A stretch of 62,410 nucleotides of DNA, the filler included, from Stramenopiles sp. TOSAG23-2 (Eukaryota): NCBI GenBank assembly GCA_900128395.1. It is 6 parts of 6 records of this genome, joined end to end, with 100 filler letters (N's around TTAATTAATTAA, not from the genome) between each part and the next. Parts side by side here need not be neighbours in the genome. Positions count along the whole stretch, not along the records: positions 10,426 to 20,747 come from LT650029.1; 5 more parts are not named here. The stretch is one strand, 5' to 3'. This document shows positions 1 through 62,410 of this stretch, piece after piece; within the stretch, counting starts at the first letter, position 1; each line of letters starts with the position of its first letter. The position numbers and the translations under genes are program-made. A model generated the notes under the pieces. The model made no database searches. It saw only the letters and a list, made by a program, of their open reading frames with translations, and was not told where the DNA came from.

Positions 1-10
1 TTTAGAACAA

Positions 11-3000
11 TTGTATGAAACGATGATGACGGAACGATTAAAAAGTCATCAAACACGTCAATTTCCATTGGAATGGGTTATCGATGCAGCATTGCGGTTT
101 CGACGGGAAGTTGATATGAAACCATTAGTAACTGTCATAGAAGGAGCAGCGGAAACCAGAGCAAGAGAAAAAGCTGGTTTGCCAGATCCACCTTGGGGCA
201 CGAAAGTTCCAATTCATACGTATGTTGAACATATAGACCCGCGTGATACGGTCCGACTGTCGCCTATTTTAAAGGAACGAGTACAAGATGTTATTGATGA
301 ATATGGACCTCCAAATAAAACAGTTACTTGGGTTCATATGGATGGGCATGAAGAGGAAGTTTCTACACCGCTGAAAAAGCCAGAATTTTGTTTTATAATC
401 AAAACGGCCATTGAACAGAGCCATGTAAATCTATTAAATACATGTGGTCGGACGCCATTGTTCAAATGCGTAGACCCTTTGCGTTTATTGCTAAAACGAG
501 GACATGTCGATTGTGCAAATAATTTATTAAATGAGCATCAAGCCGATACACGAGTTTTAGATCAGAAAAAAGTTTCAGTAGAGGATATAATTCGTGGAAT
601 TCACTATCGCAAGGAAAAGACAGATGAAAATGATGAAGATGCGGATAAATCAAGCAGTGAGGACGAGGATAGCGAGGAGGATGGCGCAGTCGTAACTTCA
701 CCATTACCTACAAGAAATGATGCGGGACACGATAGTGGCAGTGAAATAGAAACGGATAGCGAATCTGAAGATGATGATATTTTTGGCCCTAAGGGTAGGG
801 AACATAAAGTGCATGCATCTTTAAAATTTATGAATAAATGGAGTGATAAAGTTTGGTTTCCACTGAGGAACAAAGCGGAACATCTTCGATCTTGTAAAGC
901 ATGGGCGGAGTATACAAGCGTGGGAAACGATTTTACATTTTTTTTTCACAAGCGTGAAGCTTCGACGCAAATACACACTCCTTTGGTAGTTGAGCAAGTT
1001 CAAAAAGAACTCCTTGGATGGGCATTGCTGCGAGAGCAATCGGATTTAGTACAAACAGATACGCATGGCTGGATTGAGTTTATAGACAAGAATGCAACAG
1101 GGGAGCCTTTCTACTATTATCCACAAATGAGAAAAAGCCAATGGAGCAGACCTGTGACATTTGAACCATTGGAAGATTCTAAAGAAGGACTTTCAATCGC
1201 AGCTGAGAAAGAGCGCCAAAAATTGTTAGATGAAAAGACAAAATTAGGGTGGGCGCGTCTGAGTGCTATGAATAAGGAAGAATGGGCTGAATTTCGGCGA
1301 GATTCTACGAAATTGCGAAAAATTGGCCAACTTGATGAATATAGACATGATGAAAGTGGTGGCTTATTTTACTATTCCGAGGATGCTGAAGACAGTGTAT
1401 GGGAAAAACCGAAGGAATTTTTAGCGTTAGAAAAAAGGAAATATAGTTGGCATCTGATTAATCACATGAGCAGAGCAAGATGGCAAGATTTGCTAGATAG
1501 GTCTGAAACAATTAGGCAAATCGATGAATATCATGAGAAAAGGGAGGAAAGGCATGGTTTAATCTTCTATTATAACGAAGACATGGACGTTTGTGATTGG
1601 GCAAAACCGCAAGCCGTTTTACAAGAGGAACAAAATAGATTTGGGAACGAAGTTGGTGGGGAAACTATTGATGATTGGGAAAGAGTTGCGCGTTCATCCA
1701 CATCGCTTCGTACGCTAGCCGCGTGGGAAGAGTTCAGAAACGAAGCTCATGGCGTAATATTCTATGTTAGCACTCGTGGTTATGGTGGTAGTTGGATGAA
1801 ACCAGATAAATTTCTTCGTGCAGAGAAGCGTCACCATGGGTTTGAACTCTTTGCAACACAGGAGTTTGAAGATTATGAAAAATTGAGGAAAAGATCAAAA
1901 CGATTGCGATCAGTTGATCCATGGGAGGAGTGGAGAGATGAAGTTACTGGAGTAGTTTATTATTTTCACAAGCATGAAGAAAATACACAATGGAAAAAAC
2001 CGCATACGATTGTTAAAGCAGAGCAACAACGTAATTTGTGGACACGCAGATACGAATTGTCATCGGAAATTGAAAAAATAGGCCCTTGGGAAGTTAGGCG
2101 AGATAACAATAGTAAAACGGAAGAGGAGGGCATGTGGTGGACAAATACAGAGACTTGTGTGGTTCTGAGCGAACGACCAGCTGAAATGGATGAAGAAGAT
2201 CGTCGTATGCGCCGAAAGCATGCTTTGACGCGGACACAAACGGATGAAGAGTGGAAACAAATGCACGCTGAAGCTGATATTATGCGGGCTGTTGGGCCTT
2301 GGGAAGAATTACACCATCACCCTACCGGTTCGCTGTTCTATTTTAATTCTGACACGGATCGCTATCATTGGGAAAAACCAGAGGAGTTATTGTTAGCAGA
2401 AAAAACAAAACGCGGGACCGATTTAGTTGCAAAAGAGAGACCTGAAGATTGGAGACGAATTCGGACTGAATCTGAAGTGTTACGTACTGTTGGTGATTGG
2501 TCCGAGCTTAGAAATGAGGAAACAGGAATCGTTTTTTACTTCAATTCTACTAGTGTGCAATCATTATGGCATAGGCCAGATGCAATTAAAGAATTAGAGC
2601 AGAAAAAACGTGGATGGTGGATGGTCAACAAACAAACAAGAGAGCAATGGGATCAAATGATTGGTGGGTCTACTTTGCTTCGTGAATTTGAGGCAATGCA
2701 AGAATGGCGTCATCGTGAGACACTAGCAATTTTCTACAATGATATTGTCACTGAAACGACTTCATGGGATAAGCCAGCTATTTTGGTTAAACATGATCGT
2801 GATTCATTAGCTCCTGAAATGGGAGGGTGGTCAGACAGGGAATGGGGATTGGTACGCATGCGGTCGGAAAAAATGCGACGCGTCAATGCATGGCATGAAT
2901 TGCGTGACGGTGCTACCTCTGTTATATTTTATTACAATGACGATACTGGACATTATCAACTGAATAAATCTGAACCTGTATTAGAAAACGAGAAGAGAAA

Positions 3001-6000
3001 AAGGGCATGGACTCTGGTACGGAAACAAAAACATGGTGATTGGGCCGAAATGCGATCCCATAGTAGTGTATTACGAAATGTCTTACATTATCAAGAATTA
3101 AGAGACGATCTTACGCAAGCAGTGTTTTACTACGATACGAAAAGTCCTGTTGGTCAATGCAGCTGGAAAAAACCAGATGAACTGTGGGAATATGAAAAAG
3201 TTGAACGTGGGAGGCAAATTGTTAAAAATCAACCTCCAGAAGATTGGTTAGATTTACGCTTACGAGCGCAAGAAATTCGTCGTATTAAGCGTTGGTTCGA
3301 GTTTCGTGAACCAGATACCGGGATGACGTTTTATTTTAATGATGATACAGAAGAAAGCAGTTGGGAAAAGCCAATTGAAATAATTGATTACGATGCTATC
3401 TCAAGGGGTTGGCAGAGAATTTTGAACGAATCGAAGGATGTGGAAGAAACTCACCTTGATGGTAAGTGGGAAGAAATTATCGAGGATAGATTTGGGGCAA
3501 CGTTTTATAAGAATACAAAGGAACTTCGTTGTGCAAAATTACCATTTTGTCAATGGGCTAAACCACAAGACATCATTGATGTAGAAGATGCTGAGCGACT
3601 TAAAATTAAATTGAATAGACCGATTGCGCTATGTGAAGAATTTATCTCCGATGTCACCAATTGGACGAGAATTTTACAGCGTAGCAAAAAAATTCGAAAT
3701 AAGCCGTATCTAAACAATGGTTGGGTAGAATACTTTGATGATTACTCTGGGATTCACTTCTTTCATAAAGAAGATCAACTTGGTCAAAATAATCCATACT
3801 CAGATAGCATAGAGCTGAAGCAAAATTCTTTAGACGGTGGTGGTAGCGGATTTAAAGGAATTGGCCAAGCATCATCGATTGCGGAGGTTCAGGTTTCTTT
3901 CGTTAAACCACACGCATTTCGAAAATACGATCGGAAAATGTTCTTTTGGGCTACTCTCATTCGACGCTCGATAAAATTACGCACGTTTACACAGAAAGGC
4001 TGGACGGAATACGTGGATACGCGGTTGAACGATTACTTTTATGTTCATGAGAAAGACGAGTTGCGTTCATGGAAAAAGCCGAGTGAAATTTTGAAAGATG
4101 ACGAAGATGAGGCATGGGAGGTAATCATTGCTGATGTAGAGCAGGTCTTAGGTCATGAGCAACGTGGTCCTAGTGGTTGGAAAGTTATGAGACACAAATT
4201 ATCTAAGCAACAAGTGTATCATCACAAACATCTAGGTTGTACATGGATTAAACCACAAGCAGTAATTGATGATAGTAGGGCGTTACAGCGTAAAAAGAAA
4301 GAATTGGAAGACTTAGAAAGAAGGAGCAAGACTTTAGAAAGGGATAAAGCAGATGCAAAAAGAATCGGTGGGTACCTAGCCCATGCCAAGAAAATTAAGG
4401 AAAGCATCGTATTAGCTAGTGAAAATTTGCTAGATGACAATTTTGAAAGTGATCAAGAGGATGATGACGAGGATATGACACAAGAGGAAAAACATTTGTT
4501 AAAATTAAAACGAAGGCGTGAACGTTTAGCGTTAGTGTTGGAAGAAGATGATAGATTAAGAAGAAATAAAAAGAAAAAGAAAAATATGACGCGTAGAAAA
4601 CGCCGTTTAGGGGAAAGGTTGGCTCATTCAAAACAATTATTATCAGAAATCCATTTATTTGTTGAAGAAGCCACAGAAAGAAAGAATTTGGGATTTCAAA
4701 TATGTACATGGGGTTGTGGTGAGTGGCTATTGATGGCGGAGCAAAAGCATCATGTGGCAAATACTTGCCCCAAGCGGATGCTGCCTTGTAATTTGAAGTG
4801 TGGACTCTTTCTTCGAGCTGAATTTTGGGATTGGGCTGGAACTAGGGAAACACATGAAGAAAATGAATGTGTCAAAAGAAAGGTCATGTGTCCACAAGGT
4901 TGTAAAAAAGCGGTTGTGTTTGAAGATTTGGAAGTTCATTGTCAAACCCAATGTGCAAAAAGACGTATTCCACCATTGCATTGTCGTCTAGATTGTGGTA
5001 TGGTGTGGATTGGCGGTATGGATAGGTACAAAGCTATGTTGCAGGAACGAGAAGAGCATGAGAAAGAAGAATGCCAAGAAAGAATTGTCCAATGTGATTG
5101 GGTCAATATCAAGAAGGATAACATGCGATGCATGGCAGAGGTTAAAGCTAAAGATCTTCGAGCACATCGACAAGAACATGTTAAAACATTTGGTATCAGT
5201 TATTTCAGAGTACATGGTGGGCATTCTTACAAAGTTCCACGTAAGACGAAAGAGTTAAAGTTTCAACTATGGGGAGGTGGTGGCGGTGGTGGGCATTTAT
5301 TTGGTAGTAACGGTGGTGGTGGAACCGGTGGGGGTGGTGGTTATATTGAGGGTATTTTAAAAGTAACACCTGGAGAAACACTAGACATTGTTGTAGGAGC
5401 TGGTGGTGATGGTGGTGTTCACGGAACATTAATTCCAAATAAAAATTCGTTGGCAGAAGCTAAATACGATATGGGTATTGCATATGGTGGTGAACCTGGT
5501 GGCGGTAATGGATATGCATCCAATGGTGCATGGGCTGCTGGTGCTGGAGGAGGATTTACTGCAATTTTTCGAAATGGACCATGGGGCAAAGAGACTATCC
5601 TTGTCGCTGGTGGCGGCGGAGGTGGTGGTTCAAGAAATGGTTGTCCAGGAGGAGGATTTGAAGGTGGCCAAACGGCTGATGATCCAAGAAATGGCAAAGG
5701 CGGTACACAACTTGAAGGTGGTGAAGGTGGCCATTTTCCATTAAATGAAAATTGGTCCTGGGATGGCGATGAAAATAATATTATAGGTAAAGAGGGTGGG
5801 CAATGGCAAGGTGGACATGGATCAATTTTTGGTGCAGGTGGTGGAGGTGGTTTCTTTGGTGGTGGTGGTGGTGGATCAACACCAGGTATTGTTGGTGGCG
5901 GCGGTGGTGGTTCGTCTTACGCAAGTGACGCTGTTAAGCATGTTGTAACTTTAATTGGTGAAGTTGATCAGCCAGGTGGTATGAATAGAAAACCACCAAC

Positions 6001-6136
6001 TGCGGTTGGTTTGGGAGAGTGGGACCCAATTGCGGGATTTGCTGGGCAAGGTGGCCCTGCAAACGAAAAAATGGTTGAACGTGGTAGAGATGGTTGTGTC
6101 ATTATTCGAACACCAGGGTTTTATCAATTAGACTGA
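11..6136 (+). CDS. Giant multidomain protein, probably 5'-partial: ankyrin-like segment, ~17 WW-like repeats, coiled coil, TRAF-type zinc fingers, C-terminal glycine-rich domain
   Basis: 2041-aa ORF open from the contig edge. Repeats W-x-E-x-x-D/H-x-x-TG-x-x-FYYN-x(5-6)-W-x-KP; CTWGC/CNLKC/CPQGC/CRLDC..H...C fingers; LWGGGGGGG...GGGGGSSY tail. Confidence 0.85.
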   Translation: MYETMMTERLKSHQTRQFPLEWVIDAALRFRREVDMKPLVTVIEGAAETRAREKAGLPDPPWGTKVPIHTYVEHIDPRDTVRLSPILKERVQDVIDEYGPPNKTVTWVHMDGHEEEVSTPLKKPEFCFIIKTAIEQSHVNLLNTCGRTPLFKCVDPLRLLLKRGHVDCANNLLNEHQADTRVLDQKKVSVEDIIRGIHYRKEKTDENDEDADKSSSEDEDSEEDGAVVTSPLPTRNDAGHDSGSEIETDSESEDDDIFGPKGREHKVHASLKFMNKWSDKVWFPLRNKAEHLRSCKAWAEYTSVGNDFTFFFHKREASTQIHTPLVVEQVQKELLGWALLREQSDLVQTDTHGWIEFIDKNATGEPFYYYPQMRKSQWSRPVTFEPLEDSKEGLSIAAEKERQKLLDEKTKLGWARLSAMNKEEWAEFRRDSTKLRKIGQLDEYRHDESGGLFYYSEDAEDSVWEKPKEFLALEKRKYSWHLINHMSRARWQDLLDRSETIRQIDEYHEKREERHGLIFYYNEDMDVCDWAKPQAVLQEEQNRFGNEVGGETIDDWERVARSSTSLRTLAAWEEFRNEAHGVIFYVSTRGYGGSWMKPDKFLRAEKRHHGFELFATQEFEDYEKLRKRSKRLRSVDPWEEWRDEVTGVVYYFHKHEENTQWKKPHTIVKAEQQRNLWTRRYELSSEIEKIGPWEVRRDNNSKTEEEGMWWTNTETCVVLSERPAEMDEEDRRMRRKHALTRTQTDEEWKQMHAEADIMRAVGPWEELHHHPTGSLFYFNSDTDRYHWEKPEELLLAEKTKRGTDLVAKERPEDWRRIRTESEVLRTVGDWSELRNEETGIVFYFNSTSVQSLWHRPDAIKELEQKKRGWWMVNKQTREQWDQMIGGSTLLREFEAMQEWRHRETLAIFYNDIVTETTSWDKPAILVKHDRDSLAPEMGGWSDREWGLVRMRSEKMRRVNAWHELRDGATSVIFYYNDDTGHYQLNKSEPVLENEKRKRAWTLVRKQKHGDWAEMRSHSSVLRNVLHYQELRDDLTQAVFYYDTKSPVGQCSWKKPDELWEYEKVERGRQIVKNQPPEDWLDLRLRAQEIRRIKRWFEFREPDTGMTFYFNDDTEESSWEKPIEIIDYDAISRGWQRILNESKDVEETHLDGKWEEIIEDRFGATFYKNTKELRCAKLPFCQWAKPQDIIDVEDAERLKIKLNRPIALCEEFISDVTNWTRILQRSKKIRNKPYLNNGWVEYFDDYSGIHFFHKEDQLGQNNPYSDSIELKQNSLDGGGSGFKGIGQASSIAEVQVSFVKPHAFRKYDRKMFFWATLIRRSIKLRTFTQKGWTEYVDTRLNDYFYVHEKDELRSWKKPSEILKDDEDEAWEVIIADVEQVLGHEQRGPSGWKVMRHKLSKQQVYHHKHLGCTWIKPQAVIDDSRALQRKKKELEDLERRSKTLERDKADAKRIGGYLAHAKKIKESIVLASENLLDDNFESDQEDDDEDMTQEEKHLLKLKRRRERLALVLEEDDRLRRNKKKKKNMTRRKRRLGERLAHSKQLLSEIHLFVEEATERKNLGFQICTWGCGEWLLMAEQKHHVANTCPKRMLPCNLKCGLFLRAEFWDWAGTRETHEENECVKRKVMCPQGCKKAVVFEDLEVHCQTQCAKRRIPPLHCRLDCGMVWIGGMDRYKAMLQEREEHEKEECQERIVQCDWVNIKKDNMRCMAEVKAKDLRAHRQEHVKTFGISYFRVHGGHSYKVPRKTKELKFQLWGGGGGGGHLFGSNGGGGTGGGGGYIEGILKVTPGETLDIVVGAGGDGGVHGTLIPNKNSLAEAKYDMGIAYGGEPGGGNGYASNGAWAAGAGGGFTAIFRNGPWGKETILVAGGGGGGGSRNGCPGGGFEGGQTADDPRNGKGGTQLEGGEGGHFPLNENWSWDGDENNIIGKEGGQWQGGHGSIFGAGGGGGFFGGGGGGSTPGIVGGGGGGSSYASDAVKHVVTLIGEVDQPGGMNRKPPTAVGLGEWDPIAGFAGQGGPANEKMVERGRDGCVIIRTPGFYQLD

Positions 6137-6440
6137 AGAAGTTGAGATAAGATATATATAATCAACCAAGATATTACTCCTCTTGTATGATACGCGTATG
6201 ATATTTAATTATTTAATTAATGCATTAACTTATTTTTTAATTTACTCATGTTAATTAATATGTATAAAAATAAATGATGTGTACGCGCTATTTTGTTACC
6301 AACACTTTTATTTTTATAAAAAAAAATGTAAAAATATATTTATACAAGATGCATCATACGAGGCGTATAACTTTTAAGCGTAGAATATTATTGGATACGA
6401 AGTATAATATTAACTTTAAGATTTTAACCCCATCATCATT

Positions 6441-7472
6441 TTACCGACCTCGCTTCTTTTTAGAAACAGGTTTTTTTGAATCTTTTCGCTTGCGTTTGTG
6501 TTTAATTCGTAAATAAGCTCCAAATTTTGCTTTTTCACCTTGAAACCTATTGCCACTACGTTTATTACTATTATTATTATTATTATTATTCTTATTGTTG
6601 TTGTTACCATCTCCCATATTTTTCTTTGTTTTTTTCTCCATTGCTTTTTGTTTTTTCTCTTCTAATTGTTTTTTATTCACAACTTTCGTTATACGTAGTT
6701 GACGTGATTCAAATTGAGTGCCATTTAATGCAAGTGCTTCTTTTACATATGAACGGTCTGAAAATGCAATATATCCAAAACCTTTTCCAACGTTTTTTGC
6801 TTTATCCCTAATTAACCTCACATTTATTATACATTCATCTCCCCCACTTATACCTAAAGCAAATATCTGCCTTAATGCCTCTTCTGATGCATCAAAAGGT
6901 ATATTTCCAACAAAAACACTTTTTTTTGTAGATGCTATTCCACTAGTTGATTCAGAAACACTATCTATACGTAGATGGTTACCATGGAATATACTATTAT
7001 TACTTTCCAAAGCTTTTGCAACACTATCCTTGTTTTTAAATACAACGTATGCATTGCAAGTATCTTTCACATCGCGATTTACTTTACCTTGGATAACACT
7101 AGCTTTACGGAATAATTTATAATTATTAGCTTCACTAACTTTTGTTCCAACGACAGCAACAGATCTTATACGTACAGACTCAACTGGTCCATGTTTTTTA
7201 AAAAATTTAATAATTTCTTTCGATTTAATATCTACTGGAACATTTCCAACAAAAATAGTCCTGGCATCCTTCGCTTTTTTTTCTTCACGAGTTATTGAAT
7301 GTTTTTTTCTCTTCTTGTTTTTATCATTTTTTTTAATACGCTTCTTTTTATTTGCTAAATCTTCTTTTAACTTTTCATTATCAACTTTAACTAATTCTGG
7401 TTTATATGCTTGTACAGTTTTATCTGTTAATGTGGATGATAATAAGCCTGGTGTGTATTTACTATCGCTCAT
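6441..7472 (-). CDS. RBM34: RNA-binding protein 34 / Nop12-like nucleolar protein with two RRMs
   Basis: RTIFVGNVP...VESVRIRS...NAYVVF and SVFVGNIPF...GKGFGYIAF RRM motifs; Lys-rich termini. Confidence 0.85.
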   Translation of the reverse strand: MSDSKYTPGLLSSTLTDKTVQAYKPELVKVDNEKLKEDLANKKKRIKKNDKNKKRKKHSITREEKKAKDARTIFVGNVPVDIKSKEIIKFFKKHGPVESVRIRSVAVVGTKVSEANNYKLFRKASVIQGKVNRDVKDTCNAYVVFKNKDSVAKALESNNSIFHGNHLRIDSVSESTSGIASTKKSVFVGNIPFDASEEALRQIFALGISGGDECIINVRLIRDKAKNVGKGFGYIAFSDRSYVKEALALNGTQFESRQLRITKVVNKKQLEEKKQKAMEKKTKKNMGDGNNNNKNNNNNNNSNKRSGNRFQGEKAKFGAYLRIKHKRKRKDSKKPVSKKKRGR

Positions 7473-8149
7473 TTTTATATTTATGTATGTATATTAGGTA
7501 TACTTATTAATATGACTGTGTATATATCTTAGTTATAAGAAATATCTTGTGATCTATATGTTTGATATCTATCTGTGTCTACGTATTTCTTTTTTTATTA
7601 TGTATACGATTCTATTTTCTAGTCTGTAATCCTTCCTTTTGTGTATATTACACCTGTGTGGTATATAATACCAGGTTAGTAGTATAATATTGATTGATGA
7701 AATAATAATCCGAATGGATGGTGTGAAGGGCACTTTTTATTTTTTGAGGATAATAATATACTATCGCCCTACTATTATACTGTCCTGTCGTATGTAGGTA
7801 GCATTCAGGCATTCGACATACGAAACTCTTGGCATTCTTATATAATATTTTTCCATACTGTATAGTCTTATTTATTTAGCATGGATACAGCCAACACTAA
7901 AGTATGAACGATTTCGCGAATTTTTCCTTTGCGTATACCAGTGTTATAATACCTTAACCAGGTACCACCATAATTAAATAAAATACTATTATTTTTTATG
8001 TATAGTATCAATAGTTGCATTATTACATATAATACAATCATAGCCATATATATCTTATTTTGTAATGTCACATATCTTTTGCAAAACTGATGAAGAATAT
8101 TGATAAATCACAATATACATATACCATACGAATAATAATAAAAAAGAAG

Positions 8150-9919
8150 ATGACGGAGGAAATATCAAATGAGTTCCTATCACCCTTTGGTGATATTGAA
8201 ATTGTGGAAAGTGATGAAGAGGAAGTCAAAGAAATACCATATACAGATTATGGTTTTACAAGTGAAGAGTTGGAAACGGCAATAAAAGTATTGAAATGTC
8301 TTGCTGTTGATAAGGAATTAAAATTATTTAATGAGCGCCGGGTTAAACCTTTGAGACAAGCATTGATTCCTTTGCTCGGGGAAATGAGCTCTAGATTTCC
8401 GGTAAATCCAGACAAATTGGCAAGGAGGAAAGAAGCAAAGGCAATAAAAAACGCTAGGAAACAACGTCAAATGAGGCAAGATGCACAATACATTGATGCA
8501 TCAAAACTACGTGCGAAACGATTATTAGAGTTACAAGCGTTACAAAAAGGCGATGATAATGGCGTTCGTCTATTAGTTCCAGATGGCGCTGTAGTTGAAC
8601 ATGTAAATATTAATAATACGCTAAATGATATCAAAAATGATAATGATATCAAAAATGATAATGATGATGAGAACTTACTTATTCGACCACGCTCATGTTA
8701 CACCTGTAAAGTACGATATTATAAATTACACCATTTTTACGATCAATTATGCCCTGCATGTGCAACATTAAGTTATGAAAAGCGGTTGCAAACTGCTGAT
8801 CTAAGAGGTAAAATTGCATTGGTAACGGGGGGACGTGTAAAAATTGGATTTCAAATTGTATTGAAATTATTAAGAGCTGGTGCACAAGTTATAGTAACGA
8901 CACGTTTTCCAAATGATTGTGCAAGACGATTTGCTGACCTTGATGATTATGATCAATTTTATGATCGAATTTCAATTTTTGGACTTGATTTTAGATACAT
9001 ACCTGGTGTAGAGAGATTTTGTGGATATTTATGTAACACATTACCAAGATTAGATATAATCATAAACAATGCATGCCAAACTATACGACGACCACCAGCA
9101 TATTATAAGCATTTAATGAATGTTGAAAGAATGCCAAGAGATGAAATGCCAAAGCAATGGTTACCAATGTTGGGAACCAATCCTACTCAATATATTAATA
9201 ATGGCTCAACAACAACAACAACAATTGATAATAGCTCTACCAAAAAAACATCATCCATTCAGGCATCATCGTCGTCATTGTTAGGGATGAAACACAACAA
9301 AGAATTTGGCATTTTATCAGCACCAGAGATGAGCCAAATTCCTTTAATGCAAGAAGATAATGATACAGCATCGTTTCTAACGGAAAATTTAGATGTTAAT
9401 CAACAACAAATTGATTTAAGAAAACATAATAGTTGGCTTTTGAAATTAGAGGAAGTGAATACGCCAGAATTATTAGAATGTGTCTCTGTTAATATGATGA
9501 CCCCATTTATTATTAATTCTCGTTTAAAGAAATTAATGTGTAAAGAAATATGTCTCCATTTAAATAAATTCATTGTCAATGTGAGTGCAATGGAAGGAAA
9601 ATTTTATCGATATAAAACACCAAATCATCCTCATACAAATATGGCAAAAGCGGCAATTAATATGATGACACGAACTTCATCAGAGGATTATGCTAAATCA
9701 AATATATTTATGAATTCTATTGATACGGGTTGGATTAATGATGAAAATCCATTGGAAAAAGCAAGAAAAATTTTTGAAGAGAGTAATTTTCAAACACCTA
9801 TCGATGAGATTGATGCTGCTAGTAGAGTATTAGATACCGTGATGACAGGTGTAAATATGGGGATTGGATTATGCCCATATGGTAAATTTTATAAAGATTT
9901 TAAAGAATCAGAGTGGTGA
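8150..9919 (+). CDS. SDR-family oxidoreductase with N-terminal CxxC...CxxC zinc-binding module
   Basis: CYTCK...LCPAC; ALVTGGRVKIG; IIINNACQT; NVSAMEG; HPHTNMAKAA; DTGWI. Start placed at the ATG at 8150 (track start 8090). Confidence 0.85.
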   Translation: MTEEISNEFLSPFGDIEIVESDEEEVKEIPYTDYGFTSEELETAIKVLKCLAVDKELKLFNERRVKPLRQALIPLLGEMSSRFPVNPDKLARRKEAKAIKNARKQRQMRQDAQYIDASKLRAKRLLELQALQKGDDNGVRLLVPDGAVVEHVNINNTLNDIKNDNDIKNDNDDENLLIRPRSCYTCKVRYYKLHHFYDQLCPACATLSYEKRLQTADLRGKIALVTGGRVKIGFQIVLKLLRAGAQVIVTTRFPNDCARRFADLDDYDQFYDRISIFGLDFRYIPGVERFCGYLCNTLPRLDIIINNACQTIRRPPAYYKHLMNVERMPRDEMPKQWLPMLGTNPTQYINNGSTTTTTIDNSSTKKTSSIQASSSSLLGMKHNKEFGILSAPEMSQIPLMQEDNDTASFLTENLDVNQQQIDLRKHNSWLLKLEEVNTPELLECVSVNMMTPFIINSRLKKLMCKEICLHLNKFIVNVSAMEGKFYRYKTPNHPHTNMAKAAINMMTRTSSEDYAKSNIFMNSIDTGWINDENPLEKARKIFEESNFQTPIDEIDAASRVLDTVMTGVNMGIGLCPYGKFYKDFKESEW

Positions 9920-10086
9920 AATAATGCATCATATACATGTAGTTTGACGTATAATTTAGCAGAGAATAAATTGTTCCATTTTAAATATTTTAAATATTTT
10001 AAAATATGATACGAGTACGTACGAACTATATATTACGCTCGTGTACATATATATACTTTCGTATATATTTATGATGGTTAAAATCT

Positions 10087-10125
10087 AAGTTATAATAATT
10101 TTACACTTCTCGTGTTAAGTAATAT
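10087..10125. repeat. Dispersed repeat, second copy at 19238-19276 on another contig
   Basis: AAGTTATAATAATTTTACACTTC(T/C)CGTGTTAAGTAATAT, one mismatch between copies. Confidence 0.8.
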
Positions 10126-10325
10126 ATATGTGTGCGCCTAATATATCGTATTCGTATAAAAATACGATAAAAATTATGGTGCGCGGTAAATTATAAAATT
10201 GATACTCGTAATATCATATATGTCTATATATACGTATACGAAGTATTATTTTCTCTTATACTCATATCATATTATATTATATAAATTTCTTTTACTCCCG
10301 GAAATTAACATCTCAAATCATATAT

Positions 10326-10425
10326 NNNNNNNNNNNNNNNNNNNNNNNNNNNNNNNNNNNNNNNNNNNNTTAATTAATTAANNNNNNNNNNNNNNNNNNN
10401 NNNNNNNNNNNNNNNNNNNNNNNNN
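10326..10425. other. Artificial contig linker
   Basis: 44 N + TTAATTAATTAA (stops in all six frames) + 44 N. Confidence 0.99.
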
Positions 10426-10713
10426 TGGACGAAAATTCGATCCATTTAACACTAATAACAATGAATGGTACGCACTTTAATTATAATTATTATAATACCA
10501 GGTAAAGTTACTGTAAGCTGCTATAAGCTGCTGGGGCATCACACAGTAGAGGCTAGAGGCAGCATCATCACATGAAAACATGAAAACATATAGAAACAAA
10601 TATCAAAAAACAACAAAAAAGATATGATATATGATTGTTCCCCATATTACTACTTAGATATAATATGAATAAATATTGTTTTCAAACGGTTTCAGTATTA
10701 TTATGTCCCAGGT

Positions 10714-11094
10714 ATGGCTGTTGCATTTTTAATGGTATTATTATTTTTATTGTTTTGCTTCATTTCAACTAATGCATGTTCCGATCCAAATCATCACCAT
10801 CATCAATTAAACAACTTGAACTCATTCCCACGTCGGAGTGATGTCCTTTTAACATCACGATCACCACATCTCCAACCGCCATTTCCAACTGGTGTTGGGT
10901 CTGGTTCTGGTGAATATAGTACATGGGATGCAGCCCGATTGTTTCATGCAACACGACTTGACTGGGTATATACATTGAATTCAACATTTGTTTCAGAGGC
11001 ACATTCCAATTTGCATAATCTTTCAATTGTTAGTTTAGCTATGAATCCACAAATACCTGATGCCTATTTCCAATTTCTATGCCCTGTTGAGTAA
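10714..11094 (+). CDS. Secreted protein, probably truncated N-terminal fragment of a larger enzyme
   Basis: Hydrophobic signal peptide (MAVAFLMVLLFLLFCFISTNA) followed by globular-looking sequence (FHATRLDWVY) that ends abruptly. Confidence 0.5.
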   Translation: MAVAFLMVLLFLLFCFISTNACSDPNHHHHQLNNLNSFPRRSDVLLTSRSPHLQPPFPTGVGSGSGEYSTWDAARLFHATRLDWVYTLNSTFVSEAHSNLHNLSIVSLAMNPQIPDAYFQFLCPVE

Positions 11095-11342
11095 AAAATG
11101 GAATGTTAGAGGCCGAAAAATCGAGAAAATCGAAAATCGAAAGAGTGAAAAAGAGAAGAGCAATTTGTTGATTATAATAATACACTGTTATTATAGACAT
11201 ACTACCATACTACTACTACTATATAAAAATACGTTTTGACATATTTCTTAAAAGTGCGTGAATTTTTATAGCAGATACCAGGTTATCTATTTATATTTTA
11301 TAGCTACATACCGGGTAAACAACGTAATATTAATACCTTAAT

Positions 11343-13130
11343 ATGACGTCGGCTTTGAATCGAAGATTGTATCTGTACAAAAACTTTATACGACTCTCAT
11401 CACTTTCTTCTTTTCCACTCTCCGTCGAATCTTCTTTGCTGGTTTGCACCTTTTTTAAATGAGTTGAAAAATTATAAAGATATATGTAATATGTATGCCC
11501 ATGTAGCTTTCCACCGTTTGTTTATTCCATATATTAGAAGACTACCACCAGTGATACAATAAGATCAGAATTAATAATGCAAGTCCATCCAATCCAATCC
11601 CATGTTGGATTGACGGGAAAAGAATTTATTGGATTATCTTCACCACGTACAATTACAATAATAAATAATAAATTAAAAGTAACAAATGTTCATGTAGTAG
11701 AACTGGGAGAAAGTTCAAAAACATCATATGCGTGTTTAACAAATACCATATTAAGAAGTTTAAAACTAACGTCTGCTCCTTTAATGTTGCCACCACAATA
11801 TATAACTACATCGTTTTCAACACCTATTTCATGTATTTTATTAAATGAAGAGACAAAGGAAACCATGGAACTTAAAAATTCTACCTTTCGCTTACAACGC
11901 CATATTACAATGGAATTAAATATTGCTAAAAAGAAAAATTTGAAACAGAAACAATTAGTTGCTTTTAAAATTTCATCTCCACGAAATACCACAACTTATT
12001 GCGATATTGTTGTGCTTCCTCAAAAACGTAATGATGATGACGGTGATACAACCATACATGTATATATGGATACAGATGAAGTCAATAGTTCTATGTATAA
12101 AGATGCTTTATCATATGATTTATATATTCAAAGTGAAGTTCAACATGATAATTTATTAATGAATTTTACTCCAATAATGCATGTTGATACGATAATCGAT
12201 GATGGAAGAAAAAATGTATGGGATATTGAACAACAACCTAGGCCAAATAAACAATTATATCCAATTGCAAATGAAACTGATATTGTTGAAAATATTCATT
12301 TTCAAAATCCATCATCAGATATTAATGTAAAAGATGCGGAGTTGACAATTGATACAAGTAATAGACATTTACATCTATCACCAGAAGATTTATCAATATT
12401 GTTTCCAGGGAAAAAACTTCGTTTAAAAAAAGCAGTTGCATATATTCCTGAATTCATTGCAAAATATACTGGATTTGCAGCAAAAGAAACAGTGACTATT
12501 CGAAATGTTGAAACTGGAGATGAGATAAGACATTTAAGAGTGTTAGGTCCAGTACGTAAACGTACTCAAATTGAACTTGCATATACAGATTGTTTAAATC
12601 TTGGCGTTGAAGCACCTGCACGTATCTCAGGTGATAATGTCAATTCAGGTGCAAAATGTATATTAATAGCTGAGGATGATGATGGTAATTTAACAAACAA
12701 CCAAGTAGAATTGAAATCTGGTATTGTCCGTGCATGGCGACATTTACATATATATGAAGATCCAATTGCAGAACGATTAGGCGTTGTTTCAGGTGATTTA
12801 TTAACAGTTGGTATAAAATCACCAAAAAATACAACAATTTTTCATGATGTGTTAGTTCGAGTTGGAAACGATCCAGATGGTGTTCCTGGCTCTGGATTTG
12901 TTTCGAGTATAATTTCTTATTTAAAACCAACATTATTGGCATATGGTTATCCAGCATTACGTTTTGTTAGAGGTACTGGCGATGCAATGTATATACATTT
13001 AGATACAGATGAAGCAAATGCTGCATGTATAGGGAATGCAACTAATTATACGTTATATCAACAAATTGGAAAAGAAAAATTACGATTGATTGGTACTACA
13101 CGATTGGAAACTAAAGAATCGAAAATGTAG
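11343..13130 (+). CDS. pduL: PduL/PTAC-family phosphate acyltransferase with degenerate N-terminal duplicate. Predicted exons 11343-11441 and 11538-13130.
   Basis: SNRHLHLS, FAAKETV, RVLGPVRKRTQIEL, RISGD, AWRHLHI, FHDVLVRV and HLDTDEANAA match PduL. The 517-aa ORF (11577-13130) is open upstream to a TAG acceptor at 11535-11537; phase-0 donor CTG|GTTTGC at 11442. Exon 1 is less certain than the domain call. Confidence 0.85.
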
Positions 13131-13457
13131 TGGTCTTATGAGGAAAGTGTATTTCTATTATTGTTTTTTATTTTTTATTCCAGTTTGTTTTTTATAATTC
13201 TTCAGTATACTATCAAGTATACATTCCTTTATAAATTATTGCCACATCTTTGCACCAGTGAGAAAAAATAAAAACGTTGGCGTTGAACGGAATGTTGCGA
13301 AATAAATATGAGAATACGAAGTATATATTAATAGTATTATACTATAATGTTTATATATAATAAGAAGAGAGAGGATCAAAAAACAACATTATTCTCACTT
13401 TTACATCTGCATTTTTTGTCGTATGAATATATATATATTTAAAAATAAGAAAGAGAT

Positions 13458-14330
13458 ATGGGATTAAATGAATTGAAAATATTTATTGAAACATTATTTA
13501 ATAATAATATTAATAATAATAATAAAATTAATGATAAATACTATAAACCAAATCAAGATTTATTACCATTAATAATCAATGGTACATTACCAGCTATCAA
13601 TGAAATATGTGATTGCAGTATGACTACATTTCAAAAAGATATTATGTATAACAATATAGCGAAACGTTGTACATTTTTAAAACTTAATAAAGGTGATAAA
13701 ATTATACATAATATTGATATGACAGACGAAAATACAACGACTGATAATGATGATTTACTATTAATCTTATCAGGATCATTTAAATTAATCAATTATAAAT
13801 ACTACAATAAAAGAGAAGAAAAATACATGAATCACAATGATTGTAGCGTGGATCAAATTATTACATTTAATCAAGGAGATTATATCAGTAAACCAGAAAC
13901 AGAAAATTTATTGCGTTATTTACCACAAGAGGAAAAGAAAGAAGAAGAAGAAATTGATTGGGGAAATTACACTTTTGATGATGAAAATGATAAGGATAAA
14001 CAAGTTGAAGAAATTTTATTACCAACTTTTCAAGTAATATCAAATGATGCAATTATAATGAAAATTCCTCGTCCAATTTTACGTTGTGGAAATTTAAATG
14101 TTGCCATATTTCATTCAAAATTATTACCAGAATTAATTGATATGAAAAAGAAGATGGAGCAAATGTATCAAAATAAAAATGATAATAATAACAATATTAA
14201 TTATAAAAACATGGATGATTTATTATATTTTGTCATTCCTGCAATACATGGAATATTGAGTAAGTTTTTATTAAATATATTTCCAACGATGACTTTGTAC
14301 TACTATCTGTTTCTCTTAATAAATCGATAA
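13458..14330 (+). CDS. Hypothetical protein with possible degenerate cyclic-nucleotide-binding-like domain; 3' end probably missing
   Basis: 290-aa ORF; FLKLNKGDKII...LLLILSGSFKL; GTAAGT donor-like site at 14260. Confidence 0.5.
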   Translation: MGLNELKIFIETLFNNNINNNNKINDKYYKPNQDLLPLIINGTLPAINEICDCSMTTFQKDIMYNNIAKRCTFLKLNKGDKIIHNIDMTDENTTTDNDDLLLILSGSFKLINYKYYNKREEKYMNHNDCSVDQIITFNQGDYISKPETENLLRYLPQEEKKEEEEIDWGNYTFDDENDKDKQVEEILLPTFQVISNDAIIMKIPRPILRCGNLNVAIFHSKLLPELIDMKKKMEQMYQNKNDNNNNINYKNMDDLLYFVIPAIHGILSKFLLNIFPTMTLYYYLFLLINR

Positions 14331-14492
14331 TTCTTGGTTCCTCAGCAGTTGGATCAAACACTGGCTTTTGTTGTCTTTTTCTTATTTGATATAATTCATC
14401 TTTCACTTTTTTATAGCCAGCTTTTAACTCTTCCGTTACCTCTTCATCTGAGAAATTATATTCATCATCTGATCCTGTATCCGTAGATGACA

Positions 14493-14493
<1 letters not shown>
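14233..14493 (-). CDS. N-terminal fragment of a hypothetical protein, convergently overlapping the previous ORF
   Basis: Acidic N-terminus MSSTDTGSDDEYNFSDEE after an (AT)n leader like other genes; sequence looks non-coding beyond ~14280. Confidence 0.45.
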
Positions 14494-14525
<32 letters not shown>

Positions 14526-15083
14526 TATATCTCTCTCGTTAGTTATTCAAATATATATAAAAGAGTTTATAATGTTCTCTACTGTTTAAATAGATATTGA
14601 ATCTACTTCTCTTTCTATATATTAACAATTCGTATTGATATAATAGAATATATAATTATTATTCAATCGGATTATAGTTAGAATATAATAGTATTATAAA
14701 TATTATATTTGAAACGTGCAAAAATCAATCATCAAAAATGTGCACTAAAATGTGTGTACGGAATGTATAATTATCTGAGCTCCCAGAGATGCTACTTGTA
14801 TTATTATAGTGCTATACCAGGTATATTATAAGGTCATTGGTTATTTATTTTTGTTGATACCAGATAAGTATATGGTTGCATAGTCTAGCTATGCGTTGCC
14901 TATATCTAGATAGGGATCAAACAAAAGCCAAACCAAACTAAAACTGAATTGCACAATTGTTATTATTTACATTATGATATGTAATAGTATATATAGATAT
15001 AACAGACTATATATATATTTCAACATTGTATGTATGTAAAGATATATATACATAGATAGATAGATAGATAGAGATATTGTATT

Positions 15084-15326
15084 ATGTTTTTGTCGAAAGT
15101 AATACTATGTGTTACCTTGTTGTTGAATGGATTGAGTTTGATACGATTAGAAAATAATAACAATGCAATAAATAATAATAATAATCCAATTGTTAAATAT
15201 ATACAACAAAATATATCAATAGACATAAAGAATAAACTACGTACTTTAAAAGCTTTTCATAATATAATATTGGTATTGAATGTCGCTGTCGTCTTTTTGA
15301 TTCTGATCGGTTATATAGTGATATAA
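15084..15326 (+). CDS. Small membrane or secreted protein (tentative)
   Basis: 80 aa with N-terminal and C-terminal hydrophobic segments and an Asn run typical of host proteins. Confidence 0.3.
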   Translation: MFLSKVILCVTLLLNGLSLIRLENNNNAINNNNNPIVKYIQQNISIDIKNKLRTLKAFHNIILVLNVAVVFLILIGYIVI

Positions 15327-15929
15327 TATAAATTTACGTTTTATATTTATATATATATATATATATATATATACTTTGTGTAATTTAGCGTATGATATTT
15401 TTCATGTTCACATATCTTACATTTTCAATCATAATAGATTTAAGAAATAAATACTCGTAAGAACAATGTTGGAGAAACAGAATACGTGCACGTACATTTC
15501 ATAAAGAATTGCACACATATCTGCATAAAAATTTTTAAACTGTGTATATAATATATATTTTATATATATATTATATGGTCTACTCGTAATTTATAATATT
15601 TTTACCTTTTTGTACGCGAAACAATTTTAATATTTTATAAATATATACGGTCTCTCGTATATATATTTTTTTACAATACACACACACGATTACAAAATCA
15701 TATTTTATTTCAAAAATTATTTTTCTTCTCTGCTATAAATGAAATAAATGATAATGATAACTTTATAAAATATATTTAATTGAAAACCGCACTGTATCTC
15801 ATATATTATACGACACGTATAATATATATACGTATGATACGTTCTTTACAAAATGTCACATTCTTCGTTATTTCACTCCACATATACGAGAGTATATATT
15901 ATATATATGTGTGTATGTAAAAAAAATCT

Positions 15930-16835
15930 CTAATCTTTAATAAATACTTTTGGCCTACTAAATATATTGATAGCATCTTCTATCTCTTGAATTTTACGTT
16001 CCAAATTTGCTTTTTTTCTGATAGCACTTGGTGTTTCCACTAACAACGGCATACGTTGTAAATGATCTTTTGTAGCTGCTAAATTGTCTTTTAATATTTT
16101 TAATGTATCAAGTCTTTCCTCCTCTGGCATTAAACTCATACCTGCAGGTGCTTTTTTATTTTCCTCTGCACGTCTTTTTCTTGCTGCATCCTCTGCCATT
16201 TCAGCTTTACGCTCCTGTAAATACAATGGTACTTTACCATAGTTATCACCACTTTTTTGTATGCCAGCATTTGCATCTTCATTATCTTTTTTCTTTGGTG
16301 GAGATGAGGTAACAGCTTCACGTCGATTTTCTGCTATAAAATTTTTTTCTTGTCTTGCTGGCATAGTAATAACTTCACCACGTTTTGGAACAGCTGGTTT
16401 CCGTGTTTCTCGGTTGTTACTACTTTTGACTGGAGAATGACGAGTGTTTTCACGTGCTTTTGCAATTCTTTGCTCGCGAATACGTTTGTTTTTTTCTGCT
16501 AGTTTTGCTTTCTGTTCTTTACGTTCCGTTCTCATACGAGCTGTTTCTTTTGCAATTTCAGATGCTTTCTTTGAATCATTTTGTGCTACACGTGGTTTCA
16601 CATCTTGAAAACGTTTCATTTTGAATTTTCTTGGCTTCGCATCTGCTTTTTGTTGCCTTCGTTCTCTGTTCTCTTGCTGTTTCTCACGCAAAATTCTTAT
16701 ATTTTCCCGTGCATGGTTTCTAGGCTCAATACCTCTTCTACGTTGTACATCTCGTATACCACGTACTGGGTTCATTAAATCACCAACTGCTGAACCTTTT
16801 TTATTATATTTCCTTGCTATCCTTGATGCGTCCAT
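15930..16835 (-). CDS. ENKD1: Enkurin domain-containing protein (ciliary/centriolar)
   Basis: NHARENIRILRE; YGKVPLYLQERK; MPEEERLDTL; IEDAINIFSRPKVFI. Confidence 0.85.
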   Translation of the reverse strand: MDASRIARKYNKKGSAVGDLMNPVRGIRDVQRRRGIEPRNHARENIRILREKQQENRERRQQKADAKPRKFKMKRFQDVKPRVAQNDSKKASEIAKETARMRTERKEQKAKLAEKNKRIREQRIAKARENTRHSPVKSSNNRETRKPAVPKRGEVITMPARQEKNFIAENRREAVTSSPPKKKDNEDANAGIQKSGDNYGKVPLYLQERKAEMAEDAARKRRAEENKKAPAGMSLMPEEERLDTLKILKDNLAATKDHLQRMPLLVETPSAIRKKANLERKIQEIEDAINIFSRPKVFIKD

Positions 16836-17432
16836 AATTATATACGTTTCGTTTCGTTATATATTATTAATTCTTCTCAATATAGAATATATATATATTG
16901 TTGCTTATATAATATTTTATGTATGTATGTATGTAATATCGTATTTCTTATTTTGAAAATGCCTTTTATAAATGTATAATATTTTCAAAAATCATCAAAA
17001 AAGAAGAAATAAGTTAACTGCCAATGCCATCAATTTGAGGAGGCAGTGCTATTCAAATGCTATTATAATATAAGGTAAATTATGTGCGATGAACTATTAA
17101 TATAAATACTTAATACTGGCACTTTAATAATTTCCTTTTTCATAGTACCAAGTATAGCCATAAGTACCTATATATCCTGCACCTATCGTATAGGAGGATA
17201 ATATATATCGATCTTTTAATAAAATATCTGAAATTATATATGTAAGTAGAAAGTAATGTGTGAACGACTTCCTTTGAAAAAAGGAAACTGTTGCAAGTCA
17301 AGTGAGTGTAAAAAATTAAGATTTTCTAATTTTTTATACATAATAGTACTATATATATATATATGTATGTATGTAGACATATGCAGTGCAGCTTTGTAAA
17401 GAGAAATCTTTTAAAAAAATTTTAAAATAAAA

Positions 17433-18764
17433 ATGAAACATGTAACATTATTGATATTATATTTTATTGTAGTCATTATTATTACTATTACCAACCATGT
17501 AACAAATGCAACAAAATATAATTTTACTGCATTGGGTGGAATACCGGAAGATATGTCAGAAGATACTGCTATTAAAAATGGAGAATTATTTAATGAAACA
17601 TTAGCAACCATGTTAAAAGAAAATGATACGTTGTTTTTTCCAAACGTTACTTTTTATATGATGGGAGGTATTGTAGCACATGATTTGAATAAAGTAACAA
17701 TTTCATTTGATGGTACAATAATATTTTCTAAAGACCAAAAAAAGTGGCCACGTACTGGAAATGGGAAAAAAGCTCAAGTATTGGAATGTCTACATTTTTA
17801 CAATTGTAATAATATGGTTTTTACATCTTCTGGAAAAGGCTTAATTGATGGTCAAGGAGCTGGATGGTGGGGTATACCCGGTATAGGATATTTAGAACTT
17901 GGTGAAAATAGACCACGTTTATTTAATATGGAAAATGGTCAACATAACTTAGTTGAAAACATAATTTTAAAAAATAGCCCATACTGGACCTTCTGGGCAC
18001 ATGGCGTTTCGTATTTGGAAGTACGAAACGTTGATATCAGTGCAAGAAGAACTGATCATGATGGTCATGATATTATCGATTTAAGTGCATTTAATACGGA
18101 TGGTTTTGATGTTGCTGGAGATTATGTTTGGATACATGATTGTACTGTTTGGAATCAAGATGATTGTGTATGTGCAAAAGATGGATCAACGAATATGTTA
18201 TTTGAAAGAATAAATGCGAGCGGGGTTGGCTTAACTATTGGTAGTATTGGTTCATCCACCAATAGAAATATCACATTTCGAGACATCTATATGCATAATA
18301 CGTATAAAGGTATTTATATGAAATTTCGAGATTTAAACCATGGGGGTATTGTTGAAGATATATTGTATGAAAATATTGTCATTGATAATCCAGAGCAATG
18401 GCCTATATGGATAGGTCCAGCTCAACAAAGTGATAGTGATAATTTATGTGCCGCGCATCCATGTTCAATTTGCTGGCCCAAGTTACCAGAAAAAGTCGCA
18501 CCATGCTACAGTGCAAGTGGAAGATATATCAATATAACATTACGAAATATTACGGTAAACAATCCTCAAATGCATCCAGGTGTTATTTTTGGTAATTTAA
18601 CTACACCAATGGAAAATCTTGTATTTGATAATGTAAAATTTAACAATCCAAAGAAAGGTGAAGAGCAATATTATGTGTGTAAAAATGTGGGAAATGCAAT
18701 TGCTATGGGTGATACAAATCCTGTACCAACATGTTTCAAAGATATGACGATAACAACACGATAA
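17433..18764 (+). CDS. Secreted glycoside hydrolase family 28 (polygalacturonase-like)
   Basis: Signal peptide; IDGQGAGWW, NRPRL, NSPYW, NTDGFD, QDDC, LTIGS. Confidence 0.88.
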   Translation: MKHVTLLILYFIVVIIITITNHVTNATKYNFTALGGIPEDMSEDTAIKNGELFNETLATMLKENDTLFFPNVTFYMMGGIVAHDLNKVTISFDGTIIFSKDQKKWPRTGNGKKAQVLECLHFYNCNNMVFTSSGKGLIDGQGAGWWGIPGIGYLELGENRPRLFNMENGQHNLVENIILKNSPYWTFWAHGVSYLEVRNVDISARRTDHDGHDIIDLSAFNTDGFDVAGDYVWIHDCTVWNQDDCVCAKDGSTNMLFERINASGVGLTIGSIGSSTNRNITFRDIYMHNTYKGIYMKFRDLNHGGIVEDILYENIVIDNPEQWPIWIGPAQQSDSDNLCAAHPCSICWPKLPEKVAPCYSASGRYINITLRNITVNNPQMHPGVIFGNLTTPMENLVFDNVKFNNPKKGEEQYYVCKNVGNAIAMGDTNPVPTCFKDMTITTR

Positions 18765-19094
18765 CAATGGCTCCAGTCACTGTAATTCTTTTTGAAAGTG
18801 TTAGGAATTGATGCAATTGTCCAAGAGAAATGTATACGAAGCGTATGAGTAAAAGACAGAAAATTAAAACATGTGCGCATACATATGATATATCATATTA
18901 TTTTTATTTTTTTATTATTTTTTTTTAAAATATTACGAAGAGCGTTTAAAATATTGGGAGAATTGTTTATGTTATGGCAAATTTTTGACACCCTGAAGGT
19001 GGTGTATTTTTAAGGGATTTCGTCTAACATTTTTGTGTTATTTATGGTTTTATGCTATCAATTATTTTTTCAGATCTAATAAAGTACGGACTTT

Positions 19095-19276
19095 CACCCC
19101 ATTGTGTCTATGCTAGGACTTTTTTTTGCGAAAATTGCTCGTTGATAAATCAACACCCCATTGTGTCTATGCTAGGACTTTTTTTTGCGCACCTGCTCGT
19201 TGATAAATATTATATGATGTTTAAAATCTACGAAAATAAGTTATAATAATTTTACACTTCCCGTGTTAAGTAATAT
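19095..19276. repeat. Two ~56-bp tandem units (period 59) followed by the dispersed repeat shared with 10087-10125
   Basis: CACCCCATTGTGTCTATGCTAGGACT(T)nGCG...TGCTCGTTGATAAAT at 19095 and 19154. Confidence 0.8.
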
Positions 19277-19435
19277 GTGCTCAATACTCAATCGCAAGAA
19301 GAATATTCTATCCTACACTATAGTAAAGCTCTAATGCACCTCTGCAAACTAATACTCATTTTAATATAAATATAAATATGCATTATATTAAAATATAAAA
19401 AAATATAAAATATGATATATATGCAAACAAATTTT

Positions 19436-20470
19436 TCATTCATTGTGTTTTTTATCTTTTTTTTTTTTTTTGTACTTTCTTTTCTTTTTCTTTTTTCTAT
19501 TTTTTATATTATCATCATTTATTCTTCTTTTTTTCGTTTTCATATTACTATTATCATTGCTTATGTTATTGATCATATTATTTCTTGTTGTTTTTGTTGT
19601 TGTATTTACTAATTTATAAAACCAACCAAAAATTGTTATGCGATGACGATCAGTTTTCATTAAATCTACTTCATGTAATCTGGGAACATTAAATGCTACT
19701 AAGCTATTAAATTGAGGTGTATGTGTTTCACCACCAACTGTAAGATCAACAAAATTTCCACCTAATTCATAATGCCAATCTTTTGTTAAATAATAAATAA
19801 CTGCAATATCACGTTCATATCGTCTTGATATACCTTGATCATCAACAATATCTTTAAATGCAATATCATCATGTGGTTCAATAAAACAACCACGTGTGTA
19901 TTTAGCAGCTTGAAAAATACCAATACGATTTGATGGCAATAAATTCTTCATACAATTACATAATGCTTCAATAACAAGTGGTACCATTGTATTTGTATGG
20001 TCCTCTTTTGAACTTCGCCATGCAAATGGTGATTTATTTACAACTTGACCATCTCCTACCTCATATCGATGTGCTGTACTTCCAGCTCCATCTTTATATT
20101 TATTGCTACCACCACTGCCTTTATCGGTTTTAGGTATTGCTAATTGCCATTGTTTATCACTTGCATTTTTAATTGATTGTAAGGCACCTACTGCTATATT
20201 ATTTGGTAATACATCATTAATTTTTACAATTTTATTTGATCTTTTCTTCTTTGGATTAAACGAGTTTCTAAATTTATTTATCACATGTTGATTGAAAGTT
20301 TGCGTTTTATTTCTCTCATCTGTTGTCTTTTTAATAAAGTTATTAATTGCTTCATTGCATTTTAACAATTCTTTTTTACTTAATTTTTTCTCAATAGTAG
20401 ATGATGGTGGTGCTTCACCTGCTGCGTTTAAAAATAAACTTGCCCATGGATCATCCTCATTGTTGGACAT
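19436..20470 (-). CDS. 2OG-Fe(II) oxygenase, prolyl-hydroxylase-like (OGFOD1/Tpa1-type catalytic domain)
   Basis: IEPHDD (HxD), IAVIYYLTKDW...GG, PQFNSLVAF...LHEV, RITIFGWF; basic C-terminal tail. Confidence 0.8.
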   Translation of the reverse strand: MSNNEDDPWASLFLNAAGEAPPSSTIEKKLSKKELLKCNEAINNFIKKTTDERNKTQTFNQHVINKFRNSFNPKKKRSNKIVKINDVLPNNIAVGALQSIKNASDKQWQLAIPKTDKGSGGSNKYKDGAGSTAHRYEVGDGQVVNKSPFAWRSSKEDHTNTMVPLVIEALCNCMKNLLPSNRIGIFQAAKYTRGCFIEPHDDIAFKDIVDDQGISRRYERDIAVIYYLTKDWHYELGGNFVDLTVGGETHTPQFNSLVAFNVPRLHEVDLMKTDRHRITIFGWFYKLVNTTTKTTRNNMINNISNDNSNMKTKKRRINDDNIKNRKKKKKRKYKKKKKDKKHNE

Positions 20471-20747
20471 TGTTCAATGTATAAAAGTGTCAATGTAAGT
20501 GGCAGATGTATAATTATTTTGTTTCCTCCTGACTGATTATTTTTCTGTAACAATATATATATATATATGTATATACATATTATAGATGATACCATGTGCA
20601 TCATATATATTATTCAGGATTTGTATTATTATACAGTAGATGCACGTGATGTTGCAAAAGCTGAAGAAATAATATTACTCCGGCACCTTCACTCTGTGTC
20701 AACTGTCAGGCTGCCAATGTTATCACAATGCTAAATTTAACATATAT

Positions 20748-20847
20748 NNNNNNNNNNNNNNNNNNNNNNNNNNNNNNNNNNNNNNNNNNNNTTAATTAAT
20801 TAANNNNNNNNNNNNNNNNNNNNNNNNNNNNNNNNNNNNNNNNNNNN
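20748..20847. other. Artificial contig linker
   Basis: 44N-TTAATTAATTAA-44N. Confidence 0.99.
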
Positions 20848-21982
20848 GCAACCAGGTGAGGAGGGCTATGGTAGCACATCTCTTTACATGGCATTTGGAG
20901 GTACTAATTTTGGATATTGGTCAGGGGCAAATGGAAATGGCGGTTCTGGTAGTATGTCCTCGTACAGATCGGTAACGACGTCCTATGATTATAATGCCCC
21001 AATATCAGAAGGAGACGGACATGGTGTTGGTTTGAATGGAGAGGATAAATATTTAGGCATTCAAACAATATTGAAAAAATATGCGGAAAAGTTGCCATTG
21101 CCACCAGAACCATCTCCTAGAATGATAAGAACATACGATTCGATAATGTTTAAAAAACAAGCTAAGTTGTTTTCATATAATGATGCGTTATCATCAATCA
21201 TTGAAATTTTAAATGATCTAGTACCGATGGAATTGTTAGCATGTTACTATGGTTTTATATTGTATTCTACCACTTTTCTTGGGTGCAATACCACAAGTGC
21301 TATAAGTTTATCAATACCAGGTGTACAAGATCGTGGTTTAATTTTTATCGATGGTAATTACATTGGCCAAATTTCCAGACAAAGTCAAGAATTATCAAGT
21401 TTGAAAATTGAAGATTCGATACTGAAGAATGGTTCTAAATTTTCAATACTAGTTGTTAATGAGGGTAGAATAGGATATTCACGTGCTATGATTCATGAAC
21501 AAAAAGGTATTATTGATAATAAAATTTTGTTGAATAATGGTACTGTGCCATTTAATACAGATGGAAAATGGAAAACACAATGTATACCATTGTTAAATTC
21601 AAGCAAGTTTATAAATGAAATCATATGGGATGATGTGATCACTACTACTACTACTACTACTACTATTACCAATGGTAGTAACAACAATAATGTTAGTGTT
21701 AATGGACCAATGTTTTTTCATAGTACATTTATTTCTAATGAAGCAGATGATACTTTTCTAAATATGGAAGGATGGAAAAAGGGCCAAGCGTGGGTAAATG
21801 GAAATTTACTTGGTAGATATTGGTCACAGAAAGGTCCACAGCAAACATTATATGTACCCGCTGCATTTTTAAATGTTGGAGAGAACAATGTGACTATTTT
21901 AGAATTATTTCATGATGACTCTTGTTGCAATCAACATATGGTAACTTTTTCGAATACAGCAATTTATAAAGAGGTTGTTTAG
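20848..21982 (+). CDS. Beta-galactosidase GH35, C-terminal part (5'-truncated)
   Basis: YMAFGGTNFG, TTSYDYNAPISE, LVVNEGRIGY, GWKKGQAWVNGNLLGRYW, GPQQTLYVP. Confidence 0.9.
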
Positions 21983-22825
21983 TGCTTTAGTTGATTGTAA
22001 AAAAATTAAAATGAAAGAGGTGCGTATATATTTAAAATAAAAAAAAAACTCGTAAAAAAAAGGAGGAGTATGCATACTACCATGGCATTGTACTATAATT
22101 AATTGTTGTGAAAGTACTACGCGTAATATTAATTAATTACATACGAGTATAATCTACTATCATATATATGTAGATATCATATATTATACATATTACTAAT
22201 ACTTTATATTGTACTCGTACTTTAATTAAATTAATATATTCTTAAAATACAGTACAGTGTAGCTTATTAATCCACTTATGGTATAGCTATATGCCAAGTA
22301 TGAATGTACTGTGCTACTGTATGAATATTGTAAACACCACTAATACCGGTACAGTAAATTAATACTGTGTACTGTGTACTGTAATAAGTATTATAGCACA
22401 GTACCACCCGTGGTAGTCTCTAGACTACGTCTCTACAACAGTATTATAGCATTATGGACTGATGTAAAATGTGCATTACCACACAGGTATATTCTAAATA
22501 TATTATGAGCATGATTATGATGATGATGGATTATGTATTACATTTTATGAATTGAATATATAATCATATTAATTACTATTACCAATATATATGAAATTAA
22601 TGTTTCATATCTAATACATTTATATATATATATATATATTCAATTTAAGATTATTTGAAACAACCAAGAGACTTATATTTGTAAAACGATCGAAAAATAC
22701 AAAAGGTAATATAATAATATATCATATATATATATACATATTATATGCTTTTAAAATAATACATCGTTCTTGTCTCAACTCAAATACTCTTTGTTGTATA
22801 TATATGTACATCATCCTACAACAGC

Positions 22826-23599
22826 ATGGATGTGCCGAATAACAGAACTAATAATGATCAAAAAATTACATGTACATTCGAAGCTGGTCCATTAGGTTTA
22901 ATACTTCAAGAATATACGCAGAATAGTAAAGATAATAACAATGCTTACATTTTTGTAGAGAGTATTGTGCCAAATTCGCAAGCGAGTAAATTTGTTTCTT
23001 TGTCAGCTGGGAGTGTTTTAGAAAAAGTTGGTAATATATCGGTGGAAGGCAATTCTTTTAATGACTTGATCAACTTATTAAAAGAATGTAGCAGACCACT
23101 GAAATTAACATTTCGAAAAAAAGAGAAAGAAACCGAAAGCAAGAAGGAGGAAGAAACAATCGTGTCTGACAAATATATGTTTAATGCACAAAATGTTGTA
23201 AAACAAGCTGAAGATAAAATACACGAAGCTGGCGAAAAAATGGATCAAGCAAAAAAGAATTTGTTGCATGCAAATAATAAAATCATAAGATTAGCTGAAG
23301 TATCTAATAAAGAAGCAAAAAAGGAATTGTCTCGTGCGTATGAGGAAACAATTCCATATAAAGTTCATAATGCAGCAGATAAAGTCACAGAAAACTTAAA
23401 GGATTATTCCGATTTTGTTAGTGAAGTAGAACTATCAAAAATTGCAATAAATGTATCTGGAATAACACCAGAAGATTTAGAAGGCAGTTATTGGTCAGAT
23501 CCGGAGGAATTTGATAGTGCAGGGGAAAATTATGGAGGAAGTGATTTATCCAGTTACATATCTTCGAGTAGTGATGATGAAGATGAGGTGATGGATTGA
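22826..23599 (+). CDS. PDZ-domain protein with coiled coil and acidic tail
   Basis: FEAGPLGLIL...SQA...GSVLEKVGNISV...RPLKLTF. Confidence 0.75.
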   Translation: MDVPNNRTNNDQKITCTFEAGPLGLILQEYTQNSKDNNNAYIFVESIVPNSQASKFVSLSAGSVLEKVGNISVEGNSFNDLINLLKECSRPLKLTFRKKEKETESKKEEETIVSDKYMFNAQNVVKQAEDKIHEAGEKMDQAKKNLLHANNKIIRLAEVSNKEAKKELSRAYEETIPYKVHNAADKVTENLKDYSDFVSEVELSKIAINVSGITPEDLEGSYWSDPEEFDSAGENYGGSDLSSYISSSSDDEDEVMD

Positions 23600-23662
23600 T
23601 TTACGGCGTGCTTTTTGCTATGGTGTAGATGGTGATGGATTGATTTACGGCGTGCTTTTTGC
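23587..23662. repeat. 32-bp direct duplication spanning the PDZ gene stop codon
   Basis: GGTGATGGATTGATTTACGGCGTGCTTTTTGC at 23587 and 23631. Confidence 0.9.
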
Positions 23663-24551
23663 CTTTACCAGTTTACCTTAAAGTCTAATTAGCATAGGAA
23701 TAGTATGGTTCCGCCTAATTTTCCATATTTCTAATTTTCTATATTTTGTGGAATATAAATATCCTCAAAAGTAAAAAATACAAAATATAAAATACAATGA
23801 TATACAATTAGAATCACGAAAATTAAATAATATTAATTCTATGATAATTTATGCTCGTACTAAGTATATAGTTTTATGTACTTGCACCAACAACTTATTT
23901 TGGGGGGAAAATTATAATATAATATTTTTCAATATTGTGTCAATATTAAATAAATTCATATATAAAAAGCAAAGCAACCCTAAAATAAATATTTCCTATC
24001 AAAATTGATATTTAGTAAATTGTAAATCGGCGGTAAACATTCTTGATTCTTGAAAAGATAGTTGTTGCACACCAGACATCACCAAGGCTAAAAAGGCATA
24101 TTATGGATATACCATGCTACCGGCATGTACTGTGTACCAGGTGTACCATCTTGTTGATGTGAATGTGGTGGCACACACACATATTATTACCAGGTATTAT
24201 AAAACCATGTAGTTATATGTAGATATATACATGTAGAGTCTTCTACTGTATCACATATAACACATACAGTAATACAGTTACATTAAACATAACATTTTCA
24301 CATTACATTATTAAACATAAGTATTGACATCACAATTACTTAGTATCAGATAGATTCCACATTCTTTACCCGGAACAAAATTTTTATAAAGATATACCTT
24401 GACGTATATATATACATCATAAAGTTATATCGACTTTGAAAACAAATTCTTATATTAGTATATATTCATATATATTTATATATATCTATAGAAACATTTA
24501 GGAGAGTTTACACATATCATATAAGAGAAACGGAGCTGTAAACAAACAATT

Positions 24552-26852
24552 ATGGAAACATTAACAACGCAAACACTACGTACACCACCGCGTACAAAAA
24601 AAGCAAAACGTGAAAAAAAAGGTCGTAATAACCGCAACAATAGTACAAGGAAAGTAAAAAATAGTAATAGCAATCATAATAATAATAATAATAGTGCTGC
24701 AGCGGGTGGTAGTGCTAGTACGTCTTTATCATCGTCTACGCAACAATACAGCAAAAATGATAATATCCAAGGACCGATGGATGATGTCGCTGATGTTATG
24801 GACTTAGAGTATATGAATCAATGGGAAGGACAAAATGCAGCCGCAATTTTAGCTGAGCTGCCATTGTCACCTATGGTAACACCACAAAAGATAAGAAAAA
24901 CCCCAACTAGGCAAAAAAAAGGGGGTGCAGGTGGTGAGCAGTCACTGAAACATCAACGCTCACCATTGATACCAGATTCACCATTTTCAGCATTTGCAAC
25001 TACATTATCGCCGTTGATGACAATGCAACCAAGTGGTACTTCAGTACCGAATTCGTTGTCAAATACTCCAAATTGGGGAGTTGACATGGGTTCGCCGTTT
25101 TCTGGCGATATGGATAGTCTTATGTTGCCAGGTGGTCAGTTGAATATGCCAGGGTTTATTTCACCACCACAACAACCTAATAGTAATTTAAACATACAAC
25201 AATTAAATAGTAAAAATGGTTTATTAAAAGGAAGTACGAAGAAAAACACGTTTGTCCAACGCTTGGACTTCCAAACAGAAGGTAGAAGGATGAGATTTAA
25301 AATTATGCCAGGCGCTGGTATATCACAAGGCTTGTTTCCGATGGATACAATGGACATGCCAGGTGTTGGGCAATTTAATCCGGTCTCACCATCAACATCT
25401 CCAAGAACTTGGAGTCAACGCGGGAATATATTTGATCCCAATAATTTATTTGGTGCTACAGGGAATTTGGATGATCATTTAGCAAACATTGGCCGTACAA
25501 CTCCAATTACACCACGTACGCAAAATGCAAGCCTTGCGTTGAGCGGCATGAAAGGTTTTAAATCAACGCCATCAGGGAAAAAACGTGGGAAAAAGTCTCC
25601 TGGCAATAAATCCAAAGGTAAAATGTCAGCTCCAAGAAAAGGTAAAGGTGGATACAAAGCAGCGAAGGCTGGAGGTAAACGTAAACGTAACGCAGCAGGT
25701 AATGGGGCAGACTCTTTCCGTTCCCCAATACCGCGCACAGGTAGCTCTAGTGGTTCTCGAATAAGCGCAGCAGCTAGACAAAGGGCACAAGCATTGATGG
25801 CAGCGATGGAACCAATGGCATCTTACAGTGGGGGCGAAGATAGGGAACCATGTAATTGTAAGAAGAGCAAATGCTTGAAATTATATTGTGTCTGCTTTGC
25901 CGCTGGTATTTATTGCAACGGGTGCAATTGTAACATTTGTGAGAATAACAAGGATCATGAAAGCTCGCGACGGGCTGCCGTTCAGGCTACGTTAGAAAGA
26001 AATGCGAATGCATTTAAACCTAAGATCAATAATGTTGATGCCAGTTTGGACTCAAATGATGAGGATGCGTCACATACAACTGGTTGCCATTGCAAACGTA
26101 GTCATTGTTTGAAAAAATATTGTGAATGTTTTCAAGCGAATATTTTCTGTGGGCATAATTGCAAGTGCGAGAATTGCCAAAATTTTGAAGGAAGTCCAAT
26201 GTTGCAAAAGCTAGTTGGAACGAAGAAAGTAGGTGCTATTGGTCCTCGTGGTTTACAAACCAGAACGGTACCTTTAAGATCTGTGAAGCCTGGCCAATCC
26301 ATGCAATTTTTAAGAAATGCTTTGCTTTCCCAAAAGAAAGTTAAACGCTCTACGCCATCCACACCGTCGTTAAAAGCAAAGAACAAAATGACAGGATCAA
26401 CAGGCAAAACAACCGCAAGCAGTACCACAACAATAACATTAGGCGGTAATAATAGTAATCATAATCTCAATAGTAATAAAAAGAGAGGCAGTTCAGCAAG
26501 TCTTTTGACTGCAACAGACACGCAAAAAAGGAGCAGCCTTTACAACGCCAATGGAAGCGGTAATTCATATAAAAAAAGCCGTACAAAACCACCAGTTCAA
26601 TTTAAAACGGAAGCAACTCCAAAAACTGGTAATATTCCACCAAGGCCTACAAGGCGTTTTAACACTGAAGAAGAAAGTGACAATAGTAAAACGAAACTGT
26701 TTGGAAAACAAAAACCTGCTATACACAAGAAAGTTGTTTTTAACATTTTCTCGTATTTAGATAACGATGATTTATTAGAAGCGAGCCTTGTTTCAAAACA
26801 TTTTTCTGATCGCGCCTTAGATGAAGAAGTATGGCATTTGTCAACAAACTAA
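24552..26852 (+). CDS. Tesmin/LIN54-like CXC-hinge-CXC DNA-binding protein with C-terminal F-box-like motif
   Basis: CNCKKSKCLKLYCVCFA...RNANAFKPK...GCHCKRSHCLKKYCECFQ; tail VFNIFSYLDNDDLLEASLVSKHF...VW. Confidence 0.9.
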   Translation: METLTTQTLRTPPRTKKAKREKKGRNNRNNSTRKVKNSNSNHNNNNNSAAAGGSASTSLSSSTQQYSKNDNIQGPMDDVADVMDLEYMNQWEGQNAAAILAELPLSPMVTPQKIRKTPTRQKKGGAGGEQSLKHQRSPLIPDSPFSAFATTLSPLMTMQPSGTSVPNSLSNTPNWGVDMGSPFSGDMDSLMLPGGQLNMPGFISPPQQPNSNLNIQQLNSKNGLLKGSTKKNTFVQRLDFQTEGRRMRFKIMPGAGISQGLFPMDTMDMPGVGQFNPVSPSTSPRTWSQRGNIFDPNNLFGATGNLDDHLANIGRTTPITPRTQNASLALSGMKGFKSTPSGKKRGKKSPGNKSKGKMSAPRKGKGGYKAAKAGGKRKRNAAGNGADSFRSPIPRTGSSSGSRISAAARQRAQALMAAMEPMASYSGGEDREPCNCKKSKCLKLYCVCFAAGIYCNGCNCNICENNKDHESSRRAAVQATLERNANAFKPKINNVDASLDSNDEDASHTTGCHCKRSHCLKKYCECFQANIFCGHNCKCENCQNFEGSPMLQKLVGTKKVGAIGPRGLQTRTVPLRSVKPGQSMQFLRNALLSQKKVKRSTPSTPSLKAKNKMTGSTGKTTASSTTTITLGGNNSNHNLNSNKKRGSSASLLTATDTQKRSSLYNANGSGNSYKKSRTKPPVQFKTEATPKTGNIPPRPTRRFNTEEESDNSKTKLFGKQKPAIHKKVVFNIFSYLDNDDLLEASLVSKHFSDRALDEEVWHLSTN

Positions 26853-27141
26853 AATGAAAAATTAGATCGTCTTATCATAATTTCTTTATCTAATTGTGGT
26901 TAAATAGAAAAAAATTGTAAAAATATTATTTTTACTCCGCCTTCATAATATATTTTAGAGAAAGTAGATATATGTTGTATACACAGAAAGTGGTGAAACA
27001 ATATATATATAAGAAAGAATGCTGCTGTACTTGCTAAATGAATATACGTAATATATGTCATACGTTCGTATAAATATAATTATTTATTTTTATATATGAC
27101 CCGATTTATCTGAGAGAGGACTTCCAGGTGTCAAATAAAAT

Positions 27142-27202
27142 TTTATTATACTAATAAGTACAAATTACATATATTTTACTATCAAACCTCGTGCATTATA
27201 AT
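27142..27202. repeat. 61-bp direct repeat, copy 1 (copy 2 at 29073-29133)
   Basis: 57 of 61 positions identical; all four differences are T/C. Confidence 0.9.
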
Positions 27203-27360
27203 TCTTAGATCTCCCTAAATTAAAATAAATTTATTTTAAAACTTCATATATGATATAAATTATCAATACATTTTAATATTATAAAACCAACAAATTTTAT
27301 AAATTTTTATAATATGTTATTATTGCTTTTCTAAATATATCCTACACATACACCAATAAA

Positions 27361-28714
27361 TTACAAGTCATAATTAAAAGTATCAAAAGAATCACCCCAC
27401 ATTGATTTTATTAACTTCTTCTGTTCATCTGTTAAATTCCTACTTTTTGTGCTTTTCTTGTAACCTTTTAAGGAATCAAGATATTCAACAACACGTTGTT
27501 TCATACCTGATTCGACAAAATCATCCCAATGAAAATGCGAATAAATATCTGTAAGCTTCTTCAATGGATTTTTGTTTAATTCATCAAAAGAAAGTTCAAA
27601 TAAATTTTCTTTTGGTATTAGTTTACGATCACGAACGTAATTTTTATATAATGTTTGATATTGCCAAATTATGAAATCAATCACCTCCTCATTTGTTGGT
27701 GTATTTAAATAACTATACCAATATGCGGTATCAGCCATCCTAGCAGCAGAGAGGAATACATCGTATGGGTTCCGGTGTATATATATGAATTTTGCATTTG
27801 GAAATAATTGATACAATAATTTTACGCGTCCAGTATGTACTGGTGATTTAATCAACAATGGTTTAGATTTTGCAGTTCCATCCCACGTATTTGTGTATCT
27901 TAATGTTACTTTTTTCATCAGAAACAAGAAGGATTCCAACCATAGCTTTTGCTCTTGCTTTGTACCACCATTTTCAAAATTAATGTAATTGCGATATTCT
28001 TTTTCATTTTTCATAAATACAATTGGCTGATAGTAACTGGTACCCTTTGACAAAACATTGACTCCTAGCTCATCTTCTTGTGGGGAGTCCTTTAATGCGT
28101 GATGCAATATAGGAGAAAGAGGGAGTGTTATGTTAGAAAAAATTCTCCATAAGAGGTTTCGGGAAAGAGAATTTACATACCAACGTCAACGCCATATTAT
28201 CCATTGGGCGTTTATTATCAACAACATTCTTCAGATATACTTTGAAACGTTCTAATAGCAAAAATCCAGAAGGAAAACCTGCTTGAAACGTGTTTGTATA
28301 AGCAAATTTTGAATCTAACGATAGGAGATTAAATAAATGTGTTGTGCCAGTTCTTGGATGACCTAAAATAAACACGGGCCTATCATTTAACTCTTGACGT
28401 TGAATAGCTTTACCATAGATAAAATGTTCTATGCTTGAAACAAATGAGTTATTAATAGACATAATTGTAATAAACAAAAGCCTCGGCCAATATGTGGCAA
28501 ATTCAATATCGTATTTTCTACGCCAAAGTACAGATAACCATGCAAATAATGTTATTCCAGATAAAATATTATTTTTTGTTTCCATTTGGAATTTAGGTGT
28601 AAAATTGTAAATTGAAGCTGATCTATCCTCAGGTTGTTTTTTCTTAAAAATAACAATAGATATTATTGTTGTTACAACAAGTGTTGCAATAATATATCCA
28701 TATTGAAGTTCCAT
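27361..28714 (-). CDS. Sulfotransferase (P-loop, Sulfotransfer_3-like) with N-terminal TM anchor. Exons 28714-28181 and 28089-27361.
   Basis: PVFILGHPRTGTTHL, KSPVHTGR, FIYIHRNPY. A 91-bp intron (GTATGT...CTAAC...AAG) joins RPMDNMALTL to DSPQEDE in frame. Confidence 0.88.
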
Positions 28715-28904
28715 GGTATATCAAATGTTCGTGCTGCGATTAAATGATGAAATATTATGAACAAATACTATTTGCTCCCTTGTTGTTTGTTACAGTATAT
28801 ATTCTTGCTCTTCATACCAACAGTTAGCCTGGTTAGGTATTTATTATTAATTAAATAAAATTTAAAAAATATTATATTTATTATCGGGATGAGTATGCGG
28901 TATG

Positions 28905-29280
28905 CACGTATGCTGGTACAGTATGCTGGCCTTAGCTGGCTGGCTGGCTTTTACAGTTGTTGTCGAGCTCGCCCAAGCTGGGCAAGCCTGGCAAGCCTGG
29001 CAAGCCAGCATTTGAAATATTATAGTGTGCATAAATGATTTTATCTTTTAAAATCGGCATATTATATATATATTTATTATACTAACAAGTACAAATCACA
29101 CATATTTTACTATCAAACCTCGTGCACTATAATGCCAAATGCTCTAATGCCTTGATTCTACGGGCAAGCCTGGCAAGCCTGGCAAGCCAGCAAGCCCAGC
29201 AAGCCCGCAAGCTATTACAGTATAATATTAATGTTTTATAACACAGTATTATGGGCTAGCCCAGTAATTAGCCAGCTTGG
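28905..29280. repeat. Short-period GC-richer microrepeats in a divergent intergenic region
   Basis: GGCAAGCCT and GCAAGCCC arrays at ~28980 and ~29162; GCTGGCTGGCT. Confidence 0.7.
29073..29133. repeat. 61-bp direct repeat, copy 2
   Basis: Matches 27142-27202. Confidence 0.9.
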
Positions 29281-29411
29281 CATACTACTATATATATCTA
29301 TAGATAGTCCAACCTTAAATAAATAATAATAACTGAAATAACTATATAATATTCATATTATTAGTTTTATAATAATGTGCTATAACCACATTATTAATGT
29401 GTGATGAAGAG

Positions 29412-29673
29412 AGAGAACAATATATTTGATATATATATATATATATATCAAATATATTGTCATCATTATGTCAAAAGTACAACATCTTAAATATAATATA
29501 TTAGAAAAAAATCTAACGTCGTCAGACGGTAGTGTTGATAAGAGAACAATATATTTGATATATATATATATATATATATATCAAATATATTGTCATCATT
29601 ATGTCAAAAGTACAACATCTTAAATATAATATATTAGAAAAAAATCTAACGTCGTCAGACGGTAGTGTTGATA
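29412..29673. repeat. ~130-bp tandem duplication spanning the aldolase start codon
   Basis: Leader plus the first ~24 codons occur twice; copies differ in (AT)n length. Confidence 0.9.
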
Positions 29674-30503
29674 CATCCGCTGCAAAATTAAAAGCAGAAG
29701 CCGCTGCATCTGGCAGAAGCGAGATAGAAGCAAAAAATCCATTGTTGTTCTCAAAAACCCCAACAACAGAATGGGAATGCAGAGTCCAGTTAGCAGCTGC
29801 ATATCGATTGGCAGATATGTATGGATGGACAGAAGGAATAGGAAATCATTTCACTTGTCGTGTTCCTGAAAATCCAGATCATTTTCTAATAAACAGATTT
29901 GGTGAAGGCTTTGGCGAAGTAACTGCAAGCAGTCTTGTAAAAATTGACCACGAAGGTAATATTGTTGACGAAAATCATACGGACGCTGCCATCAATCTCG
30001 CTGGGTTTGTAATTCATAGCTGCGTTCATCATGCAAGGGATGATTGCTTTGCTGTTTTTCATACGCATGAAACAAATGTTACCGCTGTTTCAAATATGAA
30101 GTGTGGTCTGTTGCCTCTAAACCAGACTGCACTTTTAAATGGCCAAATAGCATATCATGATTATGAAGGTGTGGCGGTCAATGACACAGAGCGTGTTACA
30201 TTAGGAAAAGATTTGGCTGATAAATCTATTATGATCTTAAGAAATCATGGCGTATTAACGACTGGTTCATCCATTGCGGAAGGATTTACTCGTTTGTTTT
30301 ATGTGACAAAAGCTGCAGAAATACAAGTTAAAACAATGGGCGTACATCAAAATACTGAACATATGATTTTTCCACGGACACAAGTACAAAAGTTAGTAAA
30401 GGAGGAACAAGGTTTCGATGGAGGTGCAACAGCATTATCGGAAGCAACATTTCAAATGTGGATGAGGAAATTGGACCGATTTAATCCTGGTTACGATAAA
30501 TAA
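29601..30503 (+). CDS. Class II aldolase/adducin family protein
   Basis: RVQLAAAYRL, NHFTCRVP, EVTASSLVKID, GFVIHSCVH, HTH, ILRNHGVLT. Confidence 0.92.
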   Translation: MSKVQHLKYNILEKNLTSSDGSVDTSAAKLKAEAAASGRSEIEAKNPLLFSKTPTTEWECRVQLAAAYRLADMYGWTEGIGNHFTCRVPENPDHFLINRFGEGFGEVTASSLVKIDHEGNIVDENHTDAAINLAGFVIHSCVHHARDDCFAVFHTHETNVTAVSNMKCGLLPLNQTALLNGQIAYHDYEGVAVNDTERVTLGKDLADKSIMILRNHGVLTTGSSIAEGFTRLFYVTKAAEIQVKTMGVHQNTEHMIFPRTQVQKLVKEEQGFDGGATALSEATFQMWMRKLDRFNPGYDK

Positions 30504-30769
30504 ATGAAACAGGAAGTATTAATTTGAGTAATATTTAATGTACGATGCGTATGAATAATAGAATAATATGCATTAAATATGATATTCAATTATTAGGGGA
30601 CTTTTCTGGCCCTATATTGATAAATAAAACATATTATACACAGCAGGTACAACTACTCCGTACTCAACCAAAAAACACGTAAATATGATGGGAATGTGTG
30701 AAAATGTAACAAATTGTAATTTATTTGTGTGATGGATTACTTAATTAGATGTACAACTTCACCATTGTA

Positions 30770-31168
30770 TCATTTCACTTGTCTATATTCGCCTCCTTTT
30801 GCCTTAGCTTCTTCAGCCCTTACTTTAGCGGCTTCTTCTACTTTTGCCTCAGCTTCTTCTCTCGCTTCGCGCAACTTCTCGTGCTTCTGCTTTTGCTTTA
30901 GCTTCTTGTGCTTGCTGTTGTGCAGCTTCTCGTGCTTCTTCTGCTTTTGCTTTAGCAGCTTCTTCTGCTTTTGCTTTAGCTTCTTCTGCTTGCTGTTTAG
31001 CAGCTTCCCGTGCTTCTTCTGCTTTTGCTTTAGCTTCTTCTGCTTGCTGTTGTGCAGCTTCTCGTGCTTCTTCTGCTTTTGCTTTAGCTTCTTCTGCTTG
31101 CTGTTGTGCAGCCTCTTCTGCTTTTGCTTTAGCAGCTTCTTCTGCTTTTGCTTTAGCTTCTTCTGCTT
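30770..31168 (-). CDS. 3' fragment of an Ala/Glu/Lys-rich repetitive coiled-coil protein; frameshift near 30868
   Basis: Minus strand reads AEEAKAKAEEAREAAQQQ repeats. The upstream frame stops at 30849-30851 while the same repeat continues in another frame to TGA at 30770-30772. Confidence 0.65.
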   Translation of the reverse strand, partial: KQKKLKQKQKKLLKQKQKRLHNSKQKKLKQKQKKHEKLHNSKQKKLKQKQKKHGKLLNSKQKKLKQKQKKLLKQKQKKHEKLHNSKHKKLKQKQKHEKLREAREEAEAKVEEAAKVRAEEAKAKGGEYRQVK

Positions 31169-31268
31169 NNNNNNNNNNNNNNNNNNNNNNNNNNNNNNNN
31201 NNNNNNNNNNNNTTAATTAATTAANNNNNNNNNNNNNNNNNNNNNNNNNNNNNNNNNNNNNNNNNNNN
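31169..31268. other. Artificial contig linker
   Basis: 44N-TTAATTAATTAA-44N. Confidence 0.99.
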
Positions 31269-31515
31269 ATGTTATGTTATGTCTGTTGCGATTTATAATT
31301 ATACAACATTCTATATCTTCTTCTTCATTCTTTGTTGTCATTACAAAATATAAGATCATTTTACATATACATATAAATATAGATATTAAACGAAATAAAT
31401 AAATAGCCAATAAAAACAAGGTGCAAATAATTATTATTACCACTATTTAGATATATATAATATATATTCATTAAATACTAATTAGTACTATATAAATAAA
31501 AGTTTAATATAAATA

Positions 31516-34500
31516 ATGGCATCAAATCTTGCACAAGTTGTAGGAACATTATTAGATTCTGCTATAGATGAAGATGAAGCTGTAGAGGAAAGTGTAAAAC
31601 AAGCATTATGTGAAATAGGAAGCGCTAGGCCACAAGCCGTATTAAGTGCATCGTTAAAATACATTGAAGCTACTCCAAACATAAAGACACACCATAGAGT
31701 GCAAATATTAAAAGCTATACAAGGTGTTATTGAACTTGGTCATAGTAACCTTGATATGGGACAAACTGGTCGTTTATCGACATTTGCGTGTGAGGAAGTA
31801 TTAAAAGGTTCCAAAGTAGAACCATGGGAATCCGCGGCGTGTAACATATTGGTTGCATTATCCCAAGCCAATAGTTCCTCCGTCATGGAAGATTTGACTG
31901 GGAGAGTATCATCAGGCGAAGTACCACATGGTGGAATTATATTAGCTTTAACTGAAATTGCGCGAAATAATCAAAAAGTATTTGTACCATATTTCACTAA
32001 AATATTATCACGTTTGTTGCCAAATTTTGGTGCCATGCAAAAACCCAACTTGCAATATCGAGTAGCTTCAGCGTTGAACCATTTTAGTGATGCTGTAATG
32101 TACGAAGAAATACAGCAAGGTGGTGCGCAAGCAAATTCATTTGCAAGTCGCTCTGCGACGGTTGCAAGTGCATTAAATGCTTTAGCATCTACATGGATGA
32201 TCCAATCGCGTGATGCGCTTGTACGTGGATCTAGTGCTGAAGCTGTTGGTTCTATGTCAAGAATGGTAGATGATGAGCAACTGGATCAATCCTTCGCATT
32301 TGTTATAGGTCATATCGTATCGCTTTTGAAGCGGGAACGAAGTGATAGCGAAGCAAGGCTAGGTTTAACTCGTGGCCTGGTCTTGTTATTAACACGTGCG
32401 AAAACAATGGCTGAGTCTCATTTAGCAGAATTGCTTGAGGTTTTGCATCCATTAGCTTGCAATCCAATTGATTATACAATACCGTTGACAAATCGTGTGC
32501 GTACAGAGCTGTTGCGCAGTATTGAGGCACTGACATCTACATTTCCAGCAAAAGTAATCCAATTCTTAGTGACGACGTTAGATGTTCCAAAACCATCGTT
32601 ACAAGTTGGTACTTGTGTTATTTTAAAACATTTAGTGAATGCTTCTACGAAAGAAATAACAGATGCTGGGATGAGAGAACACTTAATATCAGGTGTTCTT
32701 AAATTGTTAAGTGAAAAAGATTTGGAAGTACGCGGTGCATTTGCACAATTAATTGTTGCTATGGGAAAAGCAGGTTTTTTAACAATGGGTGGAGGACGCG
32801 AATTAGTTCTCTTTGTCGTCAAACAATGTGCAATTGGAAAGGATGAGATAATAGAATGGGAAAATAATCAAAAAGGATGGTTCTCTAAAGGTGGTTCAGG
32901 GACATCCCCAGCTCAATTGCGGGCAGGGTGCGAACGTTTTGTAGATGCACTTGGTCAGTGCGCTCAAAAAGCCGTATGGCCATTACTCTTCACAGTTCTA
33001 GTGCCAGGGGAGTACAAAGCTTCTTTAACACCAGTTACAAAATGTTTGTGTCAAGTTGCTAGAAATTCAAATACAGATACATTAAAAAATTTGATGATAA
33101 ACTCCGATGTGCCGAAAACTTCTGAGATATTTGCAAGGTTAATAGTGTTGTCATCTTGCATTATCGCAAAGGATCATATGGTAGATGAACAACCATGTTC
33201 AAAGGCCGATTTAAACCGGTTTAAAGAACAAGGATGGAATTCGCTAGATTTGTTAAGTGCGATTGGCCCTATATTTGATAAGAATATCAAAGAATCGTGG
33301 TCACAACATGGAACAATAAAGCGTTTAGAAGAAATTTACAAACGTTCTTCTTCCTCTTTAAATAGTAATAATGATGAAAAAAAGGTGGTAACCGATTTTT
33401 TTTCATATGACTCAGTCGAGGAAGTTTTCTCCTCCTCAAAGTACAACCCTGTTGCATTGTTGATGTCATCGTTCCATAAAGTGCCAGGAAATTGGCTAGC
33501 GGATGTTGGCGATGCATTGATTAGTCATATAGATAGCGGAATGTATAATAACGATCGAATATTGAAAGCATCTGCATATGTATGCCTAGGTACGTTAATC
33601 TCAGCCATGACTGGTGCAGAGAGGCCACGAAAGTGGATTGTAGAAATGCTGAAATCAGTAAATCATTTTGACACCATGGAGCGAAATGGTTTAGCAATTG
33701 GTTTGGGTTTAGCATGTGGAAGGCAAGGTTCGCATTTAGATATGGTTTTGCAAGCAATAGCTGGCGTTATTCGTGACGATACAGTTGTGAAATCTTCTGG
33801 TTGGTTTGGTGGTGGAAGTGAACGAAGCGAGGATGAATGTGATGCCATAAAAGGAACCATGTTACTGGCATTGGGTTATTGTACCACATTTGCGCCTCTA
33901 GAAACTTTGAGTTCACGTGTTGAAGCACATGTTGCTAGTCATTTTCAAGCTGCTTTGGAAAAATTGCCTTTGAACAAAATCGATTTACGCGATTGTTTAT
34001 TACGTGGATTAATTGAAATCAGCTGTGCTATAGGGAAGAAAGGATCTAATTTACAACTTTCTATGCGGGATTATTTCTTAAGCACAATATCCACATGGGT
34101 TTCGGAATTGTTAAGTAAGAAAAAGGTTGATATTGAACCGTCAAGTGCAACTTGTAGCCTTGTGCTTGAGGCATGTGCTGGCTTAGTTGCGGTCGTCCCT
34201 AAACCTGAAAATACTGTTATTGCGAATATTCTAAGCAATGTATTAATTATAGTGCAAAGTTCTTTTGAGGATGATAAGACAGATGTTATCCAACCATTAT
34301 CAATGTTTTTTCAAGCTTGTGTTTCGGTATCCGCGTCAAGCGATGTACTAGAACTATTATGTTTCAGCTACCCAGGTGGTGAGGATGATGAAACGAAAGA
34401 GGATTCCCTATTTGCGTGGACCGACTCAGAAACTGCGTTTCAAAGATATCGCGCAGTACAAGTTATATGTGAAACATTGGAAACTTATTTAAGGCATAAT

Positions 34501-36666
34501 ACACGCAATGATTTGCCCGTTGAGAAATTTTTTTTCATACTTTTGCCTCGTGTGATGGACTCTGAAAAGGATGTTCGTAAGGCAGCCTTAAAAGCTGTAA
34601 ATTTAGTCGTCGGTGCAAAAGAAAAACAGCGGCAAAATCGTATAGTAAATGCTTCATCATTGCAAAGATTTGCAGAATTTAAAGTTTTAGTAAAATCATG
34701 CATTAAAAAAGTAAACCCAGAAAGTTTAATTGGCGATGCAGAGGCAATTAACCTACTTTTACGCGGTTTGAACGATGTAGATTCTGCTGCATCGTGCGCA
34801 GCAAGTGAAGTTTTGTACAATGTATTTCAATTACATGGCTCTAAATTGCAAGGTACGATTGATGTGATGATTAGTGATGAAAACGATGATGAAGAAAGTA
34901 ATGATGATAAAAAAGATGAAAAAAATAAAAATAAAAATAATGCAAATAATGATGATCATGATGTAAATCGCGGTAAGTTGGTACGTGCATTGGACGGACA
35001 GTTGAAAGATATTGGTGGTAACGATGAAGATGGAAATTACCGCATGTTAGCAAAAAATACCACGTTAGCTGCCATTAGAGTGTTGGCAAGATATCATTTC
35101 AAATTGTTTGTTAATACTTTGCTCAACACAGCATTGCCATATCATGAAGCGATACGAGAAGTTTTTGTTGCATTGAGTATGGAAAAATTTGATCGTGCGG
35201 AAGGACAGCAAAATCCACTTGACGGTACAATGTTGGAAAATTTAGTAGAGCATTTAACTTTGACATTAAATGATGCAGCTCCAGGAAATGAGGACGAACC
35301 AAATCAAATAGTTTCCGCTGCACATCGGGCATTTGAAATTTTATTTAGTTCTGCAGGTCAAGAAATAACTATGTTTATTGATCAGCAATTTTGTCCTTTG
35401 GTATGTACATTATTGCTGAGTATTGGAAGCGTAAATTGTGCACTTAAATGTGATGGTATGGAAAATGGAAGTGCGATTGATGCATTGAAGCAATTGTTTA
35501 CACGTGCATGTGCAAATAATTTGATAGAAAAGATGGAAACATTGATAGATGAGTACGATGATGAGTCTTCTATCGAACGACAACTTACCAGTGGGAATTC
35601 ATTTGATGATGCTATTTCAGAAATTATCGTTAGTATGTCTGATGATGATTATTGCAACCCAGAGAAAGTGTTCTTAATAGTTCAAAGTTTCCTGAATAGT
35701 CCAAATGGCGGACAACGCGTAGCGGCAAGTGCAATTTGCTCGTCACTTATCCTTACGTGTGTGCAAAATGTTGATAAAAAAAATGATGATTCCAAAAAGT
35801 CGATGGATTTATTGAAAAATTTGATCAAAGCAATTTTAGCGCGTGCTACCGACAGTGAGGCAAAAGCAAGGAAACATGCTTTTAAGTCACTTGGCGAATT
35901 AGGAAATTGCAAAAATAATGAAGCGTTAATGCCTGCGATGCCAACAATTTTGAATGTCTTAAATAACGGTTTAGATGATGAAGCGATAGATGTTAAAGTT
36001 GAAGCTTTGAGGTCAATGTCAATATTAATTAAAACATTGCCTGAAAGTCAAATTGTACCGATATTAATGAATGTTTGCTTTCGCGTGCAAAATGTTTTCT
36101 CTGTAGATGATGGGGATGTAAGAACTTTGGGATTTCAAGTATTAGAAATTATGTGTAAATTTGAAGGTAAAACTTCAGGAAATTTTGAGGAACAATGCTT
36201 TGTTTTATTGCCAGTCGTTTTAATGCATTTGAACAGTACATTTGAAGTGTCAAAAGCCGGTTTAAAATGTTTGAATCAATTAATTTTATTATTAGGAAAA
36301 GAAACAAACGCTTTGAAAGAACTTATTAATAAACATACTAGCAAAGGTTATCGTGGGAATATAATTGATGATTTTGAACCATTTGTATCTGATATTACAA
36401 AATTTTTAATAAAATTACATCCAAATCGAGCTGAAGCATGGGTTAGTAAAAGCAATCAATTAGTTCAAAATGATAATGAATGGCCAGATACTAGAGGTTC
36501 AATTGCAATTATTCTAGGCAATTTTATAGCCAGTCTTCCTAGTTCAATACGCTCTAGAGTTGGCGTTGGTCCTGTTTGTACATCATTAGTCGCATTGTTG
36601 GAAAATGATAATGCAAGTGTTAGATCAAGAGGTGCTTTGGCGTTGTCATTGTTAAAAGATTTATAA
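31516..36666 (+). CDS. MROH1: Maestro HEAT-like repeat protein (MROH1/HEATR7/SGR6-like)
   Basis: 1716-aa all-helical HEAT-type sequence; TLLDSAIDEDEAVEESVKQALCEIG, ILKHLVNA, FVVKQCA, VWPLL. Confidence 0.8.
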   Translation: MASNLAQVVGTLLDSAIDEDEAVEESVKQALCEIGSARPQAVLSASLKYIEATPNIKTHHRVQILKAIQGVIELGHSNLDMGQTGRLSTFACEEVLKGSKVEPWESAACNILVALSQANSSSVMEDLTGRVSSGEVPHGGIILALTEIARNNQKVFVPYFTKILSRLLPNFGAMQKPNLQYRVASALNHFSDAVMYEEIQQGGAQANSFASRSATVASALNALASTWMIQSRDALVRGSSAEAVGSMSRMVDDEQLDQSFAFVIGHIVSLLKRERSDSEARLGLTRGLVLLLTRAKTMAESHLAELLEVLHPLACNPIDYTIPLTNRVRTELLRSIEALTSTFPAKVIQFLVTTLDVPKPSLQVGTCVILKHLVNASTKEITDAGMREHLISGVLKLLSEKDLEVRGAFAQLIVAMGKAGFLTMGGGRELVLFVVKQCAIGKDEIIEWENNQKGWFSKGGSGTSPAQLRAGCERFVDALGQCAQKAVWPLLFTVLVPGEYKASLTPVTKCLCQVARNSNTDTLKNLMINSDVPKTSEIFARLIVLSSCIIAKDHMVDEQPCSKADLNRFKEQGWNSLDLLSAIGPIFDKNIKESWSQHGTIKRLEEIYKRSSSSLNSNNDEKKVVTDFFSYDSVEEVFSSSKYNPVALLMSSFHKVPGNWLADVGDALISHIDSGMYNNDRILKASAYVCLGTLISAMTGAERPRKWIVEMLKSVNHFDTMERNGLAIGLGLACGRQGSHLDMVLQAIAGVIRDDTVVKSSGWFGGGSERSEDECDAIKGTMLLALGYCTTFAPLETLSSRVEAHVASHFQAALEKLPLNKIDLRDCLLRGLIEISCAIGKKGSNLQLSMRDYFLSTISTWVSELLSKKKVDIEPSSATCSLVLEACAGLVAVVPKPENTVIANILSNVLIIVQSSFEDDKTDVIQPLSMFFQACVSVSASSDVLELLCFSYPGGEDDETKEDSLFAWTDSETAFQRYRAVQVICETLETYLRHNTRNDLPVEKFFFILLPRVMDSEKDVRKAALKAVNLVVGAKEKQRQNRIVNASSLQRFAEFKVLVKSCIKKVNPESLIGDAEAINLLLRGLNDVDSAASCAASEVLYNVFQLHGSKLQGTIDVMISDENDDEESNDDKKDEKNKNKNNANNDDHDVNRGKLVRALDGQLKDIGGNDEDGNYRMLAKNTTLAAIRVLARYHFKLFVNTLLNTALPYHEAIREVFVALSMEKFDRAEGQQNPLDGTMLENLVEHLTLTLNDAAPGNEDEPNQIVSAAHRAFEILFSSAGQEITMFIDQQFCPLVCTLLLSIGSVNCALKCDGMENGSAIDALKQLFTRACANNLIEKMETLIDEYDDESSIERQLTSGNSFDDAISEIIVSMSDDDYCNPEKVFLIVQSFLNSPNGGQRVAASAICSSLILTCVQNVDKKNDDSKKSMDLLKNLIKAILARATDSEAKARKHAFKSLGELGNCKNNEALMPAMPTILNVLNNGLDDEAIDVKVEALRSMSILIKTLPESQIVPILMNVCFRVQNVFSVDDGDVRTLGFQVLEIMCKFEGKTSGNFEEQCFVLLPVVLMHLNSTFEVSKAGLKCLNQLILLLGKETNALKELINKHTSKGYRGNIIDDFEPFVSDITKFLIKLHPNRAEAWVSKSNQLVQNDNEWPDTRGSIAIILGNFIASLPSSIRSRVGVGPVCTSLVALLENDNASVRSRGALALSLLKDL

Positions 36667-36962
36667 AGGTAACACGTACGTAGTTCGTATTGGTTAAAAC
36701 ACGTAGTTCGTATTATATAATTTAATTTACAAAAATAAAATATTTTGTTTTTTTTATTTTTCTTCACGTGACAATTCCCTATACTCTCAAGAGAATACAG
36801 TGACTGCTGAGCCAATAAAAAAAACTACTCGTATATAATATACTCGTACGTATATATATACGTATATACGAATTATAAATAAGAGAATTATTTTTATATT
36901 CGGTGTATATAATCACATATCATATTACACTGCTGTGTGATATTAATCCGTAAATTCTCTCT

Positions 36963-38495
36963 TTACTCAAAGATGTTTTGCAAAACATCATCCGAAAGTT
37001 GGAATATTTCATTATCAATAGATGTGCTATCAAAAATTCCTTCATTTTCTGTCATATCTTCAAAATTATGCATATTATTAATATTATTCTGAACTTGTTG
37101 CTGTTCATTGCTTTTTACTTCTTCTTGTACTGAATGATCTTCATGAGTTTTCTTTTCACCAACTTTAGCTCTTTTTTGAATGTCATTCCTAATAAAACTA
37201 TTGCTACTACTGCTACTACTCCCATCTAACGTATTTACTTCTGACTGTGCACGCTTTTTGTTTTTTTCTTTCTTACGTTTTCTAGGTGTAACTTCAACGA
37301 TTTCACACATATTCATAAACATTTCTCCATCAACTGATCTTTTTGTTGTGTACCGTAGTTTTGCATTTAATGGTTCACTTGATTCCCATTTGCACATGGG
37401 AATGGAATTCATGTCAAAATTTGCAGTAAAAGATGGCACATCGCTTTGACCATCATCAAAATATTGTTCAAATGAATTTTTTGATTCTGTCAAAATACCA
37501 TTTATGAACAATTTAGAGATTTGGTATTTTCTAACTAAATCACAATCAAGTACAGCATTAAAAATATTTTTATTATCATAACCATTTCCTTGTACCCATC
37601 CATCATCCAGCGGAGTTAAAACAGGATATTTCATGAACTCCTTGAATTTTGAGTTTGTCACATGAGCAACTAAACCATAGAATGAGAGGCAGATTAGCAG
37701 AGGATTATGATGTTTTTCCATTTTTAAATGCGTTTTTCGAACTTGCAACAAAATTTTATCGTCTTTAACTTTTGCTGATTTCTTCGGATCCAGCTGAGAT
37801 ATAATGTAAGCACATTTACTGGTAAAATCTTTAAAGTCCATTTTTAATTTCTGCGAAGCAATAGTTGATTTACTAATTCCTGCATAATCATCAGTACGGA
37901 AATTAATCCATAAGTTGCTCAACACGCAACTTCTAGCAATAGCATGTAATCGATCCAACTTTTCCGTTTCGACAATAGCCCTATCCGCTATAGCTAACTT
38001 GGCCAATTCGTCGACGTTTAACGGATAACAAGATACTAGTGAATTCTCTACGTTCAACTCGTATTTTTTTAATCTCGCATTGCGCTTTTCCAGCTCTTCC
38101 TTGCCAGGCCTTCCGCGCTTCGTTTCTACGCTTACACATTCATACCCTTTACGTTTACAACGACGGCATACAGGCCATGATCTCTATATATACAAAATTC
38201 AATGATATTGATAGTTGTTAGACATGCGTGTTTCATAATAATAATAGGTGTATTGAATATTATACATCATATAATATTCAACGATATTGATAGTTGTTAG
38301 ACATGCGTGTTTTATAATAATAATTGGTGTATTGAATATTATACATCATATAATACTTACGTCACATTTAGTTTTATCCCTGCGACACTGTTCACAATTA
38401 TAAGGCAACTTTTTGCACCCATTCTGTTCTACATAGGGAGGATTCCTCCCTAGGTCTTCACAGCCACAGCCATCTTTTTTCATTTCCACATCCAT
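36963..38495 (-). CDS. Zn(II)2Cys6 (GAL4-type) transcription factor, 451 aa. Exons 38495-38361 and 38183-36963.
   Basis: Splicing GTAAGT(38360)...CTAAC...TAG(38184) gives CEQCRRDKTKCD|RSWPVCRRCKRKGYEC then KRGRP, in frame with track ORF 36963-38057; acidic C-terminus. Confidence 0.9.
38197..38354. repeat. 79-bp tandem duplication inside the Zn2Cys6 intron
   Basis: Units start at 38197 and 38276; three substitutions. Confidence 0.9.
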
Positions 38496-38915
38496 TATGA
38501 TTCTTTTATATCAGATATATTTGTCTGTATATACAGTCATATATATCTATATATCTTATCTCTTTCCAATTCCATATATATATATATATATATTTACTAC
38601 ATACAGTAAACAACCATCGTCAATTTAAATTGTTCTGATACATAATTATTAGTAGATATGCACATATTAGCTCTACGACGGGGGCACACCGCACACCAGC
38701 CCAGCCAGCACACCATGTTGATGTTTCCGAATCTGAAATCCACGTTCGCGAACATATAGAAATAACATTATGAATATACCTTAATCTATCAAATTGTTTA
38801 AATTTGTACCATAGCACTAATAAATTTATCAGCATTCCTGGCATTCAGGCATTCAGGCATTCCAGCATTCTGGCATTCCACCAGCATTCGCACATTACCA
38901 GTTATCCAGTTAGTC

Positions 38916-38941
38916 TATTATACCAGGTACCTGGTATAATA
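38916..38941. promoter_or_regulatory. Perfect 26-bp palindrome made of two overlapping TACCAGGT motifs in a divergent promoter
   Basis: TATTATACCAGGTACCTGGTATAATA, preceded by a GCATTC array at 38830-38890. Regulatory role is inferred. Confidence 0.5.
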
Positions 38942-39188
38942 ACATTCCAGCATATTAATATTCAGACCAGCAGACTGGCAGACGACCAGCAGACGAGTAA
39001 CTATAATATAATAAAAAATAAAAACTTGCATTGACTATTAATATATACTACTGCTCAACAGATAGAGAATATATCGCAAAAGCAAGAAGCTGAGCTTGGA
39101 AAATAGTCCATTTCAGGAAAATTACACACTCATACATACACACAGATACATACATATATTAATTATCGTGAAAACCAAACAAGTAAAT

Positions 39189-41213
39189 ATGAGCATTACA
39201 AAAGATGTAACACAATATAAAGTAACCGAGAATACAGCACAAATGGGAATGGCTGTCGCAATGAGTAAAGAATTTGAGGTAGAAGAAGATACACCTGAAG
39301 ATTTAGCAATGCTAGCTAAAATATATTCAGGTTTTGACCATGATGTAGGAGAGCAAAGTACATTCAATATTAATTCGTGGGGAGATCGAGATGCTGTTGC
39401 CCCAACAAAAGCAAAGGGAATGGATAAACCAGGTAGAAAATATTTAAGATGGAAATCGAAAGTTGTAAAAGATGAAGAAGAAGTAAGGGACACAAGAATT
39501 GCAGAAAATAGTGCAATTCCATCGCCATTATACCCAATGATAAAAGAAAGGGTTAAAATGATTGCCTGTTCGTTTGATAGCACAGTTATCTTGACCGTAA
39601 ATGGAAGATTACGTTACATGTCTGTAGAAAGAAATTTAGGGGAATTAAAGGAGGATATTTCTTTAACTTCTCGTCGAGTGAAATATATTGCTGCAGGCGC
39701 ATATCATTTCGGTGCTATAACAGAAGAGCCTACTTTAAATCTATATATGTGGGGAAAAAATGATAAATATCAATTGGGTCAAGGAGATAGCACGAAAGAC
39801 ATACATGTACCAGAAAGAGGCCAAGTGCGGTCTTTGCAAGGTATTAGAATTGTACATATAGCACTAGGGGGTAAATTTACATTCGCTGTCACTTCATTAA
39901 ATATAGTATACGCCTGGGGCGATAATTCAAATCAACAGCTTGGTATGGGTAGTCGAGATAAGAAAACTGGTGCATGGATTCCACCTGAATCAGGTACTAT
40001 GGATGTTGTAAAAAATCCTAGGCGGGTAGAGGAGCTTAATAGGCAAAAAACATCCGGGACAGATGTGGTTCGTATAGGGGATGAAAAAAATGAACATTTT
40101 GTTCAATTAATGTTAGCCGCTGGGGAAAAACATGCAGTGTCATGGACTAATGTCGAAAAAATGAATCAATTTAGCGAAGATTTTTGGGATCGTTATTCCT
40201 TTTTAAAAAAGAGAATTAAAACTTTAAATTTTCAAATACAATCAAGGGATGCTCAAATCGAGCATTTGAAAACTTCCAACACAGGGGTCAATACAGTAGT
40301 AGGTACGGATAATGCAGATGGTTTAGTAGATCGTCGTGTAACGGAAGACGAGACGTTGATGATGACTGGTGATATGTTGACAAAGTTACAAGAGGATTTA
40401 GGAACTGTTGTACGCAGACGACAAGAAATACATAAGATTGTTCAAACCGAAGAGTTTCGAAAAAAGGAAGTGCAAGATGAAGTTGCATTGATTGAAAGAA
40501 ATATTAAGGTTCTCTGGGATAATGCTGAGCAATTGACATACGATTATCAAACGTTAGAAGATCAACCAGGCAAAACCAGGCAAATGATGAAAGAATTAGA
40601 GGCAAAACAAGTGGAATTGCAAGGGAAACAAAATTTAGCAAAAGCTGCTGAAAATACATTGATAGTTGAAAGCATGAAATTGAATGTATTTGAATCAAAA
40701 TTAGAAGAATTGTTTGAAGAAGATATGGAATTGTCTGGACAGCAATCAGAGTTGGAGAAAAAGACCCGCCTTGTTAATAAATTATACATACAAAGAGATA
40801 AATTTTTACGACAGAAATATTTAGAAATGCACCAGGAAGATATATTTGATATGATTGACTTAGTTAGAACATTATGGCAAAAAATCAAATCAACTGCAGT
40901 AACATCATTTACTGCAGATATGTCTGAAATGGAACGGTTAACAAAATTAATTGGTAGGCGCCCTGGATTACAAGATATTATAGATGAAAGTGATGCATTA
41001 TTAGAACAATATATTGTACAAGCTGATATAGAACTTTCAAAATTAATCGATTCTGCAGATGCTAGAAAAGATTTAGCTGATTTGTTGAGAGAAATATTGC
41101 ATGATATAATTGCTATGCGTCATGAAATAAACGCCTACTTGGCTGGCATACTGCAACAAACAAGTCAAAGGCTAGAGAGAATATTTCGGAAATCATTGAC
41201 AGTAGAGCAATGA
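39189..41213 (+). CDS. RCC1-repeat protein with long C-terminal coiled coil
   Basis: IAAGAYHF...LYMWGKNDKYQLG; IALGGKFT...VYAWGDNSNQQLG; LAAGEKHA. First ATG at 39189. Confidence 0.85.
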   Translation: MSITKDVTQYKVTENTAQMGMAVAMSKEFEVEEDTPEDLAMLAKIYSGFDHDVGEQSTFNINSWGDRDAVAPTKAKGMDKPGRKYLRWKSKVVKDEEEVRDTRIAENSAIPSPLYPMIKERVKMIACSFDSTVILTVNGRLRYMSVERNLGELKEDISLTSRRVKYIAAGAYHFGAITEEPTLNLYMWGKNDKYQLGQGDSTKDIHVPERGQVRSLQGIRIVHIALGGKFTFAVTSLNIVYAWGDNSNQQLGMGSRDKKTGAWIPPESGTMDVVKNPRRVEELNRQKTSGTDVVRIGDEKNEHFVQLMLAAGEKHAVSWTNVEKMNQFSEDFWDRYSFLKKRIKTLNFQIQSRDAQIEHLKTSNTGVNTVVGTDNADGLVDRRVTEDETLMMTGDMLTKLQEDLGTVVRRRQEIHKIVQTEEFRKKEVQDEVALIERNIKVLWDNAEQLTYDYQTLEDQPGKTRQMMKELEAKQVELQGKQNLAKAAENTLIVESMKLNVFESKLEELFEEDMELSGQQSELEKKTRLVNKLYIQRDKFLRQKYLEMHQEDIFDMIDLVRTLWQKIKSTAVTSFTADMSEMERLTKLIGRRPGLQDIIDESDALLEQYIVQADIELSKLIDSADARKDLADLLREILHDIIAMRHEINAYLAGILQQTSQRLERIFRKSLTVEQ

Positions 41214-41392
41214 GAAAAAAATGTAAAACGTGTTTTTTAAATAATTATAACATAAACATACGAATATCTGGCATACTGCAACAAACAAGTCAAAGGCTAG
41301 AGAGAATATTTCGGAAATCATTGACAGTAGAGCAATGAGAAAAAAATGTAAAACGTGTTTTTTAAATAATTATAACATAAACATACGAATAT
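41143..41392. repeat. 125-bp exact tandem duplication spanning the RCC1 gene stop codon
   Basis: Units 41143-41267 and 41268-41392. Confidence 0.9.
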
Positions 41393-41587
41393 ATTTTATT
41401 CGTACACACATATTTTTTACGATACGAAAAAAATACTGATTTTACACAAGATACCATACGTAATATTTTTGATTCTTGATACGAGCGTATAAATTACGTA
41501 CAAAATATATATTTTATTAAAAAAATATATCTTGACAAAATCCTATTTAGACATACGTGTATTCGGTTGTAACAGTAAATTGTATAA

Positions 41588-41687
41588 NNNNNNNNNNNNN
41601 NNNNNNNNNNNNNNNNNNNNNNNNNNNNNNNTTAATTAATTAANNNNNNNNNNNNNNNNNNNNNNNNNNNNNNNNNNNNNNNNNNNN
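41588..41687. other. Artificial contig linker
   Basis: 44N-TTAATTAATTAA-44N. Confidence 0.99.
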
Positions 41688-41688
41688 A

Positions 41689-44600
41689 AAAAAAGGATCT
41701 ACTGGCCGTAAATTTAATTATGGTAGAGGCAGAAGTCCAGGCCACCCATCAAGATCTAATGGCAGATTTACATCAAAACCAAAAATAAAAAAAGGATCTA
41801 CTGGCCGTAAATTTAATTATGGTAGAGGCAGAAGTCCAGGCCACCCATCAAGAAGGAAACCTGCAACGAGTAAGCCAACATCTACATATAGAGGCAGAAG
41901 TCCTGGTCACCCATCAAGAAGGAACCGTGCAACGAGGAATCAAGTAGATAAAAATGGTAACGCAGTTGAGCAAACAGCTGGATATGGTAGTATAGCTAAG
42001 GATGCGGCAAAAACGTATGGTAAAATTAGAAATACCAAGCCAGTCAAAAAAATTCGAAAAAGTTTGTGGGACCGTACGAAACATAAATTGAGCAAAGTTA
42101 AAAATAGTAAATTTGTTCAAGGTGCTGCTAATGGAATAAAAACTACTGGCAAATATATTAAGAAAAATGCAAAACATGTTGCGCGAGCTACGAAACTTGT
42201 TACTAAACATGGTGGGAAAGCCCTACGTGTCGGTGGGAAAGTATTAGGTGCGGCTGCAAATGTCGTTGCACCAGTTGTTGGATTCGGAAAAGGAGTATTA
42301 AAACCTGCAGGTAGTTTTAGTGAAAGAGTAACTAATGGTATTGTTGGTGGTGCAAAGAAATTAGATAATGCTGGAGCTGGATTTGCTGGTGCTTATACAG
42401 GTGGTAAACTCGGAGCTGGTGTAGGAGGTACCGTAGGAACAGCATTTGCAGGTGTTGGTGCAGTACCTGGTGCAGCTGTTGGAGCATTTACGGGAAGCGT
42501 TGTTGGTGGAATTGCAGCATCAAATAAATACGATGGCTCAAATGCAGATAAAGCGTACGATAGGATGATTGAAAGCAAAAGAGGTGCTATCCACAAGAGA
42601 GTGGAAAAGAATGTAAATCGAGTAAAAAATGCTGGTCGAAGTGTGAAAAAGTTTTTTACTGGAAATGGAAAACGTAGCACGGGAAGTAGAGGTAGGAACA
42701 GAAAAAGATATTCAAGAAGTCCTGGTCATCCATCACAAATGAAAAGTCAAAATACACGTGGTAAACTAAAATCAAATAGGAATACAAATAGTAGGAAATA
42801 TTCAAGAAGTCCTGGGCATCCATCACAAATGAAAAGATATTCAAGAAGTCCTGGTCATCCATCACAAATGAAAAGTCAAAATACACGTGGTAAACTAAAA
42901 TCAAATAGGAATACAAATAGTAGGAAATATTCAAGAAGTCCTGGGCATCCATCACAAATGAAAAGATATTCAAGAAGTCCTGGTCACCCATCAAGAAGGA
43001 ACCGTGAAACGAGGAATCGAGTAGATAAAAACACAAGAGACAATGCGCGATATAATAAAATGCGAATGGGAAGAGGAAAAAGAACACCAACAAAAAAAGA
43101 TCCAAGAGACAATGCGCGATATAATAAAATGCGAATGGGAAGAGGAAAAAGAACACCAACAAAAAAAGATCCAAGAGACAATGCGCGATATAATAAAATG
43201 CGAATGGGAAGAGGAAAAAGAACACCAACAAAAAAAGATCCAAGAGACAATGCGCGATACAATAAAATGCGAATGGGAAGAGGAAAAAGAACACCAACAA
43301 AAAAAGATCCAAGAGACAATGCGCGATACAATAAAATGCGAATGGGAAGAGGAAAAAGAACACCAACAAAAAAAGATCCAAGAGACAATGCGCGATACAA
43401 TAAAATGCGAATGGGAAGAGGAAAAAGAACACCACCAATCAGCAACGATCAAGTTATTATTGGCAATACAAATATTGAAAGTTCAGATCCACGAGATGAT
43501 GTAACAGATCAACCAAAGAAACTTTCTGAAACGGAAATAAATACGCTTGCAAGTAGTAAGGCGAAACGTGATCAAATGTTAAATATGAGGGAGCATATGG
43601 AAGTAGCACAGCAAGATGAAACATTTTATACTGATGCTATTTTACGTAACCAACAACAAAAATTAAAAGTAGAGGAAAAGGAAATGTTTGATAAACTTGG
43701 TTATGATGAAGATCAAATCGCGGAGTATAAATTAAAGGAGAAAGCGAGATTTAGACCTACGAATAAGAAATACAATCCATCCTCTAAAAATACAGACCCT
43801 CGTAATAGTATCACTCCACATGATCGAGCAATGTCATTAGCATCACAAAATGCATATGAAGGTCATAACCAAAGAGTTGGTGATAGGTTAGAAAAAGAAT
43901 ATAGTGACGGATCAAAAGTAATTACGGATTATGAGGTTGTACAAGCTACTAGAAGCATTACAGTATATCGAGATCGAGTAAACAATAAGGTGTTAATTGC
44001 AGTCAAGGGTACTACACCAGCATTGAATTCTGATATGACAGATGCTAATTTGAAAATAGCAATGGCATCAAATAATTTTGATGAATCCAAAATAGTAAAA
44101 CAAGCGCAAGCTGCATTAGATCAATATGCTGAAAAATATCCAGATGCAGAGATAGAAATGACAGGCCATTCTTTGGGTGGAACTGTTGTGCAACATGTGG
44201 CAATGAAAAATCCTGACAAAGTTACGTATGCTACAGCATTTAATCCCGGCTCGAATCCTATTTTACATAGGGAGGAAGACGAACTTGTTGGGCAACATAC
44301 AAATATAAGAACAGTTATACAAAAAGGATCTTTTATAAGCAATGGGCAATTGGGTGTCGCAGATGTTGTATTACCTGATCCACTTGATGCAGCATCAAAT
44401 AGGAGAGAAAGGAGGGAGGCAATAAAACACAGTATACTTACCAAGCATGGCCAAGGTAATTTTTTATGCCCAGAATGTGAAAATAAATGGAAAGATTTAG
44501 ATTTCCCAACAAGTAATGATGAAACACATGCATTAACTCATGATCAACGGGCTCAATATGATGAATTAGTTAAAGCGAAAGAGAAGACGGAAGGCCTTTT

Positions 44601-45732
44601 TGGTTGTGCAGTTCGAGCATCTGTATCATGTTTTCAAGAACGTGCTATTGCAAAAAAAAACTATAATAATTTCATGGAAAATATCGAAGCAGATGAAGAA
44701 TATCAAAGACGTAAACTGGATATGAGTCCAGCCCAATTTAATGAATACAAATTATTGGAAGCACAATTAGAAAATCTGAGGGGGCGAAGTGAGGGGCGAA
44801 GAAACAGGAATGAAATCAAAAGAGTTCTGAGACAAATGAGAGATCTTAGAAACAATGCAAATCAGTTCCAATTTAAACGCGTGATGTCATCCATTGTCAA
44901 CATGAGTAGAAAAAAAAAGCCAGTAGCATTGTTAAAAAGGATAGGTATTTCACCTTCACCACCAGTCATTACTAAAAAAATGATGTTTGCAGACACATTA
45001 GAAAATTTAGTAGCATCATCAAAAACTGCGAATGATATGGTGCAAGAGGCAAAAATTATGCAACAATTGCTTGCAGCAACTGATGTTGATGTTGTATTGG
45101 TTGATAATATGGTGGAAGATGCAATGAAAACAGCTGCTTCAACTAAATATATGAAAGATCCGCAAAACATTGAAGGTTACAATGTTTGTCCTGTTGTATT
45201 GCAATACAACAATTATAAAAAATCGATCAATGATCTGTTAAAACAACTTGAATCTAGCAGTACGGTTGATCCTAACAGCAATCGATACAAAGGACCAACA
45301 TCATATCGAAGTGGTACATGTGGTGTTCCAAAGTTTTTAAATTTTAACGGTGTGAATAGAATTGATTATTATCCACCAAAATATTGTGTACCAGATGTAA
45401 CAGAAGATGGCGCACCGATTATCGTGGAAAATATTTATTCATCTAAACAAAATGTTGCAGCACCAACATTTAATGTTGAATTTGATACAGAAAACCATCG
45501 TTTATCTAGTATTTTAGATTGTACTAGTGAAAATTGCAATATATTTAAAACTAGTTGTAATGATGGAAGTTTTAATTATTTAGTCAAACAAAATGGGAGG
45601 AACTTATATACAATTGAAATAAGTGGATTGACATATGTTATAACACCATTATGTGCATTTGATGAGAGAAAACAAGGTAGTAAATTTAGAAGTTTATTTT
45701 ATGATTCGAAATTAGCTGCGAATGGGTCGTAA
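41689..45732 (+). CDS. Large 5'-truncated protein: basic RSPGHPS repeats, glycine zipper, 23-aa cationic repeats, class-3-lipase-like alpha/beta hydrolase, Cys-containing C-terminal domain
   Basis: Frame open from the contig edge (KKGSTGRKFNYGRGRSPGHPS...); GxxxG array at ~42340-42520; VLIAVKGT, TGHSLGG (44161), AFNPG. Confidence 0.85.
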   Translation, partial: KKGSTGRKFNYGRGRSPGHPSRSNGRFTSKPKIKKGSTGRKFNYGRGRSPGHPSRRKPATSKPTSTYRGRSPGHPSRRNRATRNQVDKNGNAVEQTAGYGSIAKDAAKTYGKIRNTKPVKKIRKSLWDRTKHKLSKVKNSKFVQGAANGIKTTGKYIKKNAKHVARATKLVTKHGGKALRVGGKVLGAAANVVAPVVGFGKGVLKPAGSFSERVTNGIVGGAKKLDNAGAGFAGAYTGGKLGAGVGGTVGTAFAGVGAVPGAAVGAFTGSVVGGIAASNKYDGSNADKAYDRMIESKRGAIHKRVEKNVNRVKNAGRSVKKFFTGNGKRSTGSRGRNRKRYSRSPGHPSQMKSQNTRGKLKSNRNTNSRKYSRSPGHPSQMKRYSRSPGHPSQMKSQNTRGKLKSNRNTNSRKYSRSPGHPSQMKRYSRSPGHPSRRNRETRNRVDKNTRDNARYNKMRMGRGKRTPTKKDPRDNARYNKMRMGRGKRTPTKKDPRDNARYNKMRMGRGKRTPTKKDPRDNARYNKMRMGRGKRTPTKKDPRDNARYNKMRMGRGKRTPTKKDPRDNARYNKMRMGRGKRTPPISNDQVIIGNTNIESSDPRDDVTDQPKKLSETEINTLASSKAKRDQMLNMREHMEVAQQDETFYTDAILRNQQQKLKVEEKEMFDKLGYDEDQIAEYKLKEKARFRPTNKKYNPSSKNTDPRNSITPHDRAMSLASQNAYEGHNQRVGDRLEKEYSDGSKVITDYEVVQATRSITVYRDRVNNKVLIAVKGTTPALNSDMTDANLKIAMASNNFDESKIVKQAQAALDQYAEKYPDAEIEMTGHSLGGTVVQHVAMKNPDKVTYATAFNPGSNPILHREEDELVGQHTNIRTVIQKGSFISNGQLGVADVVLPDPLDAASNRRERREAIKHSILTKHGQGNFLCPECENKWKDLDFPTSNDETHALTHDQRAQYDELVKAKEKTEGLFGCAVRASVSCFQERAIAKKNYNNFMENIEADEEYQRRKLDMSPAQFNEYKLLEAQLENLRGRSEGRRNRNEIKRVLRQMRDLRNNANQFQFKRVMSSIVNMSRKKKPVALLKRIGISPSPPVITKKMMFADTLENLVASSKTANDMVQEAKIMQQLLAATDVDVVLVDNMVEDAMKTAASTKYMKDPQNIEGYNVCPVVLQYNNYKKSINDLLKQLESSSTVDPNSNRYKGPTSYRSGTCGVPKFLNFNGVNRIDYYPPKYCVPDVTEDGAPIIVENIYSSKQNVAAPTFNVEFDTENHRLSSILDCTSENCNIFKTSCNDGSFNYLVKQNGRNLYTIEISGLTYVITPLCAFDERKQGSKFRSLFYDSKLAANGS
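43034..43437 (+). repeat. Coding 69-bp tandem repeat, about 6 copies (RDNARYNKMRMGRGKRTPTKKDP)
   Basis: Near-identical units; a TAT/TAC synonymous variant separates copies 1-3 from 4-6. Confidence 0.95.
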
Positions 45733-45897
45733 AAATATGTGTACCGTAACCGTACGCACTGACACATGTGTGATAGTAGTGTGTGTAACGAACTTCGTAC
45801 GATACCTATTGTAAATGTACAGGTAAAAATAATGTGTGTACAAAAATTTAAAAAAATAATTAAGTTTTGCCTTTCATTATAATCTCTCTCCCTTCCT

Positions 45898-46440
45898 CTA
45901 CCCTTTTAAAAACTCTTCACATTTTCCAGATGGTGGAAACGTATCAACACATCCATCTAATTGAAATCGTTCTTGAAATGTTCCAGAATATACTTTTTTA
46001 CTTTTATTATAAACATTAGCTAGTAAATCATTAGTGCAAACGGCACCAGTATTGACTCCTGTAGAGACGGTTACATGTGAAAATGTATTATTAGATTTAA
46101 TTGATGGTGAAAAAACTTGGACACCTTCACATGTTTCTAAATCTGATGCCCATATAAAAGGATAGACGCTAGCTTTCATACCTGTTGGCAATGCATCAAC
46201 TTCTTCTTGCGTCGGTGCAAATTGCAATGTCATATGTGCAGCATATAAATGTCCAAGATTGGAATTAATGTTTGGAATAGTTTTATTCCATATCGATAAT
46301 AATTTAATATGACTTTTTTGATTTAAAAATACAGCTGTATAAATGGTTTTACTTGTTGTTGATTGGACATTCGATACATTTAACATTGTACTCAATAATA
46401 TGAGTAATATAATCGTATAATTCATTTTGTATTTCATCAT
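45898..46440 (-). CDS. Secreted stand-alone 2H phosphoesterase (cyclic phosphodiesterase-like)
   Basis: Signal peptide; YTAVFL, two HxT motifs (HMTL, HVTV), TNDLL. Confidence 0.7.
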   Translation of the reverse strand: MMKYKMNYTIILLILLSTMLNVSNVQSTTSKTIYTAVFLNQKSHIKLLSIWNKTIPNINSNLGHLYAAHMTLQFAPTQEEVDALPTGMKASVYPFIWASDLETCEGVQVFSPSIKSNNTFSHVTVSTGVNTGAVCTNDLLANVYNKSKKVYSGTFQERFQLDGCVDTFPPSGKCEEFLKG

Positions 46441-47132
46441 GTGAGATTGTGTGATTGTTATATTGATATGGTATATATTTTTTCTGTAGCATGTACCATC
46501 TCTCTCTCTGTATATGTCTATTTATTTATTTGTATTATTGGAAATAATAAAAATACTTGGTACACACACAAATGTGCAAATCGCACAATCTAAATATAAA
46601 TAAATCGTAATATAAATGTGCAAATCGCGAAACACACACTGTTTTTTTTGAGGATGATTTTTATTATAGTTTTTTTTGATTGAGACACTTGCCATAGACA
46701 CATCATTATATAAATGCATTGTAATGATATTCCTATATTAAATCTATTTACTAGGTACATACCATACACTCTCATATACATGGATATCACACAAGATCGA
46801 CCTCTATACCATTGTATATACATGTTAGGTATAATATAATATTTAGTATATGATAAGTACGAAGTTTTAGCTTTACAGCGGCACACCAGCACACGCCCCA
46901 CCAAAAATCACACAAAATAGAACTAATCTATCGAACTAAAACACAAATTACATCAAAGATGGGTAATGAATTGTATAGAAGCAAAATAAAAAATAAAACG
47001 CATAAACAAAATCATTATTTACATATTGATATTATTATTGTATACTTTGATATTATTATTATTATTGTTGTTAAGAAAAAAAAAAGATTAAGATAAAAAA
47101 CCCGGAACATCGCAGTTATTATAGTATATATA

Positions 47133-48374
47133 ATGGACAAAATTAATATATTTGATGATGGTGGTGAAGAGTTACAATTTGAAGAATCACTAGTACGTAC
47201 TGAGTTGAAGCTTCTTGGTCCAATATTTATAATCTTTTTGTCATTTCCTATTGTTATGCGTTTTATCGCTGATTATGTAATCAATGAAATCTTTATTACT
47301 TTGTATTTGAAAAATAAAAATACAAACGAATCGTTTGAGCAAGTACAAAATTTATTAGGAGCTGATGAAAAAGTAGCAGCACGCAGGACGGATAAGACTG
47401 AAAATAATTCTACTGCACCTAGGTTGAAATCAATGCTGGATATAGAGCAAGGAAGTGGTAGTATTGAGGAAAAGACTAACAACAACGACGACAACAACAA
47501 CAACAATGGGTTTGAAACCATGCATCCTTCTAAAGATGAGATGATACAACAACAACAATTGGAAGAAGATCAAAAAAAGTTTGATGTCAATACAAACTTT
47601 GTATATTCAAAATCTCATGCATTTAGTCATAGTGCAATGTTACGTGGGTTAATACCAGATAGTTGTGGAACATATTTCATTACGGTTGTAAAAATATTTT
47701 TACTACATTGGTTGCAACCTTTTCTTTATGTATTATTGATTTATGCATATTATGATGAAATCAATCATATTCAACGAACATGTGCAATTACAATATGCTT
47801 ACGGGAAGGTTTGTATTTTCTATTGACATTATGGCTCCTTGTGAAAACACCTTCCTTTTTATTTATCAATGATAAAAGTAAATATGGAAATCAGTACAAT
47901 AAACAAATTTTCAGTGGATGTGATATTTCATGGAAACATAATTTGTTTTTGTATACCTTTACACCACATATTTATTTATATGAAACATTTATTATTGATG
48001 ATATTGATGAAAGGTCTGGAAGAATGAAAAGTTCGACGTCCCCTGGTATGAAATGTATACAATATTTGATATATTACCTTTTAATTATCGTTGAAATGAT
48101 TTCTTTTTTCAATCTTATTATTATTATTGGATTGAATGGCGATAATATATATCCTGGATGGGTTGGGTGGATATCGTCATTTTTCTTTTTAATTTATTAT
48201 TTAATAATAAAAATAAAAAGTTATAAAAGAAATTCTTTATCAAGTGATAGTAACAACGATATTGAAAGAAAAAATCATGAAATAGTGAATCAAAGTAATA
48301 ATATGAAACGTCAAAGTGATCAGACTGATGATGGTATTCATAATGATATTCAAGGTGATGCTGATAATATATAA
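47133..48374 (+). CDS. Multi-pass membrane protein of unknown function
   Basis: 413-aa ORF with about 5-6 hydrophobic segments and Asn/Gln runs. Confidence 0.7.
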   Translation: MDKINIFDDGGEELQFEESLVRTELKLLGPIFIIFLSFPIVMRFIADYVINEIFITLYLKNKNTNESFEQVQNLLGADEKVAARRTDKTENNSTAPRLKSMLDIEQGSGSIEEKTNNNDDNNNNNGFETMHPSKDEMIQQQQLEEDQKKFDVNTNFVYSKSHAFSHSAMLRGLIPDSCGTYFITVVKIFLLHWLQPFLYVLLIYAYYDEINHIQRTCAITICLREGLYFLLTLWLLVKTPSFLFINDKSKYGNQYNKQIFSGCDISWKHNLFLYTFTPHIYLYETFIIDDIDERSGRMKSSTSPGMKCIQYLIYYLLIIVEMISFFNLIIIIGLNGDNIYPGWVGWISSFFFLIYYLIIKIKSYKRNSLSSDSNNDIERKNHEIVNQSNNMKRQSDQTDDGIHNDIQGDADNI

Positions 48375-48799
48375 AAAGGGTATAGCTGCACATCGTATAT
48401 TTTTTGATGTTTTGGTATGCAAAGCATGAAAAATAACGTGAAGTATATTAATTGATGTTCGTAAAAAAAGATACGAACGTATCTTTATAATAAATATAGT
48501 AGTGTATGCAAAAGCCAGGTTATATACGGACAGTACGATATTGTTTTTTAAAATGAAACGTGGATGATAATAATAGAATTAAACATTGTTCAATCATATG
48601 CTGTAGCAAACAACGCACGCGCTTGGTGATTGAAATTTTACGGAGAGCGAAAGAGAGAAAGACAATTTTGAAACAAAAATATGATATTTAATATTAAAAG
48701 ATCTGAAACAATAAAAACAAATTTTAAAGCAAAAACATTTTCTATTTTTACACGACGGAAGTACTATTTTATACGATATATATGATACCCAGCCACATC

Positions 48800-49528
48800 C
48801 TACAACTTCGATTTGACTGGACGCCCAGTAACAAACAATTCTTCACCAATGATTTTTTCTAATTTAATCAATGCATCAATACCATCAATATCATCCACCA
48901 TTACACGAATAGTATGAATCCCCATTTTTCGTGCTGGTTTTAAATTTGCACCGATATCATCAAGAAAAACTGCTTCATTTGCTTTTATATTACCAGCTTC
49001 CTTCAATGCTAATTCATATATACGTACATCTGGTTTGCGTAACCCTACAATACTACTTTCAATGACAACATCGAAAATTTCTTGTACCGTCTTTGCTTGA
49101 CCTGGTATACCTTCACTTTCATCTGTAGTTTCATCTTCCTCATCTGATTGAAAATTATTTGTCAAAGCTAAGGTTTTAATTCCTAATTTGTGTAATTTCA
49201 TCAAAGTTTCATAATAACCTCTACGTGCAATTGTATCACCTGCACTTATTGCTTCCATTACCTTTTTTCCAGAAACTTGTAATAGTTCTTTATTTGCATT
49301 ACCATCTTTAACCATTTCCTTCAATTCAATATCATATTTATATACAAATTGTGTTGTCGTAATCTCACCTCTTTCCATTTGACCCCATGTTTTACAATTT
49401 CCAATATGCCTATTTAGTGAATTATGTTCCAATCCAATTTTTCGTTCGACTTCCCCTAACCGTCCAATTGGGGATGAAAAGACAACACCACCAAGATCAA
49501 ATATTACTGCTTTGATGGATGATGGCAT
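48800..49528 (-). CDS. HAD-family hydrolase (ACAD10/EPHX2 N-terminal-like) with PTS1 signal
   Basis: AVIFDLGGV, LTNN, FDVVIES...RKPD, FLDDIGANL; ends in SKL. Confidence 0.88.
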   Translation of the reverse strand: MPSSIKAVIFDLGGVVFSSPIGRLGEVERKIGLEHNSLNRHIGNCKTWGQMERGEITTTQFVYKYDIELKEMVKDGNANKELLQVSGKKVMEAISAGDTIARRGYYETLMKLHKLGIKTLALTNNFQSDEEDETTDESEGIPGQAKTVQEIFDVVIESSIVGLRKPDVRIYELALKEAGNIKANEAVFLDDIGANLKPARKMGIHTIRVMVDDIDGIDALIKLEKIIGEELFVTGRPVKSKL

Positions 49529-49662
49529 GGGTTATTATTATTATTTGAATATGTATAGTGTTTTGTTATGATTTTCACCAAGATCAAATATTACTGCTTT
49601 GATGGATGATGGCATGGGTTATTATTATTATTTGAATATGTATAGTGTTTTGTTATGATTTT
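49489..49662. repeat. ~87-bp tandem duplication spanning the HAD gene start codon
   Basis: Units start at 49489 and 49576. Confidence 0.9.
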
Positions 49663-50217
49663 GTGTGTATGGTGTATATTATTTTATACGCGTTTGATTT
49701 ATGTTTTCATTTATTTATATATATATATTACTTGTAGTTATTTATATAAATATAATACTATACTACTAATAACAGTGTCGGACGGAGGATAATAATCCTA
49801 TAACTTTTGGGCTATATTTACAGGTATAGATATTTTAAAATTTAGCCCAAGTTTTGCGTATAGGATGATGCACTAAATTTAACACACAGGACTATGGCTA
49901 TATGAACGGGCTTTTTAATATGTTCGTGCGTTCCGTAAAATCGGTACACATAAATAGCGTTAGACACATATATATATATAAATATGAATAAAGAGATATA
50001 GATTTATATACATGACGAAAATAATAAACAATAGCACAATACAGTGACACAAACGATATTCATAGTAAAAAAATACAAAAGATAACAAATCAATTCAAGC
50101 TTTGCTACGAATAATATTATTCGAGCGTATAATAAAATATTTAAAGAATCGAAAGACAATATATAGTTAGTTCCATAAAAAAGATAATAATAATAATATT
50201 GCTTTGAGGGGAAAAAA

Positions 50218-51414
50218 ATGAATTTCATGAGTAACAACATATTTCAATATCGTCTTAAAACGTTGATAGTTGTATTGTTATTATTAAATATTCTAATGCA
50301 AAAAGCATTATCGTGCATGAGCTCAGCAGAATGTTCCTCCGGGCAATTTTGTAGTTACATGGGTGGTTGTCAAGATGTAACGGCGTTTGGTCTGGTGATG
50401 ACACTTGCATAAAATACAATTGTGCTGCCGATGGGACTACAGTTGATATGAAGAAAGACTGCGATGTTAATGGACCCATGCCACAGTGTTATATTAGAAA
50501 CAGGGGTTATATCTCTAATGGGGCAGGTGCAAGTAGTCAATATTGCATAGACCATCCAAATATATGTAAGGAAGGTTATGGACGTGATGAAAGAAACTTC
50601 AATGTACACGTATGTAAACAGAGCTCAAGTTCGCCTCTGTGTGAACAAGGTTTTGTATCACATTTTACAGCATGTGAAGAATTGATCGATAATGAGGAAG
50701 ATTGTAAAAAAGCTGCTCTTCATAACAAAGAATATGATAGCAATGTGACCCCTGAGGCGTCAACTGGCGATACAATGGTAAATACAGACAAGGTAGGGGA
50801 TGGGTATAAGACTGGATGTTATATGTACGAAACAGCAGGTGCTGGAATAAGATATGTGTTTAATGATGCAACTAATAACATAAATACGAATGTGAATCCC
50901 ACCCAATGCCCAAACAATTTTATGTGTGTATGTAAAAACAAAAATCCATGTCAGGCATGTAGTCCTGGAAAATATTCTTTGGGAGGGTGGAAAGCTAATT
51001 GCACGCTATGTCCAAAAGGATCGTACTGTCCAAGTGGCACCGTAATGGAACAGTGTCCGCTCGGGACTTATAATGATGTAGTTGGTATACAAAGTGCAGA
51101 AAGTTGTAAAGCATGCCCTAAAGGAACCGTCATGAAGAATAGCACAAATACATCTCGTACAAAGGAAAGTGATTGTATCGTGTGTCCGAAAGGTAAATAT
51201 ATGGATGAAATTGGATATAACAAAGACAATGAATGTAAATTATGTCAAAAAGGTAGGTTTAATAGTGATGATGGAATAAGTTCCTTGAACCATGACATTT
51301 AATGAAGCAGAAATAGTACACGGAAACTTGGTAGAAATTCGACAAAAATATGGTGCTGGATCAAATGAATACAAAGAAGCATTGCAAAATATAAATGTAA
51401 AAAATATTAAATAA
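50218..51414 (+). pseudogene. Cysteine-rich surface protein (GCC2/GCC3-like CPxGxY repeats), frameshifted at ~50368 and apparently truncated at ~51300
   Basis: The signal-peptide ORF 50218 and the Cys-rich ORF 50367 join by a 1-nt shift (GGC|SRC). Repeats CSPGKY, CPKGSY, CPLGTY, CPKGKY. An out-of-frame coding-like tail (...IRQKYGAGSNEYKEAL...) ends at ~51414. Confidence 0.6.
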
Positions 51415-51719
51415 ACGTTGTACGCAATATCATGTGTGTATACTTTTATATTTTATTATTGACACATACTGTAAAATAGTGTACGACTTCGTATATGCCC
51501 AGCGCGTTCAACGAGTGCGCACGAAAGGATAGAAACCTACTCGTGCTTGTGGAGTATTAGTTTGCAGACGTGCATTATAGCGAATAGAGTAGGATATAGA
51601 CATATGTACTATTATTATCTTATATAGGTATATTGTAGTTGGTAGTATATAAATTACATATATATTAATTATTCTGTCCATTATAGAGAGATCCTCTCTA
51701 GTCCATTATCATCCTCCTC

Positions 51720-52000
51720 TCATTCTGTCCATATCCTCATCTGTTCCACTTGTTGATACCCGTTTGATCCATCTCTTTTATATTGACTTATAGCATTTAA
51801 TTGTGATATCATATTATCACTAAGTTGATTACCATATAGGTTCAAGTGCATTAATGTATTGTTTGTTTTTAATACATCAATAATACTTTGTATTCCACCA
51901 TCATCAGTAATATTATTATTCTCTAGGGACAAGTACCATAATGTATTGTTTGTTTTTAATCCTTCACCAATACTTTGTACATCAGTAATATTATTATTAG
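51720..52000 (-). CDS. C-terminal fragment of an RNI-like leucine-rich repeat protein
   Basis: NNITDVQSIGEGLKTNNTL..LSLENNNITD...LKTNNTLMHLNLYGNQL. Confidence 0.85.
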
Positions 52001-52100
52001 NNNNNNNNNNNNNNNNNNNNNNNNNNNNNNNNNNNNNNNNNNNNTTAATTAATTAANNNNNNNNNNNNNNNNNNNNNNNNNNNNNNNNNNNNNNNNNNNN
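52001..52100. other. Artificial contig linker
   Basis: 44N-TTAATTAATTAA-44N. Confidence 0.99.
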
Positions 52101-52528
52101 AAGAAGGCATTGCAGAGCCACTACTCCAATTTCCTCTTGCATATATGATACCCATTGATTTATTTGTAATATCATAGGGAAAATTTCTTATCAGAGTATA
52201 GTAAGGTTTGAAATGAAAAATTATGTTATACTGTATTGATAGTAATATATTTGTAAAAATCCTTAAACATAAAAGAAATAGGTTTACCCCATATGTCCAC
52301 CGCTATAAATCTATATAATAAACACGTCCGAAAAACAAACACAATCAATTTAAACGAAAAGATCATTTATATATCGACGTGTTATAGTGATTTAAATGGC
52401 CCAGCAGCAGATGAAGCGGCCAGATTAAAGTCAAGTTGGTCTTTGTCCAGGCCAGATGCAAAGCCAACTGGTTTTATATCCTGCAAAAGATCTTTCATTT
52501 TTATAAGTTTAACAACATCAAATAATTT

Positions 52529-52891
52529 TCATAAAAGCTCATTATATTCAGCACGTGGGTTCAATTCTATTGTTGAATAACGATAACCCCTGCTACCTTC
52601 ATTCGCGTTTCCTACGTTCGTGTAATCTTGCGTTTCATTTTCTTCAGAATCATTCATTGCTGTTTCTTTAGCTAAACAACCACAACAAACTTTATAAAAC
52701 CTAGTTCGCAATGCTATTGCGACAAGCCTACCCTTTTCCTTCCAATATGCTGTCCCAAATAACACAAGAAAACATATTAAACCTATGAGGTTCAATACAA
52801 TAATCATAACTGGCAATATGGTTGTAAGAAACATATTATTATTATTGTTACTTGTAGACGTACCATATTTTTTATTTAACGTTAGATTCAA
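52529..52891 (-). CDS. Small single-pass membrane protein
   Basis: TM segment ILPVMIIVLNLIGLICFLVLFG, juxtamembrane CCGC, acidic tail. Confidence 0.55.
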   Translation of the reverse strand: MNLTLNKKYGTSTSNNNNNMFLTTILPVMIIVLNLIGLICFLVLFGTAYWKEKGRLVAIALRTRFYKVCCGCLAKETAMNDSEENETQDYTNVGNANEGSRGYRYSTIELNPRAEYNELL

Positions 52892-53329
52892 TTAATTGCA
52901 ATACAATACGATATTCAACATGTTTATATTAATGTATTATGTAAAAATGGTTAATATATGTTATCATATATAAATAATTATGATTTTAGTGCAATGAGAT
53001 GTGTACATAGCCAGGGAGTGCCTGGAGTGCCTGCCTTAGGCAGAGTTTTAAATGATGCCGGTGATGCCGATGGATTTTGCCTTAGAAAAATCAATAACAT
53101 TTCAGGAATTATTATCATATAAAAATAATCATCAATAACTTCCTGGAAATTGTATATAATTATAAATTATCGGATATTATTATTCCTATTCCACTCTAAA
53201 TAGTCAGTTTTGGTAACTTAAAACGATTAAAGGCGGGCCTATCATGATGCCATGAGCGCATATAAAGTTCAATAAGCAATTGGTTGCAAGACAACGGCAA
53301 TTGATCGCCATTCTAAAGTAAAGATAACC

Positions 53330-54202
53330 ATGAAAGTGTTAGTGACAGGCTCTGCGGGCAGAGTAGGGCGTGCAATATATATTAAGTTAATGCACACCCA
53401 TCAAGTCGTAGGTTTAGATAAAACACCATGCTCAACCGCAGATTATGTTGGTGATATTCGGGATCAAGCGTTGATCCAGCAAGCCCTTGAAGGAGTAGAA
53501 GTCATCATTCATACCGCAGCCTTACATGCACCGCACGTTGGGTTGTTACCTGATGAAGAGTTTCAATCCATCAACGTGGATGCCACAGAGCAACTAGCCC
53601 TTGTGGGCATTAAACTGGGCGTAAAGCAATTTATTTTTACTAGTACAACGGCACTGTATGGCTATGCATCTACTCCCGAACACACCGCAGGGTGGGTGAA
53701 TGAGCAAATTAGACCGCAGCCAAAAACTGTGTATCATCGCAGTAAGATTGCAGCAGAAGCCAGGCTCAAAACCATCTCTGATGGCTTGGGATTACCTGTG
53801 ACTGTATTACAAATGTCTCGCTGTTTCCCAGAACCTGCCGACTTAATGGCGGTATATCGACTCACTCGGGGCATTGATGCGCGTGATGTTGCGAGTGCTC
53901 ATTTAGCCGCGTTAGAAACCTGTCTTCCTGGGTTTAATCGCTTTATTATTTCAGGTAAAACCCCGTTTGAAAAATCAGATTGTCCGCGTTTATTGAATGA
54001 CGTCGATGGTTTAATACAAGCGAAGGCACCTGAACTTGCCAAGGTGTTTTTAGAGCGAGGCTGGTCGTTCCCCAACCAGCTAGACCGAGTATATGATTCT
54101 TCTTTAGCTCAACAAAAACTCGGTTGGCAGCCAAAATATGGCTTTGACTCGGTTATAGACATGCTAGATGCTGAGCTGGCTGAGGTTTTACCTATTATTT
54201 GA
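53330..54202 (+). CDS. NAD-dependent epimerase/dehydratase (extended SDR), bacterial-like
   Basis: TGSAGRVG, IHTAALH, FTST, YHRSK. Intronless, visibly higher GC than neighbours, no low-complexity inserts. Confidence 0.9.
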   Translation: MKVLVTGSAGRVGRAIYIKLMHTHQVVGLDKTPCSTADYVGDIRDQALIQQALEGVEVIIHTAALHAPHVGLLPDEEFQSINVDATEQLALVGIKLGVKQFIFTSTTALYGYASTPEHTAGWVNEQIRPQPKTVYHRSKIAAEARLKTISDGLGLPVTVLQMSRCFPEPADLMAVYRLTRGIDARDVASAHLAALETCLPGFNRFIISGKTPFEKSDCPRLLNDVDGLIQAKAPELAKVFLERGWSFPNQLDRVYDSSLAQQKLGWQPKYGFDSVIDMLDAELAEVLPII

Positions 54203-54477
54203 TCAGTATAATAGTGTAAATATAAATTAAAAAAAAACAACAACAACAAAAAGAAGAAGCAAAGATCAATTTTTGAAATGCCATCATGCTGCCAAGCTGA
54301 TGCCATTGCAATGCCATATTGTAAATATACCTTAATAATACCTTAAACAATTTTTGTAAATATAATTTTGAAAAAAAATAATTTTGTAAAATTTTTTTTT
54401 TTTTTATTTTTTTTTTTTATTTATTTATAATAAATATAAAATATAAAAATATATATATATATATATATATATTTATA

Positions 54478-54758
54478 TTATAAAGCTAATGCATTATAAT
54501 CTTTTTTCTTTTTATGCACAGGTGGAAATCTAACCTTGTAACAAGCCAAACATATACAATATTCACACATATCACAGTAATATAAATGATCATCACCTGG
54601 TTTCTTGTTATCAAATAATAGACTGCCCTTACAATCATCACAATCATAAGCTAAATTATATGTATCCAAATATGTTTTTGTATTAGTTAATTTTGTCCAT
54701 TGTATAAATTGAGCACAACATGGACTATTATTATCACCACCATTAGTATTAGCTGTTT

Positions 54759-54790
<32 letters not shown>

Positions 54791-55407
54791 GAATTCATTA
54801 CATTACTATCACTACCACTTGAAATAGAACCACCACCATTATCATTATTACTACCACCAATTTTATTAATACTATCACCATCAACATTATTATTCCTGCC
54901 ACTACTAATACTACCACCATCAACAGAACTACTTTGCATCTTCCTTCTTTTGTTCAATTCTATTGTTGCTTTTTGTGTTTTACTGTAGAACCTTTTCTGG
55001 TTGTGGTAAAACTTTCTCAAATATTTAAATTTGAATGAATGATATAATGATATTGCAAAATTTCTGACATTCCTTAGCTCTTTATTTTGCATTTTATTGA
55101 TGAAGTCACTTAATGATGGTCTGTCCTCTAACACAACAGTGGTAAATTTTTCTTTAAAAAATTGAAATGGTTCAGAGTACATTACTATAAATTTCCATAT
55201 TTGTTTTTTCTCATCTGAAGTACTCAATTTTTTATTTATAGTTAAGTTGTCATTTTCAATTTCATTATAGTTTGCAATAATACAAGCCATATATGATTCC
55301 ATTTGCTTCTTCAGCAGTTCAAAATCCTGCCCATCATGTTCCAATTGTTTTAATGTTAATGTTCTAATGATATTGTCTGTTCCATATTTTTCTTGCACAA
55401 TCATCAT
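54478..55407 (-). CDS. Hypothetical protein with C-terminal ZZ/DC1-like zinc finger
   Basis: 309 aa; YDCDDC...YYCDMCEYCICLACY. Confidence 0.7.
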
Positions 55408-55744
55408 TATATATATAGATCAACTATTTGATCTATATATATATATATATATATATTAATATTTGTATGTGAAGTATATTTATATATTATATATAATATA
55501 TAAATATATATATATTATATATTACAGGCACATAATGGGCAACAAAAAAAATATATATATAGCATGATAATACCACACACTAAACAAATTTTAATTTAAA
55601 AAAATAACTGTCAAAATGTGCAAATTACTGTTAAATATATATAGAACCAGTCAACTTTTTTGAAATGGCATTTTATTGGCATGTAATTGGCATTTTAACA
55701 GCATCAGGAAATTCCCATTATAATTCAATTTTATTTTTTTTACT

Positions 55745-56128
55745 AAGTTAAAAAAAAGAAGCCCAAAGTACAACATATTGTATACTTTTGATAGGCAAAT
55801 TCAACTCACTGGTTGTTTTTTATTTTTCACTCACTCCCTAAAAAACATTGTCAATATTTTAAACACTATTGTTAATATACTTACAAGCATATTACCTATA
55901 TATAGAATATCAAATAAAAGCACAATATAATGTATATAATAATAATGGCAAGTTAAAAAAAAGAAGCCCAAAGTACAAAATATTGTATACTTTTGATAGG
56001 CAAATTCAACTCACCAGTTGTATTTGTTTTTTATTTTTATATTTTTTTTATATACTCAAGTTAAAAAAAAGAAGCCCAAAGTACACAATATTGTATACTT
56101 TTGATAGGCAAATTCAACTCACTGGTTG
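55745..56128. repeat. Three 71-bp direct repeats with an internal near-palindrome
   Basis: Copies at 55745-55815, 55950-56020 and 56058-56128; core AAAGTACACAATATTGTATACTTT. Confidence 0.92.
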
Positions 56129-56311
56129 TATTGTGGTTTTTTATTTTTATATTCACTCACTACTTGAATATTTTGCATTTACAAATAAATATATAATATA
56201 TATATATATATATAATATATGTATAGATATAGATAGATAAATATATTTATAAATAATATAATAGAGAGATAGATATATATATATATATATATCTATGTAT
56301 ATAAGAACAAA

Positions 56312-56752
56312 ATGGATACTGTATATGAAATTGGTGATTTGGTCTTATATCAGAATAAAAAAGGAGAAGTAGTTGAAATAATAAATGGAATAACAACAAC
56401 ATTTATTAAAATTGATTATGGTATATATAGAAAGTATAGAAAAACAATGATTGTTCCTATTTGTGATAAATCATTATCACAAATAGAAAAGAATCACCTG
56501 GACATGTTAGATGTCCTAACATCTGATGTAGAAATGCTGGTATGTGCTATAGAAGATGTAATAATAAATGCAAAATCATTGTATAAAGACATATATGATA
56601 TTCACACTCATGCAAAATCATTGTATAAAGACATATATGATAATCATTCTAATAATTATAATAAGAATAATATTACATATAAAAAATACTGTTTTTACAA
56701 AGAACAAATTTATATTGTATATGAAGAAGTAAAATTGTATATGAAGAAGTAA
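56312..56752 (+). CDS. Small hypothetical protein with an SH3/KOW-like beta-rich N-terminus; may be an exon of the next gene
   Basis: YEIGDLVLYQNKKGEVVEI; the 3' part consists of local duplications. Confidence 0.45.
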   Translation: MDTVYEIGDLVLYQNKKGEVVEIINGITTTFIKIDYGIYRKYRKTMIVPICDKSLSQIEKNHLDMLDVLTSDVEMLVCAIEDVIINAKSLYKDIYDIHTHAKSLYKDIYDNHSNNYNKNNITYKKYCFYKEQIYIVYEEVKLYMKK

Positions 56753-56766
56753 AATTTTTAATATAT

Positions 56767-59664
56767 ATGTATATCATATCAGTTTTTTTAAATAATATTT
56801 TTTTTGTATATGAAGAAGTAAAATTTTTAATATATATGTATATCATATCAGTTTTTTTAAGTAACATTTCAGCTGATGATGATGGGTGTGGTGGTGATGT
56901 GGTGATGGTTTCAGATGATGATGATGGTTGTGGTGATGCATGTGATACATGTGGTGGTATATGTTCATGGGAACATATACCACCAGCTATATTACGTGAG
57001 AGTATATTAAAAAATTTAATTAGTTATATGTCTCATAATAAAGTTATATTTAATTCTGCTGATCACAAAAAACAAATTGTTTTTGAGCTTGCTGATTTAT
57101 TTAAAATTTTCATGCAGCATCAACCAACCCATGCACTGTTTAAGGCAATTTTAACACACAATCTTCATGCATCAAAAACCTTAAGAGGCCTTTTGAGCTT
57201 GAATCAGTTGTTTGATTTGTTGACAAAACATGTTCCAGCAGAATTTAAGATCCCTGTTTCATTTATGCTAGATGGTGTGGCAGTATTAAACATTGAATCT
57301 GCCCTTGATGATTTAGCTGAGAAGAAACCAGAAGTGAAACAAACATTGAAGGAGTACAGGGAATTAGTACGTAAAGCACAGGGTGTTAGGACAACTGAGA
57401 TTGATACACTAATAAAAGCATTACTAAAAATTAAATTATTATTCTGGTATGATGATTATGCAAAAAACAATGTTGATAATCGTAATACCATTATGCAAAT
57501 GGTATTAGCCTTGTATCCTGATAGAGATAATGATACTTCCATGGCAGAATTTTATGCTTACAAGCATTTCTATTCCCTATCAACAGGTTACTCAAAAAAT
57601 GATAAAGGGTTTAATTCTGCAATGAAAAATATCCTGAAACAGTTCAAAGAACTTGAAGAGATTATTGAGGTTGTGCCTATGATGGATGGTATAGCCTTTT
57701 ATAAATTTTTTGGCATTTCTTCCACAAAAAGCCATGTAACAAAATATCGGGGAAAATGGACAAATTTGCAAAAAAATCCAGAATTTCTACCATGCAATAG
57801 CAGGCACAATGAACGCATGAAAGATGTCATCTCCAAATTGGGCACCCCTACTTTTGACATTAACAATAGCAACCATAATCAATTATGCAAATGTGGGTGT
57901 TATGATTTTGAAGTAGATGATTTAAAATGGAAACAAGCACCTTTATCAGATCATACTGTGCCTATTGCAGCCTGGGAGACTGTGGGTACAGCATCACTAA
58001 CATCAGAGTTTTTTATGGATAAAATAAGTACAATGCTTAATGCTGTTAAAGCTAAAAATAATAAAGGACGATTTGAGCAATTTGGTAGGGATTCTGGTAT
58101 AAGTGGTACAAATATTGATAGACTCTATAAAATGCTTGAAATATCTGATGCACTTAAAAAAGCACAAGAAGAAGGTCTTGATACAACAGATCTTGAAGCT
58201 CAATTTAAGGAAGTTGATATTACATTTATGTATAAAGATCGAGTACCTGGTATACAAGGAAGTATAGTTGGATGGATGCATTGCTGCCTATTTGGAGGAG
58301 GAAAATCAGGCATTTTAGCAATGATATTAATATTTTACAAGAAAGTAGCAGTATTGATAAAACAAAAATGCGAAAAATTATCAAAATTAGGAATCAGTTG
58401 GTTGAAAGCAATTAAAGGGAGTAATGTTCACGGAACATTTGCAATATTTCAAGCAGATGAAATTTTAACAATTCTTTATTTCTGGTGTTTCATAATGCAG
58501 GAACCAGAGAATGATGAACATGAAAGATTGAGAAAAATATGCTACCTACTCACGTCAATATATGGAGCAACAACAGCAGCATCTGAAGCAGCACCATTGA
58601 CATGGCAACGTCATGAATTAACAAAAGGTTTTTTGGGTGAATTTGATTTGATATTTGATCATGGTCGAAAAACAGGTACCTTAAACAACCATTCAAAAAC
58701 AGGTGCTTATGCATTCAATAAGCAGCGTGATATTAAGGTAAAGAGAGTTACTTGTATCTCACGGTGGTGGAGAAAAAAAGTTAGGGATAAAAAAAGGGAC
58801 TTTTTTCGTAACCAATGTAACAACTATGAAACAGATGATAGGGATAAACGTACTTTCCGACGTAATTTCCGAAAATATCTCTTAGCTGAGGATACAAAAA
58901 TACAAGACTTTTGGCAAAATTGGCAAGATCCAGCAACCCGTCGCGGAAAAGTAGAAGAGATTAGGAACTTTATACAGGAAAAGGCAGCACAAGGTGATTA
59001 CAAAAGTGGATACAAATTTTTTTTCTCAGAACGAGCTAATCATCCAATGTTTTTGGCTGCTGTAAATGATTATCGATATATTGAGGGAAATGATCGGGTA
59101 TTCGAAGGATACATAAGAAAAGTTAAACAATGGGCAAAACGGGCAAATACAGGATCTGATAACTGGCCACAGCATGTCCAGGACAAATATCATCTTTTAC
59201 AGAAACTGGATTTTATCTATCTTGAAAATGATGAGGATGATGGAAATACAAGCCGAAAACATTACAAACAAGGGAAAAAATTTGTTAATAATGGAACATA
59301 TGAGGATATGGATTTTATTTCAGGATATTTTGATAGAGAAAGAAATAAATTTTTTGCTTTGTACCATGATGGAATTAAGGTTGTGTCACCATTGGTTATT
59401 AATAATAAAGCGTTTAGTTTTAACATAAATCCAAATTTGTTTGGAGTGCAAGCAGAAATGGATATAATTACACCTAACAGTTCTGGAAAAATGAGATTGG
59501 GGAAAGAGGGATACGAAGCGGTAATTTTTGTAAAAACTTGGGAGCAATGCTATGTCTGTGTTACCCGACGATTAAAATTATTAAAATTGGACAAGGATAA
59601 CCAGGACCATTTTGAGTTTGTAGAGTTTTATGAAGGCTGTTGTGAGTTTTGTGTGTATAAATAA
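56767..59664 (+). CDS. Large orphan protein (~920-965 aa); true start uncertain (ATG at ~56905 or spliced)
   Basis: 2.9-kb uninterrupted ORF in AT-rich DNA; Cys clusters CGDACDTC, CKCGC, CCEFC; the first ~33 codons derive from a local duplication. Confidence 0.8.
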   Translation: MYIISVFLNNIFFVYEEVKFLIYMYIISVFLSNISADDDGCGGDVVMVSDDDDGCGDACDTCGGICSWEHIPPAILRESILKNLISYMSHNKVIFNSADHKKQIVFELADLFKIFMQHQPTHALFKAILTHNLHASKTLRGLLSLNQLFDLLTKHVPAEFKIPVSFMLDGVAVLNIESALDDLAEKKPEVKQTLKEYRELVRKAQGVRTTEIDTLIKALLKIKLLFWYDDYAKNNVDNRNTIMQMVLALYPDRDNDTSMAEFYAYKHFYSLSTGYSKNDKGFNSAMKNILKQFKELEEIIEVVPMMDGIAFYKFFGISSTKSHVTKYRGKWTNLQKNPEFLPCNSRHNERMKDVISKLGTPTFDINNSNHNQLCKCGCYDFEVDDLKWKQAPLSDHTVPIAAWETVGTASLTSEFFMDKISTMLNAVKAKNNKGRFEQFGRDSGISGTNIDRLYKMLEISDALKKAQEEGLDTTDLEAQFKEVDITFMYKDRVPGIQGSIVGWMHCCLFGGGKSGILAMILIFYKKVAVLIKQKCEKLSKLGISWLKAIKGSNVHGTFAIFQADEILTILYFWCFIMQEPENDEHERLRKICYLLTSIYGATTAASEAAPLTWQRHELTKGFLGEFDLIFDHGRKTGTLNNHSKTGAYAFNKQRDIKVKRVTCISRWWRKKVRDKKRDFFRNQCNNYETDDRDKRTFRRNFRKYLLAEDTKIQDFWQNWQDPATRRGKVEEIRNFIQEKAAQGDYKSGYKFFFSERANHPMFLAAVNDYRYIEGNDRVFEGYIRKVKQWAKRANTGSDNWPQHVQDKYHLLQKLDFIYLENDEDDGNTSRKHYKQGKKFVNNGTYEDMDFISGYFDRERNKFFALYHDGIKVVSPLVINNKAFSFNINPNLFGVQAEMDIITPNSSGKMRLGKEGYEAVIFVKTWEQCYVCVTRRLKLLKLDKDNQDHFEFVEFYEGCCEFCVYK

Positions 59665-59667
59665 ATG

Positions 59668-59950
59668 AGATGGCATCATAATGGCATGATAATGGCATTT
59701 TGTTGGCATTTATATAAATATGTTATCATTTATTTCAACGTGTTTTCTAAATATTACTTAATATCTCTGTTTTGGCATTAAAATGGCATTAAAATGGCAT
59801 TGTAATGGCATTCCATGGCATCAAGTTGGTCTTTTTGAAAAAAAAGTGTTGTAAGTTTTACAACAACAATAAATGCCATTATAATGCCATTATAATGCCA
59901 TTGGAATGCCAATACAATGCCATATCTACCTTAATTTTACCGAATGCCAT
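59668..59950. repeat. Opposed arrays of TGGCAT and ATGCCA (10-11-bp period) forming an imperfect inverted repeat
   Basis: TGGCAT arrays at 59668-59822; ATGCCA arrays at 59872-59950. Confidence 0.85.
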
Positions 59951-60182
59951 ACAGTTTCATACTGTAATAATTAAAAATATTATATCTTCTTTCTTCAAAT
60001 AAATAATAAAGCACTAAAAAAAAAAAATATAATAATTTATTATTATAATTGGACTATGATATATATTTATAAAATAATGAGTATGTCACATATGTTGCAT
60101 ATCCTGATATTTATATCTATCTATCTGCAAAATACAAAAAAACATCTCAAGTTTATTTGATCGATCCCACTTGCAGGAACAA

Positions 60183-61634
60183 ATGATGAAATATAATAAA
60201 GCAATCGTGTATACAATGCTGATGATGGCATTGTCATTACCAATCTCATATGCCTGGAGTAATCAATCAATTCATTATATAACAAACCAAACAACCTATT
60301 CACCAAATAAATATGGAAAATTACAACCAATGCCAGATTCAAAATTTAATAATAAAGCGCCAGAAATTCATTTATTACAATTATCAGGAAACGCAACGCA
60401 ACGCGGTTATGCACATGGGTATTTATTACATGAACAAATTATCGATTGGTCTGTCTTCTATTTATATAAATCCAATATGAAAGGTAATTTAACATATTAT
60501 AACTATATGTATAATTCATGGAACGACGCACAATTTATTGATAGTGAATTCAAATTTGAAGTAGATTCAATGTATCAAGGAATGATAGATGCTGCGAAAA
60601 TGTTTGGTGTTGATTTATTTGTTCCTGATTATGGTAGAATGTTCACCGTGAAGGATATTTATTTGATGAATGCATATTTAGAAGTAACACCAAACAATTC
60701 ATTTAAAACTCCAGGACCATTTGTAGGTGGAAAGGAAAAAAAATCACCAGCTTGCTCTCAATTTGTATTTTGGGGAGACGATTCGACATCCGAGACTTTA
60801 TCCGGCAGAAATATGGATGGTGAATGTGATGATACATACGTTACAGTCTCTCATTTGATTGTATTTGCCATATCTGGTTTGAATGAAAAGAGATTTATAT
60901 CAATAATGTGGCCTGGGCATGTAGGCGGATTGTCTTTATTTAATGAAGATGGATTATATATAATGTTAAATTGTGGATCGACTGGAGATTCAAAAGGAAA
61001 AGTTGGAACAACAACAAATGTTACAGGAATTGAATATTTTATGCGTACTGTTATATCTACAATGGATGGACATGATGCAAATCCATCTAATATTATGGCA
61101 CATATAGGTAAATATAAAAGTAGTACAGGTGGAATTAGTGGATCTGGAAGTATCCTTGTTTTTGCACGACCATCTATATCTAATACAGCATCCTCGTCTT
61201 ATGGTCCTCCTGGATTTGTTGTTGAAGTAGATCGGTATGGTGGTGAAATACGAACGAATACAGATGATAAATTTGTTGTTGCAACAAATCATTTTGTAAA
61301 ATATGGCGTAGATGAGAAGACAGACCCATCCCACGATAAATATTCTCCTTGGGAAAATTTTGGATTGCCAGTTGTTTCCCCTGGATCTACATCATGGTGG
61401 AGACATGCAGCAGTTTTAAATGCTGTACGATCTAAAATTAGAGTAAACAAAATGACTTCTGATTTTATTAATGCAAAACATATATTACAAAATGCTGGAC
61501 ATGGCACTACAGAACATTCCGTTATATTCTCTCCAAATAAAAAGCGTTTTGGAATTGCCGTTGCAATGCCATTTAAAGAATGGGATGCTCCGTATTTAGA
61601 TTGGTTTGAGTATGATTTTGAAGAGATGTTTTGA
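60183..61634 (+). CDS. Secreted Ntn-hydrolase, peptidase C45 / acyltransferase-like
   Basis: Signal peptide; G.ATQRGYAHGYLL, A|CSQF (candidate nucleophile Cys), GRNMD, NEDGL, ATNHF. Confidence 0.82.
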   Translation: MMKYNKAIVYTMLMMALSLPISYAWSNQSIHYITNQTTYSPNKYGKLQPMPDSKFNNKAPEIHLLQLSGNATQRGYAHGYLLHEQIIDWSVFYLYKSNMKGNLTYYNYMYNSWNDAQFIDSEFKFEVDSMYQGMIDAAKMFGVDLFVPDYGRMFTVKDIYLMNAYLEVTPNNSFKTPGPFVGGKEKKSPACSQFVFWGDDSTSETLSGRNMDGECDDTYVTVSHLIVFAISGLNEKRFISIMWPGHVGGLSLFNEDGLYIMLNCGSTGDSKGKVGTTTNVTGIEYFMRTVISTMDGHDANPSNIMAHIGKYKSSTGGISGSGSILVFARPSISNTASSSYGPPGFVVEVDRYGGEIRTNTDDKFVVATNHFVKYGVDEKTDPSHDKYSPWENFGLPVVSPGSTSWWRHAAVLNAVRSKIRVNKMTSDFINAKHILQNAGHGTTEHSVIFSPNKKRFGIAVAMPFKEWDAPYLDWFEYDFEEMF

Positions 61635-62220
61635 GATTTATAAATATGATTATGTTGTAGAAATTTATATTTTATATGTAATTTGTTTTTATGATTTGCA
61701 ACTTCCTTCTTGCATTTATAGATGTGCAGATCGGTAAATATATTTCACTTTTCGCTATCGATTCTATAAAATAGCAGTAGTAAGGTTTTACTTCAAGAAA
61801 TATTGATATATTATATAGCGCTATAGCACTATTAATACCTTATTAATAACATGCTGTGTCATTACAATCGGATATTCTGATATTTTCATAGTTAACAAGG
61901 GCCATGTTTGGTGTTTTGTAATTATCCAACATTCAACTATCAAATATACATAAATTGATATACTAAAGTTATACTAGTAGAGTCTCAAACCCATTTTTGC
62001 AGAAGGTCATCTTATTTTATACTAAAGGATATTTTGATTTTAATTTTTATACCGCCTATATTTACCTGGTAGAATATAAATAATTTTGAAAATTGAATTA
62101 ATATATATATATAGTTCGTACTAAGAAATAAATGAAGAAATGTTGAACCTAAGAGTACATATGCAGAGAGAGTGTGAAACATAACGTGTGTGTATATATA
62201 TATACATACATATATTCAAC

Positions 62221-62410
62221 ATGGCATCAATAACTACTAACCCGCCCCCTGCAAAGCGTCGACGTACGACATTACAACCAGCAACGATTGAAGCCTTGGA
62301 AGAAGAACGTGCTGAACCTATTGAAATTGGTATATTAGTTTTACCAGCTGGCTTTGAGTCTGCTTGCGGGATAATGACAAATATACTTCAATATTTAGAT
62401 ATTCGATCAT
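62221..62410 (+). CDS. 5' fragment of a nuclear protein, possibly F-box
   Basis: MASITTNPPPAKRRR (NLS-like)...IMTNILQYLDIRS, open to the window end; absent from the ORF track. Confidence 0.6.
   Translation, partial: MASITTNPPPAKRRRTTLQPATIEALEEERAEPIEIGILVLPAGFESACGIMTNILQYLDIRS

Follow-up and report, generated by a model that had tools for sequence, protein, structure and literature searches.

The PduL Gene and Its Upstream Region

The window, i.e., the whole analysed stretch of 62,410 nucleotides from Stramenopiles sp. TOSAG23-2, carries at positions 11577–13130 (+) a single intron-less ORF of 517 amino acids plus stop, assigned to the PduL family by the ORF list and Pfam. The end-to-end alignment with orthologues of 514–533 aa, which have their start methionine in common with the window protein, identifies it as a complete CDS for a tandem PduL-PduL protein. 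The true CDS is 11577–13130 and not 11343–13130, the span first proposed for the gene, as the upstream part is not in the protein. The PduL/PTAC identity itself was confirmed by an HMM search with PF06130 (Pfam PTAC; E 7.9e-47 and 159.7 bits, the cutoff being 25) and by a sequence search against the PduL of PDB 5cuo (E 6e-19). All motifs named in the original prediction, two RHxH, GPVRKRTQIE, and HLDTDEANAA, were found in the sequence. Likewise, the claimed lack of relation to Pta holds, since PF01515 (PTA_PTB) gives no Pfam match in the window protein at E ≤ 0.1. The full-length predicted model has a pLDDT of 84.3 and a pTM of 0.87; the ESM Atlas yielded only bacterial PTAC clusters with scores of at most 0.84 and no structure of the window protein. 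The NCBIfam scores lie below the curated cutoffs of both PRK15070 (phosphate propanoyltransferase; 164.1 vs. 209) and BMC_EutD_Gpos (122.8 vs. 315), so that, by the NCBI standard, the protein is a family member and not an equivalog of the characterised bacterial enzymes.

The original prediction let the gene start at an ATG at 11343 and included a 96-bp phase-0 intron at 11442–11537 (+) as well as an Arg/Ser/Leu-rich, mitochondrial-type leader. The geometry of this proposal fits, as GT...AG at these positions would join the ATG in frame to the ORF, and the upstream peptide of this haplotype is basic and Ser/Leu-rich. Nevertheless, strain comparison leaves the intron unsupported. Three contigs (L001, L002, and L003) carry a PduL protein 99% identical to that of the window. 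In L001 and L003 the upstream ATG opens the frame MTWL-stop and the proposed acceptor TTAG is changed to TTAA; in L002 the frame is divergent past codon 12. The upstream and the main ATG are 234, 278, 309, and 286 nt apart across the four sequences, and the indels between strains in "exon 1" are not multiples of three. The proposed intron starts with GTTTGC, unlike the homology-supported intron at ~28089–28176 (minus strand), the sole one seen in the window, which starts with GTATGT and features a CTAAC-like branch site. The contigs of four RNA runs leave 11324–11566 uncovered and contain no joints; splicing is neither supported nor refuted by them.

Further evidence concerns the start codon. 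The same start methionine was found in 5/5 aligned orthologues at identities down to 40%, and in L004, an orthologue of 61% identity, an in-frame TAA immediately precedes the start codon. Residues 2–12 after the start methionine form strands of the modelled fold, the ORF opening at the first beta-strand. The sequence and the strain comparison describe 11343–11462 (+) as a strain-specific upstream ORF of 39 codons plus TGA, which lies in the 5′ leader region and outside the protein. The Arg/Ser/Leu-rich leader is not supported, since it varies between strains whose PduL proteins are 99% identical, and neither is mitochondrial-type targeting, as no N-terminal extension is conserved and the conserved signals are of peroxisomal type. 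The annotation is corrected to a gene without 5′ exon and without mitochondrial leader. Two candidates for other N-termini were rejected. The apparent alternative leader of P0139 (MFTRMSRRF...) was read as a frameshifted gene call, in which the 5′ codons present in L004 are read in the +1 frame. P0157 (716 aa) looks like a gene-model fusion with an upstream gene, judging by the MIEINS start that it retains internally.

Two PduL Halves in One Protein

Structure match and zinc ligands define the C-half (aa 253–497; 12333–13067, +) as a PduL domain. Section 8 of PMC4784909 gives His48, His50, Glu109, His157, His159, and His204 as Zn ligands of rPduL, plus Arg103; their counterparts in the C-half are H264, H266, E333, H389, H391, H474, and R327, respectively. 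H264 and H266, ligands of Zn1, lie in invariant columns of the first RHxH motif (SNRHLH; 12357–12374, +), and sequence and alignments place R327, the phosphate contact, and E333, a further Zn1 ligand, in GPVRKRTQIE (12546–12575, +). The second RHxH motif (RHLH, 12738–12749, +; WRHLH, 12735–12749) contributes the Zn2 ligands H389 and H391, and HLDTDEANAA (12996–13025, +) contributes H474, also to Zn2. The six Zn ligands and the phosphate Arg are retained in the C-half and in all tabulated rows, 11 of them eukaryote-type and 5 bacterial. The model of the C-half matches 5cuo_A with a Z of 18.6 and an rmsd of 1.8 Å over 184/188 residues (VIA; model range 253–494), and Foldseek gave E 4.5e-16 and a TM of 0.87. 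Judged from residues and model, the C-half is predicted to adopt the two-beta-barrel PduL fold and to be catalytically competent, with a complete di-zinc site. The alignment further reveals a hydrophobic insertion of ~38 aa (aa 433–470; 12873–12986, +), which occurs only in the tandem clade and is missing in the bacterial and single-domain rows; a helix was modelled in it at 441–465 with low confidence (pLDDT 47–63).

The N-half (aa 1–252; 11577–12332, +) consists of a diverged PduL copy (aa ~1–200) and a linker, as indicated by BLASTP, HMM, and model. BLASTP aligns it with the C-half (E 4e-12, 24% identity), and the N-half alone exceeds the Pfam PTAC cutoff of 25 with 31.2 bits and scores 34.9 bits with an HMM made from bacterial PduLs. 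Modelled on its own, it matches 5cuo_A with a Z of 13.1 and an rmsd of 2.7 Å over 158/188 residues, the next match having a Z of 6.5, with an input alignment of PduL homologues that biases the model toward the PduL fold. Accordingly qualified, a PduL fold is predicted for the N-half as well. Its ligand positions are substituted (H266 to G, R327 to S, E333 to C, H391 to T, and H474 to Y), and the counterparts of H266, R327, E333, and H391 are substituted in 5/5 N-halves. The N-half is thus predicted to be a catalytically dead PduL copy. The linker behind this copy resembles the tail found at the C-terminus of eukaryotic PduLs with a single domain. Outside the eukaryote-type clade, no PduL-PduL tandem was present among the 120, 120, and 150 matches listed (proteins of at most 905 aa). 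The second, putatively dead copy had not been mentioned in the original prediction, nor had the PTS1 ends and the Planctomycetota sister clade described below.

Genomic Setting

The PduL gene resides in a eukaryotic genome. Genes in its neighbourhood encode RRM, Enkurin, F-box/TCR, RCC1, Maestro-HEAT, and GH28/35 domains. The shared contig with an ENKD1-type gene, as originally noted, is borne out by a domain scan, which places an Enkurin-domain ORF at 15930–16835 (–). The downstream linkage of PduL to eukaryotic genes is repeated in three independent contigs, L001, L002, and L003, with L001 and L003 extending into the Enkurin gene. Just upstream of the gene, a structural difference occurs at 11063/11220, and the window contains assembly gaps. 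The domain content of the window also includes ALK/LTK glycine-rich, Ephrin-receptor-like, and Maestro HEAT domains, which would suit a holozoan host without being proof of one. A fragment of a dynein heavy chain from L001 has named matches at 43–51% identity in a barnacle, other animals, Phaeothamnion, chytrids, and Perkinsus, a spread that does not resolve the taxon. The GC3 of the PduL gene is 0.137 compared to 0.145–0.385 in the neighbours, in agreement with the description as an AT-rich, host-like gene. Contigs 100% identical to the gene were found in oligo-dT/poly(A) RNA libraries of four studies, in pieces within 11616–13147; because assembled contigs and not reads were compared, they are no proof of transcription. 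Eukaryotic transcriptomes also contain relatives, one being a transcript from Helgoeca nana (EukProt), a choanoflagellate, and another an MMETSP transcript. Microcompartment shell domains (PF00936, PF03319) were detected in none of the 29 window ORFs scanned. As regards BMC encapsulation, the protein has neither an N-terminal encapsulation peptide, its ORF opening at the first strand of the fold, nor, among these 29 ORFs, neighbouring shell genes.

Targeting Signals

The window protein ends in Ser-Lys-Met (13119–13127, +), a tripeptide of PTS1 type by sequence and conservation. PTS1 signals follow a consensus of the type [SAC][KRH][LMI], in which SKM is weaker than SKL. The residue preceding SKM in the window protein is Glu. 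With PTS1 and PTS2 called by consensus patterns, orthologues and single-domain relatives were found to end in SKI, SKL, AKM, SKM, SRM, or SRL, the product of the Helgoeca nana transcript also having a PTS1 tripeptide. Strict PTS1 ends are present in 8/15 eukaryote-type representatives and ANL or PKL in 2/15; three of the five representatives without PTS1 feature an N-terminal, PTS2-like R[VA]x5HL nonapeptide. The full-length P0552 is an example of a PTS2-like signal without PTS1, and RVRHL[SA]RHL is kept in 4/4 members of the P0280 cluster. No complete signal was called in two eukaryote-type sequences, P0167 and the partial P0282. Within clusters, 33/41 members end in AKM, SKM, SKI, or SRM.

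The controls gave far lower frequencies. A strict PTS1 occurs in 1/355 other PduL matches, the PTS2 pattern in 3/355, one of these on the RHxH motif itself, and a PTS1 end in 2 of the 35 window ORFs with 100 aa or more, one of which is the PduL gene. The HAD hydrolase ORF at 48800–49528 (–) ends in SKL, the only hint of peroxisomes in the window. PTS1-type ends persist across lineages to ~38% identity despite a changed tail length, and their conservation in orthologues goes beyond chance. From the SKM end and the PTS1- and PTS2-like signals across the eukaryote-type clade, import into the peroxisomal matrix is inferred. The protein is thus very probably organellar, as originally proposed, with the difference that the compartment signals point to the peroxisome and not to the mitochondrion.

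Phylogeny and Origin

In a 73-row tree with assumed root, in which the bacterial rows are best matches (43/79 subsampled), 14 eukaryote-type rows (100/96) and 16 Planctomycetota-like rows (100/96) were recovered as groups and joined with a support of 99/96. The phylogeny suggested for checking the original prediction, including bacterial and protist homologues, thus places the eukaryote-type clade as sister to Planctomycetota PduLs. In a 76-row tree, the five N-halves fall on the eukaryote-type side of a branch with 99% SH-aLRT against 60 bacterial rows, and a 122-row tree unites the N-halves in one group (92) within a 26-row eukaryote-type clade (98). Planctomycetota titles were found on 79 of the best 80 genome loci for the sister-clade profile, and among these 80 no bacterial locus is closer than the Planctomycetota sister clade. 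The PduL locus of Bremerella cremea is arranged as DeoR-PduL-BMC-BMC-acetate kinase-EutN-aldehyde dehydrogenase. Together, the eukaryotic linkage, the host-like GC3, and the eukaryote-only clade uphold the claim of a domesticated gene of bacterial origin in a eukaryotic genome.

The eukaryote-type PduL clade is small; a search of 1.84 billion representatives gave 11 matches with E ≤ 1e-30. The original prediction had named a eukaryotic PduL already widespread and described as a finding against it. Such a small clade indeed exists, but no description of it was found in the literature searched, with supplementary gene lists of protist HGT and peroxisome-proteome papers outside that search.

Proposed Mechanism and Alternative Explanations

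The observations as a whole are best, and with moderate probability, explained by a transferred bacterial PduL that is now peroxisomal and would catalyse acyl-CoA + Pi <-> acyl-phosphate + CoA. The gene would have passed from a Planctomycetota-related lineage into a eukaryote nucleus, whereupon the bacterial N-terminal extension may have been lost. A tandem duplication, C-terminal tail included, would have followed in one eukaryotic sub-lineage, and the ligands of metal and phosphate would have disappeared from the N-copy. In bacteria, rPduL forms a homodimer, and the N-copy probably acts as a built-in pseudo-partner. Imported into the peroxisomal matrix via Ser-Lys-Met, the enzyme might convert acetyl- or propionyl-CoA from beta-oxidation and thereby free the CoA pool of the peroxisome; the small acyl-phosphate could exit or feed an acetate or propionate kinase.

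The contamination of the assembly by bacterial DNA, or a chimera, may be suspected from a family that is otherwise bacterial, from the assembly gaps, and from the structural difference at 11063/11220. It is extremely improbable, as the same downstream eukaryotic genes lie on three more contigs, the GC3 of 0.137 is neighbour-like, RNA libraries made by poly(A) selection contain the gene, relatives are present in transcriptomes of eukaryotes, and none of the best 80 bacterial loci is closer than the Planctomycetota sister clade. Hardly more credible is a mitochondrial enzyme whose presequence would stem from a 5′ exon (11343–11441) spliced over the 96-bp intron. The basic, Ser/Leu-rich peptide, the frame, and the GT/AG fit in this haplotype only, and the junction lies outside the RNA-contig coverage; the early stops and AA acceptors of L001/L003, the divergence in L002, and the variable spacing, all beside a 99% identical protein, speak against it, as do the TAA abutting the ATG in L004, the start methionine kept in 5/5 orthologues, and residues 2–12 within the fold.

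A cytosolic PduL would form or consume acetyl-phosphate as the partner of an acetate kinase or a phosphoketolase, a role that Pta has in other protists, and the terminal tripeptides would not be import signals. According to the part of PMC10579272 that concerns this point, PduL substitutes for Pta in some bacteria, and the Glu before SKM also suits this explanation. It is unlikely, since PTS1-type ends are kept to ~38% identity despite the change in tail length, a PTS2-like N-terminus occurs in lineages without PTS1 (3/5 representatives), and the PTS1 background is as low as 1/355 and 2/35. The enzyme could also be peroxisomal and either run in reverse, from acyl-phosphate to acyl-CoA, or convert longer or branched acyl-CoAs. 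The hydrophobic insertion might provide a pocket for the acyl group or anchor the protein in a membrane. The reversibility of the reaction and the substrate preferences varying among homologues, both stated in the relevant part of PMC4784909, are in line with this, as is the restriction of the insertion at aa 433–470 to the tandem clade; still, the data discriminate neither direction nor substrate, and this alternative is considered rather improbable.

The proposed peroxisomal, CoA-releasing PduL leads to a wider, tentative proposal, which is possible but on balance doubtful. Several marine protist lineages, among them a choanoflagellate and the flagellate of the window, might harbour in their peroxisomes a metabolosome-like module acquired from bacterial microcompartments of Planctomycetota type. 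There, phosphorolysis of acetyl- or propionyl-CoA from beta-oxidation by PduL would regenerate CoA within the organelle, the acyl-phosphate would carry the thioester energy out for substrate-level ATP synthesis by an acetate or propionate kinase, and the dead N-copy would stand in, as a fused domain, for the partner in the bacterial homodimer. This would be a third eukaryotic route to acyl-phosphate, independent of Pta and Xfp.

Comparison with Known Systems

The presence of PduL is regarded as a signature of bacterial microcompartments, in which the enzyme recycles CoA within a closed shell. A monophyletic, host-adapted eukaryotic PduL clade would show that this cofactor-recycling solution was carried over from a bacterial organelle with a protein shell to a eukaryotic one enclosed by a membrane. 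If true, one closed compartment would have inherited the solution of another. The clade also offers a testable answer to the question of how some protists handle acetyl- and propionyl-CoA and the trapped CoA pool in peroxisomes and, for structural biology, a naturally occurring "fused dimer" of the enzyme.

The window protein shares its predicted fold with the bacterial PduL of Rhodopseudomonas palustris (5cuo; Z 18.6, rmsd 1.8 Å), including the di-zinc ligands and the phosphate Arg. The nearest bacterial clade is formed by the microcompartment PduLs of Planctomycetota, which in Bremerella cremea have genes for BMC shell proteins, acetate kinase, and aldehyde dehydrogenase as neighbours, and the proposed role, CoA recycling in a closed compartment, is that of the metabolosome PduL. 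In contrast to bacterial PduL, the window gene is eukaryotic-nuclear and lacks both an N-terminal encapsulation-type extension and, among 29 window ORFs, shell genes. Its protein moreover combines a putative pseudo-enzyme and enzyme in tandem, carries the clade-specific "AYIPEFIAKYTGF" insertion and the ~38 aa hydrophobic one, ends in a C-terminal tail with a PTS1, and scores below the NCBIfam subfamily cutoffs. Bacterial fusions of PduL with Ack or with PduO-like PF01923 are multi-domain as well, but have one PduL domain each and a different enzyme, not a second PduL, as partner.

Among peroxisomal enzymes, carnitine acetyltransferase and acyl-CoA thioesterases release CoA. PduL would do the same logical job, as CoA is freed from short acyl-CoA and the acyl unit can leave; it is not homologous to them, and its phosphorolysis would keep the thioester energy as acyl-phosphate. 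Eukaryotic routes to and from acetyl-phosphate are the Pta-Ack and Xfp-Ack routes of Chlamydomonas, Phytophthora, and fungi. The presence of Pta in some eukaryotes is likewise mentioned in a part of PMC4784909. The PduL of the window would form or consume the acyl-phosphate intermediate of these routes and would be a third possible acyl-phosphate source in eukaryotes, differing from these routes in a fold unrelated to Pta, in a hypothetical kinase partner, and in the predicted compartment, which is the peroxisome and not mitochondrion, plastid, or cytosol.

Results

Identity of the PduL Protein

An uninterrupted open reading frame (ORF) at 11577-13130 (+) encodes a protein of 517 aa. As anticipated by the original prediction, it was recognized by the Pfam profile PTAC (PF06130), which covers aa 258-432 and a second stretch (E 7.9e-47, 159.7 bits vs. 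a cutoff of 25), and every PduL motif named there was found on the plus strand, i.e., SNRHLH (12357-12374), GPVRKRTQIE (12546-12575), RHLH (12738-12749), and HLDTDEANAA (12996-13025). The NCBIfam match, phosphate propanoyltransferase, stayed under its curated cutoff (164 vs. 209), and the sole solved relative found by sequence was the PduL of Rhodopseudomonas palustris (rPduL, 5cuo; E 6e-19). According to the portions consulted of PMC4784909, Zn1 of rPduL is bound by His48, His50, and Glu109, Zn2 by His157, His159, and His204, while Arg103 lies on the phosphate. In the alignment with 5cuo, His48, His50, Glu109, His157, His159, His204, and Arg103 correspond to H264, H266, E333, H389, H391, H474, and R327, and all seven residues recur in the window protein, in the 10 other eukaryote-type C-terminal halves or single-domain forms, and in each of 5 tabulated bacterial rows. 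The entire protein, modeled with AlphaFold2 (mean pLDDT 84.3, pTM 0.87), superposes with residues 253-494 on 5cuo_A (Z 18.6, rmsd 1.8 Å, 184 of 188 residues), and Foldseek likewise matched the model to 5cuo (E 4.5e-16, TM 0.87). The profile and structure matches, the motifs, the retained ligands and the superposition thus confirm the observation: the gene is a genuine PduL, the C-terminal half (aa 253-517) of which has catalytically competent residues.

Genomic Setting

PduL belongs to a eukaryotic genome. ORFs around it feature RRM, SDR, Enkurin, GH28, 2OG-Fe(II) oxygenase, GH35, Tesmin/F-box, Maestro-HEAT, RCC1, WW, and sulfotransferase domains, with the Enkurin ORF located by domain scan at 15930-16835 (-). 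Homology identified two sulfotransferase ORFs (28133-28714 and 27361-28107, both -) on either side of an intron of ~88 nt (about 28089-28176, -) whose donor is GTATGT and acceptor AG, with a branch site resembling CTAAC; it is the only homology-supported intron looked at in the window. The linkage of PduL to eukaryotic flanks recurs in another assembly, where three contigs (L001-L003) encoding a 99%-identical protein are collinear with the window downstream of PduL and two of them (L001 and L003) extend into the Enkurin gene. With 0.137, the GC3 of PduL lies at the low end of the range of its neighbors (0.145-0.385). Contigs from four marine oligo-dT or poly(A) RNA libraries of four studies match stretches within 11616-13147 (0-5 differences) and leave 11324-11566 uncovered; being contigs, they document presence in RNA libraries, short of proof of transcription.

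Upstream of PduL, the contigs differ in structure. About 2.6 kb of L002 (380-2969) are missing from the window at 11063-11220, which shortens the gene of an upstream signal-peptide protein to a 126-aa ORF (10714-11094), while L001 carries a dynein-heavy-chain C-terminal ORF instead and the 3.5 kb lying upstream in L001 and L003 (1-3557) have no match to the window. Either a haplotype variant or an artefact of assembly may underlie the difference. The named matches of the axonemal dynein fragment on L001 reach just 43-51% identity and are spread over animals, a stramenopile alga, chytrids, and Perkinsus. Elsewhere, an ORF open at the window edge (2-6136, +; >2040 aa) combines WW domains with an ALK/LTK-type glycine-rich domain and, together with Ephrin-receptor-like and Maestro-HEAT proteins, may lend its contig a holozoan flavor. 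Runs of N occur at 20748-20847 and around 30732-31220, one of which takes away the 5' part of the GH35 beta-galactosidase gene.

Start of the Protein

The original prediction placed a 96-bp intron at 11442-11537 behind a 5' exon that would add a mitochondrial-type leader to PduL. The GT...AG geometry of this interval is present and does join the ATG at 11343 in frame, but the acceptor TTAG reads TTAA in L001 and L003. When the 480 nt preceding the ORF and their translations were aligned with L001-L003, the frame of the upstream ATG comprised 39 codons in the window and 28 in L002, differing past codon 12, and was reduced to MTWL-stop in L001 and L003 because of a 1-nt deletion; the spacing between upstream and main ATG also varies (234, 278, 309, and 286 nt across the four sequences). 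The main start Met, by contrast, is conserved: orthologues of 61, 61, 41, and 40% identity begin at the homologous position (starts MQVHP, MNVHA, MNVHA, MIVHP, and MIEIN), and in one orthologue of 61% identity, on contig L004, the start codon directly adjoins a TAA. Residues 2-12 already form beta-strands of the fold (pLDDT 89 in the whole-protein model), residue 8 being aligned to residue 46 of 5cuo_A in a separate model of the N-terminal half. Judged from these alignments, the region upstream of the ORF at 11577 evolves as non-coding DNA, and since the comparative evidence suffices, a spliced mitochondrial leader is regarded as highly improbable.

A Degenerate Second PduL Domain

The N-terminal half (aa 1-252) matches aa 253-517 in BLASTP (E 4e-12, 24% identity), is assigned to PTAC by Pfam on its own (31.2 bits) and is detected by an HMM from bacterial PduLs in all seven full tandem proteins (35-95 bits). 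Its separate model (pLDDT 73.9), built on an alignment of PduL homologues and thereby favoring the PduL fold, superposes on 5cuo_A with Z 13.1 (rmsd 2.7 Å, 158 of 188 residues; next match Z 6.5). The positions of H266, R327, E333, and H391 are replaced in 5 of 5 tabulated N-terminal halves and that of H474 is Tyr in three of them; read from these replacements, this half is a second, dead PduL copy. The linker behind it (…VWDIEQQPRPNKQLYP…) is similar to the tail found at the C-terminus of single-domain eukaryotic PduLs, which fits duplication of a domain-plus-tail unit. As rPduL is described as a dimer in both crystal and solution in the parts consulted of PMC4784909, the dead half may, by analogy, act as a fused substitute for the second subunit.

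Restricted to the tandem clade is a hydrophobic insertion of ~38 aa (aa 433-470; 12873-12986, +), modeled with low confidence, which might anchor the protein in a membrane, act as a lid or form an acyl pocket; in the relatives P0004 and P0005 it looks like a stretch of transmembrane length. In a cluster from a GC-rich organism (P0280, P0547, P0548, P0549), four gene calls end alike (…LHDLLTAL) ahead of the HLDTDE motif, probably at an exon boundary, and the N-terminal half is the least degenerate (94.6 bits, RSVH replacing RHxH).

A Eukaryote-Type Clade and Its Bacterial Kin

In a word-indexed search, ENA, Tara, EukProt, and JGI contributed full-length relatives and MMETSP a 290-aa transcript, and single-domain forms were added by a search with the C-terminal half. 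Exhaustive phmmer against 1.84 billion representatives gave 1070 matches at E ≤ 1e-3 and just 11 at E ≤ 1e-30 (three of them fragments). One relative, P0164, bears a EukProt accession belonging to Helgoeca nana, a choanoflagellate.

In a quick tree of 76 rows, six tandem C-terminal halves, five single-domain forms and five N-terminal halves were separated from 60 bacterial rows (SH-aLRT 99%), and in another of 122 rows, 26 eukaryote-type rows grouped together (98%) with the N-terminal halves as one group (92) within. The phylogeny with bacterial and protist homologues was consolidated in a careful tree of 73 rows, rooted on a Firmicutes row, with 43 of 79 other bacterial rows sampled and the N-terminal halves, the eukaryote-type fragments P0287, P0289, P0303, and P0315, the gappy row P0298 and the partial P0282 removed. 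Here, the eukaryote-type clade (14 rows, 100/96) was sister to a Planctomycetota-like clade (16 rows, 100/96; both together 99/96). Among the best 80 genome loci matched by the sister-clade profile, 79 are titled Planctomycetota. One compact locus, of Bremerella cremea (L052 5159-10701), reads DeoR-PduL-BMC-BMC-acetate kinase-EutN-aldehyde dehydrogenase, with two BMC-H shell proteins of bacterial microcompartments (BMC) and a EutN-type vertex protein; its acetate kinase could serve as a planctomycete query for a possible co-transferred partner. Given this sister clade and this locus, the nearest bacterial kin are genuine microcompartment PduLs of Planctomycetota; what can be said of the donor is bounded by the assumed root and the sampling.

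Peroxisomal Targeting Signals

Peroxisomal import signals comprise the C-terminal PTS1, [SAC][KRH][LMI], and the N-terminal PTS2 nonapeptide, both called here by consensus patterns alone. The window protein ends with SKM, and its relatives with SKI (P0002), SKL (P0003, P0006, and P0164 of Helgoeca), AKM (P0004), SKM (P0005, P0135), SRM (P0157), SRL (P0278), ANL (P0162/P0537), and PKL (P0166). Of the eukaryote-type representatives, 8 of 15 feature the strict PTS1 and two more a looser pattern, while three of the five matching neither carry a PTS2-type nonapeptide, i.e., RAAAIAGHL (P0165), RVRHLSRHL (P0280, shared by all 4 members of its cluster), and RVEILQNHL (P0284). P0552, a full-length cluster mate of P0284, ends with SQK and hence represents a PTS2-only form; the remaining two have no complete signal, P0167 beginning inside the motif and P0282 being partial. 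As controls, 355 other PduL matches included one strict PTS1 and three PTS2 patterns (one on the RHxH motif itself), and of the 35 ORFs in the window that reach 100 aa, two had PTS1 ends, the PduL gene and a HAD-family hydrolase (PF00702, E 8.8e-15; 48800-49528, -) ending with SKL. In the tandem relative P0162/P0537, an internal …NMAKM precedes a 19-aa extension with ANL at its end, which gives the impression of a new PTS1 superseding an older one. The strongest argument is the swap of PTS1 and PTS2 inside one clade, which suggests that the destination, rather than the sequence, is conserved.

Discussion

PduL would enter the peroxisomal matrix via its C-terminal SKM, where the C-terminal half may phosphorolyze short acyl-CoA to acyl-phosphate and CoA. 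Matrix CoA would be regenerated in this way, and the small acyl-phosphate could exit or feed a putative kinase.

No description of a eukaryotic or peroxisomal PduL was found in titles and abstracts of the papers retrieved or in the portions consulted of PMC10579272, PMC4784909, bioRxiv 10.1101/2025.11.08.687404, and PMC4046809, subscription journals and supplementary files lying outside this scope. New are the tandem of a dead and a live PduL, the peroxisomal signals across a eukaryote-only PduL clade, and the kinship of this clade with the microcompartment PduLs of Planctomycetota.

Follow-up and report, generated by a model that had tools for sequence, protein, structure and literature searches.

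Zinc-cluster factors of the GAL4 type are the largest class of regulators in fungi. The first-pass annotation of a 62,410-nt stretch of DNA from Stramenopiles sp. TOSAG23-2 (assembly GCA_900128395.1; the whole stretch is called the window below) proposed that such a factor is hidden there, split by an intron, in an apparently non-fungal genome. The locus raises three questions: whether the two coding pieces form a real gene, what the protein carries downstream of its cysteines, and whether the gene belongs to a fungus or to a protist.

Gene structure and the zinc cluster

When the two exons (Table 1) were spliced in silico on the minus strand, a product of 451 amino acids with a single terminal stop was obtained. 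The hidden upstream exon, the 38361/38183 junction and the length of the protein, all put forward in the first-pass annotation, were reproduced, and the same junction is found in P0005, a public record of 451 aa. Exon 1 equals P0005 residues 1–45 with 100% identity, the two products are identical over residues 1–123, and overall they differ at 11 of 451 positions. Cluster Cys 4–6 and everything after them, from KRGRP and the helix through the middle region to the tail, come from exon 2. The intron has a TCTAAC branch-like motif 32 nt 5' of its acceptor AG. Two ORFs from other contigs, P0013 and P0017, start within the 3' end of the intron (MSNNYQYH...) and read on into exon 2; because they begin inside it, the intron must be present in related genomic contigs, where its acceptor is CAG instead of the TAG seen in the window.

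Table 1. Positions (counted along the window) of the gene, its protein features and the upstream site.
Feature	Position	Strand	Description
Exon 1	38361..38495	-	ATG at 38495; 45 codons; ends with cluster Cys 1–3 (...CEQCRRDKTKCD)
Intron	38184..38360	-	177 nt; 23% G+C; GTAAGT donor, TATAG acceptor
Tandem duplication	38190..38355	.	79-nt unit, 2.1 copies, 94% match; most of the intron
Exon 2	36963..38183	-	406 codons (38183–36966) and TAA stop (36965–36963)
Zn2Cys6 cluster, residues 34–61	38136..38396	-	Coding span interrupted by the intron; Pfam Zn_clus and GAL4/PPR1 PDB matches
KRGRP, residues 67–71	38106..38120	-	RGRP motif of the linker; basic, resembles an AT-hook
Short predicted helix, residues 73–90	38049..38102	-	Structure models: helix 73–85/90
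Helical region, residues 101–205	37704..38018	-	Contains the best-conserved motif of the family
ARSxxLSxxWxxxRxxDYxG, residues 128–148	37875–37937	-	Best-conserved family motif
PAS-like domain (predicted), residues ~206–345	37284..37703	-	AlphaFold model, Foldseek, language-model neighbours
Basic cluster PRKRKKEKNKKR, residues 345–356	37251..37286	-	Sequence
Disordered acidic tail, residues 376–451	36966..37193	-	Net charge -10
DDVLQNIFE	36966–36992	-	Conserved hydrophobic-acidic tail end; family alignment
CGGN7CCG	38679..38691	.	Palindrome-type candidate zinc-cluster site, weak evidence; 184 nt upstream of the ATG

Residues 34–61 of the spliced product read CX2CX6CX6CX2CX6C, a spacing that satisfies the GAL4-type pattern of PF00172 (CX2CX6CX5-12CX2CX6-8C). 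The scan with this family was run on P0005, which served as a proxy for the window product given their identity over residues 1–123, and it confirmed the canonical cluster that had been claimed (33.1 bits against the Pfam gathering threshold of 21 bits; E 6e-8; profile positions 3–38 of 39). Exon 2 alone gave 14.8 bits (E 0.031), which is under the threshold, and exon 1 alone matched no Pfam family.

This last result would be expected if the cysteine pattern were a product of chance, that is, if two unrelated ORFs were joined by a fortuitous GT...AG and the protein were never made. However, P0005 is an independent record with the same junction, and in relatives with 29–42% overall identity the cluster is in one piece; the longer P0003 and P0022 have no alignment gap at the junction. 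The Zn_clus score also more than doubles once the exons are joined, and the window intron is one of just three GTAAGT...YTAAC...YAG candidates on the minus strand of the 62 kb. The probability of a chance join is negligible and we regard it as effectively refuted; the two-exon gene is real.

A profile of the family searched against the PDB matched the DNA-binding domains of GAL4 (E 5.9e-5), PPR1 (6.5e-5), LAC9 (5.4e-4) and HAP1 (4.4e-3), the PF00172 proteins represented by 1d66, 1pyi, 1cld and 1hwt. The alignment to 1d66_A spans GAL4 residues 7–64. Besides the cysteine spacing, the Lys preceding Cys 3 and the Pro preceding Cys 4 are conserved as in GAL4, and a basic linker followed by a short helix is also common to both; in GAL4-type clusters the basic residue before Cys 3 and the Pro before Cys 4 have roles in CGG contact and loop geometry. 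Unlike the proteins of this group, the window protein has RGRP in its linker, lacks Fungal_trans, has a cluster split by an intron and comes from an apparent flagellate.

A CGGN7CCG site lies upstream of the gene. It is the single match in the window, where 1.0 is expected by chance, and 61 of 100 shuffled sequences contained at least one; in addition, the spacing was picked after the site had been seen. Autoregulation through this site was rejected, as the count is no higher than chance for the window.

Linker, middle region and tail

KRGRP, the short helix (predicted) and the acidic tail, which the first-pass annotation had listed downstream of the cysteines, are all present. In the linker, T(K/R)RGRP(G/A/R)K is conserved in all six family members that span it. 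An AT-hook is defined by an RGRP core with basic flanks; Pfam AT_hook gave a single weak match, in P0022 (E 0.2). The helix carries L76, L83 and V90 in heptad spacing and is presumed to be a dimerisation element. A homodimer prediction with two copies of residues 28–350 scored 0.00 against a mark of 0.32, with the alignment unused and the fold uncertain, and is uninformative on binding. Towards the C-terminus, the basic cluster is presumably a nuclear localisation signal and the acidic tail an activation domain.

The middle of the protein had been described as a novel effector domain. A structure model built from six sequences was unusable (mean pLDDT 34.6). With an 11-sequence alignment, the AlphaFold model had a mean pLDDT of 46.1 as a whole and of 57–83 over residues ~190–349. 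Within this better stretch, two strands (207–213, 216–221) are followed by three helices (223–228, 249–256, 261–278) and then by three to four long strands (280–284, 294–309, 316–328, 333–345). The order in the model is beta-beta-alpha-alpha-alpha-beta-beta-beta; the PAS superfamily is defined by a five-stranded antiparallel sheet with helices in the order beta-beta-alpha-alpha-alpha-alpha-beta-beta-beta. When the model was compared with known structures by Foldseek, as the first-pass annotation had suggested, PAS or LOV proteins made up 29 of the 32 matches listed, the probability reaching 1.00 and the TM score, normalised to the target, 0.58. All these matches were weak (best E 5.6e-3) and none of the 500 reached E ≤ 0.001.

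Language-model neighbours in the Atlas pointed the same way. PAS clusters were among those of residues 85–345 (0.84–0.86). When the whole protein was used, the clusters at ranks 1, 2, 3, 5 and 7 among the matches listed carried PF24990 PAS_13 (0.80–0.82); four of these five also carried Zn_clus, and their names were Gsm1 or ERT1/acuK. The ten best family-bearing matches listed in this search were all of one family or clan. All Atlas scores were below 0.9 and serve as leads only, the range of 0.77–0.88 being often reached by shuffled proteins.

Profile methods gave a different picture. No member of the family, out of 11, was matched by any Pfam PAS family even when matches up to E ≤ 10 were admitted, and Fungal_trans (PF04082/PF11951) was absent downstream of the cluster, again even at E ≤ 10, in P0005 and in all 11 members. 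Outside the zinc cluster, the profile search of the PDB gave no PAS-like match; its matches to the middle region (APPL1 BAR, chromobox; E 0.045–0.4) were weak, scattered and non-PAS, and we took them as noise. Stray Pfam matches (SAS-6_N, OspC, TFIIA and others) occurred in one member each, at E 0.06–8.8, and were likewise set aside.

One could accept the zinc-cluster factor as real and take its middle for a new, non-PAS fold, with the PAS look arising as an artefact of a shallow alignment and of embeddings. The silence of the PAS profiles, the lack of Foldseek matches at E ≤ 0.001, the low mean pLDDT and Atlas scores in the range of shuffled proteins would all fit. On the other hand, AlphaFold with Foldseek and the language-model search draw on different information and agree on PAS, and the order of secondary structures in the best-modelled stretch is compatible with it. 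We consider a new fold doubtful, though with a real chance of being right. The middle region probably adopts a diverged PAS-like fold, and the idea of a novel effector domain is not borne out in its original form.

Family and host

An exhaustive profile search with the middle region and tail against 1,835,955,588 protein representatives returned eight matches at E ≤ 0.001, and none of the eight was fungal; a word-based search found three clusters. The family is very small and is otherwise known from environmental contigs only. It consists of a short and a long subfamily, both of which have the cluster, RGRP, the ARS...W...DY.G motif, the PAS-like region and the ...IF(E/D) end. There is a lesson for annotation here: in a cluster of 58 members, the zinc cluster was missing from 13 of the 15 members listed, and these 13 are ORF calls of 219–420 aa whose starts lie inside the intron or downstream of it.

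The count of paralogues, another of the checks proposed earlier, was made within the window, where a regular-expression search found no second zinc cluster and no second family motif. Its single match, at 30933–31043, was a low-complexity run of Cys and Phe and not a cluster. The linkage of the gene to an MROH gene is conserved in two other contigs, which argues for a stable, functional locus.

As for the host, one gene in the window encodes an enkurin with axonemal proteins as its PDB matches, and this points to a flagellate and not to a non-flagellated fungus. Other genes recognised by Pfam in the window encode MROH, Tesmin/CXC, Ephrin_rec_like, ALK_LTK_GRD and sulfotransferase proteins. No tRNA genes or Rfam families were found in the window, and no Pfam family was found in 35 of its 121 further ORFs of 70–149 aa, the 35 being picked for lying mostly between the long ORFs. 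A class II aldolase is also encoded. The close relatives of this protein and of MROH come from other contigs, apart from one EukProt entry; beyond these the aldolase is bacterial-like, at 42–49% (Durusdinium 45%), and it is uninformative on placement.

Chytrids also have flagellar genes, and the contig could come from a zoosporic fungus or from a near relative of the fungi; in that case the gene would have been inherited vertically and would be a rapidly evolving member of the ERT1/AcuK/Rds2 Zn2Cys6+PAS group. GTAAGT and GTATGT donors with CTAAC branch-like motifs, which resemble those of fungal introns, were indeed found, and the architecture is like that of the ERT1/AcuK/Rds2 family as seen in the Atlas and in PMC12719309. 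However, PF24990 PAS_13 is carried by 96–100% of the members in the fungal clusters listed and by 0 of 11 here, and the Fungal_trans middle homology region was not found. The nearest named homologues of the MROH protein are from fish and a plant (22–26% identity; fish 22%), with no fungi among ten matches. To our knowledge, genes for Tesmin/CXC, Ephrin_rec_like, ALK_LTK_GRD and sulfotransferase proteins, all present in the window, are unusual for fungi. A zoosporic fungus seems improbable to us, and a non-fungal origin of the contig is plausible.

Known relatives, proposed working and origin

The architecture itself is not new. Zn2Cys6 and a C-terminal PAS domain (PF24990 PAS_13) are known together from the fungal carbon-metabolism regulators ERT1, AcuK, AcuM, Rds2 and Gsm1 (with Aod2/Aod5 and Pas2), whose targets are gluconeogenic or respiratory genes. 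According to PMC12719309, regulators of the AcuK/AcuM type work on CCGN7CCG-type sites, either as homodimers or as heterodimers, require their PAS domains and are disabled by a glycine mutation in the PAS core. These are the nearest named Atlas neighbours of the window protein, and in both an N-terminal zinc cluster, a dimerisation element and a PAS-type domain, the last two of them predicted in the window protein, follow in this order; the two subfamilies described above are reminiscent of the AcuK/AcuM pair. In contrast to the fungal group, the window protein is shorter, continues after its PAS-like part with a basic cluster and then a long acidic tail, and belongs to a family in which PF24990 matches no member; the resemblance is one of embeddings. 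When compared by eye with the PAS core printed in PMC12719309, the PAS-core glycine (acuM G418, acuK G535) appears to be a Lys here, and the N..F.E spacing around residues 220–225 seems to be common to both. The fungal white-collar-type factors, lower-ranked in the Atlas (0.77–0.78), also combine a zinc-based DNA-binding domain with PAS/LOV, but their GATA zinc finger is of another class.

ZnCys of Nannochloropsis may bear a PAS-type domain too, in which case Zn2Cys6 with PAS already has a protist precedent. No literature with 'ZnCys' and 'PAS3' together was found, and PMC6065045 does not mention PAS. Nor is a protist zinc-cluster factor a novelty in itself. Precedents date from 2014: Scazzocchio (PMC5611559) lists such proteins in Naegleria gruberi (71), Ectocarpus (24), Capsaspora (7) and two diatoms (one in each), and dictyostelids have one or two (PMC5611559, PMC5415576, PMC12744764). 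Going by the descriptions in these three papers, the window protein is like those proteins and ZnCys in that a canonical cluster of the Zn2Cys6 type is joined to a non-fungal architecture downstream, here in what is probably a protist.

Taken together, we think it likely, though far from certain, that the locus holds a true gene, in two exons, whose product is a sequence-specific GAL4-class transcription factor of 451 aa, from a very small family, with a PAS-like domain in its middle. The gene structure, the membership among zinc clusters, the rarity of the family and its conserved blocks are observations, while the PAS-like fold is a prediction with moderate support. The DNA target, dimerisation, signal and activation we infer as follows. 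The six cysteines would hold two zinc ions and the cluster would read a CGG-type half-site, with KRGRP possibly making an AT-hook-like contact in the minor groove, suited to an AT-rich genome. The heptad helix may join two chains, whereby two half-sites would be read. The helical region and the PAS-like domain (~101–345) could act as a signal-sensing or partner-binding module, in parallel with the PAS domains of AcuK/AcuM/Rds2/Ert1/Gsm1. Nuclear import would depend on the basic cluster, and the acidic tail, which ends in a conserved hydrophobic motif, may activate transcription.

A complete Zn2Cys6+PAS regulator might have been transferred from an aquatic fungus to a protist, where divergence and duplication would later have produced the short and the long subfamily. 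The architecture common to a fungal family, the tiny size of this one (eight representatives) and the patchiness of non-fungal zinc clusters are in keeping with a transfer; PMC5415576 and PMC5611559 give transfer from fungi and an ancient origin with losses as the two scenarios. Against it, no fungal protein was among the eight matches to the middle-plus-tail profile, which places any fungal donor beyond sequence recognition, and the gene has the low G+C of its host and a host-type intron. We think a transfer quite unlikely. Our own bolder proposal, which we offer tentatively and which is still unlikely to hold in full, is that the family is a true, though strongly diverged, counterpart of the fungal AcuK/AcuM–Rds2/Ert1 Zn2Cys6+PAS factors in a non-fungal flagellate, with short and long members forming a heterodimer as AcuK and AcuM do.

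Both non-fungal zinc clusters and Zn2Cys6+PAS factors have been described before, and the window gene overturns nothing. As a protist family that joins a zinc cluster to a PAS-like region, as in AcuK/Rds2, it would provide a data point for the debate on origin and a candidate sensor-regulator in an organism represented chiefly by environmental sequence. If the tentative proposal is true, the Zn2Cys6+PAS regulator would either predate the fungi or have moved whole between aquatic fungi and protists, and the family would give a testable handle on the origin of zinc-cluster factors.

Structure of the gene and its splice junction

The first-pass annotation had placed a zinc-cluster (Zn2Cys6, GAL4-type) factor of 451 aa across two exons with a junction at 38361/38183. 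When the sequence was read and the exons were joined by script, a product of 451 residues with one stop, at its end, was obtained, and the pattern CX2CX6CX6CX2CX6C was present at residues 34-61, so coordinates, junction, length and cysteine pattern were all right. The motif KRGRP (residues 67-71), the short helix and the acidic tail (residues 376-451, net charge -10) had likewise been described correctly.

Features of the zinc-cluster gene and of other genes in the window
Feature	Position	Strand	Details
Zinc-cluster gene, exon 1	ATG at 38495, end at 38361	minus	45 codons, ending ...CEQCRRDKTKCD; sequence read
Zinc-cluster gene, intron	38360-38184	minus	177 nt, 23% G+C; GTAAGT donor, terminal TATAG at 38184
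Zinc-cluster gene, exon 2	36963..38183	minus	406-codon frame; ORF list
Sulfotransferase gene, probable intron	28180-28090	minus	91 nt; GTATGT...TTCTAAC...AG
MROH gene	31513-36666		
RCC1-repeat protein gene	39066-41213		
Enkurin gene	15930-16856		PDB matches

The junction is identical in the public record P0005 (451 aa), whose residues 1-123 match the window product completely and which differs from it at 11 of 451 positions overall. In two longer relatives, P0003 and P0022, the cluster is unbroken and the alignment is gapless across the window junction. The related records P0013 and P0017 (420 aa) start with MSNNYQYHWILYIQ and then RSWPVC, that is, with the 3'-terminal 42 nt of the intron translated into exon 2, which shows that genomic contigs of related strains contain the intron too. 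The window frame has TGA and TAG where these two records read W and Q, and the acceptor AG is kept, as CAG in their contigs and as TAG in the window.

Searched against Pfam, exon 1 alone matched no family and exon 2 alone reached 14.8 bits for Zn_clus (E 0.031), under the 21-bit cut-off. In the PF00172 scan suggested by the first-pass annotation, P0005, the record with the window junction, scored 33.1 bits (E 6e-8, profile positions 3-38 of 39). A family profile searched against the PDB found the DNA-binding domains of GAL4, PPR1, LAC9 and HAP1 (E 5.9e-5 to 4.4e-3), and the alignment with GAL4 extended through its linker and dimerisation helix. A real spliced zinc-cluster factor is thus confirmed. 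A regex scan also gave a zinc cluster at 30933-31043; this was a false positive, a low-complexity Cys/Phe/Ser run in one frame.

A tandem duplication of 79 nt at 38190-38355 (2.1 copies, 94% match) fills most of the intron, and a TCTAAC branch-like motif is present in each copy; one TCTAAC lies 32 nt ahead of the acceptor AG. With a single copy the intron would measure about 98 nt. The sulfotransferase gene (27361-28720, minus strand) appears as two overlapping ORFs, and removal of its probable 91-nt intron gives a single 422-aa frame. These two introns, together with the predominance of long single-exon genes in the window, suggest that the genome has few introns and that its splice signals are strong.

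Fold of the middle domain

Neither Pfam at E<=10, with all 11 aligned family members, nor the family profile searched against the PDB gave any match in the middle region. A first AlphaFold model from 6 sequences was unusable (mean pLDDT 34.6). The model from 11 sequences had a mean pLDDT of 46.1, with residues ~190-349 at 57-83, and contained strands at 207-213 and 216-221, helices at 223-228, 249-256 and 261-278, and strands at 280-284, 294-309, 316-328 and 333-345; the modelled elements thus follow each other as in PAS domains. The Foldseek comparison that had been proposed, run against the PDB, gave 0 matches at E<=0.001, although 29 of the 32 matches listed were PAS or LOV proteins (best E 5.6e-3; probabilities reached 1.00 and target-normalised TM values 0.58), the other three being one designed protein and two DOCK2 chains.

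Independently of the model, a language-model search with residues 85-345 placed PAS clusters at 0.84-0.86, behind a nameless top match at 0.88; all such scores here fall in the tool's "leads only" range. With the whole protein and named clusters only, the top rows (0.80-0.82) were Glucose starvation modulator 1, 'transcriptional regulator of nonfermentable carbon utilization' and 'ERT1/acuK family PAS domain-containing protein', which bear PF24990 PAS_13 and mostly PF00172 too. We consider a PAS-like fold of the middle domain fairly probable on these predictions, and kinship with the fungal ERT1/AcuK-type family unlikely. The "novel effector domain" of the first-pass annotation is therefore likely PAS-like and not wholly novel.

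Family, locus and host

A word-based search for relatives returned 3 clusters. The window's own cluster had 58 members, and 13 of the 15 listed were ORF calls of 219-364 aa lacking any zinc cluster; two further listed members, of 420 aa, start within the intron and have only the second half of the cluster. An exhaustive HMMER search of 1,835,955,588 representatives, its profile limited to the middle and tail regions and so lacking the zinc cluster, yielded 8 proteins at E<=0.001, of which 4 reached <=1e-10 and 3 reached <=1e-30. A short subfamily (window protein, P0002/P0018, P0019, P0020, P0026) and a long one (P0022, 669 aa; P0003; P0023-25), in which a glutamine-rich insert separates the cluster from the middle region, have in common the zinc cluster, T(K/R)RGRP, ARSxxLSxxWxxxRxxDYxG, the region ~200-345 and an ...IF(E/D) C-terminus.

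The adjoining MROH gene is paired with the factor gene in two other records, a 6981-nt contig carrying both and a 9331-nt contig of a relative in which MROH is 81% and the factor 55-56% identical, the equal length making it probably one contig for both proteins. This linkage points to a stable locus in which the factor, judged by these identities, diverges faster than its neighbour.

The window has a G+C content of 24-42%. Placement by MROH, also proposed earlier, gave close relatives at 99, 81, 50 and 50% identity, and the nearest named homologues were from fish and plant at only 22-26%. Searched against the PDB, the enkurin gene matched enkurin, FAP106 and CFAP106 proteins in 12 of 13 cases (E 2.1e-16 to 3.3e-5); a flagellated host is therefore very probable, and non-flagellated fungi are excluded. 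Flagella are compatible with a zoosporic fungus, a possible host; a protist is the probable one. The protist regulator with a novel effector claimed at first is thus supported in part: the spliced factor stands and a protist host is probable, but a wholly novel effector is unlikely.

Other genes in the window encode a Tesmin/CXC protein with an F-box, Ephrin_rec_like and ALK_LTK_GRD proteins, GH28, a partial GH35, a prolyl-hydroxylase-type oxygenase and the two sulfotransferase ORFs. The 530-aa ORF at 11538-13130 encodes a phosphate propanoyltransferase domain of the PduL type (159.6 bits for Pfam PTAC; PDB 5cuo, E 6.7e-19); this phosphate acyltransferase is mainly bacterial and thus unusual among eukaryote-type genes on a eukaryotic contig. 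Close relatives of the class II aldolase gene (29559-30503) occur only in other contigs and in one EukProt entry (85%); next come a dinoflagellate (45%) and numerous bacteria (42-49%), so that this eukaryote may have acquired or kept an aldolase of bacterial type. The beta-galactosidase ORF (20804-21982) covers no more of the GH35 catalytic domain than its final ~55 positions, together with the C-terminal beta domains; upstream lies the oxygenase gene on the opposite strand (19436-20473), and the ORF is either a truncated gene or one with upstream exons missed. The ORF at 2-6136 (>2044 aa, 5' end beyond the window) has a WW domain and an ALK/LTK-type glycine-rich domain.

Possible mode of action and precedents

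The zinc cluster would read a half-site of CGG type, and the invariant RGRP that follows could add an AT-hook-like minor-groove contact; a helix in which L76, L83 and V90 are spaced as heptads could couple two chains. The helical-plus-PAS-like module might sense a signal or bind a partner, possibly from the other subfamily. A putative nuclear import signal is PRKRKKEKNKKR (345-356), and the acidic tail, whose end is conserved, may activate transcription. The sole CGGN7CCG in the window (38679-38691), 184 nt upstream of the factor's ATG, carries little weight as a candidate binding site because one per window is expected by chance. Between the factor gene and the divergently oriented RCC1-repeat gene, the intergenic stretch 38830-38990 contains an array of about seven GGCATTC/AGCATTC units (38830-38880) and then repeated CCAGCAGAC units; the array may be regulatory.

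The lipid-regulating Zn2Cys6 factor of Nannochloropsis may also carry a PAS-type domain, although a literature search gave no support for this. A review of AcuK/AcuM describes AcuK, AcuM, Ert1, Rds2, Gsm1, Aod2/5 and Pas2 as proteins that combine Zn2Cys6 with a PAS domain; such factors work as homodimers or heterodimers, recognise CCGN7CCG in Aspergillus and are inactivated by substitution of a PAS glycine (PMC12719309). Compared by eye with the PAS core printed in that review, the window protein appears to share the N..F.E spacing at ~220-225 but to have a lysine in place of the functional glycine. Zinc clusters occur in various non-fungal species, according to Shelest 2017 (PMC5415576) and Scazzocchio 2014 (PMC5611559), with 71 in Naegleria gruberi, 24 in Ectocarpus, 7 in Capsaspora, 1-2 in dictyostelids and one each in two diatoms, and their origin, ancient or transferred, is debated there. 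Two Zn2Cys6 factors of Nannochloropsis, one regulating lipid metabolism, are mentioned in PMC12744764. A zinc cluster in a protist and a PAS-like effector thus both already have precedent.

Follow-up and report, generated by a model that had tools for sequence, protein, structure and literature searches.

A CpG-free tract in a putative TIR element copy from an uncultured marine eukaryote

Why should almost three kilobases of DNA contain not a single CpG in a genome where this dinucleotide is otherwise frequent? We addressed this question in a window of 62,410 nucleotides (the whole stretch of DNA that was analysed, filler included), joined from six records of Stramenopiles sp. TOSAG23-2 (GCA_900128395.1). 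The host, an uncultured marine eukaryote, has AT-rich, intron-poor DNA and a flagellar/ciliary-type gene (Enkurin). A preliminary description of the locus had reported a CpG-free tract that fades as a gradient into a 965-aa ORF, and had interpreted it as the footprint of methylation silencing on a foreign or mobile island whose ORFs remain intact. Our analysis favours a related but different history: the tract would be the interior of one copy of a TIR element, whose family was hypermutated at CpG, probably by deamination of 5-methylcytosine (5mC), while under purifying selection. We give this reading a probability of about one half. The features on which it rests are as follows.

54258–59966: island of 5.7 kb, read as a copy, truncated on the left, of a TIR element of no known class; 54258 is where homology to a second copy (contig L001) starts, and 59966 is the right terminus
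54152–56994: CpG-free tract
53330–54202, plus strand: left flank outside the element, 290-aa SDR epimerase/dehydratase ORF adjoining the truncated end
54278–54317, minus strand: left-end heptamer array, inner part only (three exact ATGCCAT copies as read on the plus strand, 11-bp phase)
54478–55407, minus strand: 309-aa ORF (T309) with a Cys-rich C-terminus and poly-Thr/Asn runs
55408–56311: divergent intergenic region with 0 CG versus 9.3 expected; identity to L001, 98.4%
56312–56752, plus strand: 146-aa ORF (T146), 0 CG; homology to the 158-aa ORF of L001 is confined to the first ~60 codons
56495–56935: rearranged segment, 441 nt long versus 1206 nt in L001, containing tandem duplications with units of 42, 69 and 42 nt
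56767–59664, plus strand: 965-aa ORF (T965), putative transposase, 33 CG
59665–59966: right terminal region with heptamer arrays and TIR tip, 2 CG versus 6.8 expected
59670–59698 and 59783–59821: ATGGCAT arrays of the right end, with inverted ATGCCAT arrays at 59873–59950

Extent and specificity of the CpG depletion

Recounting confirmed the absence of CG from 54152 to 56994 (2843 nt; C=348, G=338, 24.1% GC), where 41.4 are expected from the tract's own C and G, and likewise from the whole 309-aa ORF. The window holds 1443 CG in total; the longest CG-to-CG gap is 2845 nt (54150 to 56995) and the second longest 540 nt. At a host-adjusted expectation of 37.6, the Poisson probability of finding no CG is 4.5e-17. 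As the preliminary description had stated, CG is frequent elsewhere in the window, even in AT-rich DNA: host windows of 500 nt with GC of at most 0.27 (n=71) have a CpG o/e of at least 0.50, with a median of 1.03, so AT-richness is not the cause of the depletion. An origin by chance or local base composition, the latter being one of the cases named beforehand as overturning the interpretation, is therefore rejected and has a negligible probability.

The two-sided signature proposed for the tract, low CpG o/e together with TpG/CpA excess, was also found. The tract has a CpG o/e of 0, whereas host DNA read in 186 overlapping windows of 2843 nt, all free of N, gave values from 0.69 to 1.22. TG and CA together numbered 381, compared with 314.8 at the host ratio, and this excess of 66 is no smaller than the number of missing CG (37.6). 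The tract has a TG o/e of 1.47 and a CA o/e of 1.46 (host value 1.21), and its combined value of 1.465 falls outside the range of 1.08–1.39 seen in the 186 windows. Before the tract the CpG o/e is 0.91; past it, the value is 0.23 in 56995–58500 (9 CG) and 0.76 beyond 58500 (75 CG). Over the whole island, 35 CG are observed versus 117.2 expected (o/e 0.30). The depletion is CpG-specific, is accompanied by a TG/CA excess and ends at the island edge.

One alternative is an assembly chimera or contaminant, in which an island from another, CpG-poor organism had been joined by the assembler or by whole-genome amplification. The two best-matching sequencing runs are very small (17–21 million letters), and the left junction coincides with both the truncated element end and an epimerase gene of odd composition (46% GC, CpG o/e 0.84), whose codon usage is the least host-like in the window (RSCU r=0.58). 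However, the same contig has host-like genes on either side of the island, which a chimera could explain only by two artefactual joins, and the right tip ends cleanly at 59966, beyond which the DNA is host-like with normal CpG. The island genes themselves have (TA)n promoter tracts, and their synonymous codon usage without CpG codons resembles that of the host (T309, r=0.87; T965, r=0.95; host genes, 0.67–0.98). A chimera is thus highly improbable.

Termini, second copy and coding content of the island

A second copy of the element is present on the metagenome contig L001, whose left flank (1–779) is unrelated to the window flanks. The two copies share 98.8% identity over 1810 nt and about 89–93% over about 2.2 kb. 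A 23-nt tip occurs once in L001 (780–802, plus strand) and once in the window (59944–59966, minus strand, as the reverse complement), with a chance expectation of 0, and both ends carry the same outside-in order of heptamer arrays. The TIR was assembled from the tips of two different copies, each of which shows only one of them; the window copy is without its left tip. The window contains 32 copies of the heptamer ATGGCAT where 16.5 are expected, and 16 of the 32 fall within 54278–59950; L001 contains 26 (2.8 expected). The intergenic region at 55408–56311 contains a TGGCAT array in 11-bp steps at 55666–55697, repeats of 108–110 nt at 55718–56153, and (TA)n tracts resembling those upstream of host genes. 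Presumably a protein encoded by the element binds the phased heptamers. Judged from these shared sequences, the island is a left-truncated copy of a putatively mobile TIR DNA element with copies at different genomic sites. Further near-identical protein fragments of the element were found (P0001, P0003, P0007 and P0008), and a protein-only copy has one R(CGT)-to-C replacement.

The preliminary notion of a foreign or mobile island therefore holds for mobility, which is indicated by the second copy with another left flank, the inverted tip and the phased heptamers, but no viral signal accompanies it. An endogenous giant-virus or other viral insert was rejected on the absence of hallmark genes and of IMG/VR relatives, the TIR and heptamer layout, and the host-like codon usage. 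No relative of the element was found among IMG/VR contigs or prokaryote genomes, and a search of IMG/VR for the heptamer pattern gave five matches, all to unrelated contigs of 47–61% GC. Among PHROGs there was none for T309 or T965, and T146 had a weak match to a family of unknown function (E=0.0085). The ORFs, described earlier as intact, are indeed all open; compared with L001, however, the window copy is without the outermost ~578 nt on the left (L001 780–1356). Having 441 nt in place of 1206, it also lacks a stretch that holds an internal heptamer module and encodes the N-terminal ~200 residues of the large protein.

T965 carries the family-conserved motifs FWYDD, MMDG and QxDE, the spacing of which could be that of a DDE triad. 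A Pfam search gave no match even at E≤5, nor did a PDB search (best E=0.3). Atlas leads to Transposase_21, Plavaka and RAG1 were weak (scores 0.76–0.80), and two AlphaFold models, with pLDDT of 42.8 and 41.0, were too poor for structure comparison. T965 is accordingly called a putative transposase, and the assignment is weak. For T309, neither Pfam nor PHROG gave a family and database searches gave no homologue; it matches the L001 copy alone (88% aa identity). Membership in CACTA/En-Spm is not supported, as the tip (TACAGTATG... / TACAGTATGAAAC...) is not CACTA and PF02992 (Transposase_21) is not detected at E≤5.

Silent-site loss, retained arginine codons and possible causes of depletion

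The gradient into the 965-aa ORF was correct as a count, but it is mostly a codon effect, mainly reflecting where Arg CGN codons protected by selection are distributed. Of the 33 CG in T965, 25 occupy codon positions 1–2 (Arg CGN), as do all 7 in 56995–58240. Silent CpGs number 8 versus 44.9 expected in the entire ORF, with 0 versus 25.0 in its 5′ 1.6 kb (56767–58368) and 8 versus 19.8 in 58369–59664. The first silent-site CG is at 58371, and DNA free of unconstrained CpG spans 4.2 kb (54152–58370). Arg codons of T965 are CGN in 25 of 44 cases, compared with a host fraction of 0.55; T309 has 0 CpG versus 11.5 expected and encodes its Arg residues with 0 CGN and 10 AGR codons. Deamination combined with purifying selection predicts loss of CpG at silent sites and retention of Arg CGN at the host rate. 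Selection against CpG as such does not predict this retention, since one synonymous step leads from CGR to AGR.

That distinction bears on the possibility of element-intrinsic CpG avoidance, in which selection (for example, escape from CpG-directed silencing or nucleases) acted in the element or in an episomal or viral ancestor replicating elsewhere, or the donor was CpG-poor in composition. In its favour, depletion in the tract is total (0/41.4), and thus stronger than at typical methylation equilibria; the CpG-free state is a family trait common to both copies; and a replicon, too, might carry palindromic, iteron-like modules of this kind. Apart from the Arg codons of T965, however, the TG/CA excess fits a mutational route, and host-like codon usage and promoter tracts make a recent arrival from a foreign donor unlikely. 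The lack of relatives in IMG/VR and prokaryote genomes, and of PHROG matches for T309 and T965, also argues against it. We regard CpG avoidance as unlikely.

The two DNA copies also date the loss. CpG counts in L001 are 2 versus 50.5 expected in the core, 5 versus 16.3 in the outer TIR and 10 versus 15.3 in the flank. Both copies are CpG-free site for site, with only 2 CG/non-CG differences between them, so the state was inherited from the family ancestor. On this point the preliminary interpretation needs correction, as the depletion is not a product of events that followed insertion at this locus. In the left part, the substitutions between copies comprise 44 transitions and 103 transversions, without transition excess and with no CpGs left there to mutate. 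Among these 147 substitutions, which are unpolarised because they come from just two DNA copies, 1 created a new CpG, compared with 6.98 ± 2.45 for random placement; only 0.65% of 2000 simulations of the same substitutions gave 1 or fewer. This under-representation of new CpGs suggests that the hypermutation is still running, although CpG avoidance would likewise yield few. The dN/dS between copies (0.63–0.93) shows a weak constraint on the ORFs in recent times.

A RIP-like process could also leave such a footprint, if a DNMT-like or deaminase system sensed duplicated DNA and mutated C in CpG directly, without stable methylation. Consistent with it, depletion is limited to multi-copy DNA with a sharp edge where homology between copies starts, and the CpG to TpG/CpA signature is seen. 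RIP typically riddles copies with stops, but here all three ORFs (309, 146 and 965 aa) have stayed open while silent sites have been selectively cleaned, so many generations of selection would be needed between hits. In addition, TpA o/e is just 0.98 versus 0.88, and transitions are few among the copy differences. We consider a RIP-like origin quite improbable.

A proposed history and its relation to known systems

In the history that we favour, the full element would be a ~7-kb TIR DNA transposon-like unit with three orphan genes, whose products are a Cys-rich protein of 309 aa, one of ~150 aa and a putative transposase of ~1000 aa. Palindromic ATGGCAT modules in 11-bp phase would mark its ends and, in the fuller copy, also the promoter of the large gene. 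Long before the two known copies diverged, CpG-specific hypermutation (CpG to TpG/CpA) would have acted on the element lineage, with purifying selection on the large protein throughout. Together they would remove every CpG at selectively free sites and keep Arg CGN in the constrained ORF at host frequency. The mutagen is most likely host 5mC aimed at the repeat family and followed by deamination, which is consistent with the pattern. Some silent CpGs persist in the terminal regions and in the 3′ third of T965, and the model by itself gives no explanation for them. More broadly, the family might represent an unclassified eukaryotic DNA transposon superfamily that persisted while the host purged neutral CpGs, leaving a first trace of CpG-specific, repeat-targeted 5mC defence in the lineage; this wider claim is doubtful. 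If true, it would make such a genome defence visible for the first time in an uncultured marine protist lineage. A still bolder alternative is that the element may remain active because it is CpG-free and hence no longer methylatable.

En/Spm elements encode a large protein of ~1000 aa and smaller proteins, and their long ends are dense with short motifs that occur in either orientation, in part close to a promoter. The island is similar in its large ~1000-aa and smaller proteins and its motif-packed ends, and Transposase_21, a domain of this CACTA (CMC) superfamily, was a weak Atlas lead (0.78). Transib/RAG1-like and KDZ/Plavaka transposases are weak neighbours of the island protein in Atlas feature space (0.76–0.77), but T965 has no sequence match to their Pfam or PDB entries.

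5mC targeted to transposable elements is documented in diverse protists (PMC12344493), and 5mC on transposable elements and viral inserts of protists is also reported in PMC11244446. The island resembles the 5mC-silenced viral inserts described in PMC11244446 and PMC12210455 in being AT-rich and foreign-looking, with orphan ORFs and a methylation-like footprint, but it differs in being only 5.7 kb long with three ORFs. Protist 5mC need not be CpG-specific: according to PMC12344493, all four dinucleotide contexts are methylated alike in Naegleria gruberi. A term search of the PMC11244446 text gave no match to deamination or CpG depletion. In vertebrate transposable elements, CpG loss is attributed to CpG methylation followed by deamination (PMC12582260).

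The closest parallel is the CpG decay of methylated repeats in genomes whose bulk is not methylated (PMC12344493, PMC11244446 and PMC12582260). Shared features are CpG-specific loss confined to the repeat, a TG/CA excess, near-normal CpG in the host DNA and CpG kept only under the protection of selection. Here, in contrast, the loss is near-complete in the core (0/41.4; 2/50.5 in L001) with the ORFs open, and is known from sequence alone. It also differs in being a trait of the family ancestor rather than the decay of one dead insert.

CpG content of the tract

The CpG-free tract and the features around it, in window coordinates, are as follows.
54152–56994: tract without CG dinucleotides
54258–59966: island, a left-truncated copy of the element
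54478–55407 (−): 309-aa ORF
56312–56752 (+): 146-aa ORF
56767–59664 (+): 965-aa ORF

The whole window contains 1443 CG dinucleotides, and its longest CG-to-CG interval is 2845 nt (54150 to 56995), followed by one of 540 nt. The preliminary description, which reported no CG between 54152 and 56994, was borne out as written: the 2843-nt tract (C=348, G=338, GC 24.1%) contains none, compared with 41.4 expected from its own C and G. With a host-adjusted expectation of 37.6, host being the organism of the non-island DNA, the Poisson probability of observing no CG is 4.5e-17. In DNA upstream of the tract the observed/expected (o/e) ratio of CpG is 0.91. Low GC does not explain the tract, because none of the AT-rich host windows (500 nt, GC ≤0.27, n=71) falls under an o/e of 0.50, and their median is 1.03. 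Host windows of tract length (2843 nt, n=186, overlapping, N-free) range from 0.69 to 1.22. The proposed check against local base composition therefore left the tract far under expectation and AT-rich host windows normal. The counts also agree with the description of CG as rare up to ~58500 and recovering afterwards, since 56995–58500 contains 9 CGs (o/e 0.23) and the sequence beyond 58500 has an o/e of 0.76. The opposite extreme occurs in AT-rich intergenic DNA at 9501–10500 and 15001–16000 (22–24% GC), where CpG o/e reaches 1.9–2.0.

The TpG/CpA excess suggested as a further check was found in the tract: TG and CA together number 381 versus 314.8 expected at the host ratio, and their o/e is 1.465 (host range 1.08–1.39). 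The surplus of 66 more than accounts for the 37.6 missing CpGs. GpC shows no depletion (o/e 1.38).

The element, its second copy and its host

A single-protein query of JGI metagenomes returned a single locus of 6595 nt, here called L001, which carries a second copy of the element. L001 4786–6595 corresponds to window 56936–58745 at 98.8% identity (21 mismatches, 0 gaps), and L001 1357–3579 to window 54258–56494 at 89% identity in a gapped BLAST alignment, or 93% over 2172 ungapped MAFFT columns. Three ORFs are common to both copies, in the same order and orientation. No match to L001 1–1356 was found in the left flank of the window copy, and homology begins abruptly at window 54258, 55 nt past the stop codon of an epimerase gene. 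In L001 the homologous sequence extends outward as far as position 780, where it takes the form TACAGTATGAAACYGYATGGCAT. The window contains this tip a single time, in the opposite orientation, at 59944–59966 (0 expected by chance), and outside it similarity stops on either side. This match thus reveals a terminal tip that is inverted, and sets 59966 as the right-hand limit of the window copy.

Going inward, each end of the element shows ATGGCAT heptamers followed by ATGCCAT heptamers, repeating at 11-bp intervals. There are 32 exact heptamers in the window (16.5 ± 4.3 expected), with 16 lying within 54278–59950, and 26 in L001 (2.8 expected). An internal palindromic heptamer module at L001 3990–4100, directly upstream of the large ORF, is lost in the window copy; in L001 the end-marking motifs thereby recur at the large-ORF promoter. 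This putative binding-site architecture is clear enough for bench testing.

Compared with L001, the window copy is shorter on its left side by the outermost ~578 nt, and 441 nt containing local tandem duplications stand where L001 has 1206 nt; that L001 segment includes the internal heptamer module and, with a Cys/His motif, ~200 codons of the N-terminus. The window copy is therefore truncated and rearranged, and the complete element would measure ~7 kb. Its ORFs were earlier called intact; they are indeed open, but in a truncated copy without the ~200 N-terminal codons present in L001. Between the divergent ORFs, a 108–110-nt unit is repeated three times (55718–56153), and its counterpart at L001 2828–3249 is 93–95% conserved; these may be enhancer or promoter repeats, or a small-RNA target.

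No relatives of the element were found in IMG/VR or in 185,579 prokaryote genomes, leaving a viral or bacterial source unsupported. Five IMG/VR contigs that match the heptamer-triplet pattern are unrelated to the element.

The window DNA belongs to an uncultured, AT-rich, intron-poor and probably marine eukaryote. Its long ORFs encode WW plus ALK/LTK glycine-rich, RRM, Enkurin, tesmin-CXC plus F-box, Maestro HEAT, RCC1 and Ephrin-receptor-like domains, together with several bacterial-type enzymes. All three stop codons are in use, and uninterrupted ORFs reach 2041 aa. The close relatives of the Enkurin protein are all metagenome proteins (84%, 83% and 66% identity), and its named matches run from 46–49% identity down, covering half of the protein; Naegleria is rejected as the host on these grounds. 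An Atlas search with the Maestro protein returned no taxonomic signal. Of the 21 sequencing runs listed by a run search, 20 match part of the stretch and two, both small coded runs, match at least half; the matching runs come from 14 studies, mostly labeled marine or seawater metagenome and mostly with small shares, and include no RNA runs. Searches of the window gave no Rfam matches and no tRNAs. Other features of the window are listed here.
53330–54202: 290-aa NAD-dependent epimerase/dehydratase ORF (SDR), best NCBIfam match HpnA/GalE-like but far under the cut-offs, 46% GC
11577–13130: 517-aa ORF with a ~250-aa N-terminal extension and, as its C-terminal half, a phosphate propanoyltransferase of the bacterial-microcompartment type (PTAC/PduL, E=8e-47), in eukaryotic gene context and with host-like codons (r=0.95)
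42656–43504: several overlapping 153–260-aa ORFs on both strands within a 1222-aa lipase-like ORF, suggesting an internal low-complexity or repeat region
27361–28714 (−): sulfotransferase domain divided between two neighboring ORFs with a 25-nt gap, attributable to a short intron or to a frameshift, and among the few intron hints in the window
10326–10425, 20748–20847, 31169–31268, 41588–41687 and 52001–52100: pairs of 44-nt N runs, 12 bases apart, every ~10.4 kb, which look like masking and not assembly gaps; one pair falls in a GH35 beta-galactosidase gene and interrupts its 5′ part

Codon usage was compared with the host pool as RSCU, leaving out Arg and CpG-containing codons. The 309-aa and 965-aa ORFs correlate with the pool at r=0.87 and r=0.95, within the 0.67–0.98 of host genes, and (TA)n tracts closely upstream of start codons are common to island and host genes. 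The neighboring epimerase ORF, which adjoins the truncated element end, is the outlier with the least host-like codon usage of the window (r=0.58); recent lateral acquisition or a seam in the assembly could explain this. A junction between a truncated end and a compositionally odd gene is what a chimera would present; however, the island genes themselves have host-like RSCU and (TA)n tracts, which makes an unrelated CpG-poor contaminant unlikely, and we regard a chimera as improbable. The preliminary description, which had offered origin from another CpG-poor organism as its own counter-explanation, spoke of a foreign or mobile island. Mobility is upheld by the copy in L001, the inverted tip and the unrelated left flanks, but foreignness is not, given the host-like codon usage.

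Codon positions and a proposed cause of CpG loss

In 22 pooled host ORFs, which served as codon baseline, CpGs are distributed across codon positions 1-2, 2-3 and 3-1: of the NCN codons 12.8% are NCG, C3/G1 junctions occur at 0.88 of expectation, and CGN accounts for 55% of Arg codons.

Table. Silent CpGs and Arg codons in the element ORFs
ORF or part; silent CpG observed vs expected; Arg CGN
965-aa ORF, whole; 8 vs 44.9 (P=1.5e-11); 25/44 (57%)
965-aa ORF, 56767–58368; 0 vs 25.0; 7/14
965-aa ORF, 58369–59664; 8 vs 19.8 (P=0.002); 18/30
309-aa ORF; 0 vs 11.5; 0/10

Arg CGN codons account for 25 of the 33 CGs in the 965-aa ORF, so that its Arg CGN fraction matches that of the host, and most of the recovery past 58500 accordingly reflects clustered Arg codons where the protein is basic. 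The gradient described earlier thus consists in bulk of Arg CGN codons, but a weaker genuine silent-site gradient persists toward the 3′ end (0/25.0 in the 5′ part, 8/19.8 in the 3′ part). For the reading of CpG footprints, this means that the gradient mostly dissolves once codon position is taken into account. The right terminal region of the element in the window has 2 CpGs versus 6.8 expected, and the outer left end of L001 has 5 versus 16.3. The ~35 CpGs that survive in the window copy include those of the Arg CGN codons within 56995–59569 and two at 59739 and 59941.

The core of L001 is similarly depleted (2 CGs vs 50.5 expected; flank, 10 vs 15.3).

Table. Divergence between the window copy and L001
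Region; divergence
309-aa ORF; dS 0.10, dN/dS 0.72
Central intergenic region; 98.4% identity
146-aa ORF; 49% amino acid identity, dN/dS 0.93
965-aa ORF, part; dS 0.017, dN/dS 0.63

This mosaic pattern points to recombination among family members. The two copies differ at 147 + 21 positions, and a CG in either copy is involved in just 2 of these differences, indicating that the CpG-free state came from their common ancestor. CpG depletion is much older than the window insertion. When the 147 substitutions of the left 2.2 kb were assigned to random positions in 2000 simulations, 6.98 ± 2.45 new CpGs arose, compared with 1 observed, and one or fewer arose in 0.65% of simulations. The depletion process seems to be still ongoing.

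We propose that CpG-specific hypermutation combined with purifying selection would have acted on the element family. Four observed features agree with its predictions when taken together: neutral CpG gone, Arg CGN at host level in the constrained 965-aa ORF, CGN lost from the less constrained 309-aa ORF, and an excess of TG/CA. Changes of CGN to TGN or CAN alter the amino acid and are purged by selection, and the synonymous route from CGR to AGR, a transversion, is slow. A selective disadvantage of CpG itself fits more poorly, since CGA and CGG can be removed by a single synonymous step to AGR and would have been cleared; we consider intrinsic CpG avoidance by the element unlikely. Setting Arg CGN codons against silent CpGs in this way tells mutation from selection against CpG.

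CpG hypermutability has an established cause in 5-methylcytosine deamination, and methylated repeats are known to undergo CpG decay. The same deamination would be the cause of hypermutation in the element. A published account documents repeat-targeted 5mC in several protist lineages, and also describes Naegleria gruberi as methylating all contexts, protist 5mC being not necessarily CpG-specific (PMC12344493). A RIP-like process is less probable again than CpG avoidance and slightly more probable than a chimera; causes that we do not list take the remaining probability. The targeted methylation read into the tract by the preliminary description is partly supported: a CpG-specific loss with TG/CA excess is present on a mobile element, but that loss is ancestral to both copies. 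For the full statement, a mobile element together with methylation-type CpG decay of its family, we estimate even odds (about 0.5).

If true, composition alone reveals CpG methylation in an uncultured marine protist, or an equivalent CpG mutator, aimed at a mobile element while genes are spared. The element would be a new and unusually clean instance of methylated-repeat CpG decay in an unstudied lineage. The resulting prediction on genome defense in an uncultured protist is sharp, and can be tested by comparing the ~35 surviving CpGs of the element with the flanks. This prediction and a candidate new transposon family constitute the main value of the analysis.

Element proteins and known transposons

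A word-indexed search of 5.8 billion proteins identified 2 homologues of the 965-aa protein, and an exhaustive HMMER search of 1.84 billion representatives identified 11, all fragments; these fall at ~87–97% or 28–49% identity, the more distant ones including P0002, P0004–P0006 and P0009–P0012 at 35–48%. None of 689 candidates was a homologue of the 309-aa protein. The element proteins had no Pfam match at E≤0.01 or E≤5 and no PHROGs match save a weak one of the 146-aa protein to a family of unknown function, and the best hit of a PDB profile search reached an E of only 0.3. Weak Atlas neighbors of the 965-aa protein (0.76–0.80) are clusters with Transposase_21 (51% of members), Plavaka (19%) and RAG1. 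AlphaFold2 models had a mean pLDDT of 42.8 for the whole protein and 41.0 for residues 200–660, too low for fold comparison. The motifs LLFWYDDYA, MMDGIAFYKFFG and FAIFQxDEILT are conserved in the family and, judged from sequence, could be a DDE triad. We regard the 965-aa protein as a putative transposase on the basis of element architecture, homology being no part of that basis.

The element fits no family that could be tested, and is therefore best named an unclassified TIR element. It has neither the CACTA tips nor the Transposase_21 domain that define En/Spm-type transposons, but resembles them in combining one large and several small proteins with ends packed with motifs.
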